From IMG/VR virus record IMGVR_UViG_3300026484_000600: a DNA stretch of 64,000 nucleotides. The stretch is one strand, 5' to 3'. The notes under the pieces were generated by a model. That model was not told the DNA's origin. It searched no databases and was given only the letters and a program-made list of their open reading frames with translations. Positions 1-64,000 of the stretch are shown one piece after another. Both the position numbers and the translations under genes were made by a program. Positions within the stretch are counted from its first letter, which is position 1, and the number at the start of each line of letters is the position of its first letter. The stretch comes from a virus. Taxonomy: Duplodnaviria; Heunggongvirae; Uroviricota; Caudoviricetes.

Positions 1-6
1 CATAAT

Positions 7-999
7 TTGATGGTGGATATATTTAAGTATATATCGGAAAGAATTCCAAGTAAAAGAGGGGTGGTAGCTTTAATATCATTTATTGGTGGTGTATTACCAA
101 TACCCGGTAGAGTAACTGTTTCTGCAGGCATTTTATCAAATTTAGCTCCATGTTGTAGTGAAAATGATTGTAATCAGGGAGAAAGAAATTGTAGGAAGTC
201 TAGGTCCAAATTCGGTATTATTGATTATTTATCAACACATCATTATTATTTGTGGTCGCCTTTAGAGAAAACGGTAATTTTACCAATGGCTGCATTAGGA
301 ATAAGCTGGGGTGTATTTATAGGTTACGTATGGCCCTTAATTATAATTACATTTGTGTATATTGGTTGGTATATATTTTGGAAATTTGATGAAGATGATA
401 TAATATTAGACATATCATTTTTTGATAACTATGATATTAAACGTTTTATAACTGGTGCACTACCCTTAATTTTAAGTATAGGTCTATTAGCATTTGGTTT
501 TAACGGTGCTATAATATTTGGTATCCTTACAATTTATTATATTATACTAACAAAATCATATAATATTAAAGAATTATTTGGATATGTAAATTGGTGGTTG
601 GTATTATTATTAAGTATGATATTAATATTATCGGTATTCTTTAAAAGTCATAATACAGAAATTATAGAATTTATTAATACTCATAAAAATATATTTGATA
701 TTAATACTATGTCTGGATTAATAGCGATAAGTAGTTTTGCATTTATTTCGAGTTGGTTAATGGGTAGTAGTGGAAAGTTTGCAGGGATTGTAGCATTATT
801 AACAACTATTTATGGTGTACAATATTTAGTATGGTTTTTAGTTCTTGAATTTTTTGCTTATAACATTTCGCCAATGCATAAATGTTTATCTATTGGTAGT
901 GGATATTTTGGTACTCCAATACGTCGTTATTTTGAAGCTATAATTGGTTGGCAAATTTTATTATTGATATGGGCATTTATTACAACATTCATTGTATAA
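7..999 (+). CDS. Multi-pass membrane protein of unknown function. The N-terminus may be slightly misplaced near the window edge.
   Basis: 330-aa ORF with several long hydrophobic segments and Trp/Tyr-rich TM helices. No recognisable catalytic motif. Confidence 0.45.
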   Translation: MMVDIFKYISERIPSKRGVVALISFIGGVLPIPGRVTVSAGILSNLAPCCSENDCNQGERNCRKSRSKFGIIDYLSTHHYYLWSPLEKTVILPMAALGISWGVFIGYVWPLIIITFVYIGWYIFWKFDEDDIILDISFFDNYDIKRFITGALPLILSIGLLAFGFNGAIIFGILTIYYIILTKSYNIKELFGYVNWWLVLLLSMILILSVFFKSHNTEIIEFINTHKNIFDINTMSGLIAISSFAFISSWLMGSSGKFAGIVALLTTIYGVQYLVWFLVLEFFAYNISPMHKCLSIGSGYFGTPIRRYFEAIIGWQILLLIWAFITTFIV

Positions 1000-1035
1000 T
1001 ATATATATATAATAAGTTTTTAATGGAGTTATTAA

Positions 1036-1325
1036 TGAAAGATTTTGAAATAGGTATGCAAGTTTGGTATCAAGATGAGTGGTCTGGAAAAATTTCTACT
1101 GGAATAATTTTAAGGATTACAAATAAATTTTGTATTATTGATGTTGGTCGAGGAAATACAAAAAGAAAATCTAAACACCTATTGAAAAAATCAGAAGATG
1201 AAGCTATGTTAAAAACTATATTGGATATTAACAAGGTTATTGAAGAACAATTTAGAGTAAATATTAATGAACTTTATAAAATGTTTACTAAAATGTTGGA
1301 AAAATATCCTGAAAAATTTGTATAA
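1036..1325 (+). CDS. Hypothetical small protein. The annotated 948 start is probably an upstream extension.
   Basis: The 948..1325 ORF has an internal ATG at about 1036 (MKDFEIG...) preceded by a GGAG at about 1024. The upstream part overlaps the end of the preceding gene. Confidence 0.4.
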
Positions 1326-1348
1326 TAAAATAAAAAAAAGGAATTAAA

Positions 1349-1624
1349 ATGAATTTTGAACCATTAGGAACTAGAGTAGCAGTAAAAGTAGAGGAAGCTC
1401 AAAAAACAACAGCAAGCGGTATTATTATCCCTGATTCATCAAAGGAAACTCCATCATTTGGTAAAATTGTAGCATGTAATGATGATACTAAAGAGGATTT
1501 TGGTGTTGATATTGGAACAACAGTTGTCTTTGGAAAATTTTCCGGTACTGAAATTGAATTAGATAAAGAAAAATTACTAATTATTGAAATGGATGAAATA
1601 TTTGGTATCATTCGTAATGATTAG
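1349..1624 (+). CDS. groES: GroES / T4 gp31-like co-chaperonin (Hsp10)
   Basis: The 91-aa product aligns by eye with E. coli GroES along its whole length (MNxxPLxxRVxVK...SGIIIPDS...G.VxA.G...VKVGDxVxF). RBS AAAGGA upstream. Confidence 0.85.
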   Translation: MNFEPLGTRVAVKVEEAQKTTASGIIIPDSSKETPSFGKIVACNDDTKEDFGVDIGTTVVFGKFSGTEIELDKEKLLIIEMDEIFGIIRND

Positions 1625-1632
1625 AAATAAGG

Positions 1633-1640
1633 TATAAATA
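1633..1640 (+). promoter_or_regulatory. TATAAATA element (T4 late-promoter consensus) 27 nt upstream of the 1667 ATG
   Basis: Exact TATAAATA at 1633-1640, followed by a GGAG RBS and ATG at 1667. Confidence 0.35.
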
Positions 1641-1666
1641 AGCATAATAACTTAAATGGAGATATT

Positions 1667-2497
1667 ATGCTTGAAATTAAAATTGTAAAATTTGAGGATT
1701 TGCCTCAAAAATTAAAAGATGAAGTGATTGCTAATTTTCAGGAGGATGAATTTTTAGTTCCTGAAGATTGGTATACGTGGATTTTTGATGATTTCGTTGA
1801 TAATTTAAAAAATACTTATGGAATTGATATTGATGATGATACTTTTACATTCGATCTTTATAGAAATGAATTAGAGTTTAGGGGTACAATCGATGATAGT
1901 CATAAATTTATTAAAGATATAATGTCATCAAGATTAAAAAAATATGAAGCTGATGAATGGGTATATGATTTACCATCATCTTTTGAAAATTATGAATTGG
2001 AAACTGAAGATTATTCTATTGATATTGATGTTATTGATGAATACATTAAATCTAATATTTTTTTAAATCCATTAGAAAATGATAGTAAAATAGAAATAGA
2101 GTTTGATATTGAACAGGCAATCGATAAATGGTTGAACGGATTAGATTATGAACCCGATTATAAAAACCTATTATTATCTGTTAAAACTGGAATTGCAGCT
2201 TCAAAAATGTTTTTCCAAGATGTTTATAATATGAATGTTAATGAATTTTATGATTTAACTTCTGAGATACATGCTGAAATAGAAAGTCAAATAGAAAATG
2301 AAATTGAGCTTTATGTTGAAGAAATTAATAAATTTTTAGAAGAAAAATATGATGAATTACAAACAGCATTACAATCATCATGGGATTATTTTTATAGTGA
2401 TGAATATGCAGAAGAAAATTTAAACGGTAGAGAATTTGAAGTTGAAGTTGATGAAGATGGTAATCAGGAATTAATTAGTTTTGATCCGATAAATTAG
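1667..2497 (+). CDS. Acidic hypothetical protein
   Basis: 276-aa ORF, strongly D/E-rich. Good RBS (AATGGAG). No known motif. Confidence 0.5.
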   Translation: MLEIKIVKFEDLPQKLKDEVIANFQEDEFLVPEDWYTWIFDDFVDNLKNTYGIDIDDDTFTFDLYRNELEFRGTIDDSHKFIKDIMSSRLKKYEADEWVYDLPSSFENYELETEDYSIDIDVIDEYIKSNIFLNPLENDSKIEIEFDIEQAIDKWLNGLDYEPDYKNLLLSVKTGIAASKMFFQDVYNMNVNEFYDLTSEIHAEIESQIENEIELYVEEINKFLEEKYDELQTALQSSWDYFYSDEYAEENLNGREFEVEVDEDGNQELISFDPIN

Positions 2498-2522
2498 AGA
2501 GGAATTATACCTCTCTAATTTT
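2496..2522. terminator. Bidirectional intrinsic terminator hairpin between convergent genes
   Basis: agagagg-aattata-cctctct, a perfect 7-bp GC-containing stem flanked by A/T runs. It sits exactly between the + gene ending at 2497 and the - gene ending at 2521. Confidence 0.6.
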
Positions 2523-4020
2523 AAAGTATGATTGATTCAATTTCTTTAATTAAAAAATCTTTATCATCCCATAATTTTGGTATGATTTGAAGCATACTAT
2601 CTGAAAAACCAGCTACTTCAAAAATATCAGATGTTTTTTCAATATCCAATGGTGAACCACCGCCATATCCTTCTAAATTCCAAAATAAAACTTTTACATT
2701 TGGATTGATTTCTTTACGATATGTTTTTAAATAATTTTTGAGTTGGTCACCAATATTACCCCAACTACCATACATTTGCATGTCACTAAAGACCACAATT
2801 TTATCAACATATGTTTTTGTTTTGATTAGTTCTTTTAGTGGAGCAGAAACATCAGTACCACCACCTCTAGTATTTAAATTATTGATAAAATCAAAAGATG
2901 ATAGACCTTTTATATCTCTTCTTGTACATGTATCAGCCCAAGTATAAAACAAACATTTATCATCATTCATACCTACTTTCATAGCAGCTGATAAAACTTT
3001 ACCAATATAAAATGGTGTTTTACGGTCATTACTTGAATAGCCACCCATAGAGCCTGATTCGTCAAGTAAAATAGCCACTTTTTCATCATCGGAAACAATA
3101 TTTGTATTTCCAGCTGAAAGGGCAAATGCTCTTTCAAGTGCCTTTTTAACGATATTCTTCTTAAATTCATCAATAGATAAATCTCTTACTGCATTCCATG
3201 CATCAATAAATCTAAATGGTAATACCATTGATTTTTGTACTCTTTTAGGATCAGTTATAAAATTAGACCAATGTTTTAGGTTATCTTCTGAAATATTACT
3301 TTCCATCAATGTTCTAATATTTTTTAACGCTGCCATATAACCCATTTTACCAGATTTAATTTCTTTCATATACGCTTTAACCCTATCTTCACCAGTTTTA
3401 GAGGCATTGATAGTTTGTGCTGTTTCAACGGCTTTTAATTGGTCTTCAATAACTCTTTTAAAGATAGTTTCATCATCAAAATTTTTAGGTGATGGATGTG
3501 CTAATTTAACTACATCTTTTAATTTCACTTTTGATTTTGGTTGTGCATATTTACGAAATTGATATTCATCAAATTTGGTTTCTAATGCTTTCTTAAAGGC
3601 TCTTCTAAGTGAATTTGGTACCATTTTATTTGGGTTTCTTGTATCCCAGAGTGCTAGCATTTCTGTCATATCATCTGGTCTTACAATAGCTTTTGTTAAT
3701 GCTGGACGTAAAAAATCACTTCCTTTCACATTTTCCGCCAGAATATTAGCCATAAAATGTGAAATGCTTCTAAGTCGACCGTTAGTTCTAGTGAAAACCA
3801 TAGCTTTTGCTACAAATTCAGCATCAGATTTTGATGTAGTAATAAGAGTTTCAATTCTTTTTAAACGTTCGCCTTCTTTTTCATAATATGAATCACCATT
3901 AAGCATAGAGTTTAAAACAACAGTTGCAACTTCTTTTTTTATAGGTCTATCATACGAAACACCCCCAGCCATATTAGTATTAGTTGGAATACTTTTAGTA
4001 CCTTGGTTAAATTTTGCCAT
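2521..4020 (-). CDS. rsr: Ro60-like (TROVE domain + C-terminal vWA/MIDAS) RNA-binding protein, Rsr orthologue
   Basis: The N-terminal region parallels the Ro60 N-terminus (GDSYYEKEGERLKRIETLI vs the human GGTYYIKEQKL..AEALIRLI pattern). The C-terminal vWA has a MIDAS DxSxS motif (LLDESGSMGG). Length 499 aa, typical of bacterial Rsr. Confidence 0.7.
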   Translation of the reverse strand: MAKFNQGTKSIPTNTNMAGGVSYDRPIKKEVATVVLNSMLNGDSYYEKEGERLKRIETLITTSKSDAEFVAKAMVFTRTNGRLRSISHFMANILAENVKGSDFLRPALTKAIVRPDDMTEMLALWDTRNPNKMVPNSLRRAFKKALETKFDEYQFRKYAQPKSKVKLKDVVKLAHPSPKNFDDETIFKRVIEDQLKAVETAQTINASKTGEDRVKAYMKEIKSGKMGYMAALKNIRTLMESNISEDNLKHWSNFITDPKRVQKSMVLPFRFIDAWNAVRDLSIDEFKKNIVKKALERAFALSAGNTNIVSDDEKVAILLDESGSMGGYSSNDRKTPFYIGKVLSAAMKVGMNDDKCLFYTWADTCTRRDIKGLSSFDFINNLNTRGGGTDVSAPLKELIKTKTYVDKIVVFSDMQMYGSWGNIGDQLKNYLKTYRKEINPNVKVLFWNLEGYGGGSPLDIEKTSDIFEVAGFSDSMLQIIPKLWDDKDFLIKEIESIIL

Positions 4021-4334
4021 AGGACAATCTCCTTACTTATTTAAATTTTGTAATATATTATATCCAAAAATACCTTATAATTAAATTAAAAATTGTAAAA
4101 TAAATATATAAGAGATTTAAATTACTCTTTAAATTTTATCTTAGAGATTGACCTAGAGAAAATAACTCTTCTGAAATGTTTTTATCTTAATTGATAACGC
4201 TCTAAATTACTCTACAAGTAAAAAAGATAAATTAATATCATAATTGTTTTTATTTAAGAGGTTCTTTATTACCTTGGGTATAAAATAAAGGTATTATTAT
4301 ATCAGTATATATTTTTATATGCTGGTATTTTTAT

Positions 4335-4715
4335 GGGTCCGAATTGGGATCGATGTTGCTAAAAGAAATTTAAATTGCAAGTAGAGTGATGACTTAATCA
4401 TCAAAAAAGCTTAAATGCAAACACAAAACTTTATATTCCACAGACTGCGAGAGTAGCTGCTTAATCCTCCCTTTGGGAGCCTGGAATCACTCGGTTTATT
4501 AGTTGTCTATTTACTGATAAATAATGGGTGTATAATAAAAATAGATAAGCTGAAGTTAAACTTGATACCTTTAGACGAAAATTATATCGAGTACCTTTAA
4601 TACAGATTTGTTTGGTTATCTAAGTATTAAAGTATTAAGAATCAAACTAAACTTGTAAATGAGATTTAGATGGAAGTAGTGGCAGACCCGAGTTCAATTC
4701 TCGGCGGATCCACCA
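4335..4715 (+). ncRNA. ssrA: tmRNA (SsrA), one-piece, about 381 nt
   Basis: The 5' GGGUCCG pairs with the 3' CGGAUCC-A-CCA, giving a 7-bp acceptor stem with G3:U70 and a CCA end at 4713-4715. A T-arm lies at 4688-4704 (ccgag-UUCAAUU-cucgg). A GGAUCGAUG 5' element resembles the E. coli GGAUUCGACG. The internal tag ORF starts at resume codon GCA (4417) and runs to UAA (4462-4464), encoding ANTKLYIPQTARVAA, followed by a CUCCC...GGGAG hairpin. SmpB is encoded at 23006-23455. Confidence 0.8.
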
Positions 4716-4867
4716 TTAATAAAAATAACCTTATTATATATATTTTTATTATCATTTGTATTATTATTATTATTATTTGATAATTTAGGGATAGCAACTG
4801 TTGCTGAAATGCCTAATATTACAATTACAAAAATCAATTCAATCATACTAAATCCGTAAGATTTCAT
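4694..4867 (-). CDS. Small type IV prepilin-like peptide (57 aa) with a class III signal peptide
   Basis: Unlisted short ORF. MKSYG|FSMIELIFVIVILGISATVAIP carries a prepilin leader ending in Gly, Phe+1, Glu+5 and a hydrophobic helix, then a poly-Asn tail. GAGGA RBS. The ATG is 2 nt after the RnlA stop, suggesting translational coupling. The 3' end overlaps the tmRNA 3' end antisense. Confidence 0.4.
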   Translation of the reverse strand: MKSYGFSMIELIFVIVILGISATVAIPKLSNNNNNNTNDNKNIYNKVIFINGGSAEN

Positions 4868-4869
4868 AA

Positions 4870-6273
4870 TTAATCATCCTCAATTTTTATTTCAAGCTCT
4901 TTGTCAAAACCTAATTTTTTAAGGTATTGTTTAGCCATTTCTAAACGTCTACATTCAAATTTAACTCTATCTATAACTTGTTTTTCAACTTCTTCAATAT
5001 TTTTACCATTTGCGAAACTCATTATATATGGGAAAGAACCTTTATCATCCTTAAATTTTAATGCTAAATCCTTTTTATTTCCATTCCATGAATTTTTAAA
5101 TTTGGTTTCTGCATCAGACACTATATGATTGACATGATTAACTATAATTTCAGAGATGCTATCAATAAAATCCCGTTCTTCTACATTTTCTTCTGGTATC
5201 ATTGCTATAGTATCATCGATTGTTTCATCTAAAACTTTTTCAACAATTTTATGTTCTTTTAAACCATCAGTTAAAATACCATGTAGTGACATATACCAAT
5301 CAGTTTTTACTTTAGCCATCTTACCATTTTCAAATGTGATTACCCAACCTTCTTTATCTTCAACAGTTTCTTTTAATTTAAGTAACTCATCTAATGTATA
5401 TAAAGGTTCTTGTTCAGCTGTTAATACATTGAATGCTTTTACTAATGTATGATCATATATATTTAGATATAAACCGTCATTATTTTCATCCCGTAGTTGT
5501 AGTAATTTAAGTGATGTTTCAGGATATGATAACACTATCTTATTAAACGGAGAAACTATTTCAAAGATTGCAGCATAGCCAAATTCTAAGGTTGCTAAAA
5601 TAAATGCTTTAAGTTTAGGATCTTTTTCAACTATTTCCATAGCTAATTTACATTGTTCCGCTTCAAATGAAAATTTTGTTTTAGCTACTAATTCTCCTTC
5701 TATTAAAAGAAATCTAATTGCAGAACCATCCTCTTTATTTGCAACTCTCACTATTTCTAAATCTTTTACATCTTCATACATCCAAGAATTTTCAGGCTTC
5801 AATGTTGGTAACACCTTTTTATCTAATGATAAAATCTTAAAAAAGTCTCCGTGAGTCTCGTTGTTTCTATCAAATTCAGCAACAGTCATATTTAATTTTA
5901 AATCTATTGCTCTATACGTTTTATCGTTTTCATCAACAAAAAGTTTATTAATATTACAAATTTCAGAATGATTATTAATAGAAAGTTCCATATTTGTTAT
6001 ATTAGTTCCATTTGTTTGACCAATATTAAAAAATTTATCGATGAATAGATATGTTTTCCAATCGGAATTTTGAGCTTTTACAAATGTTATACCTCTTAAT
6101 TCTGTGGCTCTAACCATAGAACCATCTAATTTTGCATCAAAAAAATCACCTGCATTTGCTAAAAAATAAGTACACATTGCAATTTCTGTATTGCCTATTT
6201 TTTGATGTTTCATTTTGAAAGTTTCATTTATTTTTGTGATTTCTAATACTTCATTGTAAGTTAATAAAGCCAT
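4870..6273 (-). CDS. rnlA: RNA ligase 1 (T4 RnlA family, tRNA repair ligase)
   Basis: ELRGITF and KFFNIGQ match T4 Rnl1 ECRGIMF and KFFNLNE. Nucleotidyltransferase motif I KEDGS (T4 K99 EDGSL). 467 aa. Confidence 0.75.
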   Translation of the reverse strand: MALLTYNEVLEITKINETFKMKHQKIGNTEIAMCTYFLANAGDFFDAKLDGSMVRATELRGITFVKAQNSDWKTYLFIDKFFNIGQTNGTNITNMELSINNHSEICNINKLFVDENDKTYRAIDLKLNMTVAEFDRNNETHGDFFKILSLDKKVLPTLKPENSWMYEDVKDLEIVRVANKEDGSAIRFLLIEGELVAKTKFSFEAEQCKLAMEIVEKDPKLKAFILATLEFGYAAIFEIVSPFNKIVLSYPETSLKLLQLRDENNDGLYLNIYDHTLVKAFNVLTAEQEPLYTLDELLKLKETVEDKEGWVITFENGKMAKVKTDWYMSLHGILTDGLKEHKIVEKVLDETIDDTIAMIPEENVEERDFIDSISEIIVNHVNHIVSDAETKFKNSWNGNKKDLALKFKDDKGSFPYIMSFANGKNIEEVEKQVIDRVKFECRRLEMAKQYLKKLGFDKELEIKIEDD

Positions 6274-6358
6274 TTTTAAGACCCTTTATTTTAAATATAT
6301 ATGAATTATATCTAAAAAAGTCTTAAAAAAATATAAAAGGGTGATAATTTTTTAGTGT

Positions 6359-7510
6359 TTATTCGGTTCTGTAAATATAAAAATTTTCAGTTTCTCCGTT
6401 TAATGATACGGTTTCTTCATATTCCTCACCGTCATATGATGCAATATTAGTACCTCTACCATCTGTATCGACAATCCATTCTATAAAAGCATCTTCGTCT
6501 AATAATCCATGTTCTTTTACTATATCAGAAATATCACCGATATTATTTTTCCAGTATTCAACACCATCTTCATCATCAACTCGTGTTTCTGCAAATTCTT
6601 CAATATTATTATCAATATCATCTTCTAAATCTGATTTATATTCTTCTTTTTCACGTTCCCAAGCTTCAATCGCATCATCATATTCCTCTTGAGCTTCTTC
6701 TTCTAAACGATCTTGTTCTTCTTCCCACTCTTCTTCTGCATTTGATAATTCATCTTCCCATTTACTATGCGCTTCTTCCCACTCTTCTTCAGTTTCATAA
6801 TCATTTTTTACCGGTTCATTATCATAAAAATCTGAACTATCAAATTCCTCTCTTTCATAGGTATAATCTGATTCATCTGGTTCTTCGGGCCATTCTGGTT
6901 CAGAAAGAATGCCTAACTCTACCATTTCCTCATGTAATCTATTAATGTATTCATCGGAATTTGTACCTTCGTGTTTGATATCTTCAGCATAACTCATACT
7001 CATTTCAATTTTTGCATCATCAAACCAATCAGTATCAATAAAATTATCTAATGCATGATCCCTAGCCCATTCACTAAATCCATCAAATCCCACATCATCT
7101 AATAAATTTTCAACTCGTTCTTTAGCTATTTCATCAGCTTCATCATCAGTTAAAACTAAATATTTTTCTCTTCCAGATGTAAAAGTATATGGGTCTCTAT
7201 CTTCTTCTATATCTACAAAATCATATCCAGAATATTGATGTAATGCTAAGGCTCTCATAGGATCTGAAAAATCACTTAATGTAACAAAATTTTTTAATTC
7301 ATCAACTAAATCATCATCAATATTGTGGTCAGTCATATCAATTTCATCATCTGAAAAAAATAATTTTCCGGCTTCAATCCATTTTCCTAAAAATTCACCT
7401 AATTCTGTTGAAATTTCTAAATCATCAGGAATAAACTCGCCTTTATCTATTCTTCCTGATACTTCTATATCCCCATACTCTGTTTTTATTAATATATTAT
7501 CAACTCGCAT
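6359..7510 (-). CDS. Highly acidic hypothetical protein
   Basis: 383 aa, extremely D/E-rich with repeated EEWEE/DDxDD segments. No catalytic motif. Confidence 0.5.
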   Translation of the reverse strand: MRVDNILIKTEYGDIEVSGRIDKGEFIPDDLEISTELGEFLGKWIEAGKLFFSDDEIDMTDHNIDDDLVDELKNFVTLSDFSDPMRALALHQYSGYDFVDIEEDRDPYTFTSGREKYLVLTDDEADEIAKERVENLLDDVGFDGFSEWARDHALDNFIDTDWFDDAKIEMSMSYAEDIKHEGTNSDEYINRLHEEMVELGILSEPEWPEEPDESDYTYEREEFDSSDFYDNEPVKNDYETEEEWEEAHSKWEDELSNAEEEWEEEQDRLEEEAQEEYDDAIEAWEREKEEYKSDLEDDIDNNIEEFAETRVDDEDGVEYWKNNIGDISDIVKEHGLLDEDAFIEWIVDTDGRGTNIASYDGEEYEETVSLNGETENFYIYRTE

Positions 7511-7769
7511 CGTATTGATCTCTATTTAAAGAATATTCTAAGATATTAATTGAATCGCCGCCATTATCATCAAATGAAACTCTTAGATTATCTGATGTCT
7601 CTCTACCAATCCATATCGCATCTTTAAGATTCTGTCTTGGTCCTTCGCCTATAAACTCAAGAAAAATTTCTTCACCCTGGCTTCTAAATGATATATCTTG
7701 AGATAATTCTTTTTTTGATTTAATTTTTTTTAATGTCTCTTCCATTTCTTTTACTGTTGAAAATTTCAT
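7500..7769 (-). CDS. Hypothetical protein
   Basis: 89-aa ORF in the operon, overlapping its upstream neighbour by 11 nt. Confidence 0.4.
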   Translation of the reverse strand: MKFSTVKEMEETLKKIKSKKELSQDISFRSQGEEIFLEFIGEGPRQNLKDAIWIGRETSDNLRVSFDDNGGDSINILEYSLNRDQYDAS

Positions 7770-7807
7770 AAATATTCTCCATATTCTATTTTTAATATAT
7801 TTATACT

Positions 7808-8329
7808 CTAAATCATAAAATGGTTTAATCTTTTTAAAATTTTAGAGACTGTCTTTTCAGTTAGACCTATGTATGGATTTGTTTCAAAAACTCTATCTCT
7901 AAATATTTCCCTCATATTATTACTAACAAATTCAGAATTTCCAGTAATATCAAATAATTCATCATCTAAAATAATAAAATCTTTCACTTTGAAATATTCA
8001 ACAGCATCTAAAATTTGTTTGCCCCTACCATAAGATTTTCTATCTGTTCCACCAATAATTCTATTAGTATATTTAAATCCAAAGTTTTCTAAAGCTTTAA
8101 CTGTATTAACTGAATAATACCACGAACTCGAGATTATTACTTTCCAATCATTATTTTCAAGGATTTTATTTAATAAAGTGACTTTATCATAATCCATACC
8201 CATTAATCCATTCCATTTATTTTGAGTACCTTTAACTGGATTTTGTATATATCCATTTGGAAAAGTAAATGATTTTTGAAGATGATAATTATTTAAAACG
8301 CCGTCAATATCTAAAAATAACGCGTTCAT
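7808..8329 (-). CDS. HAD-superfamily phosphatase (possible polynucleotide/nucleotide phosphatase)
   Basis: HAD motif I FLDIDGVL, motif II IISSS, motif IV ILDDE. 173 aa. Confidence 0.55.
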   Translation of the reverse strand: MNALFLDIDGVLNNYHLQKSFTFPNGYIQNPVKGTQNKWNGLMGMDYDKVTLLNKILENNDWKVIISSSWYYSVNTVKALENFGFKYTNRIIGGTDRKSYGRGKQILDAVEYFKVKDFIILDDELFDITGNSEFVSNNMREIFRDRVFETNPYIGLTEKTVSKILKRLNHFMI

Positions 8330-8475
8330 TCAACTACTTCAATAGTAAAATCTTTATGATTTTCATAAAATGCTGATATGATGTTTAAGTCATGAACAGA
8401 CAAACCACATTCCCAAATGTTAAGTATTTTAAATTCGCCTGTTTTAATACAAGTTATTTTTAATTCATCAAACAT
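8326..8475 (-). CDS. Small hypothetical protein (49 aa)
   Basis: Unlisted short ORF with a strong TAAGGAG RBS. Its stop overlaps the ATG of the HAD phosphatase gene (ATGA). Confidence 0.35.
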   Translation of the reverse strand: MFDELKITCIKTGEFKILNIWECGLSVHDLNIISAFYENHKDFTIEVVE

Positions 8476-8917
8476 AGTTGCTCCTTAGTAATTGATTTAT
8501 TTTATTGAATCTATCATTGATTTTTGTAACAATCAAACGTTGGTTTTGAGAAATTGGTGGTATTTCATTTAAATTAAACCATTTCAATTCAAAAACCTCT
8601 CGTTTATCTAATTTAATTCGATTATATAAATATTTATCCCAATGAATAAAGTATAGTTCAATATTTTTCTTTTTATTATTTTGTTTGACGGAAAAATCTA
8701 AATCTTCTTTAGCGATCGATATACCTATTTCTTCCTGAACTTCTCTCAAACAACATTCAATTTTAGTTTCGTTTGGTTCAATTTTTCCTTTAATGAAATC
8801 AAAATTGTCATTTTTTCTAGATGATTTCATTAAAAGAATAGAGACGCCGTTGTTAGATAGTAAATAAGGTATAATTCCAATGGATATAGGTTTCATATGG
8901 TTCACTTTATATAGCAT
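8468..8917 (-). CDS. Nudix hydrolase
   Basis: Nudix box GKIEPNETKIECCLREVQEEIGI (Gx5Ex7REUxEExGU). Confidence 0.7.
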   Translation of the reverse strand: MLYKVNHMKPISIGIIPYLLSNNGVSILLMKSSRKNDNFDFIKGKIEPNETKIECCLREVQEEIGISIAKEDLDFSVKQNNKKKNIELYFIHWDKYLYNRIKLDKREVFELKWFNLNEIPPISQNQRLIVTKINDRFNKINQLLRSNYV

Positions 8918-9185
8918 TATTAGTACGGTTTAATGTTTTGTGCGCAAGTTTTATAAACTCAAATGACACATCATCAGGATGAATTTTAAAACCATATTCA
9001 TCTTCAAATTTTTTAGTCCATAAACTATAATGATTTCTTAATTCCATACCTAAACTAAAATGGTATATTATTAAATCGTTTTCATCGGTATTAATAAAAT
9101 CATTTAGTGGTTTAAAATCTTTAAGGTCATCTGATAGTAGAAGTTTCACAACCTCTACTAAATCTTCTGGAGGATTAGAAATCAT
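8907..9185 (-). CDS. Hypothetical protein
   Basis: 92-aa ORF, operon context. Confidence 0.4.
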   Translation of the reverse strand: MISNPPEDLVEVVKLLLSDDLKDFKPLNDFINTDENDLIIYHFSLGMELRNHYSLWTKKFEDEYGFKIHPDDVSFEFIKLAHKTLNRTNNAI

Positions 9186-10324
9186 TTATATTTCCTAGTA
9201 ATAATTTCCACTTTGTCGTCTGAAAATTGAGTAAGTTTTTCAGTCCAAGTAATAATTCTAGAGCGTTCTACAAATTCATTTTGAGCATAATCCATAGTTC
9301 CTTCAGAAATAGGTTTCAGGTATTTTTCTTTTTTAACTAAAATACCGTATTTAAATTTATCTTCGACTTCTTCCCAATCTTTACCAGTAGTTTCTTTACA
9401 GTATTTGACCTGTTCAAGACCATTTTTTCCTAATAGAGATTTATGAGAACAGTATGTTTGAGCATACATTGATCTAGAGTTCTTCTCAGAATCTCGAATT
9501 CGCCACATGATACTATTAAATGCTTCTTCTTTGGATGATACACCATAAACTCTGGCATCAAACCATGCATTGCCTACTTTTTCTTCCATAGTTTTAATGT
9601 ATTTCATAATATCTGGATTATTGGTATCAATTTCTCTATTTTCTAATTTTTGATCATATTCTTCAAACTTTTTTTCTAAAAAATTAGAAAAATGCTTATT
9701 AAACTGCATAGTAGTATAGGCCGCTATTAAAGAAGTTAATTTCTGAATTCTACCACCAAAAATCTGTTCATTTGTTGTCTCTACTTTTTTAATAATATAT
9801 TTTGATAGTACTTCTAATGATTTAGTTTCTGTTTGTATGTTTCTATTTTGCCAACAACATCGATCTATAATTTCGTCATTAGTATCAGAAACTATCCAAA
9901 AGTTGATACTAAAATATTTATCCTCCGTATCTTCATAAATTATATCTAATGAGCCAAGTAAGTTATACTCTTTATCATAAACTTTATATGATACTTCTTC
10001 TTCATCATTAAGAAAAAATAAATCTTTAACTTCAATAGGTATTAATCTTTCTTTGAATTGAGGAGCAAATACTAATGAAATTTCATCTGATTGTGTGTAA
10101 CCTGTTACTGCTCCAAATTTTTCAACGAGATTTTTGGTTGTTTCTTCCATTGTATTAGATAATATGTCATCAAATGGTTTTTTCATACCTTTTGTGTATT
10201 TACTAAATTTATGACCATCGATTCTACAAATGATAAAATCTCTTGGATCAATTACTGATTCAAATTCTTTTTCATAACCTTTAAGCCTAGTTCCTAAAGA
10301 TTCCTCTCTCATACTTTTTTTCAC
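9182..10324 (-). CDS. Thg1-like protein (tRNA-His guanylyltransferase family, 3'-5' polymerase) with a C-terminal extension
   Basis: The N-terminal 250 aa track Thg1: FIICRIDGHKFSKYTK (the RIDGxxFxxF motif), KPFDD, GYTQSDEISLVF (Thg1 GESDEYSF). 380 aa total, about 130 aa longer than Thg1. Confidence 0.7.
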   Translation of the reverse strand: MKKSMREESLGTRLKGYEKEFESVIDPRDFIICRIDGHKFSKYTKGMKKPFDDILSNTMEETTKNLVEKFGAVTGYTQSDEISLVFAPQFKERLIPIEVKDLFFLNDEEEVSYKVYDKEYNLLGSLDIIYEDTEDKYFSINFWIVSDTNDEIIDRCCWQNRNIQTETKSLEVLSKYIIKKVETTNEQIFGGRIQKLTSLIAAYTTMQFNKHFSNFLEKKFEEYDQKLENREIDTNNPDIMKYIKTMEEKVGNAWFDARVYGVSSKEEAFNSIMWRIRDSEKNSRSMYAQTYCSHKSLLGKNGLEQVKYCKETTGKDWEEVEDKFKYGILVKKEKYLKPISEGTMDYAQNEFVERSRIITWTEKLTQFSDDKVEIITRKYK

Positions 10325-10333
10325 AGTTATCCT

Positions 10334-10537
10334 TTACCAAGTATTTTCTTCTTGTTCCTCTAAAAGACGTTCATACATTAAATCTATCTCATCTTTAACT
10401 TGTTTAAATGAAACCTTTTCAACCATATTAATTTTTTTTGTAAAACGTATAAAACCTTCTAGGGTTTTATATTCGTTAAATTTTGTATTTAGGTTTTCTA
10501 CTAAATTGTTTAATTTTGTCAATTCATTATGTGTCAT
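10334..10537 (-). CDS. Hypothetical protein
   Basis: 67-aa ORF, operon context. Confidence 0.35.
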   Translation of the reverse strand: MTHNELTKLNNLVENLNTKFNEYKTLEGFIRFTKKINMVEKVSFKQVKDEIDLMYERLLEEQEENTW

Positions 10538-10550
10538 ACTATTTCCTTTT

Positions 10551-10871
10551 TTATATAATTATTTTTAATAATTTTGATATTTTATTTGAAATTTCTATTT
10601 TATTATTTTCAACAAATTCAAATATTAGGATATTCAGCCACGTTTTGCTGGTTTCCACCTCATTTATTTTTATAAATGATTTATTATCTTCTTCTATTAA
10701 TTCATAAGATTTAATATCAATATCTAAGGGTTTATCTTCACCAAGTAATAAAATGGATAATTTTATGGATTTACTATCTGGATCTATTTTGATATTTAAC
10801 ATATGTCCTATCCTTTGTATTTTAAAATTAATAAACGTAGATATAAATTTTAATTTTAAATTATTTAACAT
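10551..10871 (-). CDS. Hypothetical protein
   Basis: 106-aa ORF. Confidence 0.35.
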   Translation of the reverse strand: MLNNLKLKFISTFINFKIQRIGHMLNIKIDPDSKSIKLSILLLGEDKPLDIDIKSYELIEEDNKSFIKINEVETSKTWLNILIFEFVENNKIEISNKISKLLKIII

Positions 10872-10900
10872 AATGTATTATAATGTAATTATACTTAAAA

Positions 10901-11239
10901 TTATATAAAAAGTTCTGGATTTGATTTTGAAAGAGAATTTAATATAGATTCTGCCGTTGTTAATTTTTGTATTTCTGATTTATATTGGTCTTCAATAAAT
11001 TTTTTCCGTTTATTATAAATATCTTTATAAATTTTCCAACCTTCACTTAAACTATCAGTTAAGATATACCCAGATGCTTTACTAGGATATGGGTGTTTAC
11101 TGTCATCATCCCAATATACAAATTTTTTACTTAGTTTTTTAATTTTAAAAACTGGTAAAGCTAAATGTGAATATACGGCATATAACTCAATATTTTCTCT
11201 ACGAGCAATAGTTAATTTTTCTCTATCAGTATAAATCAT
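10901..11239 (-). CDS. Hypothetical protein
   Basis: 112-aa ORF. Confidence 0.35.
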   Translation of the reverse strand: MIYTDREKLTIARRENIELYAVYSHLALPVFKIKKLSKKFVYWDDDSKHPYPSKASGYILTDSLSEGWKIYKDIYNKRKKFIEDQYKSEIQKLTTAESILNSLSKSNPELFI

Positions 11240-11408
11240 TATTTTTTTCAGATTTTTTTCTTGGGTCTAAATTAAACAATAAGTTGTCATATGCATTTTG
11301 TAAACTTTCAGCATAGCTATCCCATACATCTAAAGAATTTATTTTATTATTAAGTGATAAAAGTTTCTCTTCCCATTCTTTATATTCTTTTGTATCTTCA
11401 ATTTTCAT
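11226..11408 (-). CDS. Hypothetical protein
   Basis: 60-aa ORF overlapping its downstream neighbour. Confidence 0.3.
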   Translation of the reverse strand: MKIEDTKEYKEWEEKLLSLNNKINSLDVWDSYAESLQNAYDNLLFNLDPRKKSEKNNDLY

Positions 11409-11559
11409 AATGTCCTCTTTTTATTTTATTTTTGATTAAATTCATTTCTAAACCGATGATCAATCCATTAAAATCAGTAACTATTCTACCACTAGAATCT
11501 TCTAGTGGCGATAAATATAATTTTTTATTATCAAATTTATCTATCATGACCGTAATGTA

Positions 11560-12534
11560 TTAATAGATACCTATTTGAGTACGAGTAAGATTTGTTGTTC
11601 CGTTTCTCTTGTAACCAAGACTTTCATATCTACTAATTACATTGGCTACTTTTTGAGCACTATCAATATCAGTTGCAACCATACTAAAAAGTTTAGATTT
11701 GAACCAAGCTTTTCTCTCATCTGGAACATTAAGTGTGCCAAGGTAAATACCCATAATAGTATCTACTTCTTTGTAACTTGCTCCTAGTTGAGCTTCATCA
11801 GTATCATCTTCAGTAACCATAAGACCATCTGATGGTGGTTGGGAAATAATATCTTCTCTAACTCCAAGAGCTTTAGCGATTGCTGGAAGCTCAAAACCCT
11901 TACCAATATTTTGGATTGGTCCAAAGTCACCAACATCACCACAAATAGTCCAAAAACCCATTTGAAATTCTGAAAGGTTGTCTGTTGAAAGTACCATACC
12001 ATTTGTCTTTCTAGCAAGGTCATAAAGAGTAATCATTCTAAGTCTTGCTTTAATATTACCTTCAAGTATATTAGTTGGAAACTCTTTCGTTTTAAACCCC
12101 GCTTTCTCAGCAAGTTTATCGGTCATTGAAACGGTATTAAATACTTCCGACATCATATTAGTAGGGTCATCAAATGCTTCTGCTTCTCCACTTGTAAAGT
12201 AATCTGCATCCCAACTTTTGAATTCTTCAAAAGCCGTACAATAGTTATCTCCAACCCATTGAGCTTGTTCTTTGTGTTCATTACTTGAACTCATTGGAAT
12301 AGATATACCAATTAGAGGTACTCCTGTAAATTCTTCTTGACAAAGTGCTGCAACAACGGCACTATCAAGACCACCACTTACTCCAAGAACAAGTGATTTA
12401 AGGTTGTTCCTTTTAACATAATTTTTAACTTGTGCTCTAATATTTGAAATGACCATATTCGCCTTTTGTGTACTAGGCGTAGTTATTTCGTCTATTTTAG
12501 TTACTAGATCATTAAACGATTTGATATTATTCAT
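11560..12534 (-). CDS. nadE: NH3-dependent NAD+ synthetase
   Basis: PP-loop ATP pyrophosphatase motif LVLGVSGGLDSAVVAALC. Length and overall pattern match NadE. Confidence 0.8.
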   Translation of the reverse strand: MNNIKSFNDLVTKIDEITTPSTQKANMVISNIRAQVKNYVKRNNLKSLVLGVSGGLDSAVVAALCQEEFTGVPLIGISIPMSSSNEHKEQAQWVGDNYCTAFEEFKSWDADYFTSGEAEAFDDPTNMMSEVFNTVSMTDKLAEKAGFKTKEFPTNILEGNIKARLRMITLYDLARKTNGMVLSTDNLSEFQMGFWTICGDVGDFGPIQNIGKGFELPAIAKALGVREDIISQPPSDGLMVTEDDTDEAQLGASYKEVDTIMGIYLGTLNVPDERKAWFKSKLFSMVATDIDSAQKVANVISRYESLGYKRNGTTNLTRTQIGIY

Positions 12535-13435
12535 AATTCTGTACCTCTACTTTTTGTTTTTTGTTTTTAAGATAATCTTGCACAAACCATAATTGCCCAC
12601 ATCCGCCGCCAATATCATCTTGTCCAGCAGGATCAAATATTCTAGTATTATATCCGTCCGTTAAAAATGATTTTTCAAAATCTCTAATAGTATCTAAATT
12701 TCTACATGCACTATCTTTCATTGTTTCATCAGCTTCACAAATAACACTAAATGTGAAATTAAAAACAACTGGTGAAAATAAGTTTTTGAGATTATCTATA
12801 TCTGAAATAGAATTATTTGTTCCATCAACACAATAATTCAGATAAACTTTTCTACCTGTTTCTTTATTCCAAAGAATACCTCTATCTCTGATTTCTCTAA
12901 GAGTGTATTTCTTTTTAAATGGAATCAAGTCATTTCTTTCATCGTCATTTGATTTATGAATGCTAAACTGCAAACCCACTTTGTTAATTTCGGTTGATAA
13001 TTCGATAAAATCATTAAAAACCTCATCATTATCAATACCGATAGTTGAAATTAATAGATCGGCATTAGGATAAAGTTTATTCAATTTAATGATAGCCTCT
13101 TTAACGTTTTCATAATTAAGAAATGGTTCTCCCATACTCATAAACATTATTTGTAGTTTTTCACATCGACTGTTTATATCTTCAATATTTTTATCTTTAA
13201 AAATAGTTGTTATCTGTTCAACTATTTGATCCGACGAAATATTTTTTAAGAAATTTTTACCAGTCCCACAAAAGGTACATCCAACAGGACAACCACTTTG
13301 TACAGAACAACAAATAACAGTTCTTTTATCGAATGAACCATATTTATATAGCACACTTTCTAAAACTATTTCATCATCATTAAAAATATATTTCCAAACA
13401 TTCTCTTCTGAACTTTCTATTACTTTCATGATCAT
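12527..13435 (-). CDS. Radical SAM enzyme of the RlmN/Cfr family (rRNA/tRNA adenine C-methyltransferase-like), N-terminally truncated
   Basis: ICCSVQSGCPVGCTFCGTG matches RlmN CVSSQVGCALECKFCSTA (CxxxCxxC), with the following ISSDQIVEQI (RlmN VSEIIGQV). The C-terminal GGGCGQL matches the RlmN catalytic AACGQL. 302 aa versus about 380 for RlmN. Confidence 0.65.
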   Translation of the reverse strand: MIMKVIESSEENVWKYIFNDDEIVLESVLYKYGSFDKRTVICCSVQSGCPVGCTFCGTGKNFLKNISSDQIVEQITTIFKDKNIEDINSRCEKLQIMFMSMGEPFLNYENVKEAIIKLNKLYPNADLLISTIGIDNDEVFNDFIELSTEINKVGLQFSIHKSNDDERNDLIPFKKKYTLREIRDRGILWNKETGRKVYLNYCVDGTNNSISDIDNLKNLFSPVVFNFTFSVICEADETMKDSACRNLDTIRDFEKSFLTDGYNTRIFDPAGQDDIGGGCGQLWFVQDYLKNKKQKVEVQNYE

Positions 13436-14070
13436 TTTGCATCTCCAGAAAAGGTTACGCCTCTATTTTTCATAATATTAATATTTGTTTGGAAACTATC
13501 ATCTATTGATCCATCTGGAAATGATTTTATTCCTTCAACAGCATCCGAAAGAATATTAACTGTATAACCATTTTTGATTAAACCCATAACATTCATAAAT
13601 ACACAGTAATTTGTGGCTACACCCACAATGTCTATAATTGTTTCCTCTGGTTTAAAGGTATTTGTAAAAATAGATTTAAAGTTTGAATTTCCTTGCCAAA
13701 TATCAAAAACATCTTTTGTAAAAAACATTTCCGAATCAACTATAAATGTGTTAAATGGTATAGTTCCTTTATTGCCTCCACCATTTGCAATAAAGTTATC
13801 CCAATTTTTATATCTTGGTTTAATTTTATAAAAATTCCATCCAGTCGTCCCAAATTCACAATGAATTGAAGGAAAAATTTTAGATTCATCAGAACCACTA
13901 TATTTATCAGATGTGTGTGTATCAAAAGTATAAATTACATTTTCATATGATTCATCATGGATATAAGATTGGATATTATCAACTAATTTATCAGCATTAG
14001 GTACTGATAGAGCCCCTGTTGGGCTAGCAAAGTCAAATTGGTAGTCTACTACTATAAGTATTTTTTTCAT
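13432..14070 (-). CDS. pncA: Nicotinamidase / isochorismatase-family hydrolase (PncA-like)
   Basis: N-terminal IVVDYQFDF (catalytic Asp). Catalytic Cys context VGVATNYCV. Confidence 0.65.
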   Translation of the reverse strand: MKKILIVVDYQFDFASPTGALSVPNADKLVDNIQSYIHDESYENVIYTFDTHTSDKYSGSDESKIFPSIHCEFGTTGWNFYKIKPRYKNWDNFIANGGGNKGTIPFNTFIVDSEMFFTKDVFDIWQGNSNFKSIFTNTFKPEETIIDIVGVATNYCVFMNVMGLIKNGYTVNILSDAVEGIKSFPDGSIDDSFQTNINIMKNRGVTFSGDAK

Positions 14071-14151
14071 ATTAGTTCTCCTTAGTTATTCGTTCTAACT
14101 TATGTTAGATTCAATAACAGTTTTAATAATACACTAAGTGTGTTTTTATTT

Positions 14152-14171
14152 ATATTATATTATACAAAAAA
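14152..14171 (-). promoter_or_regulatory. Recurring extended -10 promoter-like motif (TTTTTGTATAATA on the minus strand)
   Basis: + strand tattatattatacaaaaaat equals minus-strand TTTTTGTATAATATAATA, upstream of the pncA-nadE operon. Confidence 0.35.
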
Positions 14172-14204
14172 TATACTTAAATATAAATAAAGAAAAATAA
14201 GTGA

Positions 14205-14597
14205 GTGAGTAATAAAATGTCTAAAAATAAAGAAATTAGTGATTCATTATTTGATAAATTTAATAAAATGACAAATACGGTTGTTGCCTTATATAGTTTT
14301 TTATCTTTTATTATTACGATTGGTATTGGTGGATATATTAGTTATGAAGGGATATTAGATAGTATATCGGAAAATACTGAACGAATAGAAATCACCCAAA
14401 TGATGATATTAAAAGATATAGTGCGTCGTTCTGAACATAATCCTTGTGCAGTAAGTGATACGGAATGGGATGAGTATTTGGAAAATTATAGTACTTTACA
14501 GTCTCTTAAAAAAAAATATAAAAAAATAAGTAGGAACGCTAAATGGGAACCGATAGAAAGATTAATGGAGGATACTGAACAATGCAAAAGATACTAG
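14205..14597 (+). CDS. Hypothetical membrane protein
   Basis: 130 aa with one TM segment (VVALYSFLSFIITIGIGGYISY). Confidence 0.4.
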   Translation: MSNKMSKNKEISDSLFDKFNKMTNTVVALYSFLSFIITIGIGGYISYEGILDSISENTERIEITQMMILKDIVRRSEHNPCAVSDTEWDEYLENYSTLQSLKKKYKKISRNAKWEPIERLMEDTEQCKRY

Positions 14598-14920
14598 TAA
14601 TATTACTTAGTATAACAATTTTAAATGCTGATAATCATTGGAGTAATATATCCGATGAGATTTCATACATCGAAAATAAAATATTGATAGTTGATCAAAG
14701 AAATATTAAGCAAACATGTTTGACATATAAAAAAGAAGTAATACGTTTTTTATATAAAATCAATAATGTAAAATCGTATGAATTACAAAATAGATATTTA
14801 GAAATATCAAATCAATTTTTAAAAAAGTATGATACTTGTGTGAATGATTCGTTAAAAAATAAAGTTTACAAAGGTTATCGAATAAACCCTTTAATATCGG
14901 ATGATAATCATATTAGATGA
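14582..14920 (+). CDS. Hypothetical secreted or lipo-protein
   Basis: The N-terminus MQKILVILLSITILNA looks like a signal peptide. 112 aa. Confidence 0.4.
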   Translation: MQKILVILLSITILNADNHWSNISDEISYIENKILIVDQRNIKQTCLTYKKEVIRFLYKINNVKSYELQNRYLEISNQFLKKYDTCVNDSLKNKVYKGYRINPLISDDNHIR

Positions 14921-15195
14921 AATTTCATCCGATAAATATACAAATCATGTTACCATAGTGATTTGACTTCTATTTTTTCTTTTTATACCATTTTATTATA
15001 TAGGAGATTATTATTAAACTCATAAATCGCCTCCTAAATCAAAGATATTTTTTATAGAAGATTCAATAAATGAATTTACGTAAATAATATCCGAGTAAAA
15101 ATAAAATTTAAATAAGATCTACTAATTGAATGTAACATAATTATCTCCTTCTGTCGATATGACTAATTATTTATTAAAATTATACAAAAATGTTA

Positions 15196-17886
15196 TTATA
15201 ATCTTGGGTCGACACTTTCTTCTTTTTCATTTTCAAATAATAGATTGGCTATAATTTGTATTTGTTCTTTACTACCCATAGGAGCTTTAAGCATTTCTTC
15301 TCCTAATTTATACTCTGATATAGAAAGTCTTAATTTTTTAGAAATATTTTTTTGATTTAATAATCTATTAAATTTAATAGGGAATTTATAATCGTATCCA
15401 TAAATAATAGAAAGATATTCTTCATTTCTCACTTTTAAATATGGTGCAATCCAAGACTCTAATAATTTCACTTCGGGTTTTATTACGCAACCCTCCATAT
15501 TTTGATTTCGCACCAAATTATCATACCATTTTTCAGCTTTAATCAAATAATTTTTATCATCAAAATCAACAATATGTATATTATCTGAATTTAATAATTT
15601 AAAGTGTTTACTAGGAGTTAAATCCAAATTAATTATATTATTGTTTGATATTGCTTTCAATAATCTAAAACCTTTAAAATCAGTATTTGTATCTTCTCCA
15701 TAAAGGGTTATTTGTTTATTAAAAATTTTCCAAGCTTTTTTGTGGTCACTTAAAGGTATAAATCTATCAATTTCAAATTTTAAATCTTTATAAGAGTGAT
15801 ACTTGTGTCCATATTTTTTAACCAACTCTTTTTTAGCTAAAATATTCTTATCTTTTAAAAATTCTGATTTGTTAAATTCATCCTTTAAACTTATAAAAGC
15901 CTTATCAAATCCATTATCAAACAGAAAGTCAATTTCTGTTTGAATAGCTATATCCGCAGTCTTAAAATGGGTATCAATCAAACCTTTTCCTAAAAGAGCC
16001 CATGGTAATAATTCGCCATCTATAATTATCTCATCAGCATTATACATATCAAAAATATGCTTGTATTCTACTAATTTAGATGAGAATAATTCGGTTAAAT
16101 CTTCTCTTATTTTATATCCATTTCTACTTGTAGCATAACATTTTTTAATATTATCTTTAAAGAGATATAGTTGTGCTCTGGAACCCATATATTTAGGTTG
16201 TAGCACTACACTATCTACTTTATCCTTAAAATAATTGAGACCCATTTCTAAAGATTCTAGTGAATTATTTTCGATATTTTTATTTGTAGGGGAAATAGTA
16301 CCTCCTATATAACCTATACCATTTTTTACTATGTAATCTAATCTTCTTTGGTTATATGGATTTAAATCTTCAATAGATACTTCTTTCATAGCTTTACCTA
16401 TATCTTCAAACAGATTATTTCCAAAGTCGTTTCTTGCACTCTTAGGAGATAATGATTTTACACTTTGAATAAATGCTTTGCCATAACCTATACTATATCC
16501 AGTTAATTTTCCACCATATACACAACCTGTATCAATACAAACCTTATTTTTAAAAGATCTAACAGATGACTGACCCATATGACCGAATATATGAACCGGA
16601 TGGTTATTAATTGCTTCTTCTTTCAAATATGATGTTAATTCATCATTAGTCTTATCTTTGTTTTTACTTCTACTAGCACATTTATATTGGTGTTTTAATG
16701 AAATTCGATCCATCTTTTCAAGATATTTAACTTCACATGGTGCATGAGTAACTATAAAGCCTCTTTTATTTAATCCTATAAATTTAACCCATCCTTTCAT
16801 ATTATGAAAAATATCTAAAAACATAGATTTTAGCTCTTCATTTTTCTCTAGTAAAATTGCTGTATTATAGTATCTTTTTTTCTGATCTAATCGTTCTGGA
16901 GTAATTTCTAAATCTTTGTGATTTGTTATCCATTTCCAAACCATCTCTTCATGATTGCCCAATATTAATTGAAATCGATCTTGAAATTTTATCATATTTT
17001 TGTGTATGAATTTTATAGTTTCAGTTAAATCTTCTTCTGATGATTTATCTATTAAATCACCTGCAAAAATTAGTCCTATATTTTTTGTTTTAACAGTATC
17101 TATAATTTCATTGTCTTTAATTATAAAACCATATTTTTCAAGTAATTGTTTTAATTCTTGAATACATCCATGAACATCACCAATAGTAATCCAATCATAA
17201 GTACTATTTACTATTCTGTCAGTATATTTTTTCCAATCCCATACATCTACACTATAAACAGGCTTTAACATTGTAGGTGTTAAATCATATCGATTTTCCT
17301 GTTCCACTTCCAAAAGAAAATCTTTATTTTTAATTTTATGAATATTTTTATATATCCCTTTTTTTAATGTTTTTAATGTCTCCGTTTTTAATCTTTTTAT
17401 ATGTTTAGAAATAATTTTCCCATTGGTACTTGGACGTTGATATAGGCTTTCAGAAAAATTCTTTTGGTATTCATCAATATTTTTATAATCGAAAACTATA
17501 ATATCTACATTATAATTATTATCTTTTGCTATATCTAACACGTCGTTTCTAAATTTTTCGCTTAATCCGGTTGTATCTAAAATAACAAATTCTGCATTGA
17601 TTGGATAACTGGTAACAGCTCTTAATTTTGTAAATAGTATTTCGAATGCTTGTGTTGAACTCTCAGTCATAATTTCATCTATTTTACCATAGTTATAACC
17701 CAAAATATCTTTTCTAATATTATCGGAACTAATATATTGTATATTTGTCTTTAAATTATTATTAACATTGCCTTTATATTTTTGTAATGAAGGTATTAGA
17801 ATTTCATTAGCAAACGTCGTTTTACCAGAACCACTAGGTCCGACAAGCATTATTATGGTATGTACTTGGGTTTTAATTTTATTCAT
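15196..17886 (-). CDS. pnkp: Bacterial-type polynucleotide kinase-phosphatase Pnkp (kinase + metallophosphoesterase + ligase domains)
   Basis: N-terminal P-loop kinase (VGPSGSGKTTFAN). Central calcineurin-like phosphatase motifs (GDVHG, GDLIDKS, GNHE). C-terminal about 450 aa with a KYMGSR lysine motif, consistent with the Pnkp ligase domain. 896 aa. Confidence 0.7.
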   Translation of the reverse strand: MNKIKTQVHTIIMLVGPSGSGKTTFANEILIPSLQKYKGNVNNNLKTNIQYISSDNIRKDILGYNYGKIDEIMTESSTQAFEILFTKLRAVTSYPINAEFVILDTTGLSEKFRNDVLDIAKDNNYNVDIIVFDYKNIDEYQKNFSESLYQRPSTNGKIISKHIKRLKTETLKTLKKGIYKNIHKIKNKDFLLEVEQENRYDLTPTMLKPVYSVDVWDWKKYTDRIVNSTYDWITIGDVHGCIQELKQLLEKYGFIIKDNEIIDTVKTKNIGLIFAGDLIDKSSEEDLTETIKFIHKNMIKFQDRFQLILGNHEEMVWKWITNHKDLEITPERLDQKKRYYNTAILLEKNEELKSMFLDIFHNMKGWVKFIGLNKRGFIVTHAPCEVKYLEKMDRISLKHQYKCASRSKNKDKTNDELTSYLKEEAINNHPVHIFGHMGQSSVRSFKNKVCIDTGCVYGGKLTGYSIGYGKAFIQSVKSLSPKSARNDFGNNLFEDIGKAMKEVSIEDLNPYNQRRLDYIVKNGIGYIGGTISPTNKNIENNSLESLEMGLNYFKDKVDSVVLQPKYMGSRAQLYLFKDNIKKCYATSRNGYKIREDLTELFSSKLVEYKHIFDMYNADEIIIDGELLPWALLGKGLIDTHFKTADIAIQTEIDFLFDNGFDKAFISLKDEFNKSEFLKDKNILAKKELVKKYGHKYHSYKDLKFEIDRFIPLSDHKKAWKIFNKQITLYGEDTNTDFKGFRLLKAISNNNIINLDLTPSKHFKLLNSDNIHIVDFDDKNYLIKAEKWYDNLVRNQNMEGCVIKPEVKLLESWIAPYLKVRNEEYLSIIYGYDYKFPIKFNRLLNQKNISKKLRLSISEYKLGEEMLKAPMGSKEQIQIIANLLFENEKEESVDPRL

Positions 17887-17895
17887 AAGAATCCT

Positions 17896-18489
17896 TTATT
17901 TGAATGTATAACCATCTAACTGATAAATCGTTTGTATTTCGTCATCAGTCCATGATTTATATCTTTTCTTTACTACTTTTATTTTTTTATCAAGGTAGCT
18001 AGCTTTCATACTATTATAAGAATCACTAGAACCGCCTCTATCGATTAGAAGAGGTTGTTTTTCACCTTCTACTATCAAAATAAATATACTGTGGTTGTCA
18101 TTATACATAAGAGAAACATTTTTATCAAATGGTATTTCTTCATCAATTCGTTCTGAATGATAATAGTCATGAATTGCAGGGGATATAGCAAATGGGTAAA
18201 AAATCCCAATTAATATTATTGGCAAACCAATAATAGCAAACCAATTATAATATGCTTCATTATCCCAATGTAAATCATAATTATATTTTGAGTGTTCATT
18301 TATTCCCACATAAATAAAATGTGCAATAACGCCTATAATTAGGAATGATAAATATACTCCCCAACTACCATCCGAAAACCATGTTATAATGCCTATAACC
18401 AATGTTATGATAAATGGTATTGTGTATAGTTTTGTTCTTAGTAACGATTTGGTTTTAAACTTAGATGTTACATTGCTTTTGATATTCAT
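17896..18489 (-). CDS. Membrane protein of unknown function, encoded between hen1 and pnkp
   Basis: 197 aa with three to four predicted TM helices. Confidence 0.45.
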   Translation of the reverse strand: MNIKSNVTSKFKTKSLLRTKLYTIPFIITLVIGIITWFSDGSWGVYLSFLIIGVIAHFIYVGINEHSKYNYDLHWDNEAYYNWFAIIGLPIILIGIFYPFAISPAIHDYYHSERIDEEIPFDKNVSLMYNDNHSIFILIVEGEKQPLLIDRGGSSDSYNSMKASYLDKKIKVVKKRYKSWTDDEIQTIYQLDGYTFK

Positions 18490-18498
18490 TACAAGCCT

Positions 18499-18795
18499 TT
18501 ATATAAATTTTTCTGGAAACATCTCAATAGCTTTATCAAATGCTATCTGTGCTTCTTCAATTGTGATATTATATTTAATAGCAACTTTATCTATACTTAA
18601 ATGATTTTTCTTATTTCTAAAAATTGATATATTTCTTTCTTCGGCGGTTTTATACAGTTTATGTTCCAACGGTACTATGATATTGGTATCTTGACCTTCT
18701 ATTGAAATTGATTTCAGAAAAGAATTTCCGCTATTTTCTTCAATACCCTCAAAGAGTTCATTCTTTATAGTAATACCATAAACTAAATCAGCCAT
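18499..18795 (-). CDS. Hypothetical protein
   Basis: 98-aa ORF between hen1 and pnkp. Confidence 0.4.
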   Translation of the reverse strand: MADLVYGITIKNELFEGIEENSGNSFLKSISIEGQDTNIIVPLEHKLYKTAEERNISIFRNKKNHLSIDKVAIKYNITIEEAQIAFDKAIEMFPEKFI

Positions 18796-19673
18796 TCTGG
18801 AAATCTCCTAATAATTCTTTCCCAAACATCTTCAGGAATCTCTGATTGAAAATCATTTTTTAATGCGAATTTAATATTCTTTTCAGTCATCCATAAAAGA
18901 TCTACATCTTCTTTTTCAAAGCGCTCATATAAGAATGGACTAGCCCAAACTATAATTCGATCATCTTTTATTAAATATCCATTATTTGCAGCTTCTATAT
19001 ATTCTAAATATTCAAAAATTATATCTTCACGATCTATTCCTTTTATTTCAAGAATATTAAAAGAGTTTTTAAAATGTCCTAAAAGTTTTTCTTTTCCATC
19101 ATATTGTATCTTATCTTCAACATAGAAAATACTTTGATGGAACCCTTTACCATAGGTATCCATAACATCATAATTCATTTCGAGGGGTATATTATTGTAA
19201 AAAATATCAGTAATTACAATGTCTCCAGTACCGATATAATCTGTATCTTTTGCCTCTATTACTAATAAATCTTTATTAAAATCGTCGGTATTTTTTAAAA
19301 TTTCTGTTTCAAAAAAAATACCTTTTTCTATTGATACTGATGAAATATACCAACCATCAGATAAAAAATTATCATCATTAATATTAAGGGTTAAATCACT
19401 AATATTAATAGTATCATATTTTGAATATTCGTATTCATTAACATTAATAGAAATACTACCATCAATAGCACAACTGGAAATATGTTCTATATCATCAAAA
19501 TCATAATATTGTCTTTCCCATCCACTACTACTGAATAATGTATCAAAATGGCCAATAATTTCATTGTAATCAAAACGTCTAAGAAGTTCTTTTATATTGT
19601 TGATATGGAGCTTATTGAGCTTACCACAGCAATATTCTCCACCATATCCACCAAATGTTAATACCATTTTCAT
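18783..19673 (-). CDS. Hypothetical protein
   Basis: 296-aa ORF between hen1 and pnkp. No motif recognised. Confidence 0.45.
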   Translation of the reverse strand: MKMVLTFGGYGGEYCCGKLNKLHINNIKELLRRFDYNEIIGHFDTLFSSSGWERQYYDFDDIEHISSCAIDGSISINVNEYEYSKYDTINISDLTLNINDDNFLSDGWYISSVSIEKGIFFETEILKNTDDFNKDLLVIEAKDTDYIGTGDIVITDIFYNNIPLEMNYDVMDTYGKGFHQSIFYVEDKIQYDGKEKLLGHFKNSFNILEIKGIDREDIIFEYLEYIEAANNGYLIKDDRIIVWASPFLYERFEKEDVDLLWMTEKNIKFALKNDFQSEIPEDVWERIIRRFPEWLI

Positions 19674-20923
19674 ACCCTTTTAATTATACAACCAATACTT
19701 GTAGATATACCATTGATATTATCGCCTATTTCTATAAATTCAAAGGATAGGTTATCATTATTAAAATTAGACATAAAACTTTTAAATTCATCAAATGTAG
19801 GTTCCCAATCATGATCATCATGTCGCATTTCTCCACCTAATTCGTAAAATACGTTAAAGTCTTTATTTGGTACTGTAATGATAAACGTATCAAAATTAAT
19901 AGATGTTAGCACTAATTCTATTAATCTTTTTGATTCAACTTTTGGCATATGTTCGATAACTTCGGTTAGTATTACATCTACTAACTCATTATCGTAATCT
20001 TTTATAAAATCTTCTAGACTATTAAAGAGATTAATATTTGTAATTTCTTTTTTTGAAGCTTTTATCTTGACTGACTCTAATAGATTAGGATTAATATCAA
20101 TGGCGTTATAAAAATATTTTTCTATTTTTTTAGAAAAATCTATTGCATAAAATCCTTCTCCACACCCAATATCAATAATCGATTTATTAAATGATAATAA
20201 ACGCTCTATTCTATCTTTTCGTTGCATAGCCGTATTACCATAAGCCATATTGATATTATATCTTTTTGATTCTTCAAGTAATTGTTTATATTTTTTAAAT
20301 TGATTTTTACTTTTAATAAGATTTCTACTTACTAAATAACGTATAAAGAATGGTGCATCTAATCGATTCATAGCATTTAGGTATTTTTCAATATTTGAAT
20401 TATCTAAATGTACATAGTCGTTACTTGATAATGCAATAAAAATCATCATAAGATTAATATAATTTAATAACATGAACCAACTATTTTCAGTTGTCACCTT
20501 AATAGTATAGTTTTTCCCTACTTGTTCAGTAATTTCAATTTCAAAATCAGGGAAATATTTCTTAAAATCCATTAACTGTTTTATTCTTTTAATTTCGAGT
20601 AAATTAATATAAAAATATTTCGGGTTTTTTATATCTAATTCTGATTCTTCTCTAACAGTACTTGAAAAAAATTCACTTATTGCATTGATAATAAACATGG
20701 GCGAGTTGTATTTAGAAATATTTAGATAATCAAATTCTTGTGATCCAAAGGATACATCATTATCAGCATCCTTAAAATAGATATTAAAGTCGGTACCATT
20801 ATGAGAGTACCAGGTAAATGCAGTACCTTTACGTATACTTCTTATTTGCATAGATGAATTTGGATTTTTTTTAATAATGTATCCAAAATTTGGATCATCA
20901 GAATGTAGCTGTAAAATAGCCAT
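19670..20923 (-). CDS. hen1: Hen1-like RNA 3'-terminal 2'-O-methyltransferase (C-terminal Rossmann MTase)
   Basis: SAM-binding motif I IIDIGCGEGFYAIDF in the C-terminal half of a 417-aa protein. Bacterial Hen1 has the same architecture and partners with Pnkp, which lies 1.8 kb downstream in the same orientation. Confidence 0.55.
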   Translation of the reverse strand: MAILQLHSDDPNFGYIIKKNPNSSMQIRSIRKGTAFTWYSHNGTDFNIYFKDADNDVSFGSQEFDYLNISKYNSPMFIINAISEFFSSTVREESELDIKNPKYFYINLLEIKRIKQLMDFKKYFPDFEIEITEQVGKNYTIKVTTENSWFMLLNYINLMMIFIALSSNDYVHLDNSNIEKYLNAMNRLDAPFFIRYLVSRNLIKSKNQFKKYKQLLEESKRYNINMAYGNTAMQRKDRIERLLSFNKSIIDIGCGEGFYAIDFSKKIEKYFYNAIDINPNLLESVKIKASKKEITNINLFNSLEDFIKDYDNELVDVILTEVIEHMPKVESKRLIELVLTSINFDTFIITVPNKDFNVFYELGGEMRHDDHDWEPTFDEFKSFMSNFNNDNLSFEFIEIGDNINGISTSIGCIIKRV

Positions 20924-20977
20924 ATAATATTCCTTGTATAATTTTATACATAATTATAAAAGAAATAAACTTAAAAA

Positions 20978-21397
20978 TTAATTAACAAACCATTTATAAC
21001 CAGATTCTAATTCTTTTAATATTTTATCTGGATTATTTTCAATTATATTTGTAAATTTTTCATTAATTTTATTATTTAAAACATAATCATTTAATGGTTT
21101 AAAGACTTGCATCAAGCTGAAAATAATAAAATTTTCAGCTTCTTCTTTTGTCCAGAAACGTTTTAATTCAGTACTATAAACCGCATTATCAAAAGTTACG
21201 TTATTTGTATTATCGGAATATAAAGCAAAATTGATTTTTGGTTCTATAATTTCAAAATTGAAATTAGAATTTTTTAAATTGAATCTAACATCACATTCCC
21301 AAAATTCTAATTTCTGTTTGTATGGCTGTTTTTTAGCAATTTTACTAATTGTGGCTAACGATATTTGTGAATAAAACTGATTTTGTATTAAAGCCAT
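20978..21397 (-). CDS. Hypothetical protein
   Basis: 139-aa ORF. Confidence 0.4.
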   Translation of the reverse strand: MALIQNQFYSQISLATISKIAKKQPYKQKLEFWECDVRFNLKNSNFNFEIIEPKINFALYSDNTNNVTFDNAVYSTELKRFWTKEEAENFIIFSLMQVFKPLNDYVLNNKINEKFTNIIENNPDKILKELESGYKWFVN

Positions 21398-21405
21398 GTT
21401 AGGTT

Positions 21406-21672
21406 TTACTTATTCAATTTATTTTTAATCAATTGTTCTAAAGAATACCAAAATTCATTAAATTGACACAAATATTTGATATTTTTTTCACACATTACTT
21501 GACTAATTACAATAAATATCATATAAGCAGTATATAATACTATAGCAGTTACCATTTGGTTAGACAATACTAAATTAAACATTAAACTTAGAATACATCC
21601 TAAAACGGCTGCACCAATATAACCCAAAAAACTATTATTCGTAGAATTTAATAAATCTGATTTATAACTCAT
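21406..21672 (-). CDS. Small hydrophobic membrane protein
   Basis: 88 aa, two hydrophobic helices. Confidence 0.4.
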   Translation of the reverse strand: MSYKSDLLNSTNNSFLGYIGAAVLGCILSLMFNLVLSNQMVTAIVLYTAYMIFIVISQVMCEKNIKYLCQFNEFWYSLEQLIKNKLNK

Positions 21673-21699
21673 TTTGATCCTTTTTATATATTATACAAA

Positions 21700-22485
21700 T
21701 TATCTTAAATATGTTCCATCTTGTGGACAATATTGAAATGAACTTTTATATTTTCGTCCACAAGATGGGCATTGCTTTTTTGTTTTAACGGTTATAGGCT
21801 CGGAGATCTTTTCATTATTATTTATGCCAACTAGTTTAAGAATTATTGAATATGATTCTTTTTCCAAATAACCAATATTACCTTCTTGGAACTTTTGATT
21901 AGTAGCACTTCCCTCTACTGTAATTCCCAAATCAATATTGCCTAAAGAATTTGTAGTGATAGTATTAGATAATTTAGTACTACAAAATACTTCATTTGAT
22001 GAAACACTTGTTGTACCGTATGTAGGTATAGGTGGTGTTTCAATAAATCCCGGTCCAAAATTTTGGTTAGTATGATTTGTATAAATTGTATCATCAGAAT
22101 ACCAAAAATCTCTAAGTTTATTAGTGATAGATTCTTCTTCAAATTGATATGTAATTTTAACAAGACCATCTTCTGGTTTATCACCTCTAAATTCACTAAT
22201 CTCTTGAGTTTTTTCTATAAATTTAAAAGCTCTATTATCTTTACTACCATTTATATCTCTGACAAAACCTTTTAGTTCCATATTTTTACCTGGAGACAAT
22301 AATAGTTTACTACCATTTAAGACATCTTCACCATCAATAGAAATAGATATTTCAACCTTTTTATCATTTTCATTTTTAAGAAAAATTTGGTACTCTGTAC
22401 CAAATGGAAGATATACATTATCCCCTTGTTCTCTTAAAATTTTACCGTCAGCTTTTATACAAGCTATTAATTTTTTGTTATACAT
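21700..22485 (-). CDS. Hypothetical protein with a C-terminal zinc ribbon
   Basis: C-terminal CPSCGRKYKSSFQYCPQDG (CxxC...CxxD). Confidence 0.45.
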   Translation of the reverse strand: MYNKKLIACIKADGKILREQGDNVYLPFGTEYQIFLKNENDKKVEISISIDGEDVLNGSKLLLSPGKNMELKGFVRDINGSKDNRAFKFIEKTQEISEFRGDKPEDGLVKITYQFEEESITNKLRDFWYSDDTIYTNHTNQNFGPGFIETPPIPTYGTTSVSSNEVFCSTKLSNTITTNSLGNIDLGITVEGSATNQKFQEGNIGYLEKESYSIILKLVGINNNEKISEPITVKTKKQCPSCGRKYKSSFQYCPQDGTYLR

Positions 22486-22698
22486 GATTTTTTCCTTTGT
22501 GATAGACTAACACAATTATTTTTTAAAGTCTATAAAAATATTTTTGAGGATTAACCTCCGTATATTAATGGATATACTTTGATATTAACATACGGAGATC
22601 AATATAATATATTGTTGATTTAATGAAGTGATGACTGAACACTTAAAATTTTTAAAGTCATTTTTTTATTTAATATGATTTTATTTTACAATAAAAAA

Positions 22699-22965
22699 TT
22701 ATTTTTTTAATGGTTTCATATGAAAGCTAGATTGAACATCCTCTGGCTCTTCAAATAAAACTTTTTTACCTTTTTTCTCAAGTATTTTTCTTGCTAAATC
22801 ATTTGATACCATAGCATAATCTGTAATTGCAATATTATCAAAATTATTAGTTACCTCTTCTTCAGTTACTTCAACAACTGGTACTTCTACTTCTTCTTGA
22901 ACTTCTTCAGTTACTTCAACAACTGGTACTTCTACTTCTTCTTGAACTTTTTTCTTTCTTGCCAT
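22699..22965 (-). CDS. Hypothetical acidic protein containing an in-frame 45-nt tandem repeat
   Basis: 88 aa. The 15-aa unit VQEEVEVPVVEVTEE is duplicated. Confidence 0.4.
   Translation of the reverse strand: MARKKKVQEEVEVPVVEVTEEVQEEVEVPVVEVTEEEVTNNFDNIAITDYAMVSNDLARKILEKKGKKVLFEEPEDVQSSFHMKPLKK
22863..22952. repeat. 45-nt direct tandem repeat, 2 near-identical copies
   Basis: cagttacttcaacaactggtacttctacttcttcttgaactt repeated head-to-tail. Confidence 0.7.
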
Positions 22966-23005
22966 TTTATTGCTCCTAAGATTATTTTATAATTATTTAT
23001 ACCTA

Positions 23006-23455
23006 TTAGAATTTTTTTAATGTTCTTTCCATATCTCGCTTGATATCACGCTCTTTAATAGTTTGTTTTTTATTATATGTTTTTTTGCCCTTAGCTAATG
23101 CCAACTGTACTTTTATTTTTTTTGTACCTTCTCGTTGATAAATTGATAAAATAATTAAAGTCAGTCCCTGTTCTTTTAATTTGCTTTTGAGTTTTAAAAT
23201 CTCTTTCTTATGCATTAATAATTTTCTATCTTGCACTTCATCAAATATTGCATAGGATGGTATGTATGTTGGATTTGAAATATGAGCTTGAGTTAAAAAT
23301 AACTCATTATTTTTCATTTTGACGTAGCTTTCTTTAAGAGAAATCGTACTATCTCTTACAGCTTTTACTTCACCACCCGACAGTACAATCCCTGCTTCAA
23401 ATGTTTCTATGATTTCATAATTAAATCTAGCTTTTTTATTTTGAGCATAAGTCAT
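23006..23455 (-). CDS. smpB: SsrA-binding protein SmpB
   Basis: NKKARFNYEIIETFEAGIVLSGGEVKAVR matches E. coli SmpB [29 protein letters not shown]. The C-terminal LALAKGKKTYNKKQTIKERD matches VAKGKKQHDKRSDIKERE. 149 aa. Confidence 0.85.
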   Translation of the reverse strand: MTYAQNKKARFNYEIIETFEAGIVLSGGEVKAVRDSTISLKESYVKMKNNELFLTQAHISNPTYIPSYAIFDEVQDRKLLMHKKEILKLKSKLKEQGLTLIILSIYQREGTKKIKVQLALAKGKKTYNKKQTIKERDIKRDMERTLKKF

Positions 23456-23655
23456 TTTTCTACCTTTTTCACTTTTGTTATGATAGTACTAGTACTTCCA
23501 GCAGCCCACTTACAACTTTCAACATATACTTCAGTATCTTCTAAAATAAGTGTGCCATGAGTTTTGTATTCTAATAATAAATCATCAGGAGTTATATTAA
23601 TATATTTATTTACCTTTAATACATGACAATTAAATCTTATAATTTCAGTAATCAT
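23452..23655 (-). CDS. Hypothetical protein
   Basis: 67-aa ORF. Confidence 0.35.
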   Translation of the reverse strand: MITEIIRFNCHVLKVNKYINITPDDLLLEYKTHGTLILEDTEVYVESCKWAAGSTSTIITKVKKVEK

Positions 23656-23945
23656 TAATCTAATTCCACCGAGAAATAATTTAATAGATATACCATATAT
23701 TCAGCTTCAAATTCATATTTATCATCGGAATGAATTAATTGATATAGCTTCTTAAATGGCAATTCATTTTTATTTGTCTTTATTTTATGTAAATCCTTAA
23801 ATTTATCTCTGTGCGTTAATTGAAATAAACTAAAAATTTTATTTGTCAAGAATGCTTGTTCTTCATATGATAAAATTCTATTTTTATAGATTATTTGTGG
23901 AAAATCATCTATGGATTTATCATAGCCATTTGTCCATAACTTCAT
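23655..23945 (-). CDS. Hypothetical protein
   Basis: 96-aa ORF. Confidence 0.4.
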   Translation of the reverse strand: MKLWTNGYDKSIDDFPQIIYKNRILSYEEQAFLTNKIFSLFQLTHRDKFKDLHKIKTNKNELPFKKLYQLIHSDDKYEFEAEYMVYLLNYFSVELD

Positions 23946-24490
23946 AATTCACCTTTTATAATGTCTTTATATTTTTTAATTAACTTACTATCTAATTTCA
24001 CTCGTATTTTAGTTTCGCCACCTAGACACTTACCTGCACCAGTCGATAAATTTAATAAGCCATTTCTATTTTCAAAAGCAGCTTCAACAGCACCCAATTG
24101 ATAATCTCTTAATATTACAGGATTACCATCAAATTCATAGTCTGAGAATATATCGTCTTTTATACCATCTTCAAAAAAATCATTTAATGGTAAAAAATGT
24201 TCCATTACTTCACTACTCATAGTAACTTTCTTTTTTTGTACTTCTGTTAAATATTCTACAACTTCTGAGAATAAACCCATTGGGAATGATCCATCGGCCT
24301 GTACTAATTTAACTTGAACTCCTTTGATTCCCATAAGCCTAAACCTAGGCTGAAATTTATAACCCGGTGGTAAGAATGCAAATTTTTGTTGGACATGATA
24401 TAACATACTAGACGAAATTTTATTTAATACAAATGTTGCTGAATCTCTTTTTGTGATATGGATTGGAATATTTTTCTTTTTTTTAGCCAT
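23942..24490 (-). CDS. uvsW: UvsW-like SF2 helicase N-terminal fragment (N-extein ending in Walker A GAGK) fused to a 28-aa split-intein N-fragment
   Basis: GYKFQPRFR matches T4 UvsW GYRFNPRFR. LRDYQ...GLLNLSTGAGK matches UvsW HWYQ...ILNLPTSAGKS. The ORF then continues CLGGETKIRVKL... (intein block A, Cys1) for 28 aa and stops. Confidence 0.75.
   Translation of the reverse strand: MAKKKKNIPIHITKRDSATFVLNKISSSMLYHVQQKFAFLPPGYKFQPRFRLMGIKGVQVKLVQADGSFPMGLFSEVVEYLTEVQKKKVTMSSEVMEHFLPLNDFFEDGIKDDIFSDYEFDGNPVILRDYQLGAVEAAFENRNGLLNLSTGAGKCLGGETKIRVKLDSKLIKKYKDIIKGEL
23945..24028 (-). mobile_element. Short IntN (block A only) of an atypically split intein inserted in the helicase P-loop
   Basis: CLGGETKIRVKLDSKLIKKYKDIIKGEL immediately after GAGK. 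The partner IntC is at 41995-42414. Confidence 0.65.
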
Positions 24491-25091
24491 TTTTCTCTCT
24501 CCATTTCTTAATATCTATAAAACATTTATTTAAAATCGCTCTACGTTTTAAATTTATATCTAAATTTTTATTAGCTATTCTAATTGCATTTTCAATGCAT
24601 TCCTGAATACTCGAACTATCTTTACACCAATCTACAAAATAGTTAGATGACAATTTGATACTCTGTTCCCACGAAACTTTATTAAATTTATTATCGTATG
24701 ATGTATATTTTTTATGTATTTGTTCCTCAGAAGATATTATATAATCCTTTAATAATTTTTTTTCTTCTGAAGAAAGAAATTTATACTCTATTATAAAATC
24801 TTTATTAATTAATATATCGGGCAAAATACTATTTAATAATCTTAATTTTTTATTTTTTAATACTGATTTTATAAATTTATTATTTAAAATTCCAACTAAT
24901 TTTATATTACTATTTTTATTATTAAACCATTCCCCAAATAATATATCTGATTGTTTATTTAATAAAAAGATTATTGTACCTTTGTTTAAAATTTTTTGCT
25001 TTGGAATATTAATAATAATAATAGACTGATAAAAATCCATTTTATATATGATTTTATCTTTGACTGTTGAAATTAATGTTTTGAGTTTCAT
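24483..25091 (-). CDS. Hypothetical protein
   Basis: 202-aa ORF. Confidence 0.4.
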   Translation of the reverse strand: MKLKTLISTVKDKIIYKMDFYQSIIIINIPKQKILNKGTIIFLLNKQSDILFGEWFNNKNSNIKLVGILNNKFIKSVLKNKKLRLLNSILPDILINKDFIIEYKFLSSEEKKLLKDYIISSEEQIHKKYTSYDNKFNKVSWEQSIKLSSNYFVDWCKDSSSIQECIENAIRIANKNLDINLKRRAILNKCFIDIKKWREKNG

Positions 25092-26113
25092 TCTTTATTT
25101 CGACCTTTTCTGATTTTATTTAAGAAAGCAGTATTTTTAGAACTTGATTTATTTTTTTTGGGTGTACCTCTTGCTGCAGAAAATATTTCTTCTTTAGTTA
25201 TTTCTCTCGGATTTTTATCTGCTGGAATGCCTAAACATAATTCTTTAAAATCACACCATGCACAAAGTTGCGATAATGTTTTATTAAAAGTTGTGTCTTT
25301 CTCAATACTATTTATTTTATTTAAAAACTTTTTTTTGAGTATAGGAATATCTTTAGATTCAAAGGTATATTTAGCCATATGATTATGCTCCACATAAACA
25401 AATGCAGTTTCTATGTAGTCAGCGCCATAAACTTCATGAGCCCAAATAGCATATAATTCTAATTGATCTTTTGATTTAGGCCATTTTTTGAGAGCCTCTT
25501 TAGATTTACCACCAGTTTTCCAATCGAAAATATAACATGCACCAGCTTCTGAATCCCAAATTATCAAGTCTATAAAGCCCCGTATTAAAGAATCTTCTAA
25601 ACATTTTACTGGTTCAAGATTTGGTCCAAGAAACATTTCTTGTTCTGGTACTTTTTCACCTTTTAAACTTTTAATCCAATGGTAAATCTCTGAATTTTCT
25701 GAAAATTCTAATGCTTGGGTAATAATTTTTCCACAATCATCACGAGTTAATGCTTCAAAATTATCAGGAATATCAAAATCATCAAGTTTATCCACCATAT
25801 CAAATTCTAATACGGCGTGAAATAAAGTTCCTTTTTCTAAAATAGGACTGGGTGTAGATTCTCTAGGAGGACGAATAATATAATTAAATTCAAATTTTTT
25901 AGGACAACTAACCCATGTTTCCATTTTTGAATGACTGAATGGGGCATGGTTAAAACCTGGGATTTTTCTTTTTTTAAAATGTTTATAGGTTGTTCCGGAA
26001 TCCATTACCCCAACACCATCAATTATATAACCGTCATTTGTTTTTTCAATATTTATTATATCGCCTACTTTACTTCCTGTTGGTGGAAAATCCAATATAC
26101 ATTCATATTTCAT
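25088..26113 (-). CDS. Cas4/RecB-like PD-(D/E)XK exonuclease with a four-Cys cluster
   Basis: Nuclease motifs GFIDLII / IFDWKTG / QLELYA (QxxxY). One N-terminal Cys (WVSCPKKF) plus C-terminal CAWCDFKELC (CxxCx5C), as in Cas4. Confidence 0.6.
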   Translation of the reverse strand: MKYECILDFPPTGSKVGDIINIEKTNDGYIIDGVGVMDSGTTYKHFKKRKIPGFNHAPFSHSKMETWVSCPKKFEFNYIIRPPRESTPSPILEKGTLFHAVLEFDMVDKLDDFDIPDNFEALTRDDCGKIITQALEFSENSEIYHWIKSLKGEKVPEQEMFLGPNLEPVKCLEDSLIRGFIDLIIWDSEAGACYIFDWKTGGKSKEALKKWPKSKDQLELYAIWAHEVYGADYIETAFVYVEHNHMAKYTFESKDIPILKKKFLNKINSIEKDTTFNKTLSQLCAWCDFKELCLGIPADKNPREITKEEIFSAARGTPKKNKSSSKNTAFLNKIRKGRNKE

Positions 26114-26161
26114 TTTAAGCCTTCATTTGATTATAATAATATTTTACATTTTATTTAAAAA

Positions 26162-26716
26162 TTATCGAACACGCTTATAATCGATTTCAGTTTGTAATAG
26201 TGGTAATGTTTTATGCTTGTCATAATACTGTTGTAATAAATCCGTTTCAGCTTCAAGACAGAATTCTGGTGATACAACATGAAATTTATGTGTTACATTT
26301 TTTAATTCATCCACTCCAAACTTTTCTAGAAATGATAAAGCGTTACCGTATGGATTTTTAACGGTTCCATTGCTTAATGCTGTACTTCTAAAATCTCCTC
26401 TTCTTGCCCACATACCATTTCTAACTTTATGGTCTTTGGTACTTAATGAACCATCACATCTAGTTTCTCCAATATATATAAGTTTTTTCTTATGGTATAT
26501 TTTATATACGCCTGAACGTTTAAATTCAGAAATATCATCCAAAGAATTAGCATGATCCATAATATTAATATGATCACTCCATTTATCCCATGTTGGGTAT
26601 TCTTCTATTTTAAGTGAAGTATCCATATCATTTTCTAAAAAAGTAAGTATCTTTTCCATTTCTTCTTTAGAGCAGTTCAATAGATTTAAATTATTTCTAT
26701 GTTTTTTAATTGTCAT
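26162..26716 (-). CDS. GIY-YIG nuclease family protein
   Basis: GVYKIYHKKKLIYIGET (the GIY...YIG motif), with downstream conserved Arg and Glu (EAETDLL). Confidence 0.55.
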   Translation of the reverse strand: MTIKKHRNNLNLLNCSKEEMEKILTFLENDMDTSLKIEEYPTWDKWSDHINIMDHANSLDDISEFKRSGVYKIYHKKKLIYIGETRCDGSLSTKDHKVRNGMWARRGDFRSTALSNGTVKNPYGNALSFLEKFGVDELKNVTHKFHVVSPEFCLEAETDLLQQYYDKHKTLPLLQTEIDYKRVR

Positions 26717-26822
26717 ATTATGCCTTTAAAATATAGTTCTTTTAGATTACTTTACAAAAAAATAAACTTTTTTAGCATTAAAACATATTTTTTTAATAAA
26801 TAAAAGAAAAATAGGATTAAAA

Positions 26823-27065
26823 ATGTTATTAAAAGATATATTGATATTAGATGAGTCTAAAATAAACGACATTGAACATTATTTCACTAATAATGGTTTG
26901 AAAGTTAAATATTTTAAAAAGCGAGACGGTTATGAAATTGATGTGTCATTACCATCAAATAAAGTTAAAAATATAGTTGATGATATGAATTCCATTCCAT
27001 CATTAATAAAAAAATATAATATTTCGTATATGGGCAGTAATAGTATAATAATACAGGAAATATAA
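26823..27065 (+). CDS. Hypothetical protein
   Basis: 80-aa ORF. Its stop overlaps the next start (ATAATG). Confidence 0.4.
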   Translation: MLLKDILILDESKINDIEHYFTNNGLKVKYFKKRDGYEIDVSLPSNKVKNIVDDMNSIPSLIKKYNISYMGSNSIIIQEI

Positions 27066-27619
27066 TGGAAATTATCAATAATTTAGGTACGTTTCCTAGT
27101 AAAAATATACAAGACTTTTATTTGAAAAAATCAAAAGAGGAATTTTTAGTTCAAGTAGATAATGCTTTTAAAGATTATAATATTAGTATTGAAGAAATAG
27201 AACTTAGAACAGGTTGGAATGATACATTAGATATAATTTATGAATTTTCAGCATTTTCAGATAATAATACATTAGAAATATATTTTAAGTTTGGTATATC
27301 AGTTACTAGGATGGGGTCAGCCTTTAGATTGCCTGGAGAAAGATATTTAAAAGGGTCATTGATGTTTGGATCTAAATTAGGTTCAAGATCAAATAATCAA
27401 ATTATGAATGCTATTTATAATAAACTAGATACAGAATCTCTTTATTTATTTGAAGGTATAGAAGATAGACCTGAAGAAGAACAAGTAAACAAAATGATTG
27501 CTGAATCAAAAATACAGATAGATAAATTTACAAGTCTGGTATATGAAAATTTAAATATTCTTATTTCTGATGATATTGCAGAGTTAATACCAGAAATTAA
27601 AGAAATATTTATATTTTAG
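27065..27619 (+). CDS. Hypothetical protein
   Basis: 184-aa ORF. Confidence 0.45.
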   Translation: MEIINNLGTFPSKNIQDFYLKKSKEEFLVQVDNAFKDYNISIEEIELRTGWNDTLDIIYEFSAFSDNNTLEIYFKFGISVTRMGSAFRLPGERYLKGSLMFGSKLGSRSNNQIMNAIYNKLDTESLYLFEGIEDRPEEEQVNKMIAESKIQIDKFTSLVYENLNILISDDIAELIPEIKEIFIF

Positions 27620-27647
27620 GAGTACAAAATGAAATTACAATAATTAA

Positions 27648-27809
27648 ATGAGTGTGGTGGGCGGGTGGGCTCAAGACATATCCAAATCTATGAAAAAGAA
27701 AGGTACCGTTGGAGCTTTCACTCAACAATGTAAGGATATGGGTTTTAGAAAAGCATCTTATAATTGTATTAAAGCAGCTATTGAAAAAGCTGATAAAATT
27801 ATAAAATGA
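27648..27809 (+). CDS. Small hypothetical protein (53 aa) with an unusually GC-rich 5' codon run
   Basis: Unlisted ORF MSVVGGWAQDISKSMKKKGT.... The DNA segment gtgtggtgggcgggtgggctc stands out in this AT-rich window. Confidence 0.3.
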   Translation: MSVVGGWAQDISKSMKKKGTVGAFTQQCKDMGFRKASYNCIKAAIEKADKIIK

Positions 27810-27927
27810 TCCTAAAGCTTTAAAGAAAAATTATGATGAAGCCGTTTTGTTAAAAAAAAGAGCAACATTAGCTAAATCATTTAAGAAAATGAGTAAAAAA
27901 AAGAAAATTAAATAAGGAGAAGAAGAA

Positions 27928-28209
27928 ATGAAATTAAAAGATTTACTAGAGAATACTGGTGTAGAAGTTGAAAATGACTATGAGGGAGTAGAAGAGGTTA
28001 AGGCTGATATAAAAGATAGTTTGACTGAGTATGCTGAAGAATTAGGTATCGAAATTAAAAATTTGAAATTTAAAACTAAAGGTAATACATTAAGATGGAC
28101 ATTTATTCAAGATGGTGAATATAAAGAGGATTCATTATTTGCAGGTGATACAGATTCATCTGAAGGGACAATAACGATTGATTGCATGCCATTCAGATAT
28201 AATGGATAA
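27928..28209 (+). CDS. Hypothetical protein
   Basis: 93 aa, GGAG RBS (AAGGAGAAGAAGAAATG). Confidence 0.5.
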   Translation: MKLKDLLENTGVEVENDYEGVEEVKADIKDSLTEYAEELGIEIKNLKFKTKGNTLRWTFIQDGEYKEDSLFAGDTDSSEGTITIDCMPFRYNG

Positions 28210-28227
28210 AGGTTTTATGCCTTTATC
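28205..28227. terminator. Bidirectional terminator hairpin between convergent genes
   Basis: gataaagg-ttttatg-cctttatc, a perfect 8-bp stem spanning the + gene stop. Confidence 0.5.
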
Positions 28228-29137
28228 CTAATAATATTATTTTATGTTGATAATCTGAAAGATTTTCTTCTTTCATAATGTCAATAAGTTCGTTTACTGT
28301 ATCTGATTTTTCTACTTCAATTCTACATCCCATCAATTCATAACCAAAATCTGTTGCGATATATTCTTCATATTTTTCAAGAGCTTCGATAACTTGACTA
28401 GCTTTGTGTACTGCCGGAACAATAAAACCGTTATCTTTAAGTATCTGATAAGTTTTTGAAGTATTTTGCCATTTACCATCAGTAGTAAGCCATTCATACG
28501 GTATAAATACTAAATTACTATCATCTTTATTATCCGCAAACATTATTGAATTAACGGCTGATGTAACGGTTTGACCTTTATTCTTTTTTGAAGGATCTTT
28601 AAGAGAAACTACACCTCTAACAGCTATATTTTTCTTAACTGAAATTTCTTGGGGAATAGATGATAAGTCCATCATATTAATAATCATTTCTGCATCATCA
28701 CCATCACCTTTATTAAGTACTCTTACGAGTTTCCCTTTTTCATATTCGCAAGAAATCATAGATCCCTCAATAGCTGGTGTTACTACTAATCCACCTAATA
28801 AACCTTCTTGAAGCCCTTCAAAATGGTCGAATACATTATTTACCCAATCAATAAAACCTGATACATCATCCACCGTATTTTCAATATAAAATGGGTGAGA
28901 GTGTTTAAATTTTTGCTGCATAGCGGAATATTTTAGATAATCAATTGGATAATTTAATTCTAAAATTTGTTCTGCTGCTTTAACAATAACGGCTTCCGGT
29001 GAATATTGTTCATTCCAATCCATTAGTTCTGCTAATTTTTCTTTGATATTTTTATTTGACCATTTGAAAAGCTTAATTTCTTCTGTCATATTTAATTTGT
29101 ATTCAAGATTTTTGAATATGTTTTGAATTACTGCCAT
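28223..29137 (-). CDS. Hypothetical protein (contains a KGDGD element; nucleotidyltransferase identity not established)
   Basis: 304-aa ORF. Only a weak KxDG-like motif. No supporting downstream ligase motifs seen. Confidence 0.4.
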   Translation of the reverse strand: MAVIQNIFKNLEYKLNMTEEIKLFKWSNKNIKEKLAELMDWNEQYSPEAVIVKAAEQILELNYPIDYLKYSAMQQKFKHSHPFYIENTVDDVSGFIDWVNNVFDHFEGLQEGLLGGLVVTPAIEGSMISCEYEKGKLVRVLNKGDGDDAEMIINMMDLSSIPQEISVKKNIAVRGVVSLKDPSKKNKGQTVTSAVNSIMFADNKDDSNLVFIPYEWLTTDGKWQNTSKTYQILKDNGFIVPAVHKASQVIEALEKYEEYIATDFGYELMGCRIEVEKSDTVNELIDIMKEENLSDYQHKIILLG

Positions 29138-29173
29138 AGTAAGTCTCCTTTTATAGTATGTTTTTTAATTTAT

Positions 29174-29785
29174 TTATTTAAAATCTAAATAAGATTTTGA
29201 TTTTTGTGGGCCTTTTTGATTTGTATATTTGCCTTGATAGTATTTTTTCATACCAATTAATTTGTTTCTGTCATTTTCATCAACTTGATGAAAATAGACT
29301 TGTCCTATTCTACAATTTGGATATATTTTTGTCTTATGTATTACAGTTATTTCTAACGTCCAATAACTTTTAAAGAAAATATCACCAAAACCGGCTGAAA
29401 CATGAGATTGAATACCTAATCGTGCCATAGAACTACGACCTTCATACATAGGGATATAAAAATCGCTTCCTGCTTTTTCATTTGTACATCCCAAATATAA
29501 TATATTTGGTGAAAGTACTAATCCCTCTTCTGGAATTTCTAATTCGTATATTATATTTTCTTTAGCCATATCGATGATAGGTTCCCGATACCCAAATATT
29601 TTTGCAGGTACAACTGTATATTCTCCATCAATTTTTCTGATTTCACAATGCTCATAAGTAATTAATTTGTTTGCTAATGTTATATCGATAGAATTTGGTC
29701 CTACAAAAGATTCATTAAATGGTTCTATAATGATTTTCCCATTAGATACCTCTTTTATAATTTTACTTCCAAGTAAAACACTCAT
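29174..29785 (-). CDS. dcd: dCTP deaminase / dUTPase-superfamily protein (Dcd-like)
   Basis: IIIEPFNE...PNSIDITLANKLITY and GRSSMARLGIQSHVSAGFGD align with E. coli Dcd (LSINPRP...ATVDVRLGNKFRTF; GRSSLARLGLMVHVTAH). Confidence 0.65.
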   Translation of the reverse strand: MSVLLGSKIIKEVSNGKIIIEPFNESFVGPNSIDITLANKLITYEHCEIRKIDGEYTVVPAKIFGYREPIIDMAKENIIYELEIPEEGLVLSPNILYLGCTNEKAGSDFYIPMYEGRSSMARLGIQSHVSAGFGDIFFKSYWTLEITVIHKTKIYPNCRIGQVYFHQVDENDRNKLIGMKKYYQGKYTNQKGPQKSKSYLDFK

Positions 29786-29787
29786 AG

Positions 29788-30060
29788 TTACAAACCTATT
29801 TTATTAATTATTGGTGCAAGATATTTTGCTATTATTGATTCTGTAAATGGAAATGGAGAGTTATTATCAGAAAGTAATTTATATTGGTCAATTACTTTCA
29901 ATGCTTTTAATCCTGCATTTTTCCCATCGCAAATAGCTGATTGAGTTGTATCATCAATAGTACTTATAATAACTTCATAATCACATTTAGTTGCTAAAAA
30001 ATCCAATGATGAATCATCATCATATTTTGAAATTATCTTGACCATATTTTTATCCTTCAT
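29788..30060 (-). CDS. Hypothetical protein
   Basis: 90-aa ORF. Confidence 0.4.
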   Translation of the reverse strand: MKDKNMVKIISKYDDDSSLDFLATKCDYEVIISTIDDTTQSAICDGKNAGLKALKVIDQYKLLSDNNSPFPFTESIIAKYLAPIINKIGL

Positions 30061-31165
30061 ATGAATTTATTAAATCATCGATTGATGTGCCCAAATCTTT
30101 ATCTTTCTTTTTTTGAGCTGATGCTACTAGTTCATCACAAAGATGACAGTCCCAACATTCAAATTGACAGGTTCTAATATGTTTTCGCCATAATTGTAAC
30201 TTATTTTGGTCAACTTTTAAATCTTCAATTTGCCCTCTAATCGAAATATCATGTAATTCTTCATCGCCGTTAATATAACTTTCAATAAATTTTATAGTAT
30301 CATTTAATAAACCAAAGCCTTCTCTACCATGTGTTTTTATTACATCTACATACTCTAAAAGTCTTTCAAAGTCTTCCCGATATGGTGGTATATTGCCTAT
30401 TTTAAATGAATAAGCTGGGTCTTCTAATCTCCATTTTGGACAACTAACTTCACTAATTTTTTGATAAAAATACGGTTTATCCGTTCCTGGTTGTTTACTA
30501 CCACTAGCATTATTAATTGTATAATGTTCGTTCATTACCGGGCATTTACCTCTACATCCTTCATTAGCAAGTAATGCAATAGGTACATATTTTCCAGTTT
30601 CTTTTTCAAATTTAAGTTGAGCTTTTTTAATTCTCTTTAGCATTTCTTCATCGCGCAAAAGAATTCTATCAATGTTAATATAATCGTATCCTGCTTCACA
30701 TGCAGTCCAAAAGTCTTGAGCTGTTGCTACTCTTTTTAAAACCGTATTTTTTACTTGTAATTCTGGAAATTTTTCTTTAAATACACCAGTCATCATCCAA
30801 TGATTATGGGGTTGTGTCATGCTTCTCAGACCAGCATCATATAAAAATTGTAAGTTAGAACAAAAGATTTCTAAATTTTCAGCAGTAGGCGGTACATTTA
30901 CATTATTAAAAGTAGCAGAAACTCTAACTCCAGTCGCTTGTTCTAAGGCTAAAGCATTATTAAACATTTGAACTAATGCATCATTATCAAAATTTGCTCC
31001 CATCGCATCTTGCATGAATGGTGGAATTCTACTTGTAAAATAAACATCATAAATCCAATCAGCATTCTTTTTTAAGAATGGTACAAAAATATTTTCAAAG
31101 TCTTCTTTTGAAGTGTATGGGTTAAGTGGGATAGAAAAAATTTTTTTCTTTTTTGGTATTGCCAA
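30050..31165 (-). CDS. Cys-rich protein with a peptidase U32-like N-terminal region (RlhA/TrhP-like RNA hydroxylation family candidate)
   Basis: The N-terminal pattern (SIPLNP...NADWIYDVY...RVSATFNNVNVP...KEKFPELQVKNTV) parallels the U32/YhbU ELLSPAG...GADAVY...KFYVVVN...REHFPEMPIHLSVQANAVN. There are multiple Cys clusters (CRGKCPV, CQFECWDCHLC), but the canonical U32 Cys signature is not exact. Confidence 0.35.
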   Translation of the reverse strand: MAIPKKKKIFSIPLNPYTSKEDFENIFVPFLKKNADWIYDVYFTSRIPPFMQDAMGANFDNDALVQMFNNALALEQATGVRVSATFNNVNVPPTAENLEIFCSNLQFLYDAGLRSMTQPHNHWMMTGVFKEKFPELQVKNTVLKRVATAQDFWTACEAGYDYINIDRILLRDEEMLKRIKKAQLKFEKETGKYVPIALLANEGCRGKCPVMNEHYTINNASGSKQPGTDKPYFYQKISEVSCPKWRLEDPAYSFKIGNIPPYREDFERLLEYVDVIKTHGREGFGLLNDTIKFIESYINGDEELHDISIRGQIEDLKVDQNKLQLWRKHIRTCQFECWDCHLCDELVASAQKKKDKDLGTSIDDLINSYEG

Positions 31166-31204
31166 AATATACTCCTTATTTGTTTCTCTTTATTATACAA
31201 TTTT

Positions 31205-31399
31205 TTACGTTAAATATTGTCTAATTTGAGAAGCAGACCATTGAGGAATTTCGCTATAACCAATTTTAATCATTTCTTCAAATTCATTTTCTAATTTAAA
31301 AATTTTATAAATATTCTTGAGTTTCTGTTTGTTGATTTCTACTTCAATACCGCAAGGAAATGTTAAAATATTATTTTTGTATGTGAATTGTTTTTTCAT
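31205..31399 (-). CDS. Hypothetical protein
   Basis: 64-aa ORF. Confidence 0.3.
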   Translation of the reverse strand: MKKQFTYKNNILTFPCGIEVEINKQKLKNIYKIFKLENEFEEMIKIGYSEIPQWSASQIRQYLT

Positions 31400-31508
31400 T
31401 CTATATGTCCATATTTTTAATTTATTTATATAGAATTATTAGGGTGTATAAAGATAAAAAGAGAGAGGATTTATCTAGGTTAAAAACCTAGATATTTAGT
31501 TATAAGGA

Positions 31509-32471
31509 TTATTTCATATCCATAATAAATTGTGATTTTTCTCCACCAACATAAGTAGGTACCGATCCATTCCATTTTTCAACAGTTTGAATTTTGATAA
31601 CCTTGTCAGTTAATGATGAACTAAGTAATTTGTTTGCTTTTGATTGTGCGTTTGCTTCAACCAAAATAGCATCAGCTCTACCTTGAGCAGCAATTTTAAC
31701 TGCATTAGCTTCACCGTGTGCTTTAGCTTCTCTTGCTTTGGCTTCGTTTTGTGCTTTCTTAATCAGCTCTTCCGATTTTAGAGCATCTTGTTTGGCTGCC
31801 TGCACTTCCAACATTTTATTAGCAATTTCCTTTGGTACTATAATATCTTTAAGATTGATATTTACCAATTTAAAATAAGGATTTTTAGAGTAACTTTCAT
31901 TAAGTTTTTCTGTAAGATATTTTTCCACTTCTGGTCTTTTATCCATAATGGTGTCAACACTAAATCTCGAAATTGTAGCCTGAACTGCTTCTCTGTTTAC
32001 CTGCTTAACTTTCTTATAAAAAGCATTTTCAAAATCACCATCATTTTTGTACATTTCAGCTAATTGGTCTGCTACAGGTTTTACCTCAATGCTCAATGCT
32101 AACTTAATTGGAATACCTTTTTTATCTAAGCCCTGCAATACTGGCTCAAAAATAAGTAATTCAGAATCCTCTTTATTTGCTTCTGTTCTTGAATAATTGA
32201 TAAGCTTTGGACGAATTGTGTCTATCTCAATACTCTGATAGATTGGTATAAAGAAATGATAACCGGGTTGTATTTCCGTCATATCATATTTTGTACCTGT
32301 CTTCATAACGCCCCGTTCACCGTCATTTACGATTGCAAATCCAGTTTTTGTGACTGCCATAAATCCTAAGATTATAACAAGTCCAATACCAATAACTACT
32401 GTCCAACCAGCCGTCTTCATAAGCTTTTCCATTTTAACTCCTAAATTTTTATTAGGATTTATTATACACAA
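31509..32471 (-). CDS. SPFH/band-7 (HflC/stomatin-like) membrane protein
   Basis: N-terminal TM helix, then the SPFH core (GERGVMKTGTKYDMTEIQPGYHFFIPIYQSIEIDTIRP) and a coiled-coil Ala/Lys/Glu-rich tail. Confidence 0.6.
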   Translation of the reverse strand: MCIINPNKNLGVKMEKLMKTAGWTVVIGIGLVIILGFMAVTKTGFAIVNDGERGVMKTGTKYDMTEIQPGYHFFIPIYQSIEIDTIRPKLINYSRTEANKEDSELLIFEPVLQGLDKKGIPIKLALSIEVKPVADQLAEMYKNDGDFENAFYKKVKQVNREAVQATISRFSVDTIMDKRPEVEKYLTEKLNESYSKNPYFKLVNINLKDIIVPKEIANKMLEVQAAKQDALKSEELIKKAQNEAKAREAKAHGEANAVKIAAQGRADAILVEANAQSKANKLLSSSLTDKVIKIQTVEKWNGSVPTYVGGEKSQFIMDMK

Positions 32472-32489
32472 AAAAAACTTATAATCAAC

Positions 32490-34667
32490 TTAAATATTAT
32501 TTTTTATGAATTTTTTAAGATTATCTAATGTTAAGGGTTTTGAAAAATAATAACCTTGATAAAAATCACAACCTAATCTATCAAGAATTTCTTTTTGTTT
32601 TGAATTTTCAATTCCTTCCGCTATAATAATAGTGTTGAAAATTTTACTCATTTTAATAATTACTTCAGCCATACTTTTAGAGATATTATCATGTACAATA
32701 TCATCAACAAATGCTTTATCAATCTTTATTTCATCAATAGTTAAATTTTTAACAGATGATAATGATGAGTATCCTGTTCCGAAATCATCAATAGATATTT
32801 TCACTCCTAATTGATGTAACCCATCTATTATTTGTTCCATATGAGTTAAATCCAAAATAAATAGATTTTCGGTTACTTCTAATGTAATATTATGTGGGTT
32901 AATATTAAATTGATTCATTTTATTTTTAATTTTTTGGACAAAACCATCTTCCATAAATTGTTTGATTGAAATATTGATTGAAATATTAAAATCCTTTGGA
33001 ACTATTTTTTTAAATTTATTAATATCATTAAATACATAATCTAAAATATAATCACCCAAAATAATTATATTTTCATTCTTTTCAGCAATTTTAATAAATG
33101 TTTCAGGACTTATTTGACCTAATTTTGAATTGTTCCATCGAACTAATGCTTCTACACCCACTATTTTATTTTTAGTATTTAGTTGTGGTTGATACACCAT
33201 GAATATCTCTTTTAAAATAATACCTTCCAATAATTTATTTTCTATTAAATGTTCTTCTTTAAAGGTTTCTTCTATATTTTTATCATAGAATACAATAGTA
33301 TTTTGTTTTTCTTTTGCTTTATATAAAGCTAAATCAGCTTTATATTTTACACTATGAAGATCTTCAAATCCCTCACATTGTGCAATACCAATACTCATAG
33401 TAGTTTTATGTTCATATTTGAATTTATCATTAGTTATATTTAATAAACTTTTAGCAAAACTTATCACCTTTTCTTTGTTCATTTCTCTAGTAATAATTAT
33501 AAATTCATCTCCACTAAAACGTATCAGCAAATCATCAGAAGAAATATTTTTTTTAAGTTCTGTTGCTATGGAAATCAAGAAATTATCACCGTAATTGTGT
33601 CCAAAGTTATCATTTATAAATTTAAAATTATCTAAATCTAAAAACAACATACTATAATGTTTATAATTGACTATTTTTTTATTTAGGTAATATCTATTTC
33701 CAACGTGTGTTAATGGATCATGAATAGAAATATATTCTAATTCATTTTTTCGTTCATTATTAATTTTATTAATAATGAACATCATTATAATAAAACTTAT
33801 ATTAAAAGCAAACCAAATAGATACTGCATTTATTAACCAATCATTTTTTAAAGAATCTATAATTTTTGAAGGGAACCCTATAACGAGCCATAGATCATAT
33901 CTTTCAATAAATTTTACACCGACCTTATATTTTGTATTATTTAATGATGTAGTGGTTAATGATATTTGATTTGTTTTTTTAAATAAATTATGTACATCGA
34001 TTTTTATAATAGAATCTATTTTAAAATCATTAATATTTGAATATTGAATTCTAGAGGAATTATTTTTAATTAATAAAATTATAGAATCATTGTGTATTTT
34101 ATTTGTAAATAAATTAGAAAATGACTTATTTATATTAATATCTACTGCAAGTACACCATACACTTTTGAATTTTTCCTAATACTTTTTCTTATTGGGATT
34201 ATTAGTTGGTTTGTTGGTCTAAATAAATATGAACGTCCTAAAATTGATGACTTGCATTTTAACGTTTTAAGAAATGACTCTTTAGTTTTTGGATTGGAGA
34301 TAAAATTAGGTATCTTTTTTACATCAACATTCGACGAATTTATTAATATGTCTCCATCGGGCGATATAAAACCATACCCTACTGCATCAGGTTCCAATTC
34401 TAACGCCATATTCAAATATTTTTGCTTATTGGGATAGGTTAAAATATTATTTCCTAACATTGTAAGTATGTTATTATATTTGTTAAATACATCTTCGGAT
34501 GCAATAGACAAAATACTTAGTTCGTGAAGAATCTTATTATCAATTTCATCCATAATATCTTTATTATTTGATTTATAACTAAAATAAAATATAATAGAAG
34601 TAGATATAATAACAAAAGCGATAACTAATAAACTTCCTAATTTTTCTAAAAAATATTTAATATTCAT
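32490..34667 (-). CDS. Membrane sensor protein with GGDEF (degenerate SGDEF) and EAL domains (c-di-GMP phosphodiesterase, possibly also cyclase)
   Basis: N-terminal TM, a periplasmic-like region and a second TM. The GGDEF region carries LFLDLDNFKFINDNFGH and RFSGDEFIII. The EAL domain carries YQPQ, EALVRW, DDFGTGYSSL and KIDKAFV signatures. Confidence 0.75.
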   Translation of the reverse strand: MNIKYFLEKLGSLLVIAFVIISTSIIFYFSYKSNNKDIMDEIDNKILHELSILSIASEDVFNKYNNILTMLGNNILTYPNKQKYLNMALELEPDAVGYGFISPDGDILINSSNVDVKKIPNFISNPKTKESFLKTLKCKSSILGRSYLFRPTNQLIIPIRKSIRKNSKVYGVLAVDININKSFSNLFTNKIHNDSIILLIKNNSSRIQYSNINDFKIDSIIKIDVHNLFKKTNQISLTTTSLNNTKYKVGVKFIERYDLWLVIGFPSKIIDSLKNDWLINAVSIWFAFNISFIIMMFIINKINNERKNELEYISIHDPLTHVGNRYYLNKKIVNYKHYSMLFLDLDNFKFINDNFGHNYGDNFLISIATELKKNISSDDLLIRFSGDEFIIITREMNKEKVISFAKSLLNITNDKFKYEHKTTMSIGIAQCEGFEDLHSVKYKADLALYKAKEKQNTIVFYDKNIEETFKEEHLIENKLLEGIILKEIFMVYQPQLNTKNKIVGVEALVRWNNSKLGQISPETFIKIAEKNENIIILGDYILDYVFNDINKFKKIVPKDFNISINISIKQFMEDGFVQKIKNKMNQFNINPHNITLEVTENLFILDLTHMEQIIDGLHQLGVKISIDDFGTGYSSLSSVKNLTIDEIKIDKAFVDDIVHDNISKSMAEVIIKMSKIFNTIIIAEGIENSKQKEILDRLGCDFYQGYYFSKPLTLDNLKKFIKNNI

Positions 34668-34704
34668 ATTTAATTAAGCCCACTTTTTAAAATATTTATA
34701 GTTA

Positions 34705-35223
34705 TTAAATAAATAATTGGGGGTTTACAAATGAAAAATTTTTAGTATTTAGTTGCATAATTTTATCGTCATATTCAAATAAAAATTCTTGTGGGTTTTT
34801 AATATAATACCAAATCCCCAACCAATAAATATCATTTAAAATTTGTGTTTGGAATTGTTCAATATAGGTACTACCATATTTATTAGATTGTCGTAATTTA
34901 CTAAAATATATAGCAGCTTTAAATTCTATATAATTTTTTGGGCGAATCTGATTTATCATTTCAACTGCAGACATTACTTCTTCATCAAAGTCTTCTGAAG
35001 TTAAGTGATTATTTTTTATAAGTGTCCATAAAATAAATCCAAGATCATTTTTTAGTGATTTAATATTTGATTCTTTAATGTCAAACCCAAATTTCATGGG
35101 CATTTTGAATTCTTGACCTATTAAATATTCAAATCCTTGTATATTTTTTAATTGATTTAACTCATTTTTGGTTTTTTTCAGTTCATGTTCTAATAGCTGA
35201 TATTCAAATTTACTCACACTCAT
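34705..35223 (-). CDS. Hypothetical protein
   Basis: 172-aa ORF overlapping the SAH gene by 14 nt. Confidence 0.4.
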   Translation of the reverse strand: MSVSKFEYQLLEHELKKTKNELNQLKNIQGFEYLIGQEFKMPMKFGFDIKESNIKSLKNDLGFILWTLIKNNHLTSEDFDEEVMSAVEMINQIRPKNYIEFKAAIYFSKLRQSNKYGSTYIEQFQTQILNDIYWLGIWYYIKNPQEFLFEYDDKIMQLNTKNFSFVNPQLFI

Positions 35224-35734
35224 TTTTTTGAAACTCCATACATGCGTTTTCTATCTCATTTATAATTTTTAATTGTCGTTCGGTTATATCGGGGCGATTT
35301 TTTTTAAGAAAATCCATCATATTTAATGTTTTTTTAACATATGATATCCCTGGTTTATCTAAAATATTTGAAAGTCGATCTATTAATTTTATTATAAAAG
35401 CATATTTAGACATTTTAATCATTTTTTGTTTTAAGTATTCATTCTTACCCAATTGTTTGATTGCTATAGGATCTGATGTTAATTCCACAACTATTGATGC
35501 TACTAAGGGACCAAATTCTCGTTCTAATTCAGAATATGTACACTCCGTATCTTCTAAAACATCATGTAGTAAACCAGCACATTGTAATTCATCTAACTTT
35601 TTAGAACCATTTTTATATTTAGCAATAAGTTGAGATACGATAATTGGGTGTGTTACGTAGGGTAATCCAGAACCTCTCCGTTCTTGACCTTTGTGCTTTT
35701 CAGCTGCAAATTGTATGGCTTTAATAACTAACAT
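35210..35734 (-). CDS. Small alarmone hydrolase (RelA/SpoT-type HD-domain (p)ppGpp hydrolase)
   Basis: AIQFAAEKHKGQERRGSGLPYVTHPIIVSQLI...AGLLHDVLEDT aligns with the SpoT hydrolase-domain core (AHEGQTRSSGEPYITHP...AALLHDVIEDT). 174 aa, hydrolase-only. Confidence 0.7.
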   Translation of the reverse strand: MLVIKAIQFAAEKHKGQERRGSGLPYVTHPIIVSQLIAKYKNGSKKLDELQCAGLLHDVLEDTECTYSELEREFGPLVASIVVELTSDPIAIKQLGKNEYLKQKMIKMSKYAFIIKLIDRLSNILDKPGISYVKKTLNMMDFLKKNRPDITERQLKIINEIENACMEFQKNECE

Positions 35735-35785
35735 ACTCTGCTCCTTGTATTATATTTAAAAATAATATCCAAAATATACTTAAAA

Positions 35786-35974
35786 TCATATTAATTTTTC
35801 TATCTGATCAACCCAACAATAATTTTCCCAGCATGCGAAGTCTGGTTCTTCATAATTAACATAATCTTTCCAAAAACGTTGATAAACTTTTTGTATTCCC
35901 CATTTCTTAATACCAAAGAATGTTTTTGGAAAGATAAATAATCTAGTTTTTAATCTAAAAGTTCCATTTTTCAT
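35786..35974 (-). CDS. Hypothetical protein
   Basis: 62-aa ORF, downstream of an extended -10-like motif. Confidence 0.3.
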   Translation of the reverse strand: MKNGTFRLKTRLFIFPKTFFGIKKWGIQKVYQRFWKDYVNYEEPDFACWENYCWVDQIEKLI

Positions 35975-36129
35975 TTAAATAAATAACTCAGGATTACTAT
36001 TTAATAAGTGTTCTTCAAAACGTTTAAGTAATTTATTATTCATAATTTTATTATACAATTAACTAAATTAATAAAAAATACCTTTTTATACTATAAATAA
36101 TATAGTAATAAAGAAGATAGGAAATAATT

Positions 36130-37866
36130 ATGAAAATAAAAGATATATTGGATATATTTTATCCTAATGGACTTGATAGACCCTATAACAAGAATGTATT
36201 GAGAAAACAACCAGAATTAAAACAAATATTAATTAAGAAAACTGATTTTTTAAAAAAGGAAGCGACTATTTCAGAACGTCTTTATGTTTTAAGACATAAT
36301 ATTTGTGTATCGCCAATATGTCTTGAGTGTGGATCACCAGTAAAATTCAAAAGTCCTAAAGAAGGTTATGCAAAATTCTGTTCTAAGAAATGTACTTCAA
36401 AATCATCAATAACTAAAATAAAAAGAAATAATACGTTTAACGAAAAATATGGTGGTATTGGTTTTGGGTCAAAAGAAATTTTAGATAAAGTATATGAAAC
36501 CAATTTAGATAGATTTGGGACATCTATTCCACAACAAACAAATATAATAAAAGATAAAATTAAAAATTCCTGGAAGGATTTAGATAAAGAAATTATTTTA
36601 AAAAAGAGAAGAGAAACTAACTTAGAAAAATACGGGACAGAATATCATCAACAGAATAGTGACCAAAAAGAAAAATTACTTAAATCAATGATTAAAAATA
36701 ATGGTGGTATTGGTCTTTCTTCAGATAAAATCAAATCTAAAGTTAAAGCGACAATGCAAAAAAAATATGGTGTAGACAATCCCATGCAGTCGGATAAAAT
36801 CAAATCTAAAGTTAAAGCGACAATGCAAAAAAAATATGGTGTGGATAATTACAAAGAATTAGATAATGATGCATGGAATAATTTTAAAAAATATTTTGAT
36901 CCAGAAACATTTCAATTAGACTTATCTTTGCAAGAAATGGAAGAAAAATATCAAGTGCGATATTACACCATATCTAATTTTTTGCAGAAGTATGGTTTTG
37001 AATTTTCAAAAATATCATCATATGAACAATCATTACGTAATATATTACCTGATGATTTTGAATTTAATAACCGAACAATTTTAGATGGTAGAGAACTAGA
37101 TTTTTATTCAAAAAGTCGAAATTTAGCTATTGAATTTAACGGACTTTTATATCATTCTGAAAAATATGGAAAAGACAAGAATTATCATAAATCAAAGACG
37201 GATGGATGTATATCTAAGGATATATCATTGATACACATATTTGAAAATGAATGGTTGTTTAAACGTAATATCGTAGAATCTATAATTAATACCAAGTTGA
37301 ATAATTTTTCTCATAGAATTTATGCTAGAAAATGTCAAATTAAAGAACTCGATACCAAGATTAAAAATGATTTTTTAGAAGAAAATCATATTCAAGGAAA
37401 AGATAGCTCCAAAGTAAAATTAGGATTATTTTATGAGGGTGATTTAGTACAAGTTATGACATTTGGTCATTCTCGATTTAATAAAAAATATCAATATGAA
37501 ATGCATAGATCTTGTTCAAGAATTGGTTATCAAATAATCGGCGGATTAAATAAATTGTGGTCATACTTCATTAAAAATTATAAACCTAAATCTGTTGTTA
37601 CGTATGCTGATAGAAGATATTTTGATGGGAGGAGTTATTTAAAATTAGGGTTTAATTTTTCTCATACCTCACCATCTAATTTTTGGATATTTGGTCCTGG
37701 TATAAAAGGTGTTGATTCAAGATTAAATTGGCAAAAACACAAGCAGAAAGATAAATTAAAAAAGTTTGACCCAACTTTAACAGCATGGGAAAATATGATT
37801 GATAATGGTTATAATAGAATATGGGATAGTGGGAATAATGTATATATTTGGAAAGCGGAAGAGTAA
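36130..37866 (+). CDS. Putative free-standing homing-endonuclease-like protein (Zn-ribbon, tandem KYG repeats, C-terminal Vsr/DUF559-like PD-(D/E)XK domain)
   Basis: N-terminal CLECGSPVKF...FCSKKC. Repeated KYGG/KYGV modules, including an exact 23-aa duplication. A C-terminal RELDFYSKSRNLAIEFNGLLYHSE motif (the DF...AIEFNG..H endonuclease signature). Convergent with and abutting the intein-bearing gp41 gene. Confidence 0.45.
   Translation: MKIKDILDIFYPNGLDRPYNKNVLRKQPELKQILIKKTDFLKKEATISERLYVLRHNICVSPICLECGSPVKFKSPKEGYAKFCSKKCTSKSSITKIKRNNTFNEKYGGIGFGSKEILDKVYETNLDRFGTSIPQQTNIIKDKIKNSWKDLDKEIILKKRRETNLEKYGTEYHQQNSDQKEKLLKSMIKNNGGIGLSSDKIKSKVKATMQKKYGVDNPMQSDKIKSKVKATMQKKYGVDNYKELDNDAWNNFKKYFDPETFQLDLSLQEMEEKYQVRYYTISNFLQKYGFEFSKISSYEQSLRNILPDDFEFNNRTILDGRELDFYSKSRNLAIEFNGLLYHSEKYGKDKNYHKSKTDGCISKDISLIHIFENEWLFKRNIVESIINTKLNNFSHRIYARKCQIKELDTKIKNDFLEENHIQGKDSSKVKLGLFYEGDLVQVMTFGHSRFNKKYQYEMHRSCSRIGYQIIGGLNKLWSYFIKNYKPKSVVTYADRRYFDGRSYLKLGFNFSHTSPSNFWIFGPGIKGVDSRLNWQKHKQKDKLKKFDPTLTAWENMIDNGYNRIWDSGNNVYIWKAEE
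36721..36858. repeat. 69-nt direct tandem repeat (2 copies) inside the homing-endonuclease-like gene
   Basis: gataaaatcaaatctaaagttaaagcgacaatgcaaaaaaaatatggtgt occurs twice with a 69-nt period. It encodes SDKIKSKVKATMQKKYGVDN twice. Confidence 0.75.
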
Positions 37867-37877
37867 TCTACTCTTCC
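37857..37877. terminator. Perfect 9-bp hairpin spanning both stop codons of convergent genes
   Basis: ggaagagta-atc-tactcttcc. The + gene stop TAA and the - gene stop (CTA on +) both lie inside the stem. Confidence 0.4.
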
Positions 37878-39289
37878 TTCGATGTAATTAATTTATCGCC
37901 AACTTTAAGTGAAGCCATAATACAGTCTTCCACTATTTTTCCATCATCTAAGACTTTTGGAAAAATATGTCTTCCAGACACTTTGATAGTTTTTCCACTT
38001 TTTAAAGTGATTTCATATACTTCTTGTTCTTCTGGTTCAGTAACGGCTGTTACAGTTCTAAATTCATTATTAGTTCCAAGAACTTTATCACCTACATTGA
38101 TTTCTTCAATATTTATTTTACCGCTTGGGGTTGTTACTTTTTCTCCAAATGCTAGACATCGGTTGTATTGGTCTGCCGTCCATACAATAGTGTCAAAGAG
38201 TGTTGCTACAGCTCTTAATTCTTCAGATACATATTTATCTTTTTCAAACATTCCCTGCCAATTTTTCCCATTTGGTGTCATTAGACCCGCATAATCTAGA
38301 ATAATAATAGGGACAGTATTATATTTTTGTAGATAATTTCTTACAAATAATTCCAATTTCATTGCACTTAGTGTATTGGGTTGATAAAAATGAACGGTAA
38401 ATCTACCATAGCCTTTATTATCACATTTCTTTAGATGATTATAAATTTCCATTTCAGATTTTTCAATTTGGTGTGTTGGTATTTTAGTCGAATGTGTTAT
38501 ATATCTTTTCATGATTTTTTCTTCTTTTAGTTCCAACGAAATATATATAACATCTCTTTTCATTTGGATATAATTCCATGCTAAATTTATTAATCCTATT
38601 GATTTACCACCGCCTGATTTAGCTAGTAAATAATTTAAACTAGGAATTGTTACACCTCCATCTAATTTATCATCTACGTTCCACCATCCAGTAGGAATTG
38701 TAGCTTCAGTTGATGTCAGCATTTTAAATAAATCTCGAAAATTATCTTTATCAGTATCTATGGTTACACCTAGTTTTGTATCGATATCAACATTTACTGC
38801 TTCTTTAATTTTCTTTTCAATAGTTCCATAATCTTCTTCTTCTAAAAGCTCGATACTATCTTCGATTGCACCTTTCATACTCATATTTTTTATAAATGCA
38901 TTTAGATAATCTTCAAGATATTCTGTTGGCCAAGGTTTATTTATATCTAACCAGTCATCATGCACATTATCTAAGTTTAACTCTAATAATATAGCATCTT
39001 CTGGAGGAATACTTTTATATAAATCATAATAATCGATCATGAAATCAACTATTAATTTATTGATTTTTGACTCAAAAAAATCTTTATCTAAAAATGTTAT
39101 ACCCTTAACAAATAACTCTGGATTATTAATAAGTTGAGCAAGTAAAACCCGTTCTTTATCTTCAATATCTAATAGTTTACCTTCCGAACGTTCAACATTC
39201 TTTTTTTTCTTTTTCTTTTTCGATGATGATTCTGCTTCTAATTCGGCTAAAGCGTCTTCATATTCTGTATCATCTATTTGCTCATCCAT
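37868..39289 (-). CDS. gp41/DnaB-family replicative helicase whose ORF terminates in a 96-aa split-intein N-fragment
   Basis: DnaB motifs IPTGWWNVDDKLDGG, Walker A LAKSGGGKSIGL and the arginine-finger region DQYNR. Then CLAFGEKVTTPSGKINIEEINVGDKV (intein block A, Cys1) and a SGRHIFP block-B-like segment, followed by a stop. No C-extein follows. Confidence 0.75.
   Translation of the reverse strand: MDEQIDDTEYEDALAELEAESSSKKKKKKKNVERSEGKLLDIEDKERVLLAQLINNPELFVKGITFLDKDFFESKINKLIVDFMIDYYDLYKSIPPEDAILLELNLDNVHDDWLDINKPWPTEYLEDYLNAFIKNMSMKGAIEDSIELLEEEDYGTIEKKIKEAVNVDIDTKLGVTIDTDKDNFRDLFKMLTSTEATIPTGWWNVDDKLDGGVTIPSLNYLLAKSGGGKSIGLINLAWNYIQMKRDVIYISLELKEEKIMKRYITHSTKIPTHQIEKSEMEIYNHLKKCDNKGYGRFTVHFYQPNTLSAMKLELFVRNYLQKYNTVPIIILDYAGLMTPNGKNWQGMFEKDKYVSEELRAVATLFDTIVWTADQYNRCLAFGEKVTTPSGKINIEEINVGDKVLGTNNEFRTVTAVTEPEEQEVYEITLKSGKTIKVSGRHIFPKVLDDGKIVEDCIMASLKVGDKLITSKEE
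37871..38158 (-). mobile_element. Split-intein IntN (blocks A and B) at the end of the gp41/DnaB gene
   Basis: 96 aa starting with Cys directly after the helicase QYNR motif. The gene ends without blocks F/G or a C-extein. Confidence 0.6.
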
Positions 39290-39345
39290 TACAAAACCTT
39301 ATTTTTTTATATCAATTTTACAATTTTTATTACATAAATAAAAGT

Positions 39346-39876
39346 ATGAAACAATTAATACAATTAAAACAAAAAAATATAAAAGAATTAAAAGAAAAAT
39401 TATGGTTGGAAAATAATAAAATCTGTCCATTATTAGGAATTGAGGTTGAACTTGATAAAATGGTGTTAGATCATATTCATAAATTAAAAAATGAAGAATG
39501 TTCTGAACAAAAAGGAACGATTAGGAATGCTTTAGAGTTCAGAGCGAATGCAATGGAAGGAAAAATCACGAATAATTGGAAAAGGTATTTTGGTTCAAAT
39601 GAAACTAATCACCCAATTAGTTTACCAGATTTTTTACGAAATTTAGCAGATTATTTAGAAGCTGGAGCATATCAAGATAAAGAAGGGAATTTTTATATAC
39701 ATCCTTCAGAAGAACCAAAAGCTCAAAAAGTATCTAAACGAAATTATAATAAATTAAAAAAAGAATATGATTTGAGTGGTCGAAAGAAAAAATTTCCTGA
39801 ATTTCCAAAGTCAGGAAAATTAACAGTAGGATTAAAGGCTCTATTTGAAGAATTCAGCATAGAGCCTTATAATTGA
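39346..39876 (+). CDS. Recombination endonuclease VII (T4 gp49 family, Holliday junction resolvase)
   Basis: NKICPLLGIEVELDKMVLDHIHKL...KGTIRNALEFRANAMEG parallels T4 EndoVII GKCLICQREL...LDHDHEL...VRGLLCNLCNAAEG. Start chosen at the internal ATG (MKQLIQL) to avoid overlap with the DnaB gene start. Confidence 0.6.
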   Translation: MKQLIQLKQKNIKELKEKLWLENNKICPLLGIEVELDKMVLDHIHKLKNEECSEQKGTIRNALEFRANAMEGKITNNWKRYFGSNETNHPISLPDFLRNLADYLEAGAYQDKEGNFYIHPSEEPKAQKVSKRNYNKLKKEYDLSGRKKKFPEFPKSGKLTVGLKALFEEFSIEPYN

Positions 39877-39878
39877 AA

Positions 39879-40088
39879 TTAATAATCTAGAGTTGTTCTA
39901 AACTCTTTTACAATAGCTGTTAGTTCTTTAGCTGTAAAGGGCATATCAGGAAATTTATGTTTCAAGTATGCTTTTAAGTCGTTTGCTCTAGTTTTACCTG
40001 ATTCTGCCATTGCTTGTCGTAATACATCTTCTGTGATGTTTGAATTTTCATTTAATGCGTTTTTATTTAATAGTTCACTTAATTTCAT
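39879..40088 (-). CDS. Hypothetical protein
   Basis: 69-aa ORF. Confidence 0.4.
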   Translation of the reverse strand: MKLSELLNKNALNENSNITEDVLRQAMAESGKTRANDLKAYLKHKFPDMPFTAKELTAIVKEFRTTLDY

Positions 40089-40131
40089 AGTAACTCCTTA
40101 TTTTTTTATATTTTTATTTATATTTAAAATA

Positions 40132-40512
40132 TTAATTTATTAGATCTTTTTCAATGTCAGTATCTGTATATGCATGTGATTGAATACCCTCTGTTTTATC
40201 TCTGCTTGCTACATCCCAAGTTGGAGTTTTTAAACCGTTAGTTCCAGGGTTGAAAACTTCACCATCAAACATATCAATTTGTTCAAGATATGGAGTCATA
40301 TTTTCGATTTCCTCAAACACAATAATATATCCAGCTATTTCTATAGCTTTTAGTTCATAATTAATACCAATTGGTGAAAAACTTAAAGCGTTAATTCTTA
40401 CTAAATTAACATCTTCAATATCCTCGAGAGCATCTCTATCTACGGTTCTTAAATTACCATTGATGATGTTTGATATACCTGCTTTACCTTTTTCAAATTC
40501 TATCCGTACCAT
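40132..40512 (-). CDS. Hypothetical protein, paralogue of the next gene
   Basis: 126 aa. C-terminal motif HAYTDTDIEKDLIN is shared with the 40512..40868 product (HTYEDTNVEQDLIN). Confidence 0.45.
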   Translation of the reverse strand: MVRIEFEKGKAGISNIINGNLRTVDRDALEDIEDVNLVRINALSFSPIGINYELKAIEIAGYIIVFEEIENMTPYLEQIDMFDGEVFNPGTNGLKTPTWDVASRDKTEGIQSHAYTDTDIEKDLIN

Positions 40513-40868
40513 TATGCGTCACCATTAATTAAATCTTGTTCGACATTAGTATCTTCATATGTATGATTCATAATTTTACCTGTAGGTATTTTATCATAAT
40601 GCGGATCTTCGGCAAGACCACTAACATAAGGATTATATGGGTTTGACGTTGCTAATTCCATTTGTGTAGAATATATATGTAAACTATCAAGAGATGAAAA
40701 ACTGATTTTAATATCAGTTGTACCTAAAAAAGTTAGAATATTATTATCTCTGTCAATACTCCATCCCATAGATCCTGTCGTCACAACATTAATCATTTCA
40801 AATTCAATATTTGATGTTTTAATTGATTCAATATTTGGATCCAGGTCTTTATCAAAATTTATAACCAT
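40512..40868 (-). CDS. Hypothetical protein, paralogue of the previous gene
   Basis: 118 aa. Shares the conserved C-terminal YxDT[DN][IV]E[KQ]DLIN motif. Confidence 0.45.
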   Translation of the reverse strand: MVINFDKDLDPNIESIKTSNIEFEMINVVTTGSMGWSIDRDNNILTFLGTTDIKISFSSLDSLHIYSTQMELATSNPYNPYVSGLAEDPHYDKIPTGKIMNHTYEDTNVEQDLINGDA

Positions 40869-40890
40869 GAAAACCGTCCTTATTTTTCTT

Positions 40891-41835
40891 TTATTTATTC
40901 AATGTAATTAAATTATTATTAATAATTTTTTTAACGACTTTCATACGTTCTTTAACTTTTGTATAATATTGTGTGTTGTTCCAACCACCATTATATCGAC
41001 CTATTGCCTTTTTAAGGGGGTTTTTAAAATGTTTTTTCTTAGCTTGTTCATAGCATAAAAGAAGATAATGTCCTGCAATCTCAGCACCAAAATTAAAATC
41101 GCTCAATAATTTATTAACTATTAATACATCTTTATCTACTTTTCTCTTCATTTTTATATATTGTTTTTTTACCTCTTTAAGATATACTAAATCTTTTGGA
41201 TATTTTTCTTTTAATTTGAGTGTTAATTTTTTAATATTATTTTTATGAATTGTTTTATGATATTTTAACTCTTTTTTAGCCCATTTAAAAGTTCTTATTG
41301 CTCTTTTTTCTCCGGCTTTATACCTTTTAATCCAAATAGGATTATTTAAAATTGATTCATAATATAATATTTTATCATAATTTTTATTATTTAGTAGGCA
41401 TGAAGCTTTGGCTTCAAGATAGCTATTGAAACCATCTGACGTAATAGATTTTAGATAAATATAATCTGATTTGTATTTTGCAAACTTATCATAATCTATT
41501 TTTCCATCATAAATTAAATATGAGTATTTCTTTTTTAAATGTTGAAATTTTTTAATTGTGATTTTTGCTGTTTCTAATTTTACCTGGAAATTTCCTAATG
41601 ATGAATCATAAAGTGGTTTTAATTTTCCATTCTCCCACTTATCGCCAACAACATATCGTCCCCAAGAACTTTCTTGACCCATAATACTTGCTAAACTATA
41701 ACCAAAAGTCATCCCATCTTTAGCTTTTATATTTTTACCTGTTTTATACGCTGATTGTATTTTGTTTATTTGTTCTACATTTAATGCTTGTAGAGAAGAT
41801 AATATGATAAATAAAAAAGTAATCATAAATTTCAA
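40891..41835 (-). CDS. Secreted lytic transglycosylase (SLT domain)
   Basis: Signal peptide MKFMITFLFIILSSLQA. SLT catalytic region LASIMGQESSWG (the ES motif) and GNFQV (GLMQ-like). Confidence 0.5.
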   Translation of the reverse strand: MKFMITFLFIILSSLQALNVEQINKIQSAYKTGKNIKAKDGMTFGYSLASIMGQESSWGRYVVGDKWENGKLKPLYDSSLGNFQVKLETAKITIKKFQHLKKKYSYLIYDGKIDYDKFAKYKSDYIYLKSITSDGFNSYLEAKASCLLNNKNYDKILYYESILNNPIWIKRYKAGEKRAIRTFKWAKKELKYHKTIHKNNIKKLTLKLKEKYPKDLVYLKEVKKQYIKMKRKVDKDVLIVNKLLSDFNFGAEIAGHYLLLCYEQAKKKHFKNPLKKAIGRYNGGWNNTQYYTKVKERMKVVKKIINNNLITLNK

Positions 41836-41994
41836 TTTGAATTCCTTTTAATGGTGTATTTCATATTTATTATACCTAATTATAATTTAAATATAAATTA
41901 AGAAAAAATGTATAATTAATATATTATGTGATAACCAATCGTCTTTAGTGGTTGGGTTTTCTCAGTTAGGTATATAACAATTTTAGGAAAGTAA

Positions 41995-42414
41995 ATGGAA
42001 GAAATAGAATTAACTTTTGAACAATTATTTAAAATAATATCATTAGAAGAAAATATTGCGTTTCGTAGAGATGAAGAATATTTTCAACAAACACCAATAC
42101 AGATTCAAAATGAATATGGTGAGTGGATTGATATAAAAGGTCTTATTGTAAAAGAAGATAATTTAATAAAATTAGAAATTAATGCGACAGAGTATATAAT
42201 AACTACTGACAATCATATTTTGATGCTTGATGACCACACCTTAAAAAAGGTCAATAAATTGTCTATAGGTGATAGATTATATAATATTGATGAAAATCAT
42301 ATGGCTGTAGTTACAAATATAGAGAATTTGTATGAACAGGGCTTATTATATGATGTTGAAGTTGATTCTGAAAATCATTTATATCAAATAGCAAATGGTA
42401 CCATTCATCACAAT
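41995..42414 (+). mobile_element. Long IntC of an atypically split intein
   Basis: 140 aa ending ...NGTIHHN|T. It complements the 28-aa IntN at 23945-24028. The reconstituted junction reads GAGK-T (Walker A). Confidence 0.65.
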
Positions 42415-43404
42415 ACGTTATTAACGTCGGCTATTGTTAAATATGCCAATAAACTAAATATGAAAACGATTGTTATTGTTCCATCATCATCATTATTAAA
42501 GCAAACTTATGATTATATAAAACAATTTGATATTCCAGTTGGTATGTTTGGTAGTGGTAAAAAAGATGATGAAGTTAATATTGTGGCTACCTGGCAAACG
42601 TTACAAAATAATAAACATTTTATTCGTGATTTTGAATGTGTTATATGGGATGAGTGTCATAATGCCAAAGCGTATGTAGCTCAACAAATTATGAATGAAG
42701 CAAAAAATTCATATCTTCGAATAGGTTTGACTGGTACCGTGCCGAAAGATCCATTAGATAAAGCTAATTTAACAGCTGGTTTTGGACCAGTAGTTTATGA
42801 TATAAAAGCTCATGAATTACAAAAGAGAAACATATTATCTTCAATAGATATTAATATTTTTGAACTAGTTTATCCTAAAGAATATTTGGGTTCATTTATT
42901 GATTGGCATGAAGAAACTGTTTTTTTACAAAGTAATGAAATGTTTCAAAAATTAATGAAAGCAATTGTTGACTCATTAGAGGGTAATACATTGATATTAA
43001 TGAAGAATATAGATCCAGCTGAGGATTTATCAGAATTTTTAGAGTGTGAATATATTAGCTCGAAATTATCCGTTAATAAAAGACAGGAAAAATTTAATGA
43101 ATTTGTTTATGGTGGTAATTTAATAACTGTTGGTACATATTCATTACTTAGTACTGGAATTGATATTGTTCATATTAATAATTTAATTCTTGCACCAACA
43201 CCTGGCAAAAGTTTTACTAAAGTTATACAATCGATTGGTAGGGGTCTTAGAAGAAAGGAGGGACAAAAAGAGCATGTTACTGTAATCGATATGACATCCA
43301 ATTTGAAATATGATAAAAAACATATAAAAGCTAGAAAAGATTTTTATAAAGAGGCTCAATATCCATTTGAAGTTGAAAAGATAGAATTAAAAAACTTTAA
43401 ATAA
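41995..43404 (+). CDS. uvsW: Split-intein C-fragment (about 140 aa, blocks B/F/G ending HHN) fused to the C-extein of the UvsW-like SF2 helicase
   Basis: The N-terminus carries TDNH (block B), LLYDVEVDSENHLYQIANG (block F) and IHHN (block G). After +1 Thr the sequence is TLLTSAIVKYANK...IVIVPSS (motif Ia), VIWDECHNA (motif II), LTGT (III), LLSTGIDIV (V) and QSIGRGLRR (VI). It aligns with T4 UvsW. Confidence 0.75.
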   Translation: MEEIELTFEQLFKIISLEENIAFRRDEEYFQQTPIQIQNEYGEWIDIKGLIVKEDNLIKLEINATEYIITTDNHILMLDDHTLKKVNKLSIGDRLYNIDENHMAVVTNIENLYEQGLLYDVEVDSENHLYQIANGTIHHNTLLTSAIVKYANKLNMKTIVIVPSSSLLKQTYDYIKQFDIPVGMFGSGKKDDEVNIVATWQTLQNNKHFIRDFECVIWDECHNAKAYVAQQIMNEAKNSYLRIGLTGTVPKDPLDKANLTAGFGPVVYDIKAHELQKRNILSSIDINIFELVYPKEYLGSFIDWHEETVFLQSNEMFQKLMKAIVDSLEGNTLILMKNIDPAEDLSEFLECEYISSKLSVNKRQEKFNEFVYGGNLITVGTYSLLSTGIDIVHINNLILAPTPGKSFTKVIQSIGRGLRRKEGQKEHVTVIDMTSNLKYDKKHIKARKDFYKEAQYPFEVEKIELKNFK

Positions 43405-43407
43405 AAT

Positions 43408-43848
43408 TTATTTAAAGTTTTCTTTTAAATCTATCACAGCTTTATTTATTTCATCAAATAAATTAGTATTTAATTTAATTAATTCATCGATAAAATCTTC
43501 ATTTACAGTATTTTTTTTTGGGTAAATTATTTGTTTATTAAATGTATCTGTTAATCTTTTAATTTTATTAAATAATTTATGACCATCAATACCGCTATTT
43601 ATTTTATTTGGTTGGATCTGAAATCCAATTTTTTTAGCATTGGGACTTATACCAAGATATATATAATATTTTGTACTATTTGGTCCGACTTTTATTGTCC
43701 AAATTTCGTTATCATCTTTTATATTGATTCTATATTTTCCAGAACCAGTTCCAAAACCTAATCTATTTGGCTGAATCTCTATAATATGGTTATTTAAACC
43801 TTTCCATCTTCTTTTTTTAGCTTCTAATAGAATATTTCTTATTTTCAT
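43408..43848 (-). CDS. Hypothetical protein
   Basis: 146-aa ORF convergent with the helicase fragment. No motif assigned. Confidence 0.4.
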   Translation of the reverse strand: MKIRNILLEAKKRRWKGLNNHIIEIQPNRLGFGTGSGKYRINIKDDNEIWTIKVGPNSTKYYIYLGISPNAKKIGFQIQPNKINSGIDGHKLFNKIKRLTDTFNKQIIYPKKNTVNEDFIDELIKLNTNLFDEINKAVIDLKENFK

Positions 43849-44018
43849 TATTAATGCCTTATCTTTCTTTTTATTTATATAATATACATAAAGTAATTTT
43901 TATTATTTGTTAATAGTCAAATATTTGAAAAAGATATAAATGGGGGAAATATTTCATAAATAAAAATGAGATTGGAATTATTCCTATCCGTTTAAATGTC
44001 AAAAAGGAGACTTTATTT

Positions 44019-45443
44019 ATGACTAAAAAATTTGAAAAAGTATTTTGTTTGGATACAAATATAATACTTGACGATGCAAAAAATCTATTTACATTATCGG
44101 ATAATGGTAAAAATCTTATTATTTTACCAGAAACGGTGCTAGATGAAATAGATAGTAAAAAAAGTGGTTGGGATGAAATAAATTTCCAAGCAAGAGAATT
44201 CGGTAGAATGTTATTTGATGCGGAAATTAAAGATAAAAGAGTTATAAAAGCAAACAATGACAACAATAAATCATTTGATATAGTTTTGATTGAAACTAAA
44301 GTAGATAATACTGTTATTCATATTATATCCAAAGAATTATATAAAGCTGATTCCGATAATACGAGTAATAGTATTAGAAATGATAGAAAGATTCTAGAAA
44401 TTACATTGGATTTAATACATAATACGGATGACATAAACTATGAACATATTAAATTTATATCATTAGATGTAATGGCTAGAACCAGAGCTATAAGTTTAGG
44501 ACTGGAGACAGAACCATTAAATTTAGGAAATAAAGAGGTTTCTTTAGATTTTATTAAAGAAATTGATTTAAATGGACAGGAAGTAAGAGAAGGAGATAAT
44601 ATTTTAGATTTTAACTCTGAACATAAACCAAATAATTTTAATTATATTTTTAACAAAGATGGGCAAAAAATACTTGCTTATATAATTAATAATAAAATAC
44701 AATTTTTAGATGAAAAAGAATTACGTAAACAGAATGTAAATCCTATGAATGTTGAACAATTATTTTTTAGTAATGCATTATTGGATGATCACTATAATAT
44801 TATTGTGGCTGAAGCAAAGGCTGGATCAGGTAAAACCCTTTTAGCTATTAGTGCAGCAATGGAATTGATTAAATGTAAAGAATATCAACGTATAGTTTAT
44901 ATTAGGAACTCAGTAGAATCCTTAGCTAAAGGAGAAGATGTAGGCTATCTTTCAACAAATGAGGCAAAATTTGAAATATATAATTTTCCATTGTTTGACA
45001 CCATTGCTTATATTGCAGGCCAAATGCTAAAAAAATCAAAAGAAAATAAGCCTGGTAAGGGAGAAACTGTAACTGAAGAACGAATATCTGAAAAAGTCCA
45101 AGAGTTAGTAGAACGTTATCAAGTTGAAACAATGTGGACAGGTAGTATGAGAGGACGGACACTTTCAAATGCTATCGTAATTATTGATGAAGCTCAAAAT
45201 ATGAGCAATTCTACATTACAGCTGGTACTAAGTCGAATAGACTCTTCTTGTAAAGTTATTGTACTAGGTTCAAATAGACAGATTGATAATCAATATATTA
45301 CACGATACACTAATGGTTTAACAACTCTTTTAAATGCCACAAAAGAAGACCATGAAGAAGTAAATTTATTTGGTATAGAATTACAAAAAGTTCTTAGAGG
45401 ACCTGTCACTCAATTTGCAGAACGAATTTTTTCAAAAGATTAA
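44019..45443 (+). CDS. phoH: PhoH-like ATPase with an N-terminal PIN domain (YlaK-like)
   Basis: N-terminal PIN signature VFCLDTNIILDD. P-loop AEAKAGSGKTLLAI and IIDEAQNMS Walker B. RBS AAAGGAG. Confidence 0.7.
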   Translation: MTKKFEKVFCLDTNIILDDAKNLFTLSDNGKNLIILPETVLDEIDSKKSGWDEINFQAREFGRMLFDAEIKDKRVIKANNDNNKSFDIVLIETKVDNTVIHIISKELYKADSDNTSNSIRNDRKILEITLDLIHNTDDINYEHIKFISLDVMARTRAISLGLETEPLNLGNKEVSLDFIKEIDLNGQEVREGDNILDFNSEHKPNNFNYIFNKDGQKILAYIINNKIQFLDEKELRKQNVNPMNVEQLFFSNALLDDHYNIIVAEAKAGSGKTLLAISAAMELIKCKEYQRIVYIRNSVESLAKGEDVGYLSTNEAKFEIYNFPLFDTIAYIAGQMLKKSKENKPGKGETVTEERISEKVQELVERYQVETMWTGSMRGRTLSNAIVIIDEAQNMSNSTLQLVLSRIDSSCKVIVLGSNRQIDNQYITRYTNGLTTLLNATKEDHEEVNLFGIELQKVLRGPVTQFAERIFSKD

Positions 45444-45501
45444 GGTGGGCTCCTTTACCTTGCCTATAAAAAGGAAAAAATTGAAATAGGATTCTCCTAT
45501 T

Positions 45502-45999
45502 TCAATTAATTTTTTCTGCATGACATTTTAATGTTTTGCCTAACATAATTGTATTGATTTCAATAGCATTAATGCATGTAAAACCAAATTTTTTAAATAT
45601 TTCTAAATTCTCTTCTTTATCATCAAAAGCAAGAAATGGTTTTAGGTCTGTAGAAGCAAATAATTCATCCAATTTTCTACTTTTAAGTATGTGGTCTAGC
45701 TCAATACTATCTTCTCTATGCAGGATCATATCAAAATGTAAGTCATGTTGTTTTAAAAATTCATAATCTGCATTAGTCATTTCTCTTGCAGTTACAGCGA
45801 TATTCGAAAAATTTGTTTTTTTAAATTCTTGAAAAACCTCTACTAAAGGTAAAAGTTTATCTTTGTTTATGAACTCTGATATTGAATGATCAACCCAATA
45901 GTCTAAATCTAAACCTTTATTTGGATCCCCAAATTTATTTAATCTGTGGGAGCTATCTATTAGTGTACAATCTAGATCAAATACATTTACGAATTGCAT
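45502..45999 (-). CDS. HAD-superfamily phosphatase
   Basis: Motif I VFDLDCTL, motif II IAVTARE, motif IV AFDDKEEN. Confidence 0.55.
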   Translation of the reverse strand: MQFVNVFDLDCTLIDSSHRLNKFGDPNKGLDLDYWVDHSISEFINKDKLLPLVEVFQEFKKTNFSNIAVTAREMTNADYEFLKQHDLHFDMILHREDSIELDHILKSRKLDELFASTDLKPFLAFDDKEENLEIFKKFGFTCINAIEINTIMLGKTLKCHAEKIN

Positions 46000-47036
46000 A
46001 ATAAATTCTTTTCATCTAATATTGAAACGCCGCCGATAACTTCATGTTCATCTTCATAGTATCCTTCTTCTTTTAAAATATCCCTTTTTCTATATAATTT
46101 TCTTAAAAATCTTTCTGTGAAATCAATAAGTTCTATAAGATTATCATCTTGTGAAGCGTGTCCTTGTGGTGCCCAATTTTTTCTAAAGATATTAAAAATT
46201 AGTAAGGTAATAATAAAATCTGATATAGTTTTATTTATTTCATCATTAGAGCTTAGAGTGTATGATGATCTCACTATCTTTTCTAGTTTGCCAAATGCGT
46301 GTCGATCAACACTTTCATAACTTCTTAGATATGATAACATGTTGCCCCACTTAGATGCTTTAGATTTTAATTTTTCACCACCCCATAATGAGTTTCTATC
46401 TTGAAATAAAAGTTCTATGAGTGTATCTTTTTCTTCATCACTTAGATTATCATCTTTTAATTTTTCTCTTATTTCGGTTTTATTTAAATTAGAATTATTA
46501 TTTACTAAAGTATTTAAAAATTCTTGTACATCATATTGTAAGTCTATATATTTTACTTCTCTATATTCGATTACTTCTTTCATAGCATCATAGGCATCAC
46601 AATCAAAAAGCATAAATGAAAATGTTTGTTCAGATTTTCCACTGCCAAAAGAATTTGTACTTAGACTTAAATAACCCCGTTCAATGAATTTTAAAATGGC
46701 TTCAGCACTAGTAAATTTTTCACCGTCATAACCTATTTCTTCATTATTAAAATAATTTTGTTTTGCAACTTCTTCCGATATAACAAGTTTATTTTCATTT
46801 ATTAATTCATTGAATAATAATATCAAAGATTTTGTTGCAAACGTATCTTTGATATTTTCGATAGAACCATAATCATCATAAGTACCTTCTATTAAAAAAG
46901 AAAAAGGTTTAGCCATTCCATTAGCATAGCATGATTTATATACTGCATTTTCATTTAAAATAATTACAGCATATACTAGTTCACCATAGCTAATAGATTT
47001 TTGTGATAACCCGCAAGTTTCATTCCAACATCCCAT
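45987..47036 (-). CDS. Hypothetical protein
   Basis: 349-aa ORF. Confidence 0.45.
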   Translation of the reverse strand: MGCWNETCGLSQKSISYGELVYAVIILNENAVYKSCYANGMAKPFSFLIEGTYDDYGSIENIKDTFATKSLILLFNELINENKLVISEEVAKQNYFNNEEIGYDGEKFTSAEAILKFIERGYLSLSTNSFGSGKSEQTFSFMLFDCDAYDAMKEVIEYREVKYIDLQYDVQEFLNTLVNNNSNLNKTEIREKLKDDNLSDEEKDTLIELLFQDRNSLWGGEKLKSKASKWGNMLSYLRSYESVDRHAFGKLEKIVRSSYTLSSNDEINKTISDFIITLLIFNIFRKNWAPQGHASQDDNLIELIDFTERFLRKLYRKRDILKEEGYYEDEHEVIGGVSILDEKNLLCNS

Positions 47037-47045
47037 AAGTTTCCT

Positions 47046-47414
47046 TTAATCAATTTTTATAAATTCATTAGGCATTGAATGATTTATTTGTGAACTAAAT
47101 TCTATCACTTTAAATGGTAAATTTTCAAAGTCACTTTTTTTGAGTGTTAATGATGCTCCATCTATACGAGATAATACGATTAAACCATCTTTACTATTGA
47201 GCTCTAAATTCTTTTCCATATCATCAGAATAATCTAGTCGAGCTCCATCAATTAACATGCATTTTGTATCAAAATAATGTTCGTTTTCGTCATCATCATT
47301 TTCTTTTACAATAGATTCAAAGAAAAATAACCCTTCTTTGTTGTGTAATCTAGCATGTGTAAAAATCCAATTTGGATCTATATTATTTTCATTCATAATT
47401 TCTAAAAGTGTCAT
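47046..47414 (-). CDS. Hypothetical protein
   Basis: 122-aa ORF. Confidence 0.4.
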   Translation of the reverse strand: MTLLEIMNENNIDPNWIFTHARLHNKEGLFFFESIVKENDDDENEHYFDTKCMLIDGARLDYSDDMEKNLELNSKDGLIVLSRIDGASLTLKKSDFENLPFKVIEFSSQINHSMPNEFIKID

Positions 47415-47809
47415 TGGTTATCCTTAATTTCAATAGGTATTGATAGTTTTCTAATTTTAAGTTTATCTGCTCCAATTTTAAGAGCTATTTCCGGATATTC
47501 ATCATTAATCTTATCCATTATTTTTTTATGTAATTCATCTTTACTTAAAATATCTTTTTTTAATGATATTATTAAATCATCATCAATAATAATTGGTGAT
47601 TTAGTTTGCCATTTTTCTACAATGTAAATTTCCTGTTCATTTGGATCTTTATCTCCAATAATTAACGGATTGCCATTATTCGATACAATAGTTGAATTAT
47701 CAAATGATGGATCTTGGCAAGATCCATCATGTAAATTACTACTTAAAATGTTTAAATCACCATCTATCGTATAGTCTGGAGTATTGATAGTTACAATATT
47801 ATCCATCAT
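47411..47809 (-). CDS. Hypothetical protein
   Basis: 132-aa ORF. Confidence 0.4.
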   Translation of the reverse strand: MMDNIVTINTPDYTIDGDLNILSSNLHDGSCQDPSFDNSTIVSNNGNPLIIGDKDPNEQEIYIVEKWQTKSPIIIDDDLIISLKKDILSKDELHKKIMDKINDEYPEIALKIGADKLKIRKLSIPIEIKDNQ

Positions 47810-48044
47810 TTTCCTTTTTAAACATCATAGATTTATACAGTATCCAAGTAACTACATTATCTAGTTCTACTAAGTTTGCATCTGGGAATTTATTAGAAAA
47901 TTTTTCTATTAAATCCGGTTGTAGAGTAAATTTTATTGAGTCTTTATTTTCATTTAATTCTGTATGTGAAATAAGGTCATTTAGCCCATTTTTAACTAAA
48001 CTTAATACAAAATCAGCTTGATTTTCATTTATAGACGGCAACAT
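47799..48044 (-). CDS. Hypothetical protein
   Basis: 81-aa ORF. Confidence 0.35.
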   Translation of the reverse strand: MLPSINENQADFVLSLVKNGLNDLISHTELNENKDSIKFTLQPDLIEKFSNKFPDANLVELDNVVTWILYKSMMFKKENDG

Positions 48045-48829
48045 TAAATTTCCTTTACACCTGCTAAATTTATTAATTTAGCTTTTGAAACGCCAAATTT
48101 TTTAGCAATTTCTTGAATTGAATAGCCTTCAAGAATCATAGAAGCTATTTCTTTTTGTGTTATATCTTCTAATTCATTAATATCAAATTCTTCTTCTATA
48201 TCAATATTATCAGCATCATCATTTAAGGCATCAAAGATATTAAAATCTTCATTGTCGCCGTTTTGAAAGCCACTTGCTGATGTAACAATTAGGTGTTGGC
48301 CATTATTGTACAGTTTATTAGCCATTTTTTGGGTGTATAAATTATATAATTCTTTAGTAAATTCTTTTTCACCATCTAAACTGTGTAATTCATTAAATTC
48401 CGGATCTTTAGTTACTTTTCTTTCTTGGAGTTGTTTGAAACTTTCATCATTCTTTCTTCTAAGCCAATTTTTTGCATCTACATTATTTTTGTATTTTGGT
48501 AACATTTCACACAAGTATAGATCGATTTGTCTTTCAATTCTGTTATGCGAGAAAGTAGTAAATTTTGCAGTATTAGCATCCCAATCTCTATATGCCCATG
48601 CAAGACCTATGTTTGCTGCTCCGATCAAATCTTCATATGAAACGCTTGCATTACAAAAAACTTTATATTTGTTCGCTATTTTATACTTCATACCTTCAAC
48701 AGATTTGTAAGCCTCCTCCATACTCATAGTTTTATAACCACTAGCAGTAACTTTTTCCCCTTTTTTTAAACGTCCTCTTCTTTTCTTTGGAGGTGTATTT
48801 AAATTAGGTTCGGGTTGAGTAATATTCAT
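48044..48829 (-). CDS. Sigma-70 family RNA polymerase sigma factor (regions 2 and 4)
   Basis: Region 2 DLIGAANIGLAWAYRDWDANTAKFTTFSHNRIERQI (DLIQEGxxGLxxAxxxFDP..FSTYAxxxI pattern). C-terminal HTH ILEGYSIQEIAKKFGVSKAKL. Confidence 0.6.
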   Translation of the reverse strand: MNITQPEPNLNTPPKKRRGRLKKGEKVTASGYKTMSMEEAYKSVEGMKYKIANKYKVFCNASVSYEDLIGAANIGLAWAYRDWDANTAKFTTFSHNRIERQIDLYLCEMLPKYKNNVDAKNWLRRKNDESFKQLQERKVTKDPEFNELHSLDGEKEFTKELYNLYTQKMANKLYNNGQHLIVTSASGFQNGDNEDFNIFDALNDDADNIDIEEEFDINELEDITQKEIASMILEGYSIQEIAKKFGVSKAKLINLAGVKEI

Positions 48830-48895
48830 AATTGATTCTATCCATTTGTATTTTTTCCATATATAAAGTTATATGGTACTTTTTTAGTAGTAATT

Positions 48896-48915
48896 TAATT
48901 ATTATACAAAATTAA
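48896..48915 (-). promoter_or_regulatory. Extended -10 promoter-like motif (minus strand TTTTGTATAATAAT) upstream of the sigma-factor gene
   Basis: + strand ttaattattatacaaaatta. Same motif family as at 14152, 15177, 36046, 55099, 60871 and 63636. Confidence 0.35.
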
Positions 48916-48940
48916 TAATTAAAGGTAAACGAAAAGGTTT

Positions 48941-49126
48941 TTATCTTAAAGAAGGTGGGACCAAATCCTTAACTTGCTTTAAATATCGTTCATCAAATAA
49001 AATTGATGATGCTGTTAAACGATGGGAAATATTACGTTTTTTAAGTTCTTTAACTAAATCAGTTTTCTCATTATCAGAAAACTTATTAAGTGAAATTTTT
49101 TGAAATCTTATATTTTCTAAAGACAT
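48941..49126 (-). CDS. Hypothetical protein
   Basis: 61-aa ORF. Confidence 0.3.
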   Translation of the reverse strand: MSLENIRFQKISLNKFSDNEKTDLVKELKKRNISHRLTASSILFDERYLKQVKDLVPPSLR

Positions 49127-49189
49127 AATGCTATCTCCTATTGGTCTATACTTATTTATGTGGGGAATATCCCCACTATTAAAAAAATC

Positions 49190-50404
49190 CTAGTCGATTG
49201 AGAGTTTTTTAACTCTTTTTACGATTCTTCTAAAGATTTCTTTTTGAGGTGTAATTTCTGCAAGATTATCGTATCTTTTAGAATTATTCTCTTCATCCTC
49301 AACTTGAATTTCTTTAATAACTGCTGCCAACTGTTCAATTGGTAATGCATGTAGATAACAAATTAAAGGTTTTGCATCTTCAAACTTAACTTTGCCTTCA
49401 TCATTAAGATATTTTTCTACTAAGTTGGCACTTAATTCTTTTAGAAGTGGAATTTCCAATTCATTAATCTCTTTTGCAATTTTTTTAGCTACCATATCAC
49501 ATGCTTCAACTGTAGCATCGCCATATTTTTTAACAGCTGAAGGCCATGCTTTTTTAGTAATTTTTTCAATATCTTCAACAGAAACAATTACAGAGTTTTC
49601 TTTATAATATGTCATAAATTGAGCACCAACTGTATAACCGATTTTACCAGTAATAAGATTATGCATCAATGCTTGATTGTCAATATTTTTATCTTCATAT
49701 GAAAGAAGGAGCTCACTTAATTTTGTCCAACTTCTTGGTGTTGGAAAGATTGCCGCATTTTCATCACGTACATACAACTTATCTTTACTATTGGCGATAT
49801 AACTGATAATAGTTTTATGTACTCCATTTTCAGAAGCCCAATCTAACCAACTATCGGCATTTACTGTAAGTTTAAAATGTAAAAATCTATCCATTAGTGC
49901 TGGATCAAGTTCATCAACTTGATAGAAACCATCTGCAGGATTAACTGCTGCAACGACAAATGATTGGAAAGCTACCCCATTTACAACGGTGTCTGGCAGT
50001 TTATGTTCATGAATCATTTTATCAAGTACAAGTTGTAGAGCAGCTTGTCTTACTTCAGTTTGTGCTCTATTTAATTCGTCTAAGAATAGAATAGTTCTTT
50101 GTCCTCTTGCAGCTGCTTCTTCCATTCTATGAAGCCAAATAGGTTTTGACCATGTTGTAAGTGGTTGTCCATTTTCATCTCTCTCAAGTGTTGGAATACC
50201 AATTAAATCGGCAACTTCTTGGTGTGATAGAAATAAAGGTTCCACATGAAAATTGTTTTTCTTAGCAAATGCATAAACACTTTCAGATTTACCAATACCA
50301 TGATCACCTTCAACAATAACAGATACACTTGTATCACACGCTACTTTATACAGATTCTCTAATTGAGAACTATTTTCAAACTTACTTGCATTTAATTGAC
50401 TCAT
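49190..50404 (-). CDS. AAA+ ATPase (MoxR/AAA_5-like)
   Basis: Walker A VEGDHGIGKSE. Walker B ILFLDELNRA. Sensor region QAALQLVLDK. Confidence 0.55.
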   Translation of the reverse strand: MSQLNASKFENSSQLENLYKVACDTSVSVIVEGDHGIGKSESVYAFAKKNNFHVEPLFLSHQEVADLIGIPTLERDENGQPLTTWSKPIWLHRMEEAAARGQRTILFLDELNRAQTEVRQAALQLVLDKMIHEHKLPDTVVNGVAFQSFVVAAVNPADGFYQVDELDPALMDRFLHFKLTVNADSWLDWASENGVHKTIISYIANSKDKLYVRDENAAIFPTPRSWTKLSELLLSYEDKNIDNQALMHNLITGKIGYTVGAQFMTYYKENSVIVSVEDIEKITKKAWPSAVKKYGDATVEACDMVAKKIAKEINELEIPLLKELSANLVEKYLNDEGKVKFEDAKPLICYLHALPIEQLAAVIKEIQVEDEENNSKRYDNLAEITPQKEIFRRIVKRVKKLSID

Positions 50405-50466
50405 TTTTTAATTCCTTATATTGTTTTTGAATAATGTATTATAATCTAAACTATCTTAATTTAAGA

Positions 50467-50913
50467 TTAAAATTTATCTTTGTTTTTTTTGATATATATC
50501 AATAATTCATTAAGAATATCTTGCTGGTTTCTAAAAATCATAGGTAAATCGTCTATATCAAAGAATTGAATATAATCATTTTCATCATCATGGTATTCAA
50601 CAACCCCATCATTTCTAATTTTTGATTTATTATGGTCTGTATCAAGAACTGTTGCAGGCCAAATATGAATTAATTTTTTTGGATTATTCTGTGTAAAAAA
50701 CAACTCTTTATCTATCAATTCAATATCTAGATCGCCGCTTTCTTCTGCAAATTCACGTAATGCGGCATTTAAATCCGTTTCATTATTTTCTACCTGGCCT
50801 TTTAAAAACCCCATACCATAGAAACCACCATTGATTGGTTGTCCTAAAAGAATTTCTATGTGTCCATTATTATTTCTTATTGGTACAATACCACAAGATG
50901 TCACCTTAACCAT
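50467..50913 (-). CDS. Nudix hydrolase (second copy)
   Basis: Nudix box GFLKGQVENNETDLNAALREFAEESG. Confidence 0.65.
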   Translation of the reverse strand: MVKVTSCGIVPIRNNNGHIEILLGQPINGGFYGMGFLKGQVENNETDLNAALREFAEESGDLDIELIDKELFFTQNNPKKLIHIWPATVLDTDHNKSKIRNDGVVEYHDDENDYIQFFDIDDLPMIFRNQQDILNELLIYIKKNKDKF

Positions 50914-50922
50914 TTTATCTCC

Positions 50923-51570
50923 TTATTTTGTTGCTAAATCTGGATTTTCAATTTGTATATCTTCTAATTTAGTAAAGTAATCAGTATTTTGGATTTCTTC
51001 AAAATATTTTTTAACTTCATCTATGCTAAACGCCACTTTATTAGTAATACCCGACTTAATATCATCTTCTGCCTCTTTAGATATAACTTCACCTTTATCA
51101 CTTGTATCCGTTTTTTTCTTTTTAAAATTTGAAGATTTGTCATCATTTGAGTTTTTAATTTCATTATTTTTTAAAGCCTTATAGACACCGGCCATTTTTT
51201 CTGCTAATCTATGTAGTCTAATTAGTTTGTTGTATGTAGCCATTTGTGCATCGATAAAAATACCATACGAAATATATTCCTCAGGTTTATTTTTTGCTTT
51301 TGAAACCTTTTCAACGTATACTTCATTTTCAGCATCAGGGTAACGTTTATCAAAAGATATAATGTCTGCAAACCGTTTATTTTTAAGTTTATTTACCTTT
51401 TCGAATCTTATAACTTTATTATCCCAATCTTTAACACGATATTCTACGTATTTAATACTTAAACCTAATATTTTCTGCTTTGATCTATCTATTTTTGGAT
51501 TTTGTATAACGAAGTAAGATTTAAATGGATCTTGTTTCCAAGCATTTTCAATTGTAAGCTTATTAACCAT
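50923..51570 (-). CDS. Hypothetical protein
   Basis: 215-aa ORF. Confidence 0.4.
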   Translation of the reverse strand: MVNKLTIENAWKQDPFKSYFVIQNPKIDRSKQKILGLSIKYVEYRVKDWDNKVIRFEKVNKLKNKRFADIISFDKRYPDAENEVYVEKVSKAKNKPEEYISYGIFIDAQMATYNKLIRLHRLAEKMAGVYKALKNNEIKNSNDDKSSNFKKKKTDTSDKGEVISKEAEDDIKSGITNKVAFSIDEVKKYFEEIQNTDYFTKLEDIQIENPDLATK

Positions 51571-51627
51571 AATTATCCTTTTATTTTTGATAATTATATT
51601 AAAATAAAACTTAATTTTAAATAAATA

Positions 51628-52065
51628 TTAATCTACATTACATATTTTAGCTATTAATTGAGGATTTGACCATTTCGATCGAGCTAATGGTGAAAATGTA
51701 ATATCTTTTATAGAATTAAGATATATTTCATAGCCATAAGCTAATATTTCAGTATCATTTTGTACAATGATACTTTCGATTATAAAATCATGAGCTTGAT
51801 TAGTAACTCTTAGAAAGTTATTTAACATTTTTATCATAATACGTATATTATCTAATGGTTTTGTATTATAAGGTATTAAAATATGTCTAGGGTTTTTTTG
51901 CTGTAATTTAATCAGCTCATTGAATTCAATGTTTTTATTTAGTAAAATTGTTTCCTCAAAGGTACATACTATATCAAAAATAACTGATTCATGCTTAATC
52001 ATTGTATTGTCATTAATAGTCTCGAAAATCACAGTTACATTATTGTAATATTTTTTCAATCTCAT
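51628..52065 (-). CDS. Hypothetical protein
   Basis: 145-aa ORF. Confidence 0.4.
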   Translation of the reverse strand: MRLKKYYNNVTVIFETINDNTMIKHESVIFDIVCTFEETILLNKNIEFNELIKLQQKNPRHILIPYNTKPLDNIRIMIKMLNNFLRVTNQAHDFIIESIIVQNDTEILAYGYEIYLNSIKDITFSPLARSKWSNPQLIAKICNVD

Positions 52066-52074
52066 AATTTACCT

Positions 52075-53262
52075 TTAAGGAGTATTATCAATACAAATAA
52101 AAATTTTTTTGTTTGGGTCATTGAATACTCTAACATATATATCATTTAAACTACTAAATGGCGAGTTATTAGCTATATCACATAGATAATCTTTAAACTC
52201 ATTGTCATAAATCGATTGATCAATAGCATTATTACTATATCCTTCTTTACCAAAATATCCACCAATAAGTTCAAATCCATACGTCTGAGGATTTTTAAGA
52301 ATAGTATTAAGAAGTATTGGTAAACGTTCTTTATACATAGTTAATTCCTCATATTCAGTATTTAGACGTAGAGTATCATTATATTTTTCAGCTTCTTCAA
52401 CATTTGCATATCTATTAGAAATTGAAAATATTGTGTTGAATCTATATGAAACTAAGGCAGATTTTAGATTTTTTTCAACCCAATCTGTAATTTTTTGAAA
52501 ATTATCAAACCAATAGTAGTAGTTTATTTTTATTATTATTTCATCGAAATAACCATTAGTAAAGTATTCGTTTGCTATAATGTTTAGATACCTATCATTA
52601 TTAGAATCATAAATATCATAATCATTAATAGTCAACGCGAATGAAAATTTTTCCCAATATTTACTAGATATAGAATTAAATGGTTCAAACCAAAAAGTAT
52701 TAGTATCGTATGATATGTTGTTGCTTGCATTATACGCTTTTAGCATCTCTTTTTGATTTGTATTTGATGTATCATTCCATAATTTAAATATTGATATAAT
52801 ATCTTCAATTATAATTTTATGAACTGGATTATTTGTATCGTCAGCATAGTATAAAAAAATATCATCTAAATATTGATCCCATAATTCTTCAGTAACGGTA
52901 TTGTATGATAGAGCTTCAACTACTAATGGTAATTTATATTCTAATTCATTGATTTGGTTATTTAATATACTCAAATTGGTAGCATTAGGAATTATTATCG
53001 AGTCAGTAATATAATCTTTAATATTATCATAGTTATATTCGCCACTTGTTAAGTAATGCATAATAGGATCTGTTGAAAATTCCCTAATATTAATCATATC
53101 TTCAGAATCAACAAAGCTCTTAATAGTATTTAAAAAAAAACTTCTAATTAATATTGTATTGGACAAAATACTATCTGCGTTATCTCCATAAAGAGGTATT
53201 AAAACCTCTTCGTACAATGTACTTGTATTATTATTTGAGTCTGCTATCTGTGTAATTGCCAT
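52075..53262 (-). CDS. Hypothetical protein
   Basis: 395-aa ORF, Asn/Tyr-rich. Confidence 0.45.
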   Translation of the reverse strand: MAITQIADSNNNTSTLYEEVLIPLYGDNADSILSNTILIRSFFLNTIKSFVDSEDMINIREFSTDPIMHYLTSGEYNYDNIKDYITDSIIIPNATNLSILNNQINELEYKLPLVVEALSYNTVTEELWDQYLDDIFLYYADDTNNPVHKIIIEDIISIFKLWNDTSNTNQKEMLKAYNASNNISYDTNTFWFEPFNSISSKYWEKFSFALTINDYDIYDSNNDRYLNIIANEYFTNGYFDEIIIKINYYYWFDNFQKITDWVEKNLKSALVSYRFNTIFSISNRYANVEEAEKYNDTLRLNTEYEELTMYKERLPILLNTILKNPQTYGFELIGGYFGKEGYSNNAIDQSIYDNEFKDYLCDIANNSPFSSLNDIYVRVFNDPNKKIFICIDNTP

Positions 53263-53310
53263 TTATAATCCTACTGATATTTTTACTTTATTTATTCCTA
53301 CGATCAAATA

Positions 53311-54684
53311 TTATTTGGCAAATTTCTTTTTGACTTCTTTTAGTTCATTTATAAAAATATTTTTTTGAAGATCTACATCATCTATAATTTTGTTATATTC
53401 TGTATTTTGTTCTTCTAATTCAGCAATTTTTGTTTTAGCTTTATCATATTCTTCTTCTGTAAATCTATAAACTGGTAAAGATGCGATATATTCTATATCA
53501 ACAACATCGATACTTTCAATAAATTTTATTAAATCTGCTTTATTTTTAATATTTTTAGCTTGTCCACCTAAATTATTATCGATTGCCAAAACTATATCAT
53601 TTAATCTACTAATTTCTGCTAGATTTAGTTGTATAAATCGTTCATATCTTCTTGGAAAAAAGCTCAATCTCCATTCTGTATAATCTTTAATAAATTGTGC
53701 AGCATCATCATATTCTACTACGGCTTTAGATTCTTCTGAATCTAAAACAATTATTCTTTCAGTCATTCCTGCAGAAAGTTTTAATTTTCTTGCAGCAAAC
53801 TCACCATTTTTATTTTTAAGAGCTGCACGTTTAAAGTTTACTGTTATGTCAATATCAGTTTTAGATTTATCTGTGTAGTCAACAATTTGCCCTTTATCAA
53901 CCATTTTCGCTAATGATTCAACAACCTTAGCATGTGTCATCCCAAATGGCAATTTAGTAATTTTTGCACTACTAGTATCAATAATTTCACACTCACCTAA
54001 GAATGTATATTTATTAGGGTTATCCTCATGTCGAATAGCCCAGTTATCAATGGGTTTAGAGTATGGTAAAGGATTATCAATCTTTTGACCTTTTAATACT
54101 TTTATTTGTCTATCAATTACGTCTTTAGGGTCTCTAGGTAAAATCGTTGTAGAATAACCTGTGGCAATACCCTGAATACCATTCAATAATAGAAGAGGAA
54201 TTAATGGAAGTAGTAACGTTGGTTCCATATCCGTTTCATCATATGTTGGTTGTAATTCTACAATCTCCCAATCTTTAAATATTACTTCTTTTGCAAATGA
54301 ACTAAATTTCGCTGATACATATCTTGGACTACCAAATGCTGTTGGATTAATTCTTGTTCCAAATGCACCATGACCATCAAAAAATGAAATATTATTACAG
54401 TATGGTCCAGCCATCTGATTTATTGAATCTGCTATTGAAGCGTCACCGTGTGGGTGAATACTCATAACTTGACCGGTTAGTTTTGCAACTTTTTCATATT
54501 TGCTAGTTCCTCTTAATTGCCAAAGACATCTTTGTTGAACAGGTTTCATTCCATTAAAGAAAGGTATTGCTCTTTGCTGTAATGTATAAATTGCAAAACT
54601 TCTATGTTCTGCTTCAAGATAGGAACTTACTTTTTCACTACCTATATTTTCTATTATTTCTGGTACATTAAAAATTTCACTCAC
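53311..54684 (-). CDS. DNA topoisomerase II medium subunit (T4 gp52 / GyrA-ParC N-terminal breakage-reunion domain)
   Basis: NGMKPVQQRCLW matches gp52 DGFKPVQRFVI. FFDGHGAFGTR...PRYVSAKFS...LLLNGIQGIATGYSTTILPR matches gp52 LLDGQGNFGSR...SRYIFARVS...VLLNGVSGIATGYATYILPH. 457 aa. Confidence 0.8.
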   Translation of the reverse strand: MSEIFNVPEIIENIGSEKVSSYLEAEHRSFAIYTLQQRAIPFFNGMKPVQQRCLWQLRGTSKYEKVAKLTGQVMSIHPHGDASIADSINQMAGPYCNNISFFDGHGAFGTRINPTAFGSPRYVSAKFSSFAKEVIFKDWEIVELQPTYDETDMEPTLLLPLIPLLLLNGIQGIATGYSTTILPRDPKDVIDRQIKVLKGQKIDNPLPYSKPIDNWAIRHEDNPNKYTFLGECEIIDTSSAKITKLPFGMTHAKVVESLAKMVDKGQIVDYTDKSKTDIDITVNFKRAALKNKNGEFAARKLKLSAGMTERIIVLDSEESKAVVEYDDAAQFIKDYTEWRLSFFPRRYERFIQLNLAEISRLNDIVLAIDNNLGGQAKNIKNKADLIKFIESIDVVDIEYIASLPVYRFTEEEYDKAKTKIAELEEQNTEYNKIIDDVDLQKNIFINELKEVKKKFAK

Positions 54685-54727
54685 TTTTACTCCTTGTGAT
54701 ATATTATAGTTATTTTACAATTTTTTT

Positions 54728-55081
54728 TTAAATGGCGTATTCGGGATAATCAATTATAAGTTTTTCAAAGGTTTGTTTGATATTTTTAAATGTATTTGGA
54801 AAGAAGAATTCACCACCATTCTCTTTCAATTCGGCTAATTTTAAAGAATTAAGGATTATTGCAGCATGATTTTTATTTTTAAATTTTAATTTTTTATCAA
54901 TCTTGAATCTATTACCCTCAAATTCGATATAATTAGATGACTCATTAATCCAAAAATTTATAGATTTGTCGCTGTCATCAAATAAAAAATATCCTTCCTT
55001 AAAGGGTAGAGTGGTGCCATTGGCATAAGATATTTCCGGGGATTTATTTATTGTTTTGTTTGAGCATAGAATATAAAACAT
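54728..55081 (-). CDS. Hypothetical protein
   Basis: 117-aa ORF immediately downstream of an extended -10-like motif. Confidence 0.4.
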   Translation of the reverse strand: MFYILCSNKTINKSPEISYANGTTLPFKEGYFLFDDSDKSINFWINESSNYIEFEGNRFKIDKKLKFKNKNHAAIILNSLKLAELKENGGEFFFPNTFKNIKQTFEKLIIDYPEYAI

Positions 55082-55131
55082 TAATAACCTTTTTATATTT
55101 ATTATACAAAAAGGTAAGAAATGTTTAATGA

Positions 55132-55932
55132 TTAAACTGCAGAAAGAAGCATTAAAATTATAGATTGAGTTCCAGCACCTAATGTACTCAAACGTTTTTG
55201 ATTTTTATTTTTATCAATATAATATAGTTCAGATTTTTCATGATCCATTTTTATATCAACTAACTCATCATCTAACAACTCGTTACCACCAGGCATTTGA
55301 TTTATAAAGTTTATTAAATTCTTTGCATCATTGAATTTTTGTAGAAGTGATTCAATAGCCAAAATATCATAGATTTTAAAATAATCGGATAAAGCAGTAA
55401 TACTATTCCAAGATTCTATTTCTTGAAGATTTAATAATTTTTTAATTTTTAAATATTTTTCAATATTAGAAAAATCTCTTGCTTCTTTTGATAGGTAGAT
55501 GATCGGTCCCATTGGCTTAGCTTTATTAGGAAAATCAATAACAAGATCATATACTTTTCCATTTTCTAATCTATATTCTAATTTGTAAAATGCAACTTTT
55601 ACAATTTCATCTCTTGATGAATAAGTAATATTACCTTCAAATGTTTGATCATCAAAAGTATTATTTAGGATTGTTTCTAAAATTTCTTCATCGGACATTT
55701 CTTCATCGGGTAATGAATTGAATTTTTGAATAATTTTTAAATTCATAAAAAAAGTACTAGCCCATAGAAGTTTATTTGTCAGACTTTTACCAACATTATT
55801 TTCGCCCGATATTAGATTTAATGCTCTCATTTCCATTTTAGCTGTTAAATTCATAGGTTTAGTTAAATTATAATCGGCTTCACTAAAGCCAGAAAATTCA
55901 CCAATTTCTTCATCAAAAGTTTTATCGCTCAT
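55132..55932 (-). CDS. P-loop NTPase-like protein (AAA_15/ABC-like Walker A only; possibly degenerate or fragmentary)
   Basis: ALNLISGENNVGKSLT Walker-A-like element. No clear Walker B or D-loop. 266 aa. Confidence 0.35.
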   Translation of the reverse strand: MSDKTFDEEIGEFSGFSEADYNLTKPMNLTAKMEMRALNLISGENNVGKSLTNKLLWASTFFMNLKIIQKFNSLPDEEMSDEEILETILNNTFDDQTFEGNITYSSRDEIVKVAFYKLEYRLENGKVYDLVIDFPNKAKPMGPIIYLSKEARDFSNIEKYLKIKKLLNLQEIESWNSITALSDYFKIYDILAIESLLQKFNDAKNLINFINQMPGGNELLDDELVDIKMDHEKSELYYIDKNKNQKRLSTLGAGTQSIILMLLSAV

Positions 55933-55986
55933 TTTAATACCTTTTTTAATTCAATAATGTAATTATATCTGAACGAAACTTAATAT

Positions 55987-56880
55987 TTAATAAAGGTTAT
56001 TTAAATCTATTATTTCGATAGAAACATTGGTATTTTCAGATTTATATCCTAATGGATTTGATACCATCCATGTATTATTAACTTTCCATTCATATTTTGT
56101 ATGAGTGTGTCCAAAAATCCATAATTTAGGAGCTTTTTCATTCCAGAGGTAATGTTCCCCATCAAAATAATAAAAACCTGTATCAATATTCATATATTTT
56201 GATTCTAAATTGGGTGGAATAGCTGGACCGAAATGTGAAACAAAAATATCAACCTCATCAATTATTTTTAACAATTTGTCTTTTTCTGATTCAAAAAATA
56301 GTAGTGGATCGAAAGTATAAATTTTAGTTTTCCCGTATGAATACATCGATCTAACTTCATTCAAACCTAAGTGGTCAGTACCATAAATATAGTTGGCATC
56401 ATTCATAACCTGTTTCCATTTTTGTAACATATGAAAATCATTCATATTAAAATTTTTTTTGCCATATGAATAGTCATACCACATTGCACACCCACCTATT
56501 TTAATTCCGTCTACATCAATTATATTACCATCTAAAAATTCAACATCATCAATATCATTGCATATTTGTTTCATTTCAGCAATTTTATTAATAGAAATCT
56601 TATAATCATGGATTTGTTTATTTGAAATTAAATATAAATCGTGATTGCCATACGTAACAAATATCTTTTTAAATAATTTTAATTCTGTTAGTTTCATAAG
56701 GAGTTTTTTAAATTGTTGATTGTAATGTGAGTTATCCCCAGCAATAATAAGGATGTCGGCTTTTTTAGGCTTTAAAACATATGATATAAATTCATCTAAT
56801 TGTTTATTTTCTTTTTGTCCAGTTAATTTAATAGAAATCCAAAAATCGAGATGTATATCTGAAATAAATGCTATTGTCAT
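55987..56880 (-). CDS. Calcineurin-like metallophosphoesterase
   Basis: Motifs SDIHLD, IIAGDNSH, GNHDLY and IFGHTH. Confidence 0.6.
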   Translation of the reverse strand: MTIAFISDIHLDFWISIKLTGQKENKQLDEFISYVLKPKKADILIIAGDNSHYNQQFKKLLMKLTELKLFKKIFVTYGNHDLYLISNKQIHDYKISINKIAEMKQICNDIDDVEFLDGNIIDVDGIKIGGCAMWYDYSYGKKNFNMNDFHMLQKWKQVMNDANYIYGTDHLGLNEVRSMYSYGKTKIYTFDPLLFFESEKDKLLKIIDEVDIFVSHFGPAIPPNLESKYMNIDTGFYYFDGEHYLWNEKAPKLWIFGHTHTKYEWKVNNTWMVSNPLGYKSENTNVSIEIIDLNNLY

Positions 56881-56931
56881 AGTCGTCTCCTGTATAATTG
56901 TAATTATACAGAAACCAACCTTAAACTATTA

Positions 56932-57993
56932 TTATTTAGTGAATCTAATAGTAATCCAACCACCAGCATTACCGATTGAAACTGTAGCATTTGATCCAGC
57001 TATTGATTCAATTTTATCTTGAATTTCTGCCTTGTACTGTTTTACTTGTTTCCCCCATGCAGTTTTAGTTCCTGTCCATGAATCCGGTACTTCACTTGCT
57101 TTTAATCCCTCTAAACCTAATGATTTAACTACTTTATCAAGGTGTAACTGAACAAGAACTGTAACTTTACCATGTCTGTAAGAATCAATTTTAATTACAT
57201 AATCATTTTTTGGTAATGATTCCCCGGCCATTTTACGATTTAACATTTCTTTAGCTTTTTCTTTAGCATTTCTTGCTGCTTTAGACATAGGCTTAATTAA
57301 TACATCGATAATATATTTTTTAGCTTCTTCCTCTGATTTTGGAATGAATGGTTCTTTTAATCCAAATTCTTTACAAATTTTCGCAGTTTTATTTCTAGCT
57401 TCAACTACAACTTTTGCTGCATCAGTTGCATATTTTTCTATTTTATTTTCTGCCGATTTAACTGTGTAAACTTTATCTTTAATTTTTATAGCAAAAAGAT
57501 TAGTTAAAGTTAATGTTTTATAGTCGCCAGGTGTTTGACTAGCTTTATAAGTAATTTGGTTGGGCGATAATGTTTTAGGTTTAGATTTACCTTCTGCTTC
57601 ATTTTTCTTTATAATTTCTAAATCTGCTTTAGTAATATTATAAACGCTGTCTTCAATAGGTTTACCGCCTTTATATATTCCTTTTGCAGTATCTTTAATA
57701 CGTTGTTCTTTTTTGCCTCTACCTGTTAAATATCTTACTTTTGCTATTAATTCGGCTCTAGTTTTTGGATTTTTTTTCATAGCATCCTTAATGATTTTTC
57801 TTGCTTTTTCACGTAATACTTTAAGTGATTTAACGTACACTATGTTTTCATTACTTGTAGTTGCAATATTTCTAGCCTCTAATAATTCTAATTCGTCTAC
57901 TATATTTTCAAGTAAATCCGATTCCTCAAGTTCTAAGATAAATCCTTCATCAATTTCCAATGAGTTATCCATAATGACATCTATCAATTTCAT
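56932..57993 (-). CDS. Lys-rich hypothetical protein
   Basis: 353-aa ORF. Confidence 0.45.
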   Translation of the reverse strand: MKLIDVIMDNSLEIDEGFILELEESDLLENIVDELELLEARNIATTSNENIVYVKSLKVLREKARKIIKDAMKKNPKTRAELIAKVRYLTGRGKKEQRIKDTAKGIYKGGKPIEDSVYNITKADLEIIKKNEAEGKSKPKTLSPNQITYKASQTPGDYKTLTLTNLFAIKIKDKVYTVKSAENKIEKYATDAAKVVVEARNKTAKICKEFGLKEPFIPKSEEEAKKYIIDVLIKPMSKAARNAKEKAKEMLNRKMAGESLPKNDYVIKIDSYRHGKVTVLVQLHLDKVVKSLGLEGLKASEVPDSWTGTKTAWGKQVKQYKAEIQDKIESIAGSNATVSIGNAGGWITIRFTK

Positions 57994-58041
57994 TTTTAAC
58001 CTCTTTTTTATTTTTATTTTTATTTATATTATAAATTCAAA

Positions 58042-59352
58042 TTAAAATAAAATATTTGAGAAATCATTATCCTTCTCAAATATTTCTAATTTTATATTTT
58101 GTGTTTTATTTACATAATCTTGCCATTCATAGAAATCATCTATATCATCTATTTTTTCTAATTGACTGAATAATTCTAAATCCTTACCTTTAAATATATC
58201 TGATAATTCTATATTGTCCTCTAAAAAATCTTCAAGAACCATAGCATACTTATACACATTATAAAAAATAAAATACTGTTCCTGTGTTAAATATTTTAAT
58301 GATTCATTAATATCATCAGTTTCATCATGACGAGCTTTTGCACTTTTGATACCTCTACTATTCCATTGAGAGTTTTCTAATAAATCTTCCCAATCTTTAA
58401 AATTACAATTGGGTGCATCTTTCCAGAATTCATATAATTCTTTATAGTACTCTTCAACTTCTTTAGTTCTTTCTTTCCCCAATTCATATTTTCTATTATT
58501 GATTAAATCGTTAGTCGATTTTATAACATTGCCCATTACATATGTCATAGATATTGAGGAACTATCGAATGAAAGTATCTTCATATCTTTTATTAATCCA
58601 CTTTTAAGTATCATTATCATAGGTATTATTCTTTTATAACCACTCATACCAAGCATATGATAATGATTTAAAAATTGTTTTTTGAGTAATGGATTTGTAT
58701 ATATATCTATTGCTCTTTGTGCCGTTCCCCATATTGATGAACTTTGAAATCCTGCAGCCAACATATCAAATTCATTCCATATATTTTTACAACTTGTCAT
58801 TAAACCTTGAGTAAATAGATCTGTATCTTTGTATCCCCAGCCTTGAATAATTGGTACAATTTTTGTATTAGATTCAGCCTCTTTAAAAAAATTATATTGT
58901 TCAAGTAAATTCTCTCCAGAAATAATACCACACTTATATACTGTCTCAGGCTTATAATATTTTTTCTTATCTATGAAAATACCAGGAATTTCATCAAAAC
59001 TCATAGCATGGCTTGCATATTTTATTTGTGTATCATAAATTTTTTTTCTTTGTGATTCATCAACTGTATGTCCTAGTGTCATCATTTGTAATCCACCACT
59101 ATCAGCATAGAGGTTACTACCAATAATAGATTTCATACCTGTAAATCTATTAGATGCATTTCTAGCACAATCTTCCTCTGTATATGCATTAAATAAAGCA
59201 CTTACAGATACATTATCTTTAAGTTTTGATCTCATATATGCTATTGATGTTTGTACTGATTGTGCTGTTGCTTTATACATCTCACCTTGTTGTCTACACA
59301 TTTTCATATAATGAGGAAAAGCTGAAAAAACGAATTCTAAATTTGTCGTCAT
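58042..59352 (-). CDS. tRNA-guanine transglycosylase (TGT/DpdA)-superfamily protein, paralogue A
   Basis: YADSGGLQMM matches the TGT substrate motif TDSGGFQVF. AMSFDEIP matches IFDECT. HMLGMSGYKRII matches YLMGVGKPEDLV. No CxCxxC...H zinc motif visible. Confidence 0.5.
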   Translation of the reverse strand: MTTNLEFVFSAFPHYMKMCRQQGEMYKATAQSVQTSIAYMRSKLKDNVSVSALFNAYTEEDCARNASNRFTGMKSIIGSNLYADSGGLQMMTLGHTVDESQRKKIYDTQIKYASHAMSFDEIPGIFIDKKKYYKPETVYKCGIISGENLLEQYNFFKEAESNTKIVPIIQGWGYKDTDLFTQGLMTSCKNIWNEFDMLAAGFQSSSIWGTAQRAIDIYTNPLLKKQFLNHYHMLGMSGYKRIIPMIMILKSGLIKDMKILSFDSSSISMTYVMGNVIKSTNDLINNRKYELGKERTKEVEEYYKELYEFWKDAPNCNFKDWEDLLENSQWNSRGIKSAKARHDETDDINESLKYLTQEQYFIFYNVYKYAMVLEDFLEDNIELSDIFKGKDLELFSQLEKIDDIDDFYEWQDYVNKTQNIKLEIFEKDNDFSNILF

Positions 59353-59364
59353 ATTATATCCTAA

Positions 59365-60696
59365 TTAAAATAAAACATTAGCCACTTTATTAATATCAAA
59401 AGGTGATTCGTTAATAGTGGTGCTATTCTGAACTTTATAATTTGATGCAGCATAATTTTCCCAATCATATAATTCATCAAGAGTATATACGTTTTGTAAC
59501 GGTTGAAAAATTTTTAGAGTTTTTTTACTGTGTAGAATTTGCTCCATAGTAAGTTCATCAGTCATAAACTTATTTAAAACTTCAAAATATTTGTACATAT
59601 TTAAAAAAATATAATTTTGAATAATATTAACATTTTTTTTATAAGCTTCTACATCTCGTTCAGCTAGTTGTCTATTCGGTGTATTAATTTTATCTTTATC
59701 CCAAGATGAATATTTAAAATAATCATCAAATGTATCAATATTGTATGTAGGTGCATCCTTCCAAAAGTCATCTAATTCTTTAAAAAAGTCTTCCGTCATT
59801 TTATTGCGTTTTAAACCTAATTTATCATCTTGCATACCATTAATACACCAATCAACACTTTTTTGAAGATTTCCAAAAGCGTACGTTTTTGCATGGTAAC
59901 TACTATCAAATGAAATTTTTTCTGTATGCTTAAATAAACCATTTTTAACCAATTGAAGAATCGGAATCATTCTATCAAAACCCGTTACTCCAAGTAAGTG
60001 AATATGTTTTTTAAACTTGTTATCAATATTTTTCATAGATAAAAATGTACTAGTAGATTGTAATAAACCAAAACCATTTCCATGAGCATTACCCATAGCA
60101 AAAGCTTCAATATATTTTAAATCCTCTTTGGATATTTGGGATAACATGGCATTCGTAAACTCAGTTATTTGTTTTCTTCCTCTACCTTGAACAATAGGTA
60201 ATGCTTTTGTATGAGATTCACTATTCTTTATAACTTTCAACAGAGTATTTAAATTCTGACCTGTTTTTTCACCATATGGTTTTACCCATTCATTTACAAA
60301 AACTCTTGTATCATCGATATTATAAGATGGTATTTCATCAAAGATAAATGCAAAGTCTGCATATTTTGCTTGATTTTGCATTATATTTTTTTTAATCTCT
60401 TCAGTAATATTTAAATTTTGTTTCATCATCTGAAGACCACCACTATCAGCATAGACATGTTTGTGCCCACAACTTGGATCACTTAATCCACAATCTAAAA
60501 TACGTTCATACTGTTCAGGTTCATAAAATGCATTATAAAGTCCAGAAAATTCAAAAATATTATTTTCTAATTTACTCATCATATATTTTAAATTTGCAGT
60601 ATAATTTTCAGAAGCCCATTTTAATAATTCTGGGTCTTTTGAATTTAGGAAGTTAAAATTCATCCAAGCACTAGCAACATATTCTAATGTAATCAC
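59365..60696 (-). CDS. TGT/DpdA-superfamily protein, paralogue B (GTG start)
   Basis: Same motifs as its neighbour (YADSGGLQMM, FIFDEIP, HLLGVTGFDRMI), with about 30% identity by eye across the length. The ORF begins with GTG, which overlaps the stop of the upstream small ORF. Confidence 0.5.
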   Translation of the reverse strand: MITLEYVASAWMNFNFLNSKDPELLKWASENYTANLKYMMSKLENNIFEFSGLYNAFYEPEQYERILDCGLSDPSCGHKHVYADSGGLQMMKQNLNITEEIKKNIMQNQAKYADFAFIFDEIPSYNIDDTRVFVNEWVKPYGEKTGQNLNTLLKVIKNSESHTKALPIVQGRGRKQITEFTNAMLSQISKEDLKYIEAFAMGNAHGNGFGLLQSTSTFLSMKNIDNKFKKHIHLLGVTGFDRMIPILQLVKNGLFKHTEKISFDSSYHAKTYAFGNLQKSVDWCINGMQDDKLGLKRNKMTEDFFKELDDFWKDAPTYNIDTFDDYFKYSSWDKDKINTPNRQLAERDVEAYKKNVNIIQNYIFLNMYKYFEVLNKFMTDELTMEQILHSKKTLKIFQPLQNVYTLDELYDWENYAASNYKVQNSTTINESPFDINKVANVLF

Positions 60697-60857
60697 TCTT
60701 GCATCCCTTTTATTAGTAGTGCGATTTCAGAATTTAAACTAGAACTCAAATTAAAGAAAAAAGCAGCTTCATTATATTTTTCTTCTTGCAGTAAGCTTAC
60801 AGCTTTATTTGTAAAGTGCTGGATTTTTTCTAATAATTCTCGAATTTTATAATCCAT
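60693..60857 (-). CDS. Small hypothetical protein (54 aa)
   Basis: Unlisted ORF MDYKIRELLEKIQ.... It lies downstream of an extended -10-like motif, and its stop overlaps the GTG start of TGT paralogue B. Confidence 0.35.
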   Translation of the reverse strand: MDYKIRELLEKIQHFTNKAVSLLQEEKYNEAAFFFNLSSSLNSEIALLIKGMQE

Positions 60858-60905
60858 ATTATTCCTTTTTTATTATATTATACAAAATCAAATTATATTA
60901 ATTTA

Positions 60906-61853
60906 TTAACTTTCTAACCATTTTGAATCATGAGTGATTCTAGTATCATAAATGCTAAATTCTATTACTTCTTTTTCTAATTCAAAATTATCTGTAATTA
61001 GGCATTTTTTAATCCATTTCAAACTATCTTCAAAATCTTCAAACACCTGATCATAACTACGATAAGTCATCATAATTGTAAAGCTACCATCATCAAAAAC
61101 TTTAAATTTATTTTTAGATAAATGACAATTTGTATTTTTTGCAATAGTTGAAAGTAAAGGTAACTTTTCATCAGTACAAGCTACATTTAGGTGACATTCA
61201 AAGTAACACCCTTCAGGCATTTTAGTATCACCATCGGCTTTAAAAGGTGCTTTAGCGTGCCAATAACTAGCTTCAATCTTTTCTCTAATTACATTATAAC
61301 CATGCTGAGTTAATTCATTTGAAATCCTTTTCATCTCTTCAAATGCTTCACCATTGTTTCCTACAATTTTAGATGAAGTCATCACATCATCCATAACAGG
61401 TTTACCAGATTTATCTTGTAGATCGAGAATAATAGGTTTAACTCCAATATCTTTGCAATCTTGTTTGTATTTTTCTACATCAATACCATTTTCTGCATTA
61501 ACTGTAATATGGATTTCATAAGGCATTAAATCACTTTTTGCCAATGCTCTATCTTCTTTAACTTGTAACCCATTCCATACTTGAGCTTTCTTTAAAACCA
61601 TATCATTAAATTCTTCATCAGTAAATCCAGCACTATATAGAATACTTTGATTTACAAGAAAAACATCGGCGCATTCTTCAAGAATCTTTTGTTTATTAAT
61701 AACTCTATGATTAGTAGCATATGCACCTTCAAAAGGTAATACAACTTTAGCAAGTTCCCCACCTTCTTCAAATAGTTTTGTGACTTTTTGAATTAGTGTT
61801 TTTTTATCATTGATTGATAATTTTTTAATATAATTTAATAATTTTTCAGTCAT
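60906..61853 (-). CDS. Protein with an N-terminal MazG-like nucleotide pyrophosphohydrolase domain
   Basis: EEGGELAKVV ... EECADVFLV, the two EExxE/D helices of the MazG/HisE family. 315 aa. Confidence 0.45.
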   Translation of the reverse strand: MTEKLLNYIKKLSINDKKTLIQKVTKLFEEGGELAKVVLPFEGAYATNHRVINKQKILEECADVFLVNQSILYSAGFTDEEFNDMVLKKAQVWNGLQVKEDRALAKSDLMPYEIHITVNAENGIDVEKYKQDCKDIGVKPIILDLQDKSGKPVMDDVMTSSKIVGNNGEAFEEMKRISNELTQHGYNVIREKIEASYWHAKAPFKADGDTKMPEGCYFECHLNVACTDEKLPLLSTIAKNTNCHLSKNKFKVFDDGSFTIMMTYRSYDQVFEDFEDSLKWIKKCLITDNFELEKEVIEFSIYDTRITHDSKWLES

Positions 61854-62367
61854 TGTTATCCTCCCAATCTAAATTTAATTCTTCTTCATATTCTCTTGTT
61901 AAATAAATTTCTTTTGGTAATAATGATTTGAACTTCTCATTAATTGCTTGTTTTCTATCTTTTTCATTATTCATATAATCTTCTAAATCATAACTCAATG
62001 TAATGTGTGGTATGTATTCAGGAAAATCATAAGTTGCACCGTGTTCTTTCATTAATTCTTTGTGTCTTTTAACTAAATCAGGTGAATTCAATTTAAGAAC
62101 AAGAATATCTTTACCATCTTGTCCATTAAAAATATGAAATTCCGTTGGATAAGACCAAATATCTAAACTATCAGCAGGTTTATAATTTGGTAAAACTTTT
62201 CTGCTATATAGGAGAGTGATATGAATATCGTTTCGTGGAATAGGATTTGGGATTCCCATTTCTTTTACTATGGAGATGATTCTATCTTCATCATCTTGAC
62301 TCAATAGAACACCGGCATAAGTACCCTTAGCTTCTTTTTCTTCATTAATTAATTTTTTTAATTTCAT
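61846..62367 (-). CDS. 2H phosphoesterase superfamily protein (LigT-like 2',3'-cyclic phosphodiesterase / 2'-5' RNA ligase)
   Basis: Two HxT/Sx motifs (DIHITLLYS and IPHITLSYD) about 85 aa apart. 173 aa. Confidence 0.6.
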   Translation of the reverse strand: MKLKKLINEEKEAKGTYAGVLLSQDDEDRIISIVKEMGIPNPIPRNDIHITLLYSRKVLPNYKPADSLDIWSYPTEFHIFNGQDGKDILVLKLNSPDLVKRHKELMKEHGATYDFPEYIPHITLSYDLEDYMNNEKDRKQAINEKFKSLLPKEIYLTREYEEELNLDWEDNND

Positions 62368-62369
62368 TC

Positions 62370-62807
62370 TTATACATCCTTAACAAATTTAATAATTTTT
62401 TTAACTGTATTTGGGTTTAGTGATCCTCTACCTTTTTTCATCACTTCTCTCATTATCTCTGTACCATTTAAAGTTCGAACCTCCTTATTATTTTTTGAAG
62501 CTTCTTCAATAGCTTCAACCATAAATCCCAAAACATTATACACTAAATGTATCTCTGATTCTGGAAATGTACCTTTATGCTCAAAAAATATTGAAGATAA
62601 TTCATCAGATTTCTCTTGTAGTGTCGGAGCTTTAATTGTATTAATTTTTTCATCTGTACATTTAACAGAAATTTCTTTATAATCATGACTAAAGGCATGA
62701 TCGATCTTTGTTCCACAATCATAAACTATTGTATAAGCATGAGTTCCAGGCTGCGGTTGTTTTTCATCAGGTAACACTCTACCTTTATTACAAATTGGGC
62801 ATATCAT
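62370..62807 (-). CDS. Hypothetical protein with an N-terminal CxxC zinc-binding motif
   Basis: MICPICNKGRV...YDCGTKIDHAFSHD. Confidence 0.4.
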   Translation of the reverse strand: MICPICNKGRVLPDEKQPQPGTHAYTIVYDCGTKIDHAFSHDYKEISVKCTDEKINTIKAPTLQEKSDELSSIFFEHKGTFPESEIHLVYNVLGFMVEAIEEASKNNKEVRTLNGTEIMREVMKKGRGSLNPNTVKKIIKFVKDV

Positions 62808-63205
62808 TAATTACTTCCTTCAAAATTAAAATAATTTTCATCATTTAGAACCCTATTAGTGGCTTCTACGTCAAAAAGATCAAAAGTCAAATTGATAGTT
62901 TCTATCTCACTATCATATTCATACCCGTAATCTGTCCAAGATTTATTAGAGTGTAATTTGAATTCCCATAATACACCATACACTTCATTTTCTTTAGGAT
63001 TGATTGCCCAGTCAAAATCTTTTAAATCGTATTCAAGGCGAATATCAAAATCAGATTGAGATAAGAATTCCCCATTCTTTTCTAGGTAATTAAAAAAGAA
63101 TTCTTCTTGCAGAACTTCAAAATTTAATTCATTATCTGTAAAGTGAATAATCCCTTTTATAAACATAGATTTTGGTACTATATTTGTCGATAGTTTTTCA
63201 AACAT
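62807..63205 (-). CDS. Hypothetical protein
   Basis: 132-aa ORF. Confidence 0.4.
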   Translation of the reverse strand: MFEKLSTNIVPKSMFIKGIIHFTDNELNFEVLQEEFFFNYLEKNGEFLSQSDFDIRLEYDLKDFDWAINPKENEVYGVLWEFKLHSNKSWTDYGYEYDSEIETINLTFDLFDVEATNRVLNDENYFNFEGSN

Positions 63206-63626
63206 TATTAGCCTTTTTTAAATCTCCTGCGGTAATTTCTTTTTTTTCACCTGTATTAGAATCATATTGGATAATAATAGTATCATCGTAGTCATCCATA
63301 TTTACATTACAACTTTTTACTTGGTCAAATAATAAACTTATAGGAAAATGAGTTTTTTTCCCTGAAATAGGATCTATTTCATGATCAAATACATCATTTA
63401 CTTGTGTACCTACTAGATCTGGATTTTTAGCATAAACAATTTTTGCCTCAGAGCGCTCATTATAATCCCAATCAGATTCGTGTAAGTAATGACAATAACC
63501 ATCTTCTTGTGGAGGGTATTCGCCACTTTTTAATTCCCAAAATGGGCAGTTTGCATCGTTATAATAACAATAATCACCGTGTGGAATATATTTTTCTGGA
63601 GTTTCAAGCATTTCAATTATGGTCAT
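63198..63626 (-). CDS. Hypothetical Cys/His-containing protein (start moved to the ATG with an RBS)
   Basis: The listed ORF starts at TTG (63653). An ATG at 63624-63626 with AAAGGA spaced 6 nt upstream is the more likely start (MTIIEMLETPEKY...). Confidence 0.4.
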   Translation of the reverse strand: MTIIEMLETPEKYIPHGDYCYYNDANCPFWELKSGEYPPQEDGYCHYLHESDWDYNERSEAKIVYAKNPDLVGTQVNDVFDHEIDPISGKKTHFPISLLFDQVKSCNVNMDDYDDTIIIQYDSNTGEKKEITAGDLKKANNV

Positions 63627-63635
63627 TAATAATCC

Positions 63636-63653
63636 TTTTATAATATTATACAA
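63636..63653 (-). promoter_or_regulatory. Extended -10 promoter-like motif (minus strand TTGTATAATATTATA)
   Basis: TGTATAAT lies about 12 nt upstream of the RBS of the 63198-63626 gene, between groEL and that gene. Confidence 0.35.
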
Positions 63654-63680
63654 AAAGGATTATTAAATGAAAATTAATTA

Positions 63681-64000
63681 TTAGCCATGTACAGCTGTTG
63701 CTTGATTTTGTTTCATTAAGATAGTTTTTGATGTTAGTAATAATGTAGCAACCGATGCTGCATTTTTAAGAGCAGATTTAGTTACTTTTACTGGGTCAAT
63801 AATACCCATCTCAAAAAGATTACCATACTCTTCGGTTGCTGCATTGAAACCATATCCTTCTATATTAGTATTTCTAATAACAGTTTCGGAAACAAAATCT
63901 CCACTTCCTCCACCATTTTCAACAATTAATTTAAGCGGTTGTTTGATGGCTTCTAAAATAATTTGGACTCCAGCTGCTTCATCAGAATTAGCAATGTTTA
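63681..64000 (-). CDS. groEL: Chaperonin GroEL (Hsp60), C-terminal part; the gene continues beyond the window end
   Basis: The minus-strand translation ...[42 protein letters not shown]... matches the E. coli GroEL C-terminal equatorial domain ([41 protein letters not shown]). Confidence 0.8.
   Translation of the reverse strand, partial: [105 protein letters not shown]

Follow-up and report, generated by a model that had tools for sequence, protein, structure and literature searches.

A predicted deamidated NAD+ salvage locus in a jumbo phage, and the recurrent association of a short RlmN-like radical-SAM protein with NAD-rebuilding genes

Depletion of NAD+ is among the commonest anti-phage strategies of bacteria. 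The NADase defences that bring it about are countered by phage NAD+ synthesis (bioRxiv 10.1101/2024.02.11.579819; PMC13464706; PMC7824862). The experimentally validated phage pathways are NARP1 (Adps and Namat), NARP2 (Nampt and Nmnat) and NARP3 (PnuC and NadR), which use the amidated route or ADP-ribose. Preiss-Handler genes are also known in jumbo phages, as in the Kuafu_71 pncB-nadD-nadE cluster, and phage pncA has been reported (PMC11662467); in bacteria, pncA-pncB-nadD-nadE operons occur under NrtR (PMC2330246).

The locus described here belongs to a jumbo phage with a genome of about 221 kb, of which a stretch of 64,000 nt forms the window. An earlier note on this DNA had presented the gene combination as different from those described, which overstates its novelty given the phage pncB-nadD-nadE clusters and pncA already on record. 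Its suggestion of NAD+ salvage has held up as the best reading of the locus, on the strength of the enzyme identities and of the occurrence of the same PncA-like clade in complete PncA/PncB/NTase/NadE clusters of other large phages. We consider that the locus probably contributes to a deamidated (Preiss-Handler) route of NAD+ salvage encoded by the phage.

The trio and its neighbourhood

The locus consists of three overlapping genes, all on the minus strand:

13432..14070, minus strand: PncA-like metal-dependent nicotinamidase, 212 aa (PF00857; predicted reaction nicotinamide to nicotinate + NH3)
12527..13435, minus strand: RlmNs, a short RlmN/Cfr-type class-A radical-SAM methyl synthase, 302 aa (TIGR00048 and fold)
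11560..12534, minus strand: NadE, NH3-dependent NAD synthetase, 324 aa (PF02540, TIGR00552; predicted reaction NaAD + ATP + NH3 to NAD+)

The nicotinamidase and RlmNs genes overlap by 4 nt and the RlmNs and NadE genes by 8 nt, so that the trio is one translationally coupled unit. In DNA as AT-rich as this, promoter and terminator scans did no better than chance (47 sites vs 45 expected), and operon limits were therefore drawn for the overlapping trio only. The single operon proposed earlier, which also took in Thg1, survives for the three overlapping genes, but Thg1 lies 1.2 kb downstream of NadE on the same strand, past a 152-nt gap and four small ORFs, and is absent from the locus of one relative (L010). 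Likewise, of the two Nudix hydrolases said to lie nearby, one does and the other is found 36 kb from the trio. The neighbouring genes of interest are the following:

8468..8917, minus strand: Nudix hydrolase, possible ADP-ribose/NAD-related pyrophosphatase (PF00293, E 5.4e-15), 2.6 kb downstream of the trio
9182..10324, minus strand: Thg1-like 3'-5' polymerase (PF04446, E 2.9e-26), co-directional neighbour in the RNA-repair island
28223..29137, minus strand: LigA-type NAD+-dependent ligase adenylation domain, 304 aa (PF01653, E 6.6e-13; phrog_3359, NAD-dependent DNA ligase)
50467..50913, minus strand: second Nudix hydrolase (PF00293, E 1.1e-09)

The nearer Nudix protein gives weak NCBIfam matches only, NAD diphosphatase and MutT among them, along with a generic Nudix/NrtR HMM match. 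To judge from its domain, the LigA-type ligase is a candidate phage NAD+ consumer. Conflict genes abound around the trio, including Acb1, NADAR (encoded near the PncB-like gene described below) and an RNA-repair island (Pnkp/Hen1/Rnl1/Thg1/Ro60) in which the trio is embedded between Pnkp/Hen1 on one side and Thg1/Rnl1/Ro60 on the other, as it also is in the relative L182. A megablast search of the region against GenBank phages gave no match. A gut-Firmicutes host, considered because of RlmNs similarity, was dropped, since PhoH homologues point, if weakly, to Arcobacteraceae and the GC content is 27%.

The identities given to the PncA-like protein and to NadE in the earlier note are both borne out. 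The former matches PF00857 (Pfam, E 8.9e-15), its best PDB sequence matches are nicotinamidases without exception, and a Foldseek search of the PDB with its AF2 model (pLDDT 93.8) returns nicotinamidases at all of ranks 1-26. The Asp-Lys-Cys triad, on which that note had made its reading depend, is present as D9, K119 and C156 and is invariant in a family alignment of 27 sequences, as are the metal ligands D50, H52 and H70. The Asp and Cys align with D8 and C138 of the Mtb enzyme, K119 fits the K-x-x-F-[DN]-x-W motif found in homologues that are embedded in clusters, and the metal ligands correspond in the alignment to D52/H54/H71 in the P. horikoshii enzyme. Ser114, which an initial MAFFT alignment had placed opposite the catalytic Lys, was ruled out by the motif comparison and by the invariance of K119 in the family. 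An Asp/His/His metal site of this kind sets nicotinamidases apart from other isochorismatase-family hydrolases. The NCBIfam equivalog for E. coli-type PncA (NF008623) is matched at 48.2 bits, which does not reach its cutoff of 174. Judged by these sequence features, the protein belongs to a divergent, phage-borne nicotinamidase clade.

NadE matches PF02540 (NAD_synthase; E 1.8e-42, 145.6 bits) and phrog_11189 (NAD synthetase), and exceeds the cutoff of NCBIfam TIGR00552 (141.1 bits against 63.65). It carries the SGGLDS PP-loop, has no glutaminase domain, and shares 44% identity with its counterpart in the Preiss-Handler cluster of a faecal phage. It falls short of the cutoffs of the full-length NadE equivalog models (NF010587 and others), and the sequence does not discriminate between NaAD and NaMN as substrate.

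The arrangement is conserved in relatives. A 224-kb IMG/VR contig with an 88%-identical RlmNs keeps the trio with its genes overlapping, and a 496-kb contig conserves it loosely. In other large phage contigs the same PncA-like clade adjoins NadE and has PncB and a NadM-like NTase in its vicinity; Sinorhizobium phage Phosso and faecal phage MT835470 carry complete PncA/PncB/NTase/NadE clusters. Many of these NAD clusters have no RlmNs, and in bacteria the same gene sets, joined by NadK and NrtR, make up ordinary housekeeping operons.

The predicted salvage route

As the earlier note had stated for PncB and NadD, neither of these nor NadV is found in the 64,000-nt window with Pfam and local HMMs. 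The wider search that it proposed was successful in part: a PncB-like gene (454 aa) lies about 7.0-8.4 kb past position 64000 in the same genome, about 57 kb from the trio, but no NadD/NMNAT adenylyltransferase was detected in the ~92 kb examined of the ~221-kb genome, using Pfam on the larger ORFs, local HMMs, a HIGH-motif regex and tblastn with the NadM-like NTases of relatives as queries. A scan of the viral collection with an alignment of those NTases was likewise negative. The ORF at 14205-14594, which gave a weak match to a NadD HMM (E 1e-4), was rejected: the HxGH motif is missing and part of the protein looks membrane-like. The PncB-like protein has a NAPRTase_N domain and, among NCBIfam models, matches nicotinate-PRTase/PncB ones only, its score of 169 bits being below the equivalog cutoffs, and its gene is 90% conserved on the 224-kb contig of the relative, which also has the trio. 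The trio had been taken to supply the entry and exit steps only, a description that no longer holds with a PncB-like gene in the same genome; within the ~92 kb examined, the phage would account for all Preiss-Handler steps except the adenylyltransferase.

In the route that we propose, PncA would hydrolyse nicotinamide, released by NADase defence effectors and by the phage's own NAD-consuming enzymes, to nicotinate, which the distant PncB-like enzyme would convert to NaMN. An adenylyltransferase would then turn NaMN into NaAD; the host NadD is the most likely candidate, because the ~92 kb examined yielded no such enzyme. Finally, phage NadE would amidate NaAD to NAD+. RlmNs, a class-A radical-SAM C-methyl synthase, is co-translated with PncA and NadE. 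Flux through this pathway would maintain or restore NAD+ in the infected cell, feeding the phage's NAD+ users and blunting NAD+-depleting immunity. Some points speak against the salvage reading: the ~92 kb examined lacks an adenylyltransferase; the PncB score falls below the NCBIfam equivalog cutoffs and the PncA-like score far below that for E. coli-type PncA; the route would cost ATP and depend on a host enzyme; and the insertion of RlmNs between PncA and NadE is not accounted for by it.

RlmNs and the rival readings of the trio

RlmN and Cfr are RNA methyl synthases that form m2A or m8A at 23S A2503 and m2A37 in tRNA, and to our knowledge no class-A radical-SAM methylase has a non-RNA substrate. 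RlmNs shares with them the core fold, as predicted, the CxxxCxxC motif (C49/C53/C56) and the mechanistic cysteines C42 and C279, which align to RlmN and Cfr as the equivalents of E. coli C118 and C355; all these cysteines are invariant in 18 sequences. Unlike RlmN and Cfr, it lacks the N-terminal accessory (RNA-binding) domain, its alignment to RlmN beginning at about residue 107, and it scores far below both equivalog cutoffs (118 bits against 290 for TIGR00048, with model positions 73-342 aligned, and 94 against 530 for Cfr). RlmNs proteins are about 295 aa long, have a patchy distribution on phages and mobile elements with 43-66% identity across phyla, and are tied genomically to NAD salvage modules and phage tRNA arrays. 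Their isoelectric points (median 5.8) give no hint whether the substrate is RNA or a small molecule. A homologue scan of genomes with one protein as query gave no matches, an alignment-based query being needed.

The RlmN-like gene, treated as a bystander in the earlier note, proves to be a recurrent partner of NAD-rebuilding modules. NAD genes stand beside RlmNs in 19/79 cellular loci and in 18/80 viral loci, the latter as against 1/56 control PhoH loci (p = 3e-4). The adjoining modules, which RlmNs often overlaps, are of three types: Preiss-Handler (PncA/PncB/NadD/NadE), NadV with NMNAT-Nudix (NARP2-like), and Prs-like with Namat-like (NARP1-like), the last being represented in cultured Vibrio phages, 496E54-1 among them, by a NARP1-like pair followed by RlmNs. 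RlmNs is thus a recurrent accessory of such modules in phages, bacteria and archaea, a frequent companion so far undescribed; we found no paper linking it with NAD-rebuilding genes. The NrtR-regulon genes nrtX and nrtY were checked as equivalents and nothing connects them with RlmNs. Other radical-SAM genes near NAD clusters, in L010 (328 aa), L180 (240 aa) and L174 (259 aa), are unrelated to it.

What RlmNs contributes bears on how the trio is read. Most likely it still methylates adenine in tRNA or rRNA. We only tentatively suggest that NAD+ salvage and reconstitution modules include RlmNs as a third, functional component, common to the Preiss-Handler, NARP1-like and NARP2-like types in phages, bacteria and archaea, where it would act on an NAD-related nucleotide or couple tRNA/rRNA methylation to NAD+ status. 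A narrower version, which we regard as distinctly unlikely, makes the trio a single pathway, either with RlmNs C-methylating the adenine or pyridinium ring of a compound such as NAD+, NaAD or ADP-ribose, to give a dinucleotide that resists or inhibits NADases, or with RlmNs as an obligatory third component of NAD reconstitution. Its proximity to three biochemically different NAD-building modules, the enrichment over the PhoH control, the missing RNA-binding domain and the presence of another radical-SAM gene in the PncA-NadE slot of L180 are in favour of such a pathway, but the substrates known for this enzyme class are all RNA, most RlmNs loci have no NAD gene close by, many NAD clusters do without RlmNs, it also occurs inside phage tRNA arrays and RNA-repair islands free of NAD genes, and NARP1 and NARP2 function experimentally with two genes each.

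PP-loop ATPases and amidohydrolases are found in RNA-modification pathways, and the PncA-like and NadE-like proteins, rather than being NAD enzymes, could in principle join RlmNs in acting on RNA or on a modified nucleotide, in keeping with the RNA-repair genes that flank the trio here and in L182. This seems very improbable, as the metal site and triad specific to nicotinamidases do not vary, NadE is above the NadE equivalog-domain cutoff, and PncB and NMNAT-like genes accompany the clade. A possible, if somewhat unlikely, alternative accepts the NAD chemistry and gives it another purpose: metabolic provisioning, in which NAD+ would serve phage consumers (the LigA-type ligase, possible ADP-ribose or RNA-repair chemistry) and a long jumbo-phage infection, with or without NADase immunity. 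The ligase domain in the window, the NADAR gene near PncB, the bacterial housekeeping operons with the same gene sets and the reported combination of NAD synthesis with many NAD consumers in 'NAD-jumbo phages' (PMC11662467) are all consistent with provisioning. It is compatible with counter-defence rather than exclusive of it, the salvage genes sit among anti-defence and repair genes, and the phage NAD pathways tested experimentally all acted as counter-defence. We infer a counter-defence role for the salvage genes of this phage; phage NAD synthesis being already established in that role, the set would be a variant of it.

Comparison with described systems

The closest systems are the clusters of NAD-jumbo phages (PMC11662467) and the NrtR operons (PMC2330246), with which this phage shares the PncA, PncB and NadE families and the same predicted chemistry to NAD+; like the NAD-jumbo phages, it is a jumbo phage that also encodes NAD-consuming enzymes. 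Unlike both, it has its genes in two loci about 57 kb apart, with no NadD/NMNAT in the ~92 kb examined, and the RlmN-like gene sits in translational coupling between its pncA and nadE, within a trio that lies in an RNA-repair island. In the Francisella-type route PncB forms NaMN, which NadE* converts to NMN and NadM to NAD. In relatives of the phage, PncA/PncB/NadE are accompanied by an adenylyltransferase that is NadM-like, not NadD-like, and an order in which NadE acts before the NTase is conceivable from such gene content; the present genome differs in having no NadM-like gene in the ~92 kb examined.

The coupling of RlmNs to every type of NAD-rebuilding module may point to new radical-SAM dinucleotide chemistry or to an unrecognised connection of tRNA/rRNA modification with NAD status. 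If RlmNs does act on an NAD-related nucleotide, this would be the first non-RNA substrate of a class-A radical-SAM methylase, and the product might be a dinucleotide that is NADase-resistant or NADase-inhibiting.

The likeness to NARP1-3 is one of function: the predicted route is phage-encoded, starts from nicotinamide, the product of NADases, and would restore NAD+ during infection. It has no enzyme in common with NARP1 or NARP3 and only the PRTase superfamily in common with NARP2, and unlike all three it is deamidated, passing through nicotinate, NaMN and NaAD and needing NadE and probably the host NadD. The nicotinamidase/PncB/NadE route would therefore be a fourth, deamidated and partly host-reliant option, and would also show jumbo phages bundling the rebuilding of NAD with RNA repair.

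The three-gene unit and its setting

The earlier note's reading of the enzymes encoded at 11560-14070 is correct. ORF calls place three minus-strand genes at exactly this interval, and family searches identify them. The window is phage-like DNA of 24-30% GC, and no near-identical phage was found for it in GenBank.

Genes of the three-gene unit
11560-12534, minus strand: NadE, NAD synthetase, 324 aa (PF02540, E 1.8e-42)
12527-13435, minus strand: RlmNs, a short RlmN/Cfr-type radical-SAM protein, 302 aa (best curated match RlmN)
13432-14070, minus strand: PncA-like protein of the isochorismatase family, 212 aa (PF00857, E 8.9e-15)

Neighbouring genes share 4 nt at one junction and 8 nt at the other, and the trio is therefore one translationally coupled unit. 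A single operon had been proposed for these genes and Thg1. Thg1 is co-directional with NadE, but a 152-nt gap and four small ORFs lie between the two, and it is at most a possible member. Scans for promoters and terminators were uninformative. The unit is embedded in a large island for RNA repair and translation rescue, the RNA-repair part of which spans 2521-20923.

Other genes of the window
2521-4020: TROVE/Ro60-vWA protein
4335-4715, plus strand: tmRNA gene (Rfam RF00023, 114 bits), tag ANTKLYIPQTARVAA
4870-6273: Rnl1-type ligase
7808-10324: HAD_SAK_2, Nudix, DUF6794 and Thg1
15196-17886: Pnkp kinase-phosphatase-ligase
19670-20923: Hen1
23006-23455, minus strand: SmpB
28223-29137, minus strand: LigA-type NAD+-dependent ligase, 304 aa, the ORF holding the adenylation domain only
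50467-50913: second Nudix protein
61846-62367, minus strand: clear homologue of the Acb1 anti-CBASS phosphodiesterase (PF23474, E 1e-36)

The tmRNA, which is kept in a 224-kb IMG/VR relative (L090), and SmpB make up a complete trans-translation pair; searches of the window yielded neither a Y-RNA nor a tRNA gene. Band_7, GGDEF-EAL and PIN-PhoH proteins are also encoded. The sensor-GGDEF-EAL protein (725 aa; 32490-34667, minus strand), together with a stand-alone GGDEF protein encoded beyond the window (1845-2600 of L172, a contig of the same phage), suggests that the phage manipulates host c-di-GMP. Intein/Hint fragments occur in a DnaB-like helicase and a ResIII/DEAD helicase (37868-39289, minus strand; 41995-43404, plus strand), whose ORFs lie on opposite strands, so the genes may be split or interrupted by inteins. 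Among named cellular homologues of PIN-PhoH (44019-45443, plus strand), the closest (52-54% identity) belong to Arcobacter, Malaciobacter, Poseidonibacter and other Campylobacterota, and since the low GC of these bacteria matches that of the window, this is a weak clue to the host.

Nicotinamidase, NAD synthetase and the remaining steps

The best matches of the PncA-like sequence among solved structures are all nicotinamidases, including those of P. horikoshii, yeast (Pnc1), M. tuberculosis and A. baumannii. Absence of the D-K-C triad had been named as evidence against the proposed function. A dedicated search found 87 relatives. The triad (D9, K119, C156) is present and, like the metal site (D50, H52, H70), invariant in an alignment of 27 family members (41-91% identity); the confident AF2 model (pLDDT 93.8) has only nicotinamidases as its best 26 PDB matches, so this objection falls away. 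In a first MAFFT alignment an insertion had brought Ser114 into line with the catalytic lysine; this placement was dropped, as K119 sits in a motif, K-x-x-F-[DN]-x-W, common to the cluster-embedded homologues of Sinorhizobium phage Phosso and loci L048 and L035. The protein's 48 bits fall far short of the 174 required by the equivalog model for PncA of the E. coli type, so it represents a divergent clade. NadE scores well above its cutoff (TIGR00552, 141 versus 63.65 bits) and has the SGGLDS PP-loop; having no glutaminase domain, it is of the NH3-dependent type.

As previously remarked, the window holds no equivalents of PncB or NadD, nor NadV or NMNAT (Pfam on all larger ORFs and local HMMs). 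Contigs of the same phage reaching past both window ends were recovered by exact-protein look-ups, and a PncB-like gene (454 aa; L172, 429-1793) lies about 7.0-8.4 kb past position 64000. It carries NAPRTase_N, and in NCBIfam only models of nicotinate phosphoribosyltransferase match it, the best with 169 bits and none above its cutoff. With PncA, PncB and NadE thus all encoded by the phage, the pathway is less incomplete than had been thought, although an adenylyltransferase was not found within the roughly 92 kb of phage genome read. A divergently transcribed ORF upstream of pncA (14205-14594, plus strand, 130 aa) gave a weak NadD-HMM match (E 1e-4, 16 bits), conserved in L005, that is probably spurious, as the product lacks an HxGH motif and contains a hydrophobic segment. 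Near the PncB-like gene are genes for a GGDEF protein, a faint nucleoside-deoxyribosyltransferase-like ORF, a NADAR protein and GroEL (the last three among L172 4376-4876, 6983-7498 and 7502-9127); GroES, NrdD/NrdG and an RNR small subunit are encoded on the other side of the window (L170).

The 224-kb relative keeps the trio order (PncA 91%, RlmNs 88%, NadE 73% identical), with RlmNs at about 173.1-174.0 kb and PncB (90% identical) at 114.6-116.0 kb, so trio and PncB are on one molecule. The exact RlmNs protein of the window is present on a 221,509-bp contig. The trio genes are close together, with small ORFs interspersed, on a 496-kb contig, where a 328-aa radical-SAM gene that is not RlmN-like lies between NadE and RlmNs (L010, 4295-5281). 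More distant members of the PncA-like clade directly adjoin NadE without RlmNs. A NadM-like NTase, PncB, PncA and NadE are found within 9 kb in one locus (L178); another (L180) combines a PnuC-like gene and a NadM-like NTase with PncA, NadE and PncB, and a third (L182) has Hen1, Pnkp, PncA, NadE, Rnl1 and TROVE. Complete PncA/PncB/NTase/NadE/Nudix clusters occur in Phosso and in faecal phage MT835470. An NAD+ salvage function is well supported by these contexts. L180 also carries, between PncA and NadE and overlapping PncA, a 240-aa protein with a radical-SAM motif (CKFECSFC; 8632-9354) unrelated to RlmNs; it is an independent second case of a radical-SAM gene in this slot.

RlmNs and its neighbours

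RlmNs aligns to positions 73-342 of the RlmN model TIGR00048 with 118 bits (cutoff 290). It retains C49/C53/C56 and equivalents of RlmN C118 (C42) and C355 (C279, in GGGCGQL); starting at about RlmN residue 107, it lacks the N-terminal accessory domain. The first fold matches of its model (pLDDT 80.8) are RlmN and Cfr, far ahead of all other radical-SAM folds. The family (proteins of about 295 aa, more than 5500 matches at E < 1e-5) is unusually conserved and patchily distributed: it is found in at least 256 IMG/VR stretches and, at 43-66% identity, in Bacilli and Clostridia MAGs, Actinobacteria, Proteobacteria, Saccharibacteria, Woesearchaeota and Methanobacterium. What looks like a mis-annotation, 'prohibitin family protein', is attached in GenBank to the orthologues of Stenotrophomonas phage BUCTxx99 (L185, 5983-6942) and Xanthomonas phage JGB6 (H44).

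By default, RlmNs is read as a C-methyl synthase for RNA adenines, with tRNA or rRNA as substrate. In Stenotrophomonas phages ANB28 and BUCTxx99 it sits mid-array among the tRNA genes, 17 of the 57 phage loci examined have tRNA or tmRNA genes no more than 8 kb away from it, and it adjoins RNA ligases in Salmonella phage Arash and Thg1 in several contigs. That it acts directly on nucleotides of the NAD type is a minority hypothesis. When the ORFs around RlmNs were clustered without supervision, NAD genes came out as its only recurrent neighbours in cellular genomes, as in the loci Nudix-PncA-PncB-RlmNs-NadE-NadD-NadK-NrtR (L011, with overlapping junctions), PncA-PncB-NadE-RlmNs (L048) and PncB-PncA-RlmNs-NrtR (L062), and also in five Saccharibacteria loci and one Woesearchaeote. 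Bacterial contexts without NAD genes look prophage-like (DNA methylases, SSB, resolvase); in one such locus among L006-L088 one immediate neighbour of RlmNs is a homologue of Tad3, a type I Thoeris inhibitor (E 7e-32).

An HMM rescan found NAD genes in 19/79 cellular RlmNs loci (12 of them with NAD genes at most 300 nt from RlmNs) and 18/80 viral ones, or 11/39 and 8/28 clusters after dereplication at 70% identity. Applied to 56 viral control loci centred on PhoH and about equally long, the same HMMs gave a single weak match (Fisher p = 3e-4 for raw counts, 5e-4 for clusters). RlmNs is partnered by three kinds of module that differ in their biochemistry: Preiss-Handler; NadV/NAMPT with NMNAT-Nudix, NARP2-like (L128, L131, L148, L151, L161); and Prs-like with Namat-like, NARP1-like (cultured Vibrio phage 496E54-1, L115, L149 and a Methanobacterium MAG). 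The phage of L151, with NMNAT-Nudix, NadV and RlmNs, has a distant second RlmN-like paralogue (29% identity; 12686-14465) adjoining an ADP-ribosylglycohydrolase. The coupling of RlmNs to NAD modules is real, though unexplained; as many NAD clusters have no RlmNs, it is not obligatory there. Searches of open-access texts turned up no paper that brings radical SAM or RlmN together with NAD salvage or NARP.

Proposed route and known phage pathways

The most likely role of the module, which we hold with moderate confidence, is a salvage route in which PncA would convert nicotinamide to nicotinate, phage PncB nicotinate to NaMN, host NadD or an unseen phage NTase NaMN to NaAD, and NadE NaAD to NAD+. 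NAD+ would thereby be sustained for phage enzymes and against NADase immunity; metabolic provisioning and counter-defence are compatible, not exclusive.

Iyer et al. (PMC7824862) proposed that jumbo phages synthesise NAD+ to counter NAD+ restriction. Osterman et al. (bioRxiv 10.1101/2024.02.11.579819) demonstrated NARP1 (Adps and Namat) and NARP2 (Nampt and Nmnat), NARP3 consists of PnuC and NadR (PMC13464706), and pncB-nadD-nadE clusters in phages are described along with a mention of phage pncA (PMC11662467); an experimentally tested nicotinamidase-based route is not mentioned in any of these papers. The added value of the locus is the linkage of RlmNs with NAD genes, which merits experimental follow-up; the NAD-salvage module itself is a variant of an already known kind.

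Follow-up and report, generated by a model that had tools for sequence, protein, structure and literature searches.

The window, i.e., the entire stretch of 64,000 nucleotides analysed here, comes from a jumbo phage that is AT-rich (~25% GC). The relative closest to it, an IMG/VR contig of 224 kb, encodes a Hen1 protein that is 94% identical, and another member of the clade was found on a 496-kb contig. A nucleotide search of window positions 15000-21500 against GenBank phages returned no match. The ORF scan revealed five tightly packed minus-strand ORFs at 15196-20923 in the order hen1-orfA-orfB-orfC-pnkp (Table 1), and it confirmed the three intervening reading frames of 296, 98 and 197 aa, their shared orientation with hen1 and pnkp and the short overlaps described in the initial annotation. 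The overlap of hen1 with orfA comprises 4 nt (ATGA) and that of orfA with orfB 13 nt; spacers of 9 nt each separate orfB from orfC and orfC from pnkp. Every start has its own AGGA/AGGAG-like (SD-like) motif on the 5' side, no terminator-like sites were found between the genes of the hen1-pnkp block, and neither GC content nor skew shows a break between the A-B-C block and its flanks. A scan for sigma-70 promoters was uninformative in such AT-rich DNA (68 sites versus 73.6 expected). Judged by spacing, and because the genes are so tightly packed, orfA, orfB and orfC are proposed to be co-transcribed with hen1 and pnkp.

Table 1. Genes, protein domains and other features of the hen1-pnkp block and its surroundings (positions in the window)
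Feature	Position (nt)	Strand	Description
hen1	19670..20923	-	417 aa; RNA 3'-terminal 2'-O-methyltransferase with N-terminal Pnkp-activating domain
orfA	18783..19673	-	296 aa; pI 4.4
orfA N-terminal beta-rich domain	19074-19673	-	residues ~1-200
orfA helical C-terminal domain	18786-19073	-	residues ~201-296; invariant RFPEWLI end
orfB	18499..18795	-	98 aa; small soluble protein; invariant FPEKFI end
orfC	17896..18489	-	197 aa; membrane protein; K/R-rich N-terminus
orfC three TM helices	~18184-18429	-	predicted
orfC conserved beta-rich C-terminal domain	17899-18177	-	residues ~105-197
pnkp	15196..17886	-	896 aa; polynucleotide kinase, 2',3'-phosphatase, ligase
Recombinant patch, ~0.45 kb	18500..18950		orfA 3' end and whole orfB; from sliding nucleotide identity
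orfB-like paralog	1035..1325	+	~96 aa; KYPEKFV end; B-family HMM match

The identities assigned earlier to the two flanking enzymes were supported by Pfam, PHROGs and NCBIfam matches. Hen1 matched Pfam Hen1_N (1.1e-65, profile positions 1-221 of 222) and also the SAM methyltransferase domains Methyltransf_25/31, i.e., it possesses both the N-terminal Pnkp-binding/activating domain and the SAM methyltransferase that characterize this member of the cassette, and the motifs GCGEG, TEVIEHM and RHDDHDWEP are invariant across the phage Hen1 proteins. All three domains of Pnkp are present as well: the kinase (Pfam AAA_33, 5e-10), the 2',3'-phosphatase, represented by a metallophosphatase that matched the PHROG NinI-like phosphatase (5e-23), and the ligase (Pfam PNKP_ligase, 5e-31). 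A PHROG polynucleotide kinase was also matched, and the translation contains the catalytic motifs GPSGSGKT, GDVHGC, GNHE and KYMGSR. The locus resembles the bacterial Pnkp-Hen1 cassette in having the same three Pnkp domains (kinase, metallophosphatase, ligase), the same two Hen1 parts (N-terminal ligase-activating domain and methyltransferase) and one tightly packed block on one strand. It differs from the bacterial cassette in the three extra genes between the enzymes and in the divergence of the enzymes themselves, whose top NCBIfam matches, bacter_Hen1 and bacter_Pnkp (5e-57 for the latter), score below the equivalog cut-offs.

The two-protein machine Pnkp-Hen1 has been well studied as an RNA repair system, although its natural substrates and cellular context are still unknown (PMC4411300). 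As the initial annotation had assumed, bacterial pnkp and hen1 always reside in one operon and their products form a heterotetramer (PMC4411300). In the window the two genes are 1.78 kb apart with three genes between them, and the direct adjacency of the cassette is thus absent. Scanning IMG/VR with a Hen1 alignment yielded ~15 loci with full-length Hen1. In outgroup phages pnkp immediately adjoins hen1, in either order, wherever the contig holds both genes, and the directly adjacent pair was observed in at least 10 lineages (L031, L032, L033, L034, L035, L036, L038, L040/43, L041/45 and L003), including the closest outgroup L031, in which Hen1 is 47% identical and the gap between hen1 and pnkp measures 17 nt. 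The synteny comparison proposed at the outset thereby established that the separation is truly unusual, all other phage lineages found having the adjacent pair. Since both the outgroup phages and bacteria keep the pair together, the comparison of gene orders indicates that the separation of hen1 and pnkp is a derived insertion, specific to one phage clade. Xanthomonas phage XacN1, in which Pnkp and Hen1 are consecutive ORFs (ORF197/ORF198, PMC5852040), is likewise a large phage that encodes the two enzymes among tRNA- and translation-related genes; unlike in XacN1, A-B-C separates the two genes in the clade of the window.

The clade with the A-B-C insertion consists of AT-rich jumbo phages which also carry tmRNA and SmpB; scanning viral, metagenome and genome collections for further members gained few extra loci. 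In the window, the block is surrounded by an RNA-maintenance island composed of a TROVE/Ro60-like protein, tmRNA (the only Rfam match), a T4 Rnl1-like RNA ligase, a Thg1-like enzyme and SmpB, and an NAD synthase gene is found in the same region. The island is dense, and guilt by association would point to RNA biology for the genes embedded in it, which runs counter to regarding them as cargo.

Homologs of A, B and C, spanning 21-97% identity, conserve length and motifs, and comparison with the closest relative gave dN/dS values of 0.25 for orfA, 0.41 for orfB and 0.15 for orfC, compared with 0.09 for Hen1 and 0.07 for Pnkp. Because of these homologs and the dN/dS range of 0.15-0.41, all three can be regarded, on sequence evidence, as genuine protein-coding genes under purifying selection. 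They evolve faster than the two enzymes, with 41-49% identity to L006/L022 versus 56-62% for Hen1 and Pnkp. When A, B and C were compared with Pfam, PHROGs, PADLOC and NCBIfam, no match was better than E 0.01, and profile searches against PDB sequences gave no match.

For orfA, 9 close homologs, ~11 full-length relatives and ~95 more distant ones were recovered, and searching 1.84 billion representative proteins with a profile retrieved 106 relatives. Most of them are proteins of 180-250 aa that can be aligned to the N-terminal domain only and share the motifs GYGGE, DDIxH, SxEKGxF, YDGxxLE and GKGF; this N-domain family is extremely acidic (median pI 4.07). A confident AF2 model was obtained for orfA. 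The Pfam scan of 70 family members detected no recurrent family, and the PHROG scan of remote homologs gave no match. At 52 other IMG/VR loci of N-domain genes, Hen1 or Pnkp was never found within 6 kb, and the neighbourhoods were mixed, with capsid, scaffold and tail-fibre-like genes at some and a T4-like replication module elsewhere. Because of these 52 loci without Hen1/Pnkp and their heterogeneous surroundings, orfA can be assigned to a broad and large family of acidic phage proteins unrelated to RNA repair. Strict co-occurrence of orfA with Pnkp/Hen1 is lacking within the clade too, as it occurs alone in L009 and is missing in L026. According to the model that we propose, A would consist of a very acidic domain found widely among phages, joined to a helical tail confined to the clade, and would act independently of RNA repair, possibly by binding or titrating a host or phage factor.

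The orfB family comprises 22 proteins with two invariant motifs, YGIT at the N-terminus and FPEKFI at the C-terminus. Within the block orfB evolves fastest, and its dS of 1.04 exceeds the values of the neighbouring genes (0.35-0.60) two- to threefold. Its product is 56% identical to the counterpart in L001, although the neighbouring genes of L001 are 82-94% identical, and it is 87-97% identical to the counterparts in L010, L021 and P0120, whose neighbouring genes reach just 31-61%. Sliding nucleotide identity displays the same reversal: against L001 the patch has 0.49-0.70 and the flanks ~0.85-0.93, whereas against L010 the patch has 0.88-0.93 and the flanks ~0.5-0.65. These comparisons indicate that a patch of ~0.45 kb, consisting of the orfA 3' end and orfB, has been exchanged between lineages and has a history unlike that of its flanks. 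Furthermore, an orfB-like paralog was detected in the window with the B-family HMM (E 2.9e-5 among 1129 ORFs, HMM positions 62-97), located between a multi-TM ORF (7-999) and GroES (1349-1624), the latter identified by Cpn10 (4.8e-21). With this paralog elsewhere in the window and with orfB missing in L056, the gene does not strictly co-occur with Pnkp/Hen1. In the proposed model, B is small and cytoplasmic and belongs to a family of which a genome can hold several copies. The products of orfA and orfB have in common the invariant C-terminal motif FPE(W/K)(L/F)I, and a weak similarity of orfB to the orfA C-terminal domain was noted (BLASTP E 6e-4; hhalign E 0.002, probability 13%). Homology between the two was considered and not upheld, as family HMMs do not confirm it (E 0.5-5), and the claim is limited to the shared terminal motif.

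Five close homologs of orfC and a number of divergent copies were found, the latter by HMM. By hydropathy the helices cover approximately residues 21-39, 45-63 and 84-102; in the AF2 model, which is of modest confidence (pLDDT 68.5), they span 14-38, 43-74 and 83-110 and are followed by a beta-rich C-terminal domain of ~90 residues. The initial annotation had described a membrane protein with four TM helices; this was dropped in favour of three predicted helices, on which hydropathy and the AF2 model agree. Positive charge is concentrated at the N-terminus and an acidic segment follows TM3. Because of the positive-inside rule and the three helices, orfC is predicted to be an inner-membrane protein whose N-terminus lies in the cytoplasm and whose conserved C-terminal domain lies outside it; this topology has no other basis than the positive-inside rule and the model of pLDDT 68.5. 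Foldseek comparison of the orfC model with BFVD returned nothing below E 0.1.

orfC is located directly upstream of pnkp in the window and in L001, L005, L006, L010, L011, L018/24, L022, L026, L054 and L056, i.e., it is immediately upstream wherever the junction was captured (at least 10 lineages), and this is the sole constant of the insert. A partnership of the two proteins would give the same pattern, an observation that runs counter to a role of orfC as mere cargo. The gene is absent from L009, which lacks pnkp, and from all outgroup Pnkp-Hen1 phages, a pattern confounded by inherited synteny; inherited gene order can equally well explain the co-occurrence of orfC with pnkp as a partnership can. 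Tandem duplicates of the orfC family were found in L028 and L056, and orfC diverges faster than Pnkp (22-49% versus 58-68% identity to the window).

Comparison within the clade showed that the order Hen1-A-B-C-Pnkp is kept in the window and in L001, L005, L006, L010, L018/L024 and L022 at 40-60% protein identity. Other relatives possess variants of the insert: L026 has Hen1-B'-C'-Pnkp without A, L056 has Hen1-A'-C2-C-Pnkp with two C paralogs and without B, and L028 has C''-C'-B' followed by three reverse-strand genes and then Pnkp. An additional 70-aa ORF separates B and C in L011, and an unrelated multi-TM protein separates Hen1 and A in L016. The usual flanking genes together with orfA are found in L009 without Hen1, B, C and Pnkp. 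That B and C are both missing from a phage which lacks Pnkp and Hen1 is a further observation that does not sit easily with independent cargo. In the SmpB neighbour-joining tree L009 is nested beside the full-cassette L005 (77.5% bootstrap), and because of this grouping its state looks like secondary loss. Since the variants in L009, L026 and L056 split A, B and C, the gene orders indicate that the trio consists of separable add-ons and forms no single unit.

On balance, we find it somewhat more probable than its opposite that A, B and C are separable, co-transcribed accessory cargo modules and that the Pnkp-Hen1 heterotetramer does not require them as subunits. Rapid divergence, duplication, recombination and restriction to one lineage, as seen here, are typical of accessory cargo genes. 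Of the two possibilities raised in the initial annotation, accessory components of the repair complex or inserted cargo, the second is favoured by the variability of A and B among relatives and by the predicted outward position of the orfC domain. According to the cargo reading, the insertion between hen1 and pnkp would date back to the ancestor of a single AT-rich jumbo/mega phage clade, and the inserted genes would ride on the hen1-pnkp transcript as separable modules, A alone and B together with C. B and C may act at the envelope, e.g., in exclusion or protection, in the same infection phase as RNA repair. Phage "moron"-like genes, T4 Imm/Sp and holin/antiholin genes are small, fast-evolving, lineage-specific, recombining and duplicated, as are A, B and C, and the likeness to such envelope genes extends to the presence, inside a conserved operon, of a membrane protein with one domain predicted to lie outside the cytoplasm. 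The resemblance is confined to evolutionary behaviour, as no similarity in sequence or fold to moron, Imm/Sp or holin-type proteins was found for A, B and C with PHROGs and PADLOC or for the orfC model with Foldseek against BFVD.

The alternative that C, possibly with B, is a true accessory of Pnkp-Hen1, serving as membrane tether, gate or sensor, and that A is an unrelated passenger, appears unlikely, and C, with or without B, is a weak candidate partner of the enzymes. It would account for the position of C directly 5' of pnkp at every clade junction captured, for the disappearance of B and C along with Hen1 and Pnkp in L009, where A stays, and for the B-like and C-like genes still close to pnkp in the rearranged L028, and the 9-nt spacing is compatible with translational coupling. 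However, the other phage lineages found, as well as bacteria (PMC4411300), run Pnkp-Hen1 without C or B; in L028 the three reverse-strand genes lie between B'/C' and pnkp; B is missing in L056; and C is duplicated in tandem (L028, L056) and diverges far faster than Pnkp. The co-loss in L009 moreover concerns contiguous genes and counts as one event. The predicted extracytoplasmic position of the conserved C domain speaks against this alternative as well, since a domain that faces outward would be poorly placed to bind the repair enzymes directly; a cytoplasmic C-terminal domain, if the modelled topology were otherwise, could allow such binding. The more specific proposal that orfC, with the help of orfB, sits in the membrane as a partner which tethers or gates Pnkp-Hen1 is regarded by us as quite improbable. 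The variability among close relatives that the initial annotation had named as part of the evidence against an accessory role is thus found for A and B, but C is kept beside pnkp clade-wide, and the idea of accessory components survives only for C, with or without B, since A and B are not constant partners (L009, L026, L056).

It is very unlikely that A, B and C jointly make up a single new addition, of several subunits, to the repair complex, which was the main suggestion of the initial annotation. The conservation of the A-B-C order in ~7 divergent lineages, the FPE(W/K)(L/F)I end and weak similarity shared by A and B, and the exchange of the orfA 3' end with whole orfB as one patch could be cited in its support, but A stands alone in L009, A is missing in L026 and B in L056, the A domain family is unlinked to Hen1/Pnkp at the 52 loci, and family HMMs leave the A-B homology unconfirmed (E 0.5-5).

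Even less credible is the idea that the insert is a selfish mobile element, whether a homing endonuclease, an intron or cargo of a transposon, which invaded the operon. The locus does tolerate insertions, as pnkp of L002/L032 is split by an endonuclease-like ORF, TnpB occurs nearby in L026 and a reverse-strand block is inserted in L028. Nevertheless, no domain of a nuclease, integrase or transposase was detected in A, B or C, flanking repeats do not exceed the AT-rich background, no insertion scars were found, GC content and skew pass into the flanks without a break, and purifying selection has been maintained across deep divergence. The notion of non-functional filler or mis-called reading frames, which the absence of matching database families and the occurrence of long chance ORFs in AT-rich genomes might suggest, is refuted by conservation and selection, i.e., by homologs that keep length and motifs at 21-97% identity and by the dN/dS of 0.15-0.41, and is also opposed by the confident AF2 model of A. 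Both a mobile element and non-coding filler can be considered essentially excluded.

A precedent for Hen1-based repair with an added protein and a non-canonical gene arrangement is provided by Pnkp1-Rnl-Hen1, a three-protein RNA repair complex in which the third protein is a ligase split from Pnkp (Wang et al. 2015, PMC4411300). In contrast to that complex, Pnkp of the window keeps its own ligase domain, and A, B and C resemble no ligase or other known enzyme; a separate Rnl gene that supplies the ligase activity is lacking. What sets the locus apart is that lineage-specific genes of three uncharacterised families are embedded within a Pnkp-Hen1 cassette. This gene order is real and uncommon, yet the evidence tends against the more exciting view of its genes as repair subunits.

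The analysis defines three uncharacterised protein families, one of which is large, very acidic and without PDB match, and the natural gain and loss variants of the insert can guide experiments. The genes retained for long inside the operon, chiefly orfC, are concrete candidates for the localisation or regulation of RNA repair during infection. If a partnership of orfC with Pnkp-Hen1 were true, it would couple tRNA repair to the envelope, e.g., at the entry site of imported tRNase toxins; no RNA-repair system would have been associated with a membrane before, and Pnkp-Hen1 would gain a new class of subunit. If A, B and C are passengers only, the locus shows how operons of jumbo phages acquire and exchange accessory genes while the enzyme pair, which functions as a complex, is left undisturbed.

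The six residues MNIKSN (window 18472-18489) that open orfC, the gene of a 197-aa membrane protein lying between hen1 and pnkp, are essentially invariant among homologs in the alignment, even though these homologs are only ~43% identical overall; one of them has a GTG/Val start in its annotation. Either a constraint on how translation starts or a targeting signal could underlie this nearly invariant N-terminus.

The 3' end of orfA (296 aa) and the whole of orfB (98 aa), which also lie between hen1 and pnkp, form a recombinant patch with ~90% identity to a phage whose flanking sequences are only ~55% identical, and with only ~50-70% identity to the otherwise closest relative. A paralog resembling orfB was found directly after a large multi-TM ORF (7-999, plus strand) and is followed by a GroES gene (1349-1624, plus strand); this genome therefore has two places where a B-like gene adjoins the gene of a membrane protein.

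Coordinates of features in the window and in loci of other phages
Feature	Locus	Position (strand)	Remark
orfB-like paralog	window	~1035-1325 (+)	ends KYPEKFV
RNA-maintenance island	window	2521-4020 (-), 4335-4715 (+), 4870-6273 (-), 9182-10324 (-), 23006-23455 (-)	
Recombinant patch	window	~18500-18950	~0.45 kb; 3' end of orfA and orfB
UvsW_N fragment	window	23942-24490 (-)	C-terminal end '...GAGKCLGGETKIRV'
GGDEF-EAL protein	window	32490-34667 (-)	phage-encoded; cyclic-di-GMP turnover
GGDEF-EAL protein	L026	11658-13259	phage-encoded; cyclic-di-GMP turnover
DnaB-like helicase ORF	window	37868-39289 (-)	intein N-part at its end
ResIII/Helicase_C ORF	window	41995-43404 (+)	opens with C-terminal part of intein splicing domain
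Insert in pnkp	L002/L032	~12080-13550	~1.4 kb; IMGVR_UViG_3300028361_000012, distant jumbo phage
RNA-repair-related genes	L056	390-1166, 19117-20301, 20597-20894	near Hen1-A-C-C-Pnkp block

Insertions at pnkp and hen1 were observed in other phages as well. The pnkp gene of L002/L032 is broken after about codon 256 by an insert, perhaps an intron or a homing element, that bears a 348-aa endonuclease-like ORF on the reverse strand. In L026, a member of the window's clade, an inserted TnpB (IS605 OrfB) gene lies upstream of hen1, and pnkp is followed at once by a PAS-GGDEF-EAL gene.

In the window, the end of the UvsW_N fragment looks, from its sequence, like the start of an intein. Because of this end and the intein C-part that opens the ResIII/Helicase_C ORF, encoded on the opposite strand 18 kb away, the two genes suggest a split-intein (trans-spliced) UvsW helicase.

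The 6.9-kb contig L054 (QMNM01000078.1), carrying orfC-Pnkp of the same clade, was binned in a 'Candidatus Cloacimonadota' MAG from Guaymas Basin; most likely this phage DNA was assigned to a bacterial genome by a binning error, though the placement may instead point to the host.

The window phage encodes, on top of Pnkp and Hen1, five densely set RNA-maintenance genes: a TROVE/Ro60-like protein, tmRNA (tag ANTKLYIPQTARVAA), a T4 Rnl1-like RNA ligase, a Thg1-like enzyme and SmpB. An Rfam search found no Y RNA beside the Ro-like gene. The divergent clade member L056 carries RlaP (RNA-ligase-associated Pol-beta nucleotidyltransferase), a T4 Rnl1-like ligase and a NUDIX protein close to its Hen1-A-C-C-Pnkp block. 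Across this clade, the RNA-repair genes form a broad set that varies.

Follow-up and report, generated by a model that had tools for sequence, protein, structure and literature searches.

In cyanobacteria, the essential DNA enzyme DnaE (Ssp/Npu) is encoded as two halves at distant loci, on opposite strands, which are joined by protein trans-splicing; its intein is bacterial, lies outside a P-loop and is canonically split (IntN of about 100-120 aa, IntC of about 35 aa). The VidaL T4Lh inteins, reportedly described by Thiel in 2014 and Neugebauer in 2017, are said to be atypically split and to come from a 'T4-like helicase' in Lake Vida metagenomes; they would be the nearest published relatives of the intein described here if their host is UvsW-like. 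Phage-like metagenomic genes of DNA metabolism, including a helicase, are also broken by split inteins (gp41-1, NrdJ-1, IMPDH-1; Dassa et al. 2009, PMC2677866); in these 'fractured genes' the split is canonical and a free-standing endonuclease gene lies between the two neighbouring halves. Atypically split inteins, with an IntN of roughly 15-37 aa and a long IntC, are prized for protein engineering, where an IntN of 15-30 residues can be synthetic, and about five natural ones have been characterised (PMC11923092, PMC13014065). Two split sites concern us here: S1, between strand beta2 and helix alpha1, to which PolB16 belongs, and S2, located after alpha1, found in AceL-TerL and GOS-TerL (IntN of 25 and 37 aa, respectively) (PMC13014065). 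VidaL (PDB 6vgv), whose IntN is 16 aa long, is another natural intein of the atypically split kind.

Here we analysed a window of 64,000 nt (the whole stretch of DNA under study) from an uncultured phage of roughly 221 kb and 27% GC. A UvsW-like helicase is broken inside its Walker A motif into two genes, and we consider it very probable that their products are joined post-translationally, by a split intein with a short N- and a long C-fragment, into a single helicase. The computed product is 483 aa long, shorter than the about 510 aa given in the preliminary description of the locus.

The N gene (23942-24490, minus strand; 182 aa in the ORF list) encodes a UvsW N-terminal domain followed by IntN. 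Its N-extein, codons 1-154 (24029..24490, minus strand), spans the UvsW_N domain and the motif Q region and runs into the beginning of Walker A, its last residues being NLSTGAGK. Pfam UvsW_N (PF21241) matches the N gene at 34.2 bits, against a cut-off of 25.3 (3.4e-8), and the N-extein aligns with T4 UvsW (2oca) from residue 19 on. From the DNA, K154 is read at 24031-24029 and C155 at 24028-24026, which places Cys155, the nucleophile of a class 1 intein, directly after GAGK as residue 1 of the intein. The 28-aa IntN that follows, residues 155-182 (23945..24028, minus strand; CLGGETKIRVKLDSKLIKKYKDIIKGEL), comprises strands beta1 and beta2, with Cys1 in block A, and ends in a short helical tail of basic character. 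The TGA stop (23942..23944, minus strand) overlaps the ATG of a 96-aa ORF downstream (ATGA), which suggests a translational coupling of the two genes inside an operon.

The C gene (41995-43404, plus strand; 469 aa in the ORF list) opens with the IntC, 140 aa long (41995..42414, plus strand), as delimited by the ORF list, conservation, AlphaFold/Foldseek and the hhalign comparison with VidaL described below. IntC starts with MEEIELTFEQLFKII, comprising a strand and helix alpha1, and contains block B (TTDNH, the His being His74 of the C ORF) and blocks F and G (LYDVEVDSENHLYQIANGTIHHN), with Asp120 and His128 in block F and His138-His139-Asn140, the terminal HHN, in block G. Thr141 and the sequence LLTSAIV come directly after, at the start of a C-extein of 329 aa (42415..43401, plus strand) with helicase motifs Ia to VI, which matches Pfam ResIII (1.6e-12) and Helicase_C (9.5e-9) and whose alignment with T4 UvsW reaches residue 470. 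Thr141 is thus both the +1 nucleophile and the Thr of Walker A (GAGK|T). The anatomy of both genes, including the exact end of the N gene (NLSTGAGK, 28 aa, stop), is as first described from the ORF list and the DNA.

When joined, the exteins give a protein of 483 aa with an intact GAGKT, which aligns with T4 UvsW straight over the junction (2oca residues 19-470, E 6e-31 with phmmer). Among PDB sequences 2oca is the best match, over residues 27-463. It displays the UvsW N-terminal domain and a two-lobed SF2 core with motifs I-VI, as expected for a UvsW-type SF2 helicase, and taking out the intein leaves a host protein colinear with its homologues. The spliced product matches T4 UvsW over its whole length, N-terminal domain included, although the relationship is distant and the T4 protein is encoded by a single, intein-free gene. 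Moreover, the fused N+C sequence is colinear with four contiguous intein-bearing UvsW-like proteins (P0086, P0087, P0089 and P0093), each with an unbroken mini-intein at the identical GAGK|C...HHN|T site. Judging from this colinearity and from the alignment with T4 UvsW across the junction, the pairing of the N and C ORFs is far beyond chance, and both the UvsW-like assignment and the break inside Walker A stand as proposed.

We then modelled the intein with AlphaFold2, as an artificial fusion of IntN and IntC rather than as two chains. The fused intein is predicted to adopt the HINT fold (pLDDT 93.2, pTM 0.88), with IntN at a pLDDT of 96-97; coupling information for IntN in the model alignment came from 13 contiguous sequences only. 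For the whole 651-aa fused precursor, AlphaFold with a 5-sequence alignment gave a poor model (pLDDT 56.6). Among PDB structures, the top 50 Foldseek matches of the fused intein are all inteins or BIL domains, VidaL (6vgv) being the best (E 9.4e-9, target TM 0.81). The VidaL sequence, taken from a supplement and verified against 6vgv, is also covered over its full length by BLASTP (24% identity, E 5e-6), and hhalign of our family profile against VidaL gives 97.1% (E 6e-11). By contrast with this profile match, the curated intein profiles stay below their cut-offs: PF14890 reaches 28.1 with the C ORF and 17.9 with the fused intein, where 35.8 is required; TIGR01443 scores 13.4 against 15.6 and TIGR01445 12 against 24.5. 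These scores represent matches to the right family under threshold and, because the curated profiles remain sub-threshold, annotation pipelines miss the intein.

IntN and IntC add up to 168 aa (28 + 140 aa), the size of a mini-intein; a homing-endonuclease domain is absent, and the contiguous relatives are also mini-inteins. In the model, beta2 corresponds to IntN residues 7-11 and the split falls in a variable loop flanked by a short helix and a strand, IntC opening with a strand (residues 3-7) before alpha1 (residues 8-19), which corresponds to the S1 position, after beta2 and before alpha1, defined in PMC13014065. We conclude that the intein is a genuine member of the known atypically split class, of S1 type, with a conserved extra tail. 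The class had been proposed from the fragment lengths; the HINT-fold model, the structural match to VidaL and the purifying selection described below back the structural claims of the preliminary description independently.

The likeness to VidaL extends beyond the fold. Both inteins are split at the same position (the VidaL IntC starts with MIEEKKVTVQELREL, against MEEIELTFEQLFKII here), both begin with Cys1, both are without an endonuclease domain, and both interrupt the P-loop of an ATPase that serves phage recombination. However, they are only 20-24% identical; the VidaL host is RecA/UvsX-like and in Walker A its insertion point precedes ours by three residues (..ISG|..|SGKS), as a contiguous relative, P0324, shows; the +1 residue is Ser in VidaL and Thr here; and the VidaL IntN has no tail, whereas ours is 12 residues longer and carries a near-invariant Lys19-Tyr20. 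When the two inteins are aligned, their split points coincide except for a tail of about 11 residues. The best sequence match among solved structures is weak (E 0.01), to PolB16 OarG (8cpn; 15-aa IntN), which shares the S1 class but is cysteine-less (Ser1), resides in a PolB-type DNA polymerase and is not inserted in a P-loop. AceL-TerL and GOS-TerL also combine a short IntN, close in length to the 28 aa found here, with a long IntC in metagenomic phage-like genes; unlike them, with their S2 split in a terminase, the present intein has alpha1 in IntC and a helicase as its host.

The split is retained well beyond this phage: in dozens of metagenomic phages, 72 N-piece and about 45 C-piece clusters, all from independent metagenomes, keep it together with the catalytic residues and synteny. 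N pieces end in ..GxGK|CL..T.. followed by a stop in 72/72 clusters, and IntN measures 14-32 aa in 71 clusters. Cys1 is present in all 72, and C1, L2 and T6 of IntN are conserved. The tail, of 10-16 residues, is missing in the most divergent relatives (IntN of 14-16 aa); of the 66 (out of 72) with an IntN that reaches positions 19 and 20, 65 bear K19 and Y20. Among C pieces from 21 relatives at 45-94% identity, His74, Asp120, His128, His138, His139, Asn140 and Thr141 are invariant; the block B His is also present in 53/53 rows of one alignment. The Thr of block B (TxxH), however, is Ala in most relatives. Block B Ala and +1 Thr are both tolerated in known inteins but could make splicing slow. 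Among 50,697 deposited phage genomes, megablast found no DNA match to the region, such that the 'T4-like' label given to the phage is right only in a loose sense; tblastn of IntC alone gave no match among deposited phages, a scan of GTDB genomes gave none either, and an IMG/VR search returned a single close relative. Some tblastn matches in RaK2-like jumbo phages appeared to overlap IntC in part; this overlap is spurious, as RaK2 uvsW is a contiguous, intein-free homologue.

These relatives bear on two readings in which no split helicase would exist. As the sequence derives from metagenomic assembly, the split might be an artefact of assembly or gene calling and the true gene contiguous. Nevertheless, the IntN stop and the IntC Met-start recur in independent assemblies (JGI, ENA, NCBI, Logan), the genes flanking each half are conserved on both sides, and the N gene stop overlaps the start of the next gene; we regard an artefact as practically out of the question. 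The dispersal of the halves on opposite strands, together with the sub-threshold curated profiles, could also be taken to mean that they are decaying remnants of a gene destroyed by the intein and a rearrangement, UvsW function being lost. Yet IntN and IntC are under purifying selection, with dN/dS of 0.087 and 0.119, respectively, as compared to 0.027 and 0.042 for the exteins (dS 0.5-0.7); hence all four segments range within 0.03-0.12. In dozens of lineages, with identity as low as 45%, the reading frames are unbroken and no helicase motif has been lost, and a ribosome-binding or promoter context is present for the N and C genes. Decay is thus highly improbable.

The two halves lie 17,505 bp apart, on opposite strands and divergently transcribed, with some twenty ordinary phage genes in between. 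This distance, correctly given in the preliminary description, could have arisen from the insertion of one mobile element, a possibility we rejected because conserved core genes (DnaB, ligase and PhoH) lie inside the interval, in an order colinear with that of a distant relative. N and C pieces are found together on the same contigs: a relative at 94-96% identity keeps the divergent layout over 15.5 kb, one at 73% keeps the neighbourhoods of both halves, and in a distant relative the halves share a strand, the C piece lying upstream and 11.2 kb separating it from the N piece. The arrangement resembles that of DnaE in its distant, opposite-strand halves, and differs from it in split site, in the bacterial origin of DnaE and in the position of its intein outside a P-loop. 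Nor does it fit the 'fractured gene' pattern, given the about 17.5 kb of ordinary genes between the halves and the atypical split.

The N gene belongs to a run of overlapping genes in the order nuclease, 202-aa ORF, N gene, 96-aa ORF, 67-aa ORF and SmpB, headed by a PD-(D/E)XK nuclease gene (assigned as PDDEXK_1). A promoter-like motif, TGTAAAAT, is located 28 nt upstream of the nuclease gene (26141..26148, minus strand). The C gene is preceded by a promoter-like extended -10 element, TGTATAAT, 79 nt upstream of its ATG (41909..41916, plus strand), within a 159-nt intergenic region; it is kept in the 94% relative and replaced by the variant TTGTAAAAT in the relatives at 71-73%. The corresponding consensus, TGTAWAAT, occurs 37 times in the window versus 24.1 +/- 4.9 expected; 18 of these occurrences are intergenic, intergenic DNA making up 8% of the window, and 13 precede the start of a gene on the same strand by 10-90 nt. 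A generic sigma-70 scan around the C gene performed no better than shuffles (45 vs 38.7). The N and C genes are separate transcription units with a TGTAWAAT motif in common; this short motif, to which the promoter assignment is tied, would argue for co-expression rather than differential regulation. Consequently, of the 'separate control' initially proposed, the separate units stand, while differential control is unsupported given the same promoter-like motif before both.

This leaves room for a reading that adds to splicing rather than competing with it, in which the split acts as a regulatory gate, helicase activity being timed by the meeting of the halves or by control of Cys1, redox-based or otherwise. 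Two transcription units 17.5 kb apart, a split state retained over a deep clade with no reversion, and the same split intein family in other ATPases of related phages are in line with such a gate. On the other hand, the same promoter-like motif on both units suggests one temporal class, the persistence of the split is also explained by the difficulty of exact intein deletion from a P-loop, and no sensor is indicated by the sequence. We therefore hold a gate to be unlikely.

Fragment association and splicing as such we infer from the observed anatomy, homology and conservation and from the predicted fold. With both transcription units expressed from similar promoters, IntN (mean charge +2.7) would dock onto the complementary, acidic IntC (mean -14.5) as its missing N-terminal strands. 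The reaction would then take the standard course in four steps. An N-S acyl shift at Cys1 would come first, then trans-esterification to Thr+1, followed by Asn140 cyclisation and an O-N shift, so that the intein would be excised and the 483-aa helicase released with its P-loop intact. Note that ATPase and helicase activity should depend on splicing, because the P-loop is interrupted in the unspliced state. Charge complementarity and predicted co-folding would equally suit a heterodimerisation module, with the intein fragments holding together a non-covalent, two-chain helicase that never splices. This reading leaves unexplained why every residue that serves the chemistry and not binding (Cys1, block B His, block F Asp, penultimate His, terminal Asn and Thr+1) is invariant in 21-72 relatives; furthermore, a 168-residue domain left between the P-loop Lys and Thr is hard to square with nucleotide binding, and the contiguous relatives with the same intein must cis-splice for function. 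We consider it very unlikely and retain trans-splicing as the very probable explanation of the locus.

The preliminary description had suggested that this helicase would be a notable case. It is real and conserved, but less singular than that implied, dozens of phages sharing the split within a widespread intein family. In a wider search, the same intein family was found, usually split, at the Walker A GK|[ST] bond of at least eight families of P-loop NTPases; 103 of 132 clusters (50% identity level) start with an IntC fragment. Across the wider family, position +1 is occupied by T in 81, by S in 16 and by C in 3. Tentatively, and with less than even confidence, we propose a large, essentially uncatalogued lineage homing to the Lys|Ser/Thr bond of Walker A in many P-loop NTPases (UvsW, DnaB, RecA, PhoH, ClpX/ClpB-type AAA+, AAA_5, ABC and TerL) of large, AT-rich, uncultured phages, where the atypically split form would prevail. 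If this were true, the short-IntN split would be the favoured state of a whole lineage and no rare curiosity, implying selection (e.g. because several phage ATPases are gated after translation, or because gene halves can be rearranged freely) or else a distinctive persistence without a homing endonuclease.

The locus itself adds a well-supported predicted Cys1/Thr+1 example of an atypically split intein, and its relatives add cognate pairs whose IntN spans 14 to 32 residues, as well as over 100 related proteins that begin with IntC, a panel that may be a source of fast, orthogonal or extein-tolerant variants. It also offers a phage recombination helicase whose ATP-binding loop would be complete only after trans-splicing, and whose halves have stayed at separate loci through deep divergence. 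Since standard profiles miss this intein family, the C part of such a split gene is likely to pass as a helicase in annotations, and the N part as a truncated hypothetical protein.

Within the window, searches for other IntC-first ORFs and for the C-terminal piece of a split DnaB-like helicase found neither. The same phage carries a second intein, canonically split, in its replicative helicase. Genomic context is suggestive of a role of the UvsW-like helicase in branch migration or R-loop unwinding during recombination-dependent replication, the N gene lying near the PD-(D/E)XK nuclease gene in the same overlapping run. This neighbourhood resembles that of Campylobacter phage IBB_35, where UvsW adjoins a RecB-like exonuclease (PMC3322345).

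The N-terminal piece of the helicase is encoded by a 182-aa ORF on the (-) strand (23942-24490), whose residues 24-85 match the Pfam profile UvsW_N (34.2 bits, cut-off 25.3). The protein ends with ..RDYQLGAVEAAFENRNGLLNLSTGAGK, followed by CLGGETKIRVKLDSKLIKKYKDIIKGEL and a TGA stop codon sharing bases with the ATG of the next ORF; at the DNA level, Lys154 (AAG) is read at 24031-24029 and Cys155 (TGT) at 24028-24026. The C-terminal piece is encoded by a 469-aa ORF on the (+) strand (41995-43404). Its residues 1-140 contain block B (..ITTDNH..) and blocks F and G (..LYDVEVDSENHLYQIANGTIHHN), and the protein then continues as T-LLTSAIVKYANKLNMKTIVIVPSSS.. with matches to Pfam ResIII (1.6e-12) and Helicase_C (9.5e-9). 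The two genes are separated by 17,505 bp and transcribed divergently, in agreement with the preliminary description, which had placed the halves ~17.5 kb apart on opposite strands. The window (GC 24-30%) is phage DNA rich in replication and RNA-repair genes, for which no DNA-level match was found among 50,697 deposited phage genomes. Both proteins are present on a 221,509-bp contig.

Four UvsW-like proteins from metagenomes (P0086, P0087, P0089 and P0093; 640-788 aa) are colinear with the fused N and C products from one end to the other and carry an unbroken mini-intein exactly at ..TGAGK|C...HHN|T... Removal of the 168 intein residues leaves a protein of 483 aa, correcting the earlier estimate of ~510 aa, which, of all sequences in the PDB, matches T4 UvsW best (2oca, E 6e-31). 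Its residues 27-463 align to 2oca 19-470, uninterrupted across LNLSTGAGK-TLLTSAIVKY, and intein-free homologues, such as RaK2 UvsW, display ..ATGAGKTIICAAL.. at the junction position. At the level of sequence, the colinear contiguous relatives, the T4 UvsW alignment and the intein-free homologues settle that the two pieces are one helicase gene broken with an intein rather than a coincidence. The proposed split inside Walker A is borne out by this alignment and by the contiguous-intein relatives, at GAGK|T.

The curated intein profiles all indicate the correct family yet score under their cut-offs (PF14890, 28.1 for 35.8; TIGR01443, 13.4 for 15.6; TIGR01445, 12 for 24.5). A failure of the intein blocks in profile matching had been put forward as a ground for refuting the claim, and the missed cut-offs formally touch on it. 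We therefore examined the fold by other routes. AlphaFold modelled the whole precursor poorly from 5 sequences; a second model, of the fused intein with 6 flanking residues per side and a 53-row alignment, reached a pLDDT of 93.2 and a pTM of 0.88. Foldseek comparison of this second model with the PDB returned exclusively inteins or intein-like domains in the top 50, with the VidaL intein at rank 1 (6vgv; E 9.4e-9, target TM 0.81). Using the VidaL sequence from the published supplement, confirmed against 6vgv, profile-profile comparison with the intein family gave 97.1% probability (E 6e-11), and the suggested alignment to known split inteins was obtained by BLASTP over full-length VidaL at 24% identity. 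By sequence, the solved structure that matches best is that of the PolB16 intein, likewise atypically split.

Known atypically split inteins include AceL-TerL, GOS-TerL, VidaL and PolB16. This small class, of which a 2025 study counted five members (PMC11923092), is of technological value. In our model, IntN (the 28-aa intein N-fragment) forms beta1, beta2 (residues 7-11) and a short helix (14-19), the chain breaks in the next loop, and IntC (the C-fragment) opens with a strand (residues 3-7) followed by helix alpha1 (8-19). The modelled split coincides with S1, the position reported for VidaL and PolB16, rather than with S2, which follows alpha1 and is reported for AceL/GOS TerL (PMC13014065), consistent with the short-IntN/long-IntC class initially assigned. 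At the split position, contiguous relatives display a variable linker of ~10-30 residues. Compared to VidaL, the window IntN has an extra tail of ~12 residues, in which Lys19-Tyr20 is retained in 65 of the 66 relatives with a long enough IntN; the tail is missing from the most divergent relatives, whose IntN has 14-16 aa. In charge, IntN is basic (mean +2.7 across relatives, +4 in the window) and IntC strongly acidic (mean -14.5; -18 in the window, of which -6 within the first 35 residues). VidaL is the closest characterised relative of the window intein, yet with another host and another insertion point: P0324, a contiguous VidaL relative, shows the host to be RecA/UvsX-like and the P-loop to be interrupted 3 residues before the GAGK|T position (..ISG|..|SGKS). 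A closer published relative may exist, for instance the 'VidaL T4Lh' inteins, reportedly found in a T4-like helicase. Dispersed halves on opposite strands also occur in cyanobacterial DnaE; the 'fractured gene' layout (Dassa 2009, PMC2677866) does not fit the window helicase.

The same split was indeed found in related phages. The N-piece search retrieved 72 clusters of 124-218 aa (mostly 158-188 aa), every one ending with ..GxGK|CL(G)(G/P)(D)T(K)(L/I)(K)(V/I)(K/R)(L/I).. and a stop, with an intein tail of 14-32 aa in 71/72 (median 26). The C-piece search retrieved ~45 clusters, which measure 462-485 aa and match the query over its full length at 46-94% identity. Among 21 aligned C pieces, His74, Asp120, Glu122, His128, Tyr130, Gly135, His138, His139, Asn140 and Thr141 are invariant, IntC being otherwise the most variable part. 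N and C pieces are found on shared contigs, directly so for three relatives: a 224-kb IMG/VR relative (94-96% identity) with divergent halves 15.5 kb apart, a 73% relative retaining the neighbourhoods of both halves, and an 89-kb contig (45-55% identity) where both pieces share a strand, with the C piece 11.2 kb upstream of the N piece, and where IntN has only 15 aa. The probability that the split is an artefact is negligible. In all three relatives, a PD-(D/E)XK nuclease gene precedes the N piece, and a PIN-PhoH gene adjoins the C piece; the conservation of both neighbourhoods argues that the separation of the halves is old and that only local orientation has changed. Relative to the 94% relative (dS 0.5-0.7), dN/dS is 0.027 for the N-extein, 0.087 for IntN, 0.119 for IntC and 0.042 for the C-extein. 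With such values neither intein fragment is decaying, and it is highly improbable that the pieces are decaying remnants. Overall, we show that IntN and IntC together make up a single predicted HINT domain, which retains all catalytic residues and is under purifying selection.

Very probably, IntN and IntC associate and trans-splice, which would restore an uninterrupted GAGKT loop in a helicase of 483 aa. Once associated, they would perform the standard class-1 reaction: an N-S shift at Cys1, attack by Thr+1, cyclisation of Asn140 and an O-N shift releasing the helicase. As the break separates Lys from Thr in Walker A, the pair is expected to be inactive unless spliced, which would make splicing a precondition for helicase function. 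Halves that bind only non-covalently are thus a very unlikely alternative to trans-splicing. That splicing is additionally put to regulatory use is possible, though unsupported, and we consider this addition rather unlikely.

The N gene lies inside an overlapping (-) run (nuclease, 202-aa ORF, N gene, 96-aa ORF, 67-aa ORF, SmpB), and the C gene is solitary on the (+) strand, preceded by a 159-nt intergenic region and a ribosome-binding site, AGGAAAG. A generic sigma-70 promoter scan around the C gene was uninformative, its 45 hits being no better than the 38.7 in shuffled sequence. The motif TGTAWAAT is present in 37 copies in the window (24.1 +/- 4.9 expected), 18 of them within intergenic DNA, i.e. 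8% of the window, and 13 at 10-90 nt upstream of gene starts on the same strand. The nuclease gene heading the N-piece run has one copy 28 nt upstream (26141-26148, -), and the C gene has another at a distance of 79 nt upstream (41909-41916, +); further copies lie at 39315-39322 and 54712-54719 (both -). Variants are conserved upstream of the relatives' C pieces. From its intergenic concentration and its placement before gene starts, TGTAWAAT is likely to serve this phage group as a -10-type promoter element. The halves are separate transcription units with a like promoter-type element, from which we infer co-expression; of the 'separate control' initially proposed, the separate units stand, and differing control is unsupported, both having TGTAWAAT upstream. 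A hairpin with GC, CCAATCGTCTTTAGTGGTTGG then GTTTTCT (41935-41955, +), lies between the motif and the C-gene start codon; in the alignment, it is missing from the upstream region of the 94% relative.

Searching the 141-residue IntC by HMMER against 1.84 billion representative proteins returned 132 clusters (proteins P0193-P0322; L024 3825-5009, -), 103 with IntC at their own N-terminus and 13 contiguous, with GK|C upstream. Nearly all members end with ..LYQTxNGxIHHN, followed at +1 by T (81), S (16) or C (3). The exteins belong to the Pfam families AAA_5, ClpX/Cdc48-type AAA_2, ClpB D2, RecA, PhoH, ABC_tran, DnaB_C and T4-type terminase, and nearly all begin at about profile position 12-35, just past Walker A (65 for RecA); one relative has this IntC type at the very start of its DnaB gene. 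The family is absent from the deposited phage genomes and GTDB representative genomes searched. It looks like a P-loop-homing intein lineage, mostly atypically split. Some relatives carry a second UvsW intein in motif II (DEC|H; WDEC|...|HNAKA; proteins P0077/P0045, P0025 and P0093), contiguous in P0025 and P0093 and elsewhere canonically split between adjacent genes 17 nt apart (L024 9009-9983 and 10001-10873; ENA k141_410798, 227,833 bp). Together with a distant N piece, this split would make a three-piece UvsW needing two trans-splicing reactions. In phages with the contiguous UvsW intein, a neighbouring RecA/UvsX-like gene encodes 518 aa (L019 2112-3668) versus 357 aa (L020 211-1284); the longer one may contain an intein too.

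The second split intein of the window is in a DnaB-like replicative helicase ORF (37868-39289, -), which ends past ..WTADQYNR in a canonical IntN of ~95 aa (~37871-38158; CLAFGEKVTTPSGK...VSGRHIF...) matched by TIGR01445 (26.1, above the cut-off of 24.5). No C-terminal partner was found for it within the window. A convergent 578-aa ORF, DUF7487 / PHROG 'homing endonuclease' (36130-37866, +), abuts it. SmpB (23006-23455, -; Pfam 9.5e-49) shares the gene run of the helicase N piece, an adjacency kept in the 73% relative (L015), and ARAGORN detects a tmRNA with tag peptide ANTKLYIPQTARVAA (4335-4715, +). An RNA repair and quality-control set, all on the (-) strand, comprises a Ro60/TROVE protein (2521-4020), a T4 Rnl1-type RNA ligase (4870-6273), a Thg1-like guanylyltransferase (9182-10324), an 896-aa Pnkp kinase-phosphatase-ligase (15196-17886) and a Hen1 methyltransferase (19670-20923), which suggests that it counters host tRNA/RNA-cleaving defences. 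The phage also encodes second-messenger enzymes: a 725-aa protein combining GGDEF (1.4e-31) and EAL (1.5e-64) domains with a sensor-like N-terminal region (32490-34667, -) and, nearby, an HD_4-domain protein (35210-35734, -) read as (p)ppGpp-hydrolase-like.
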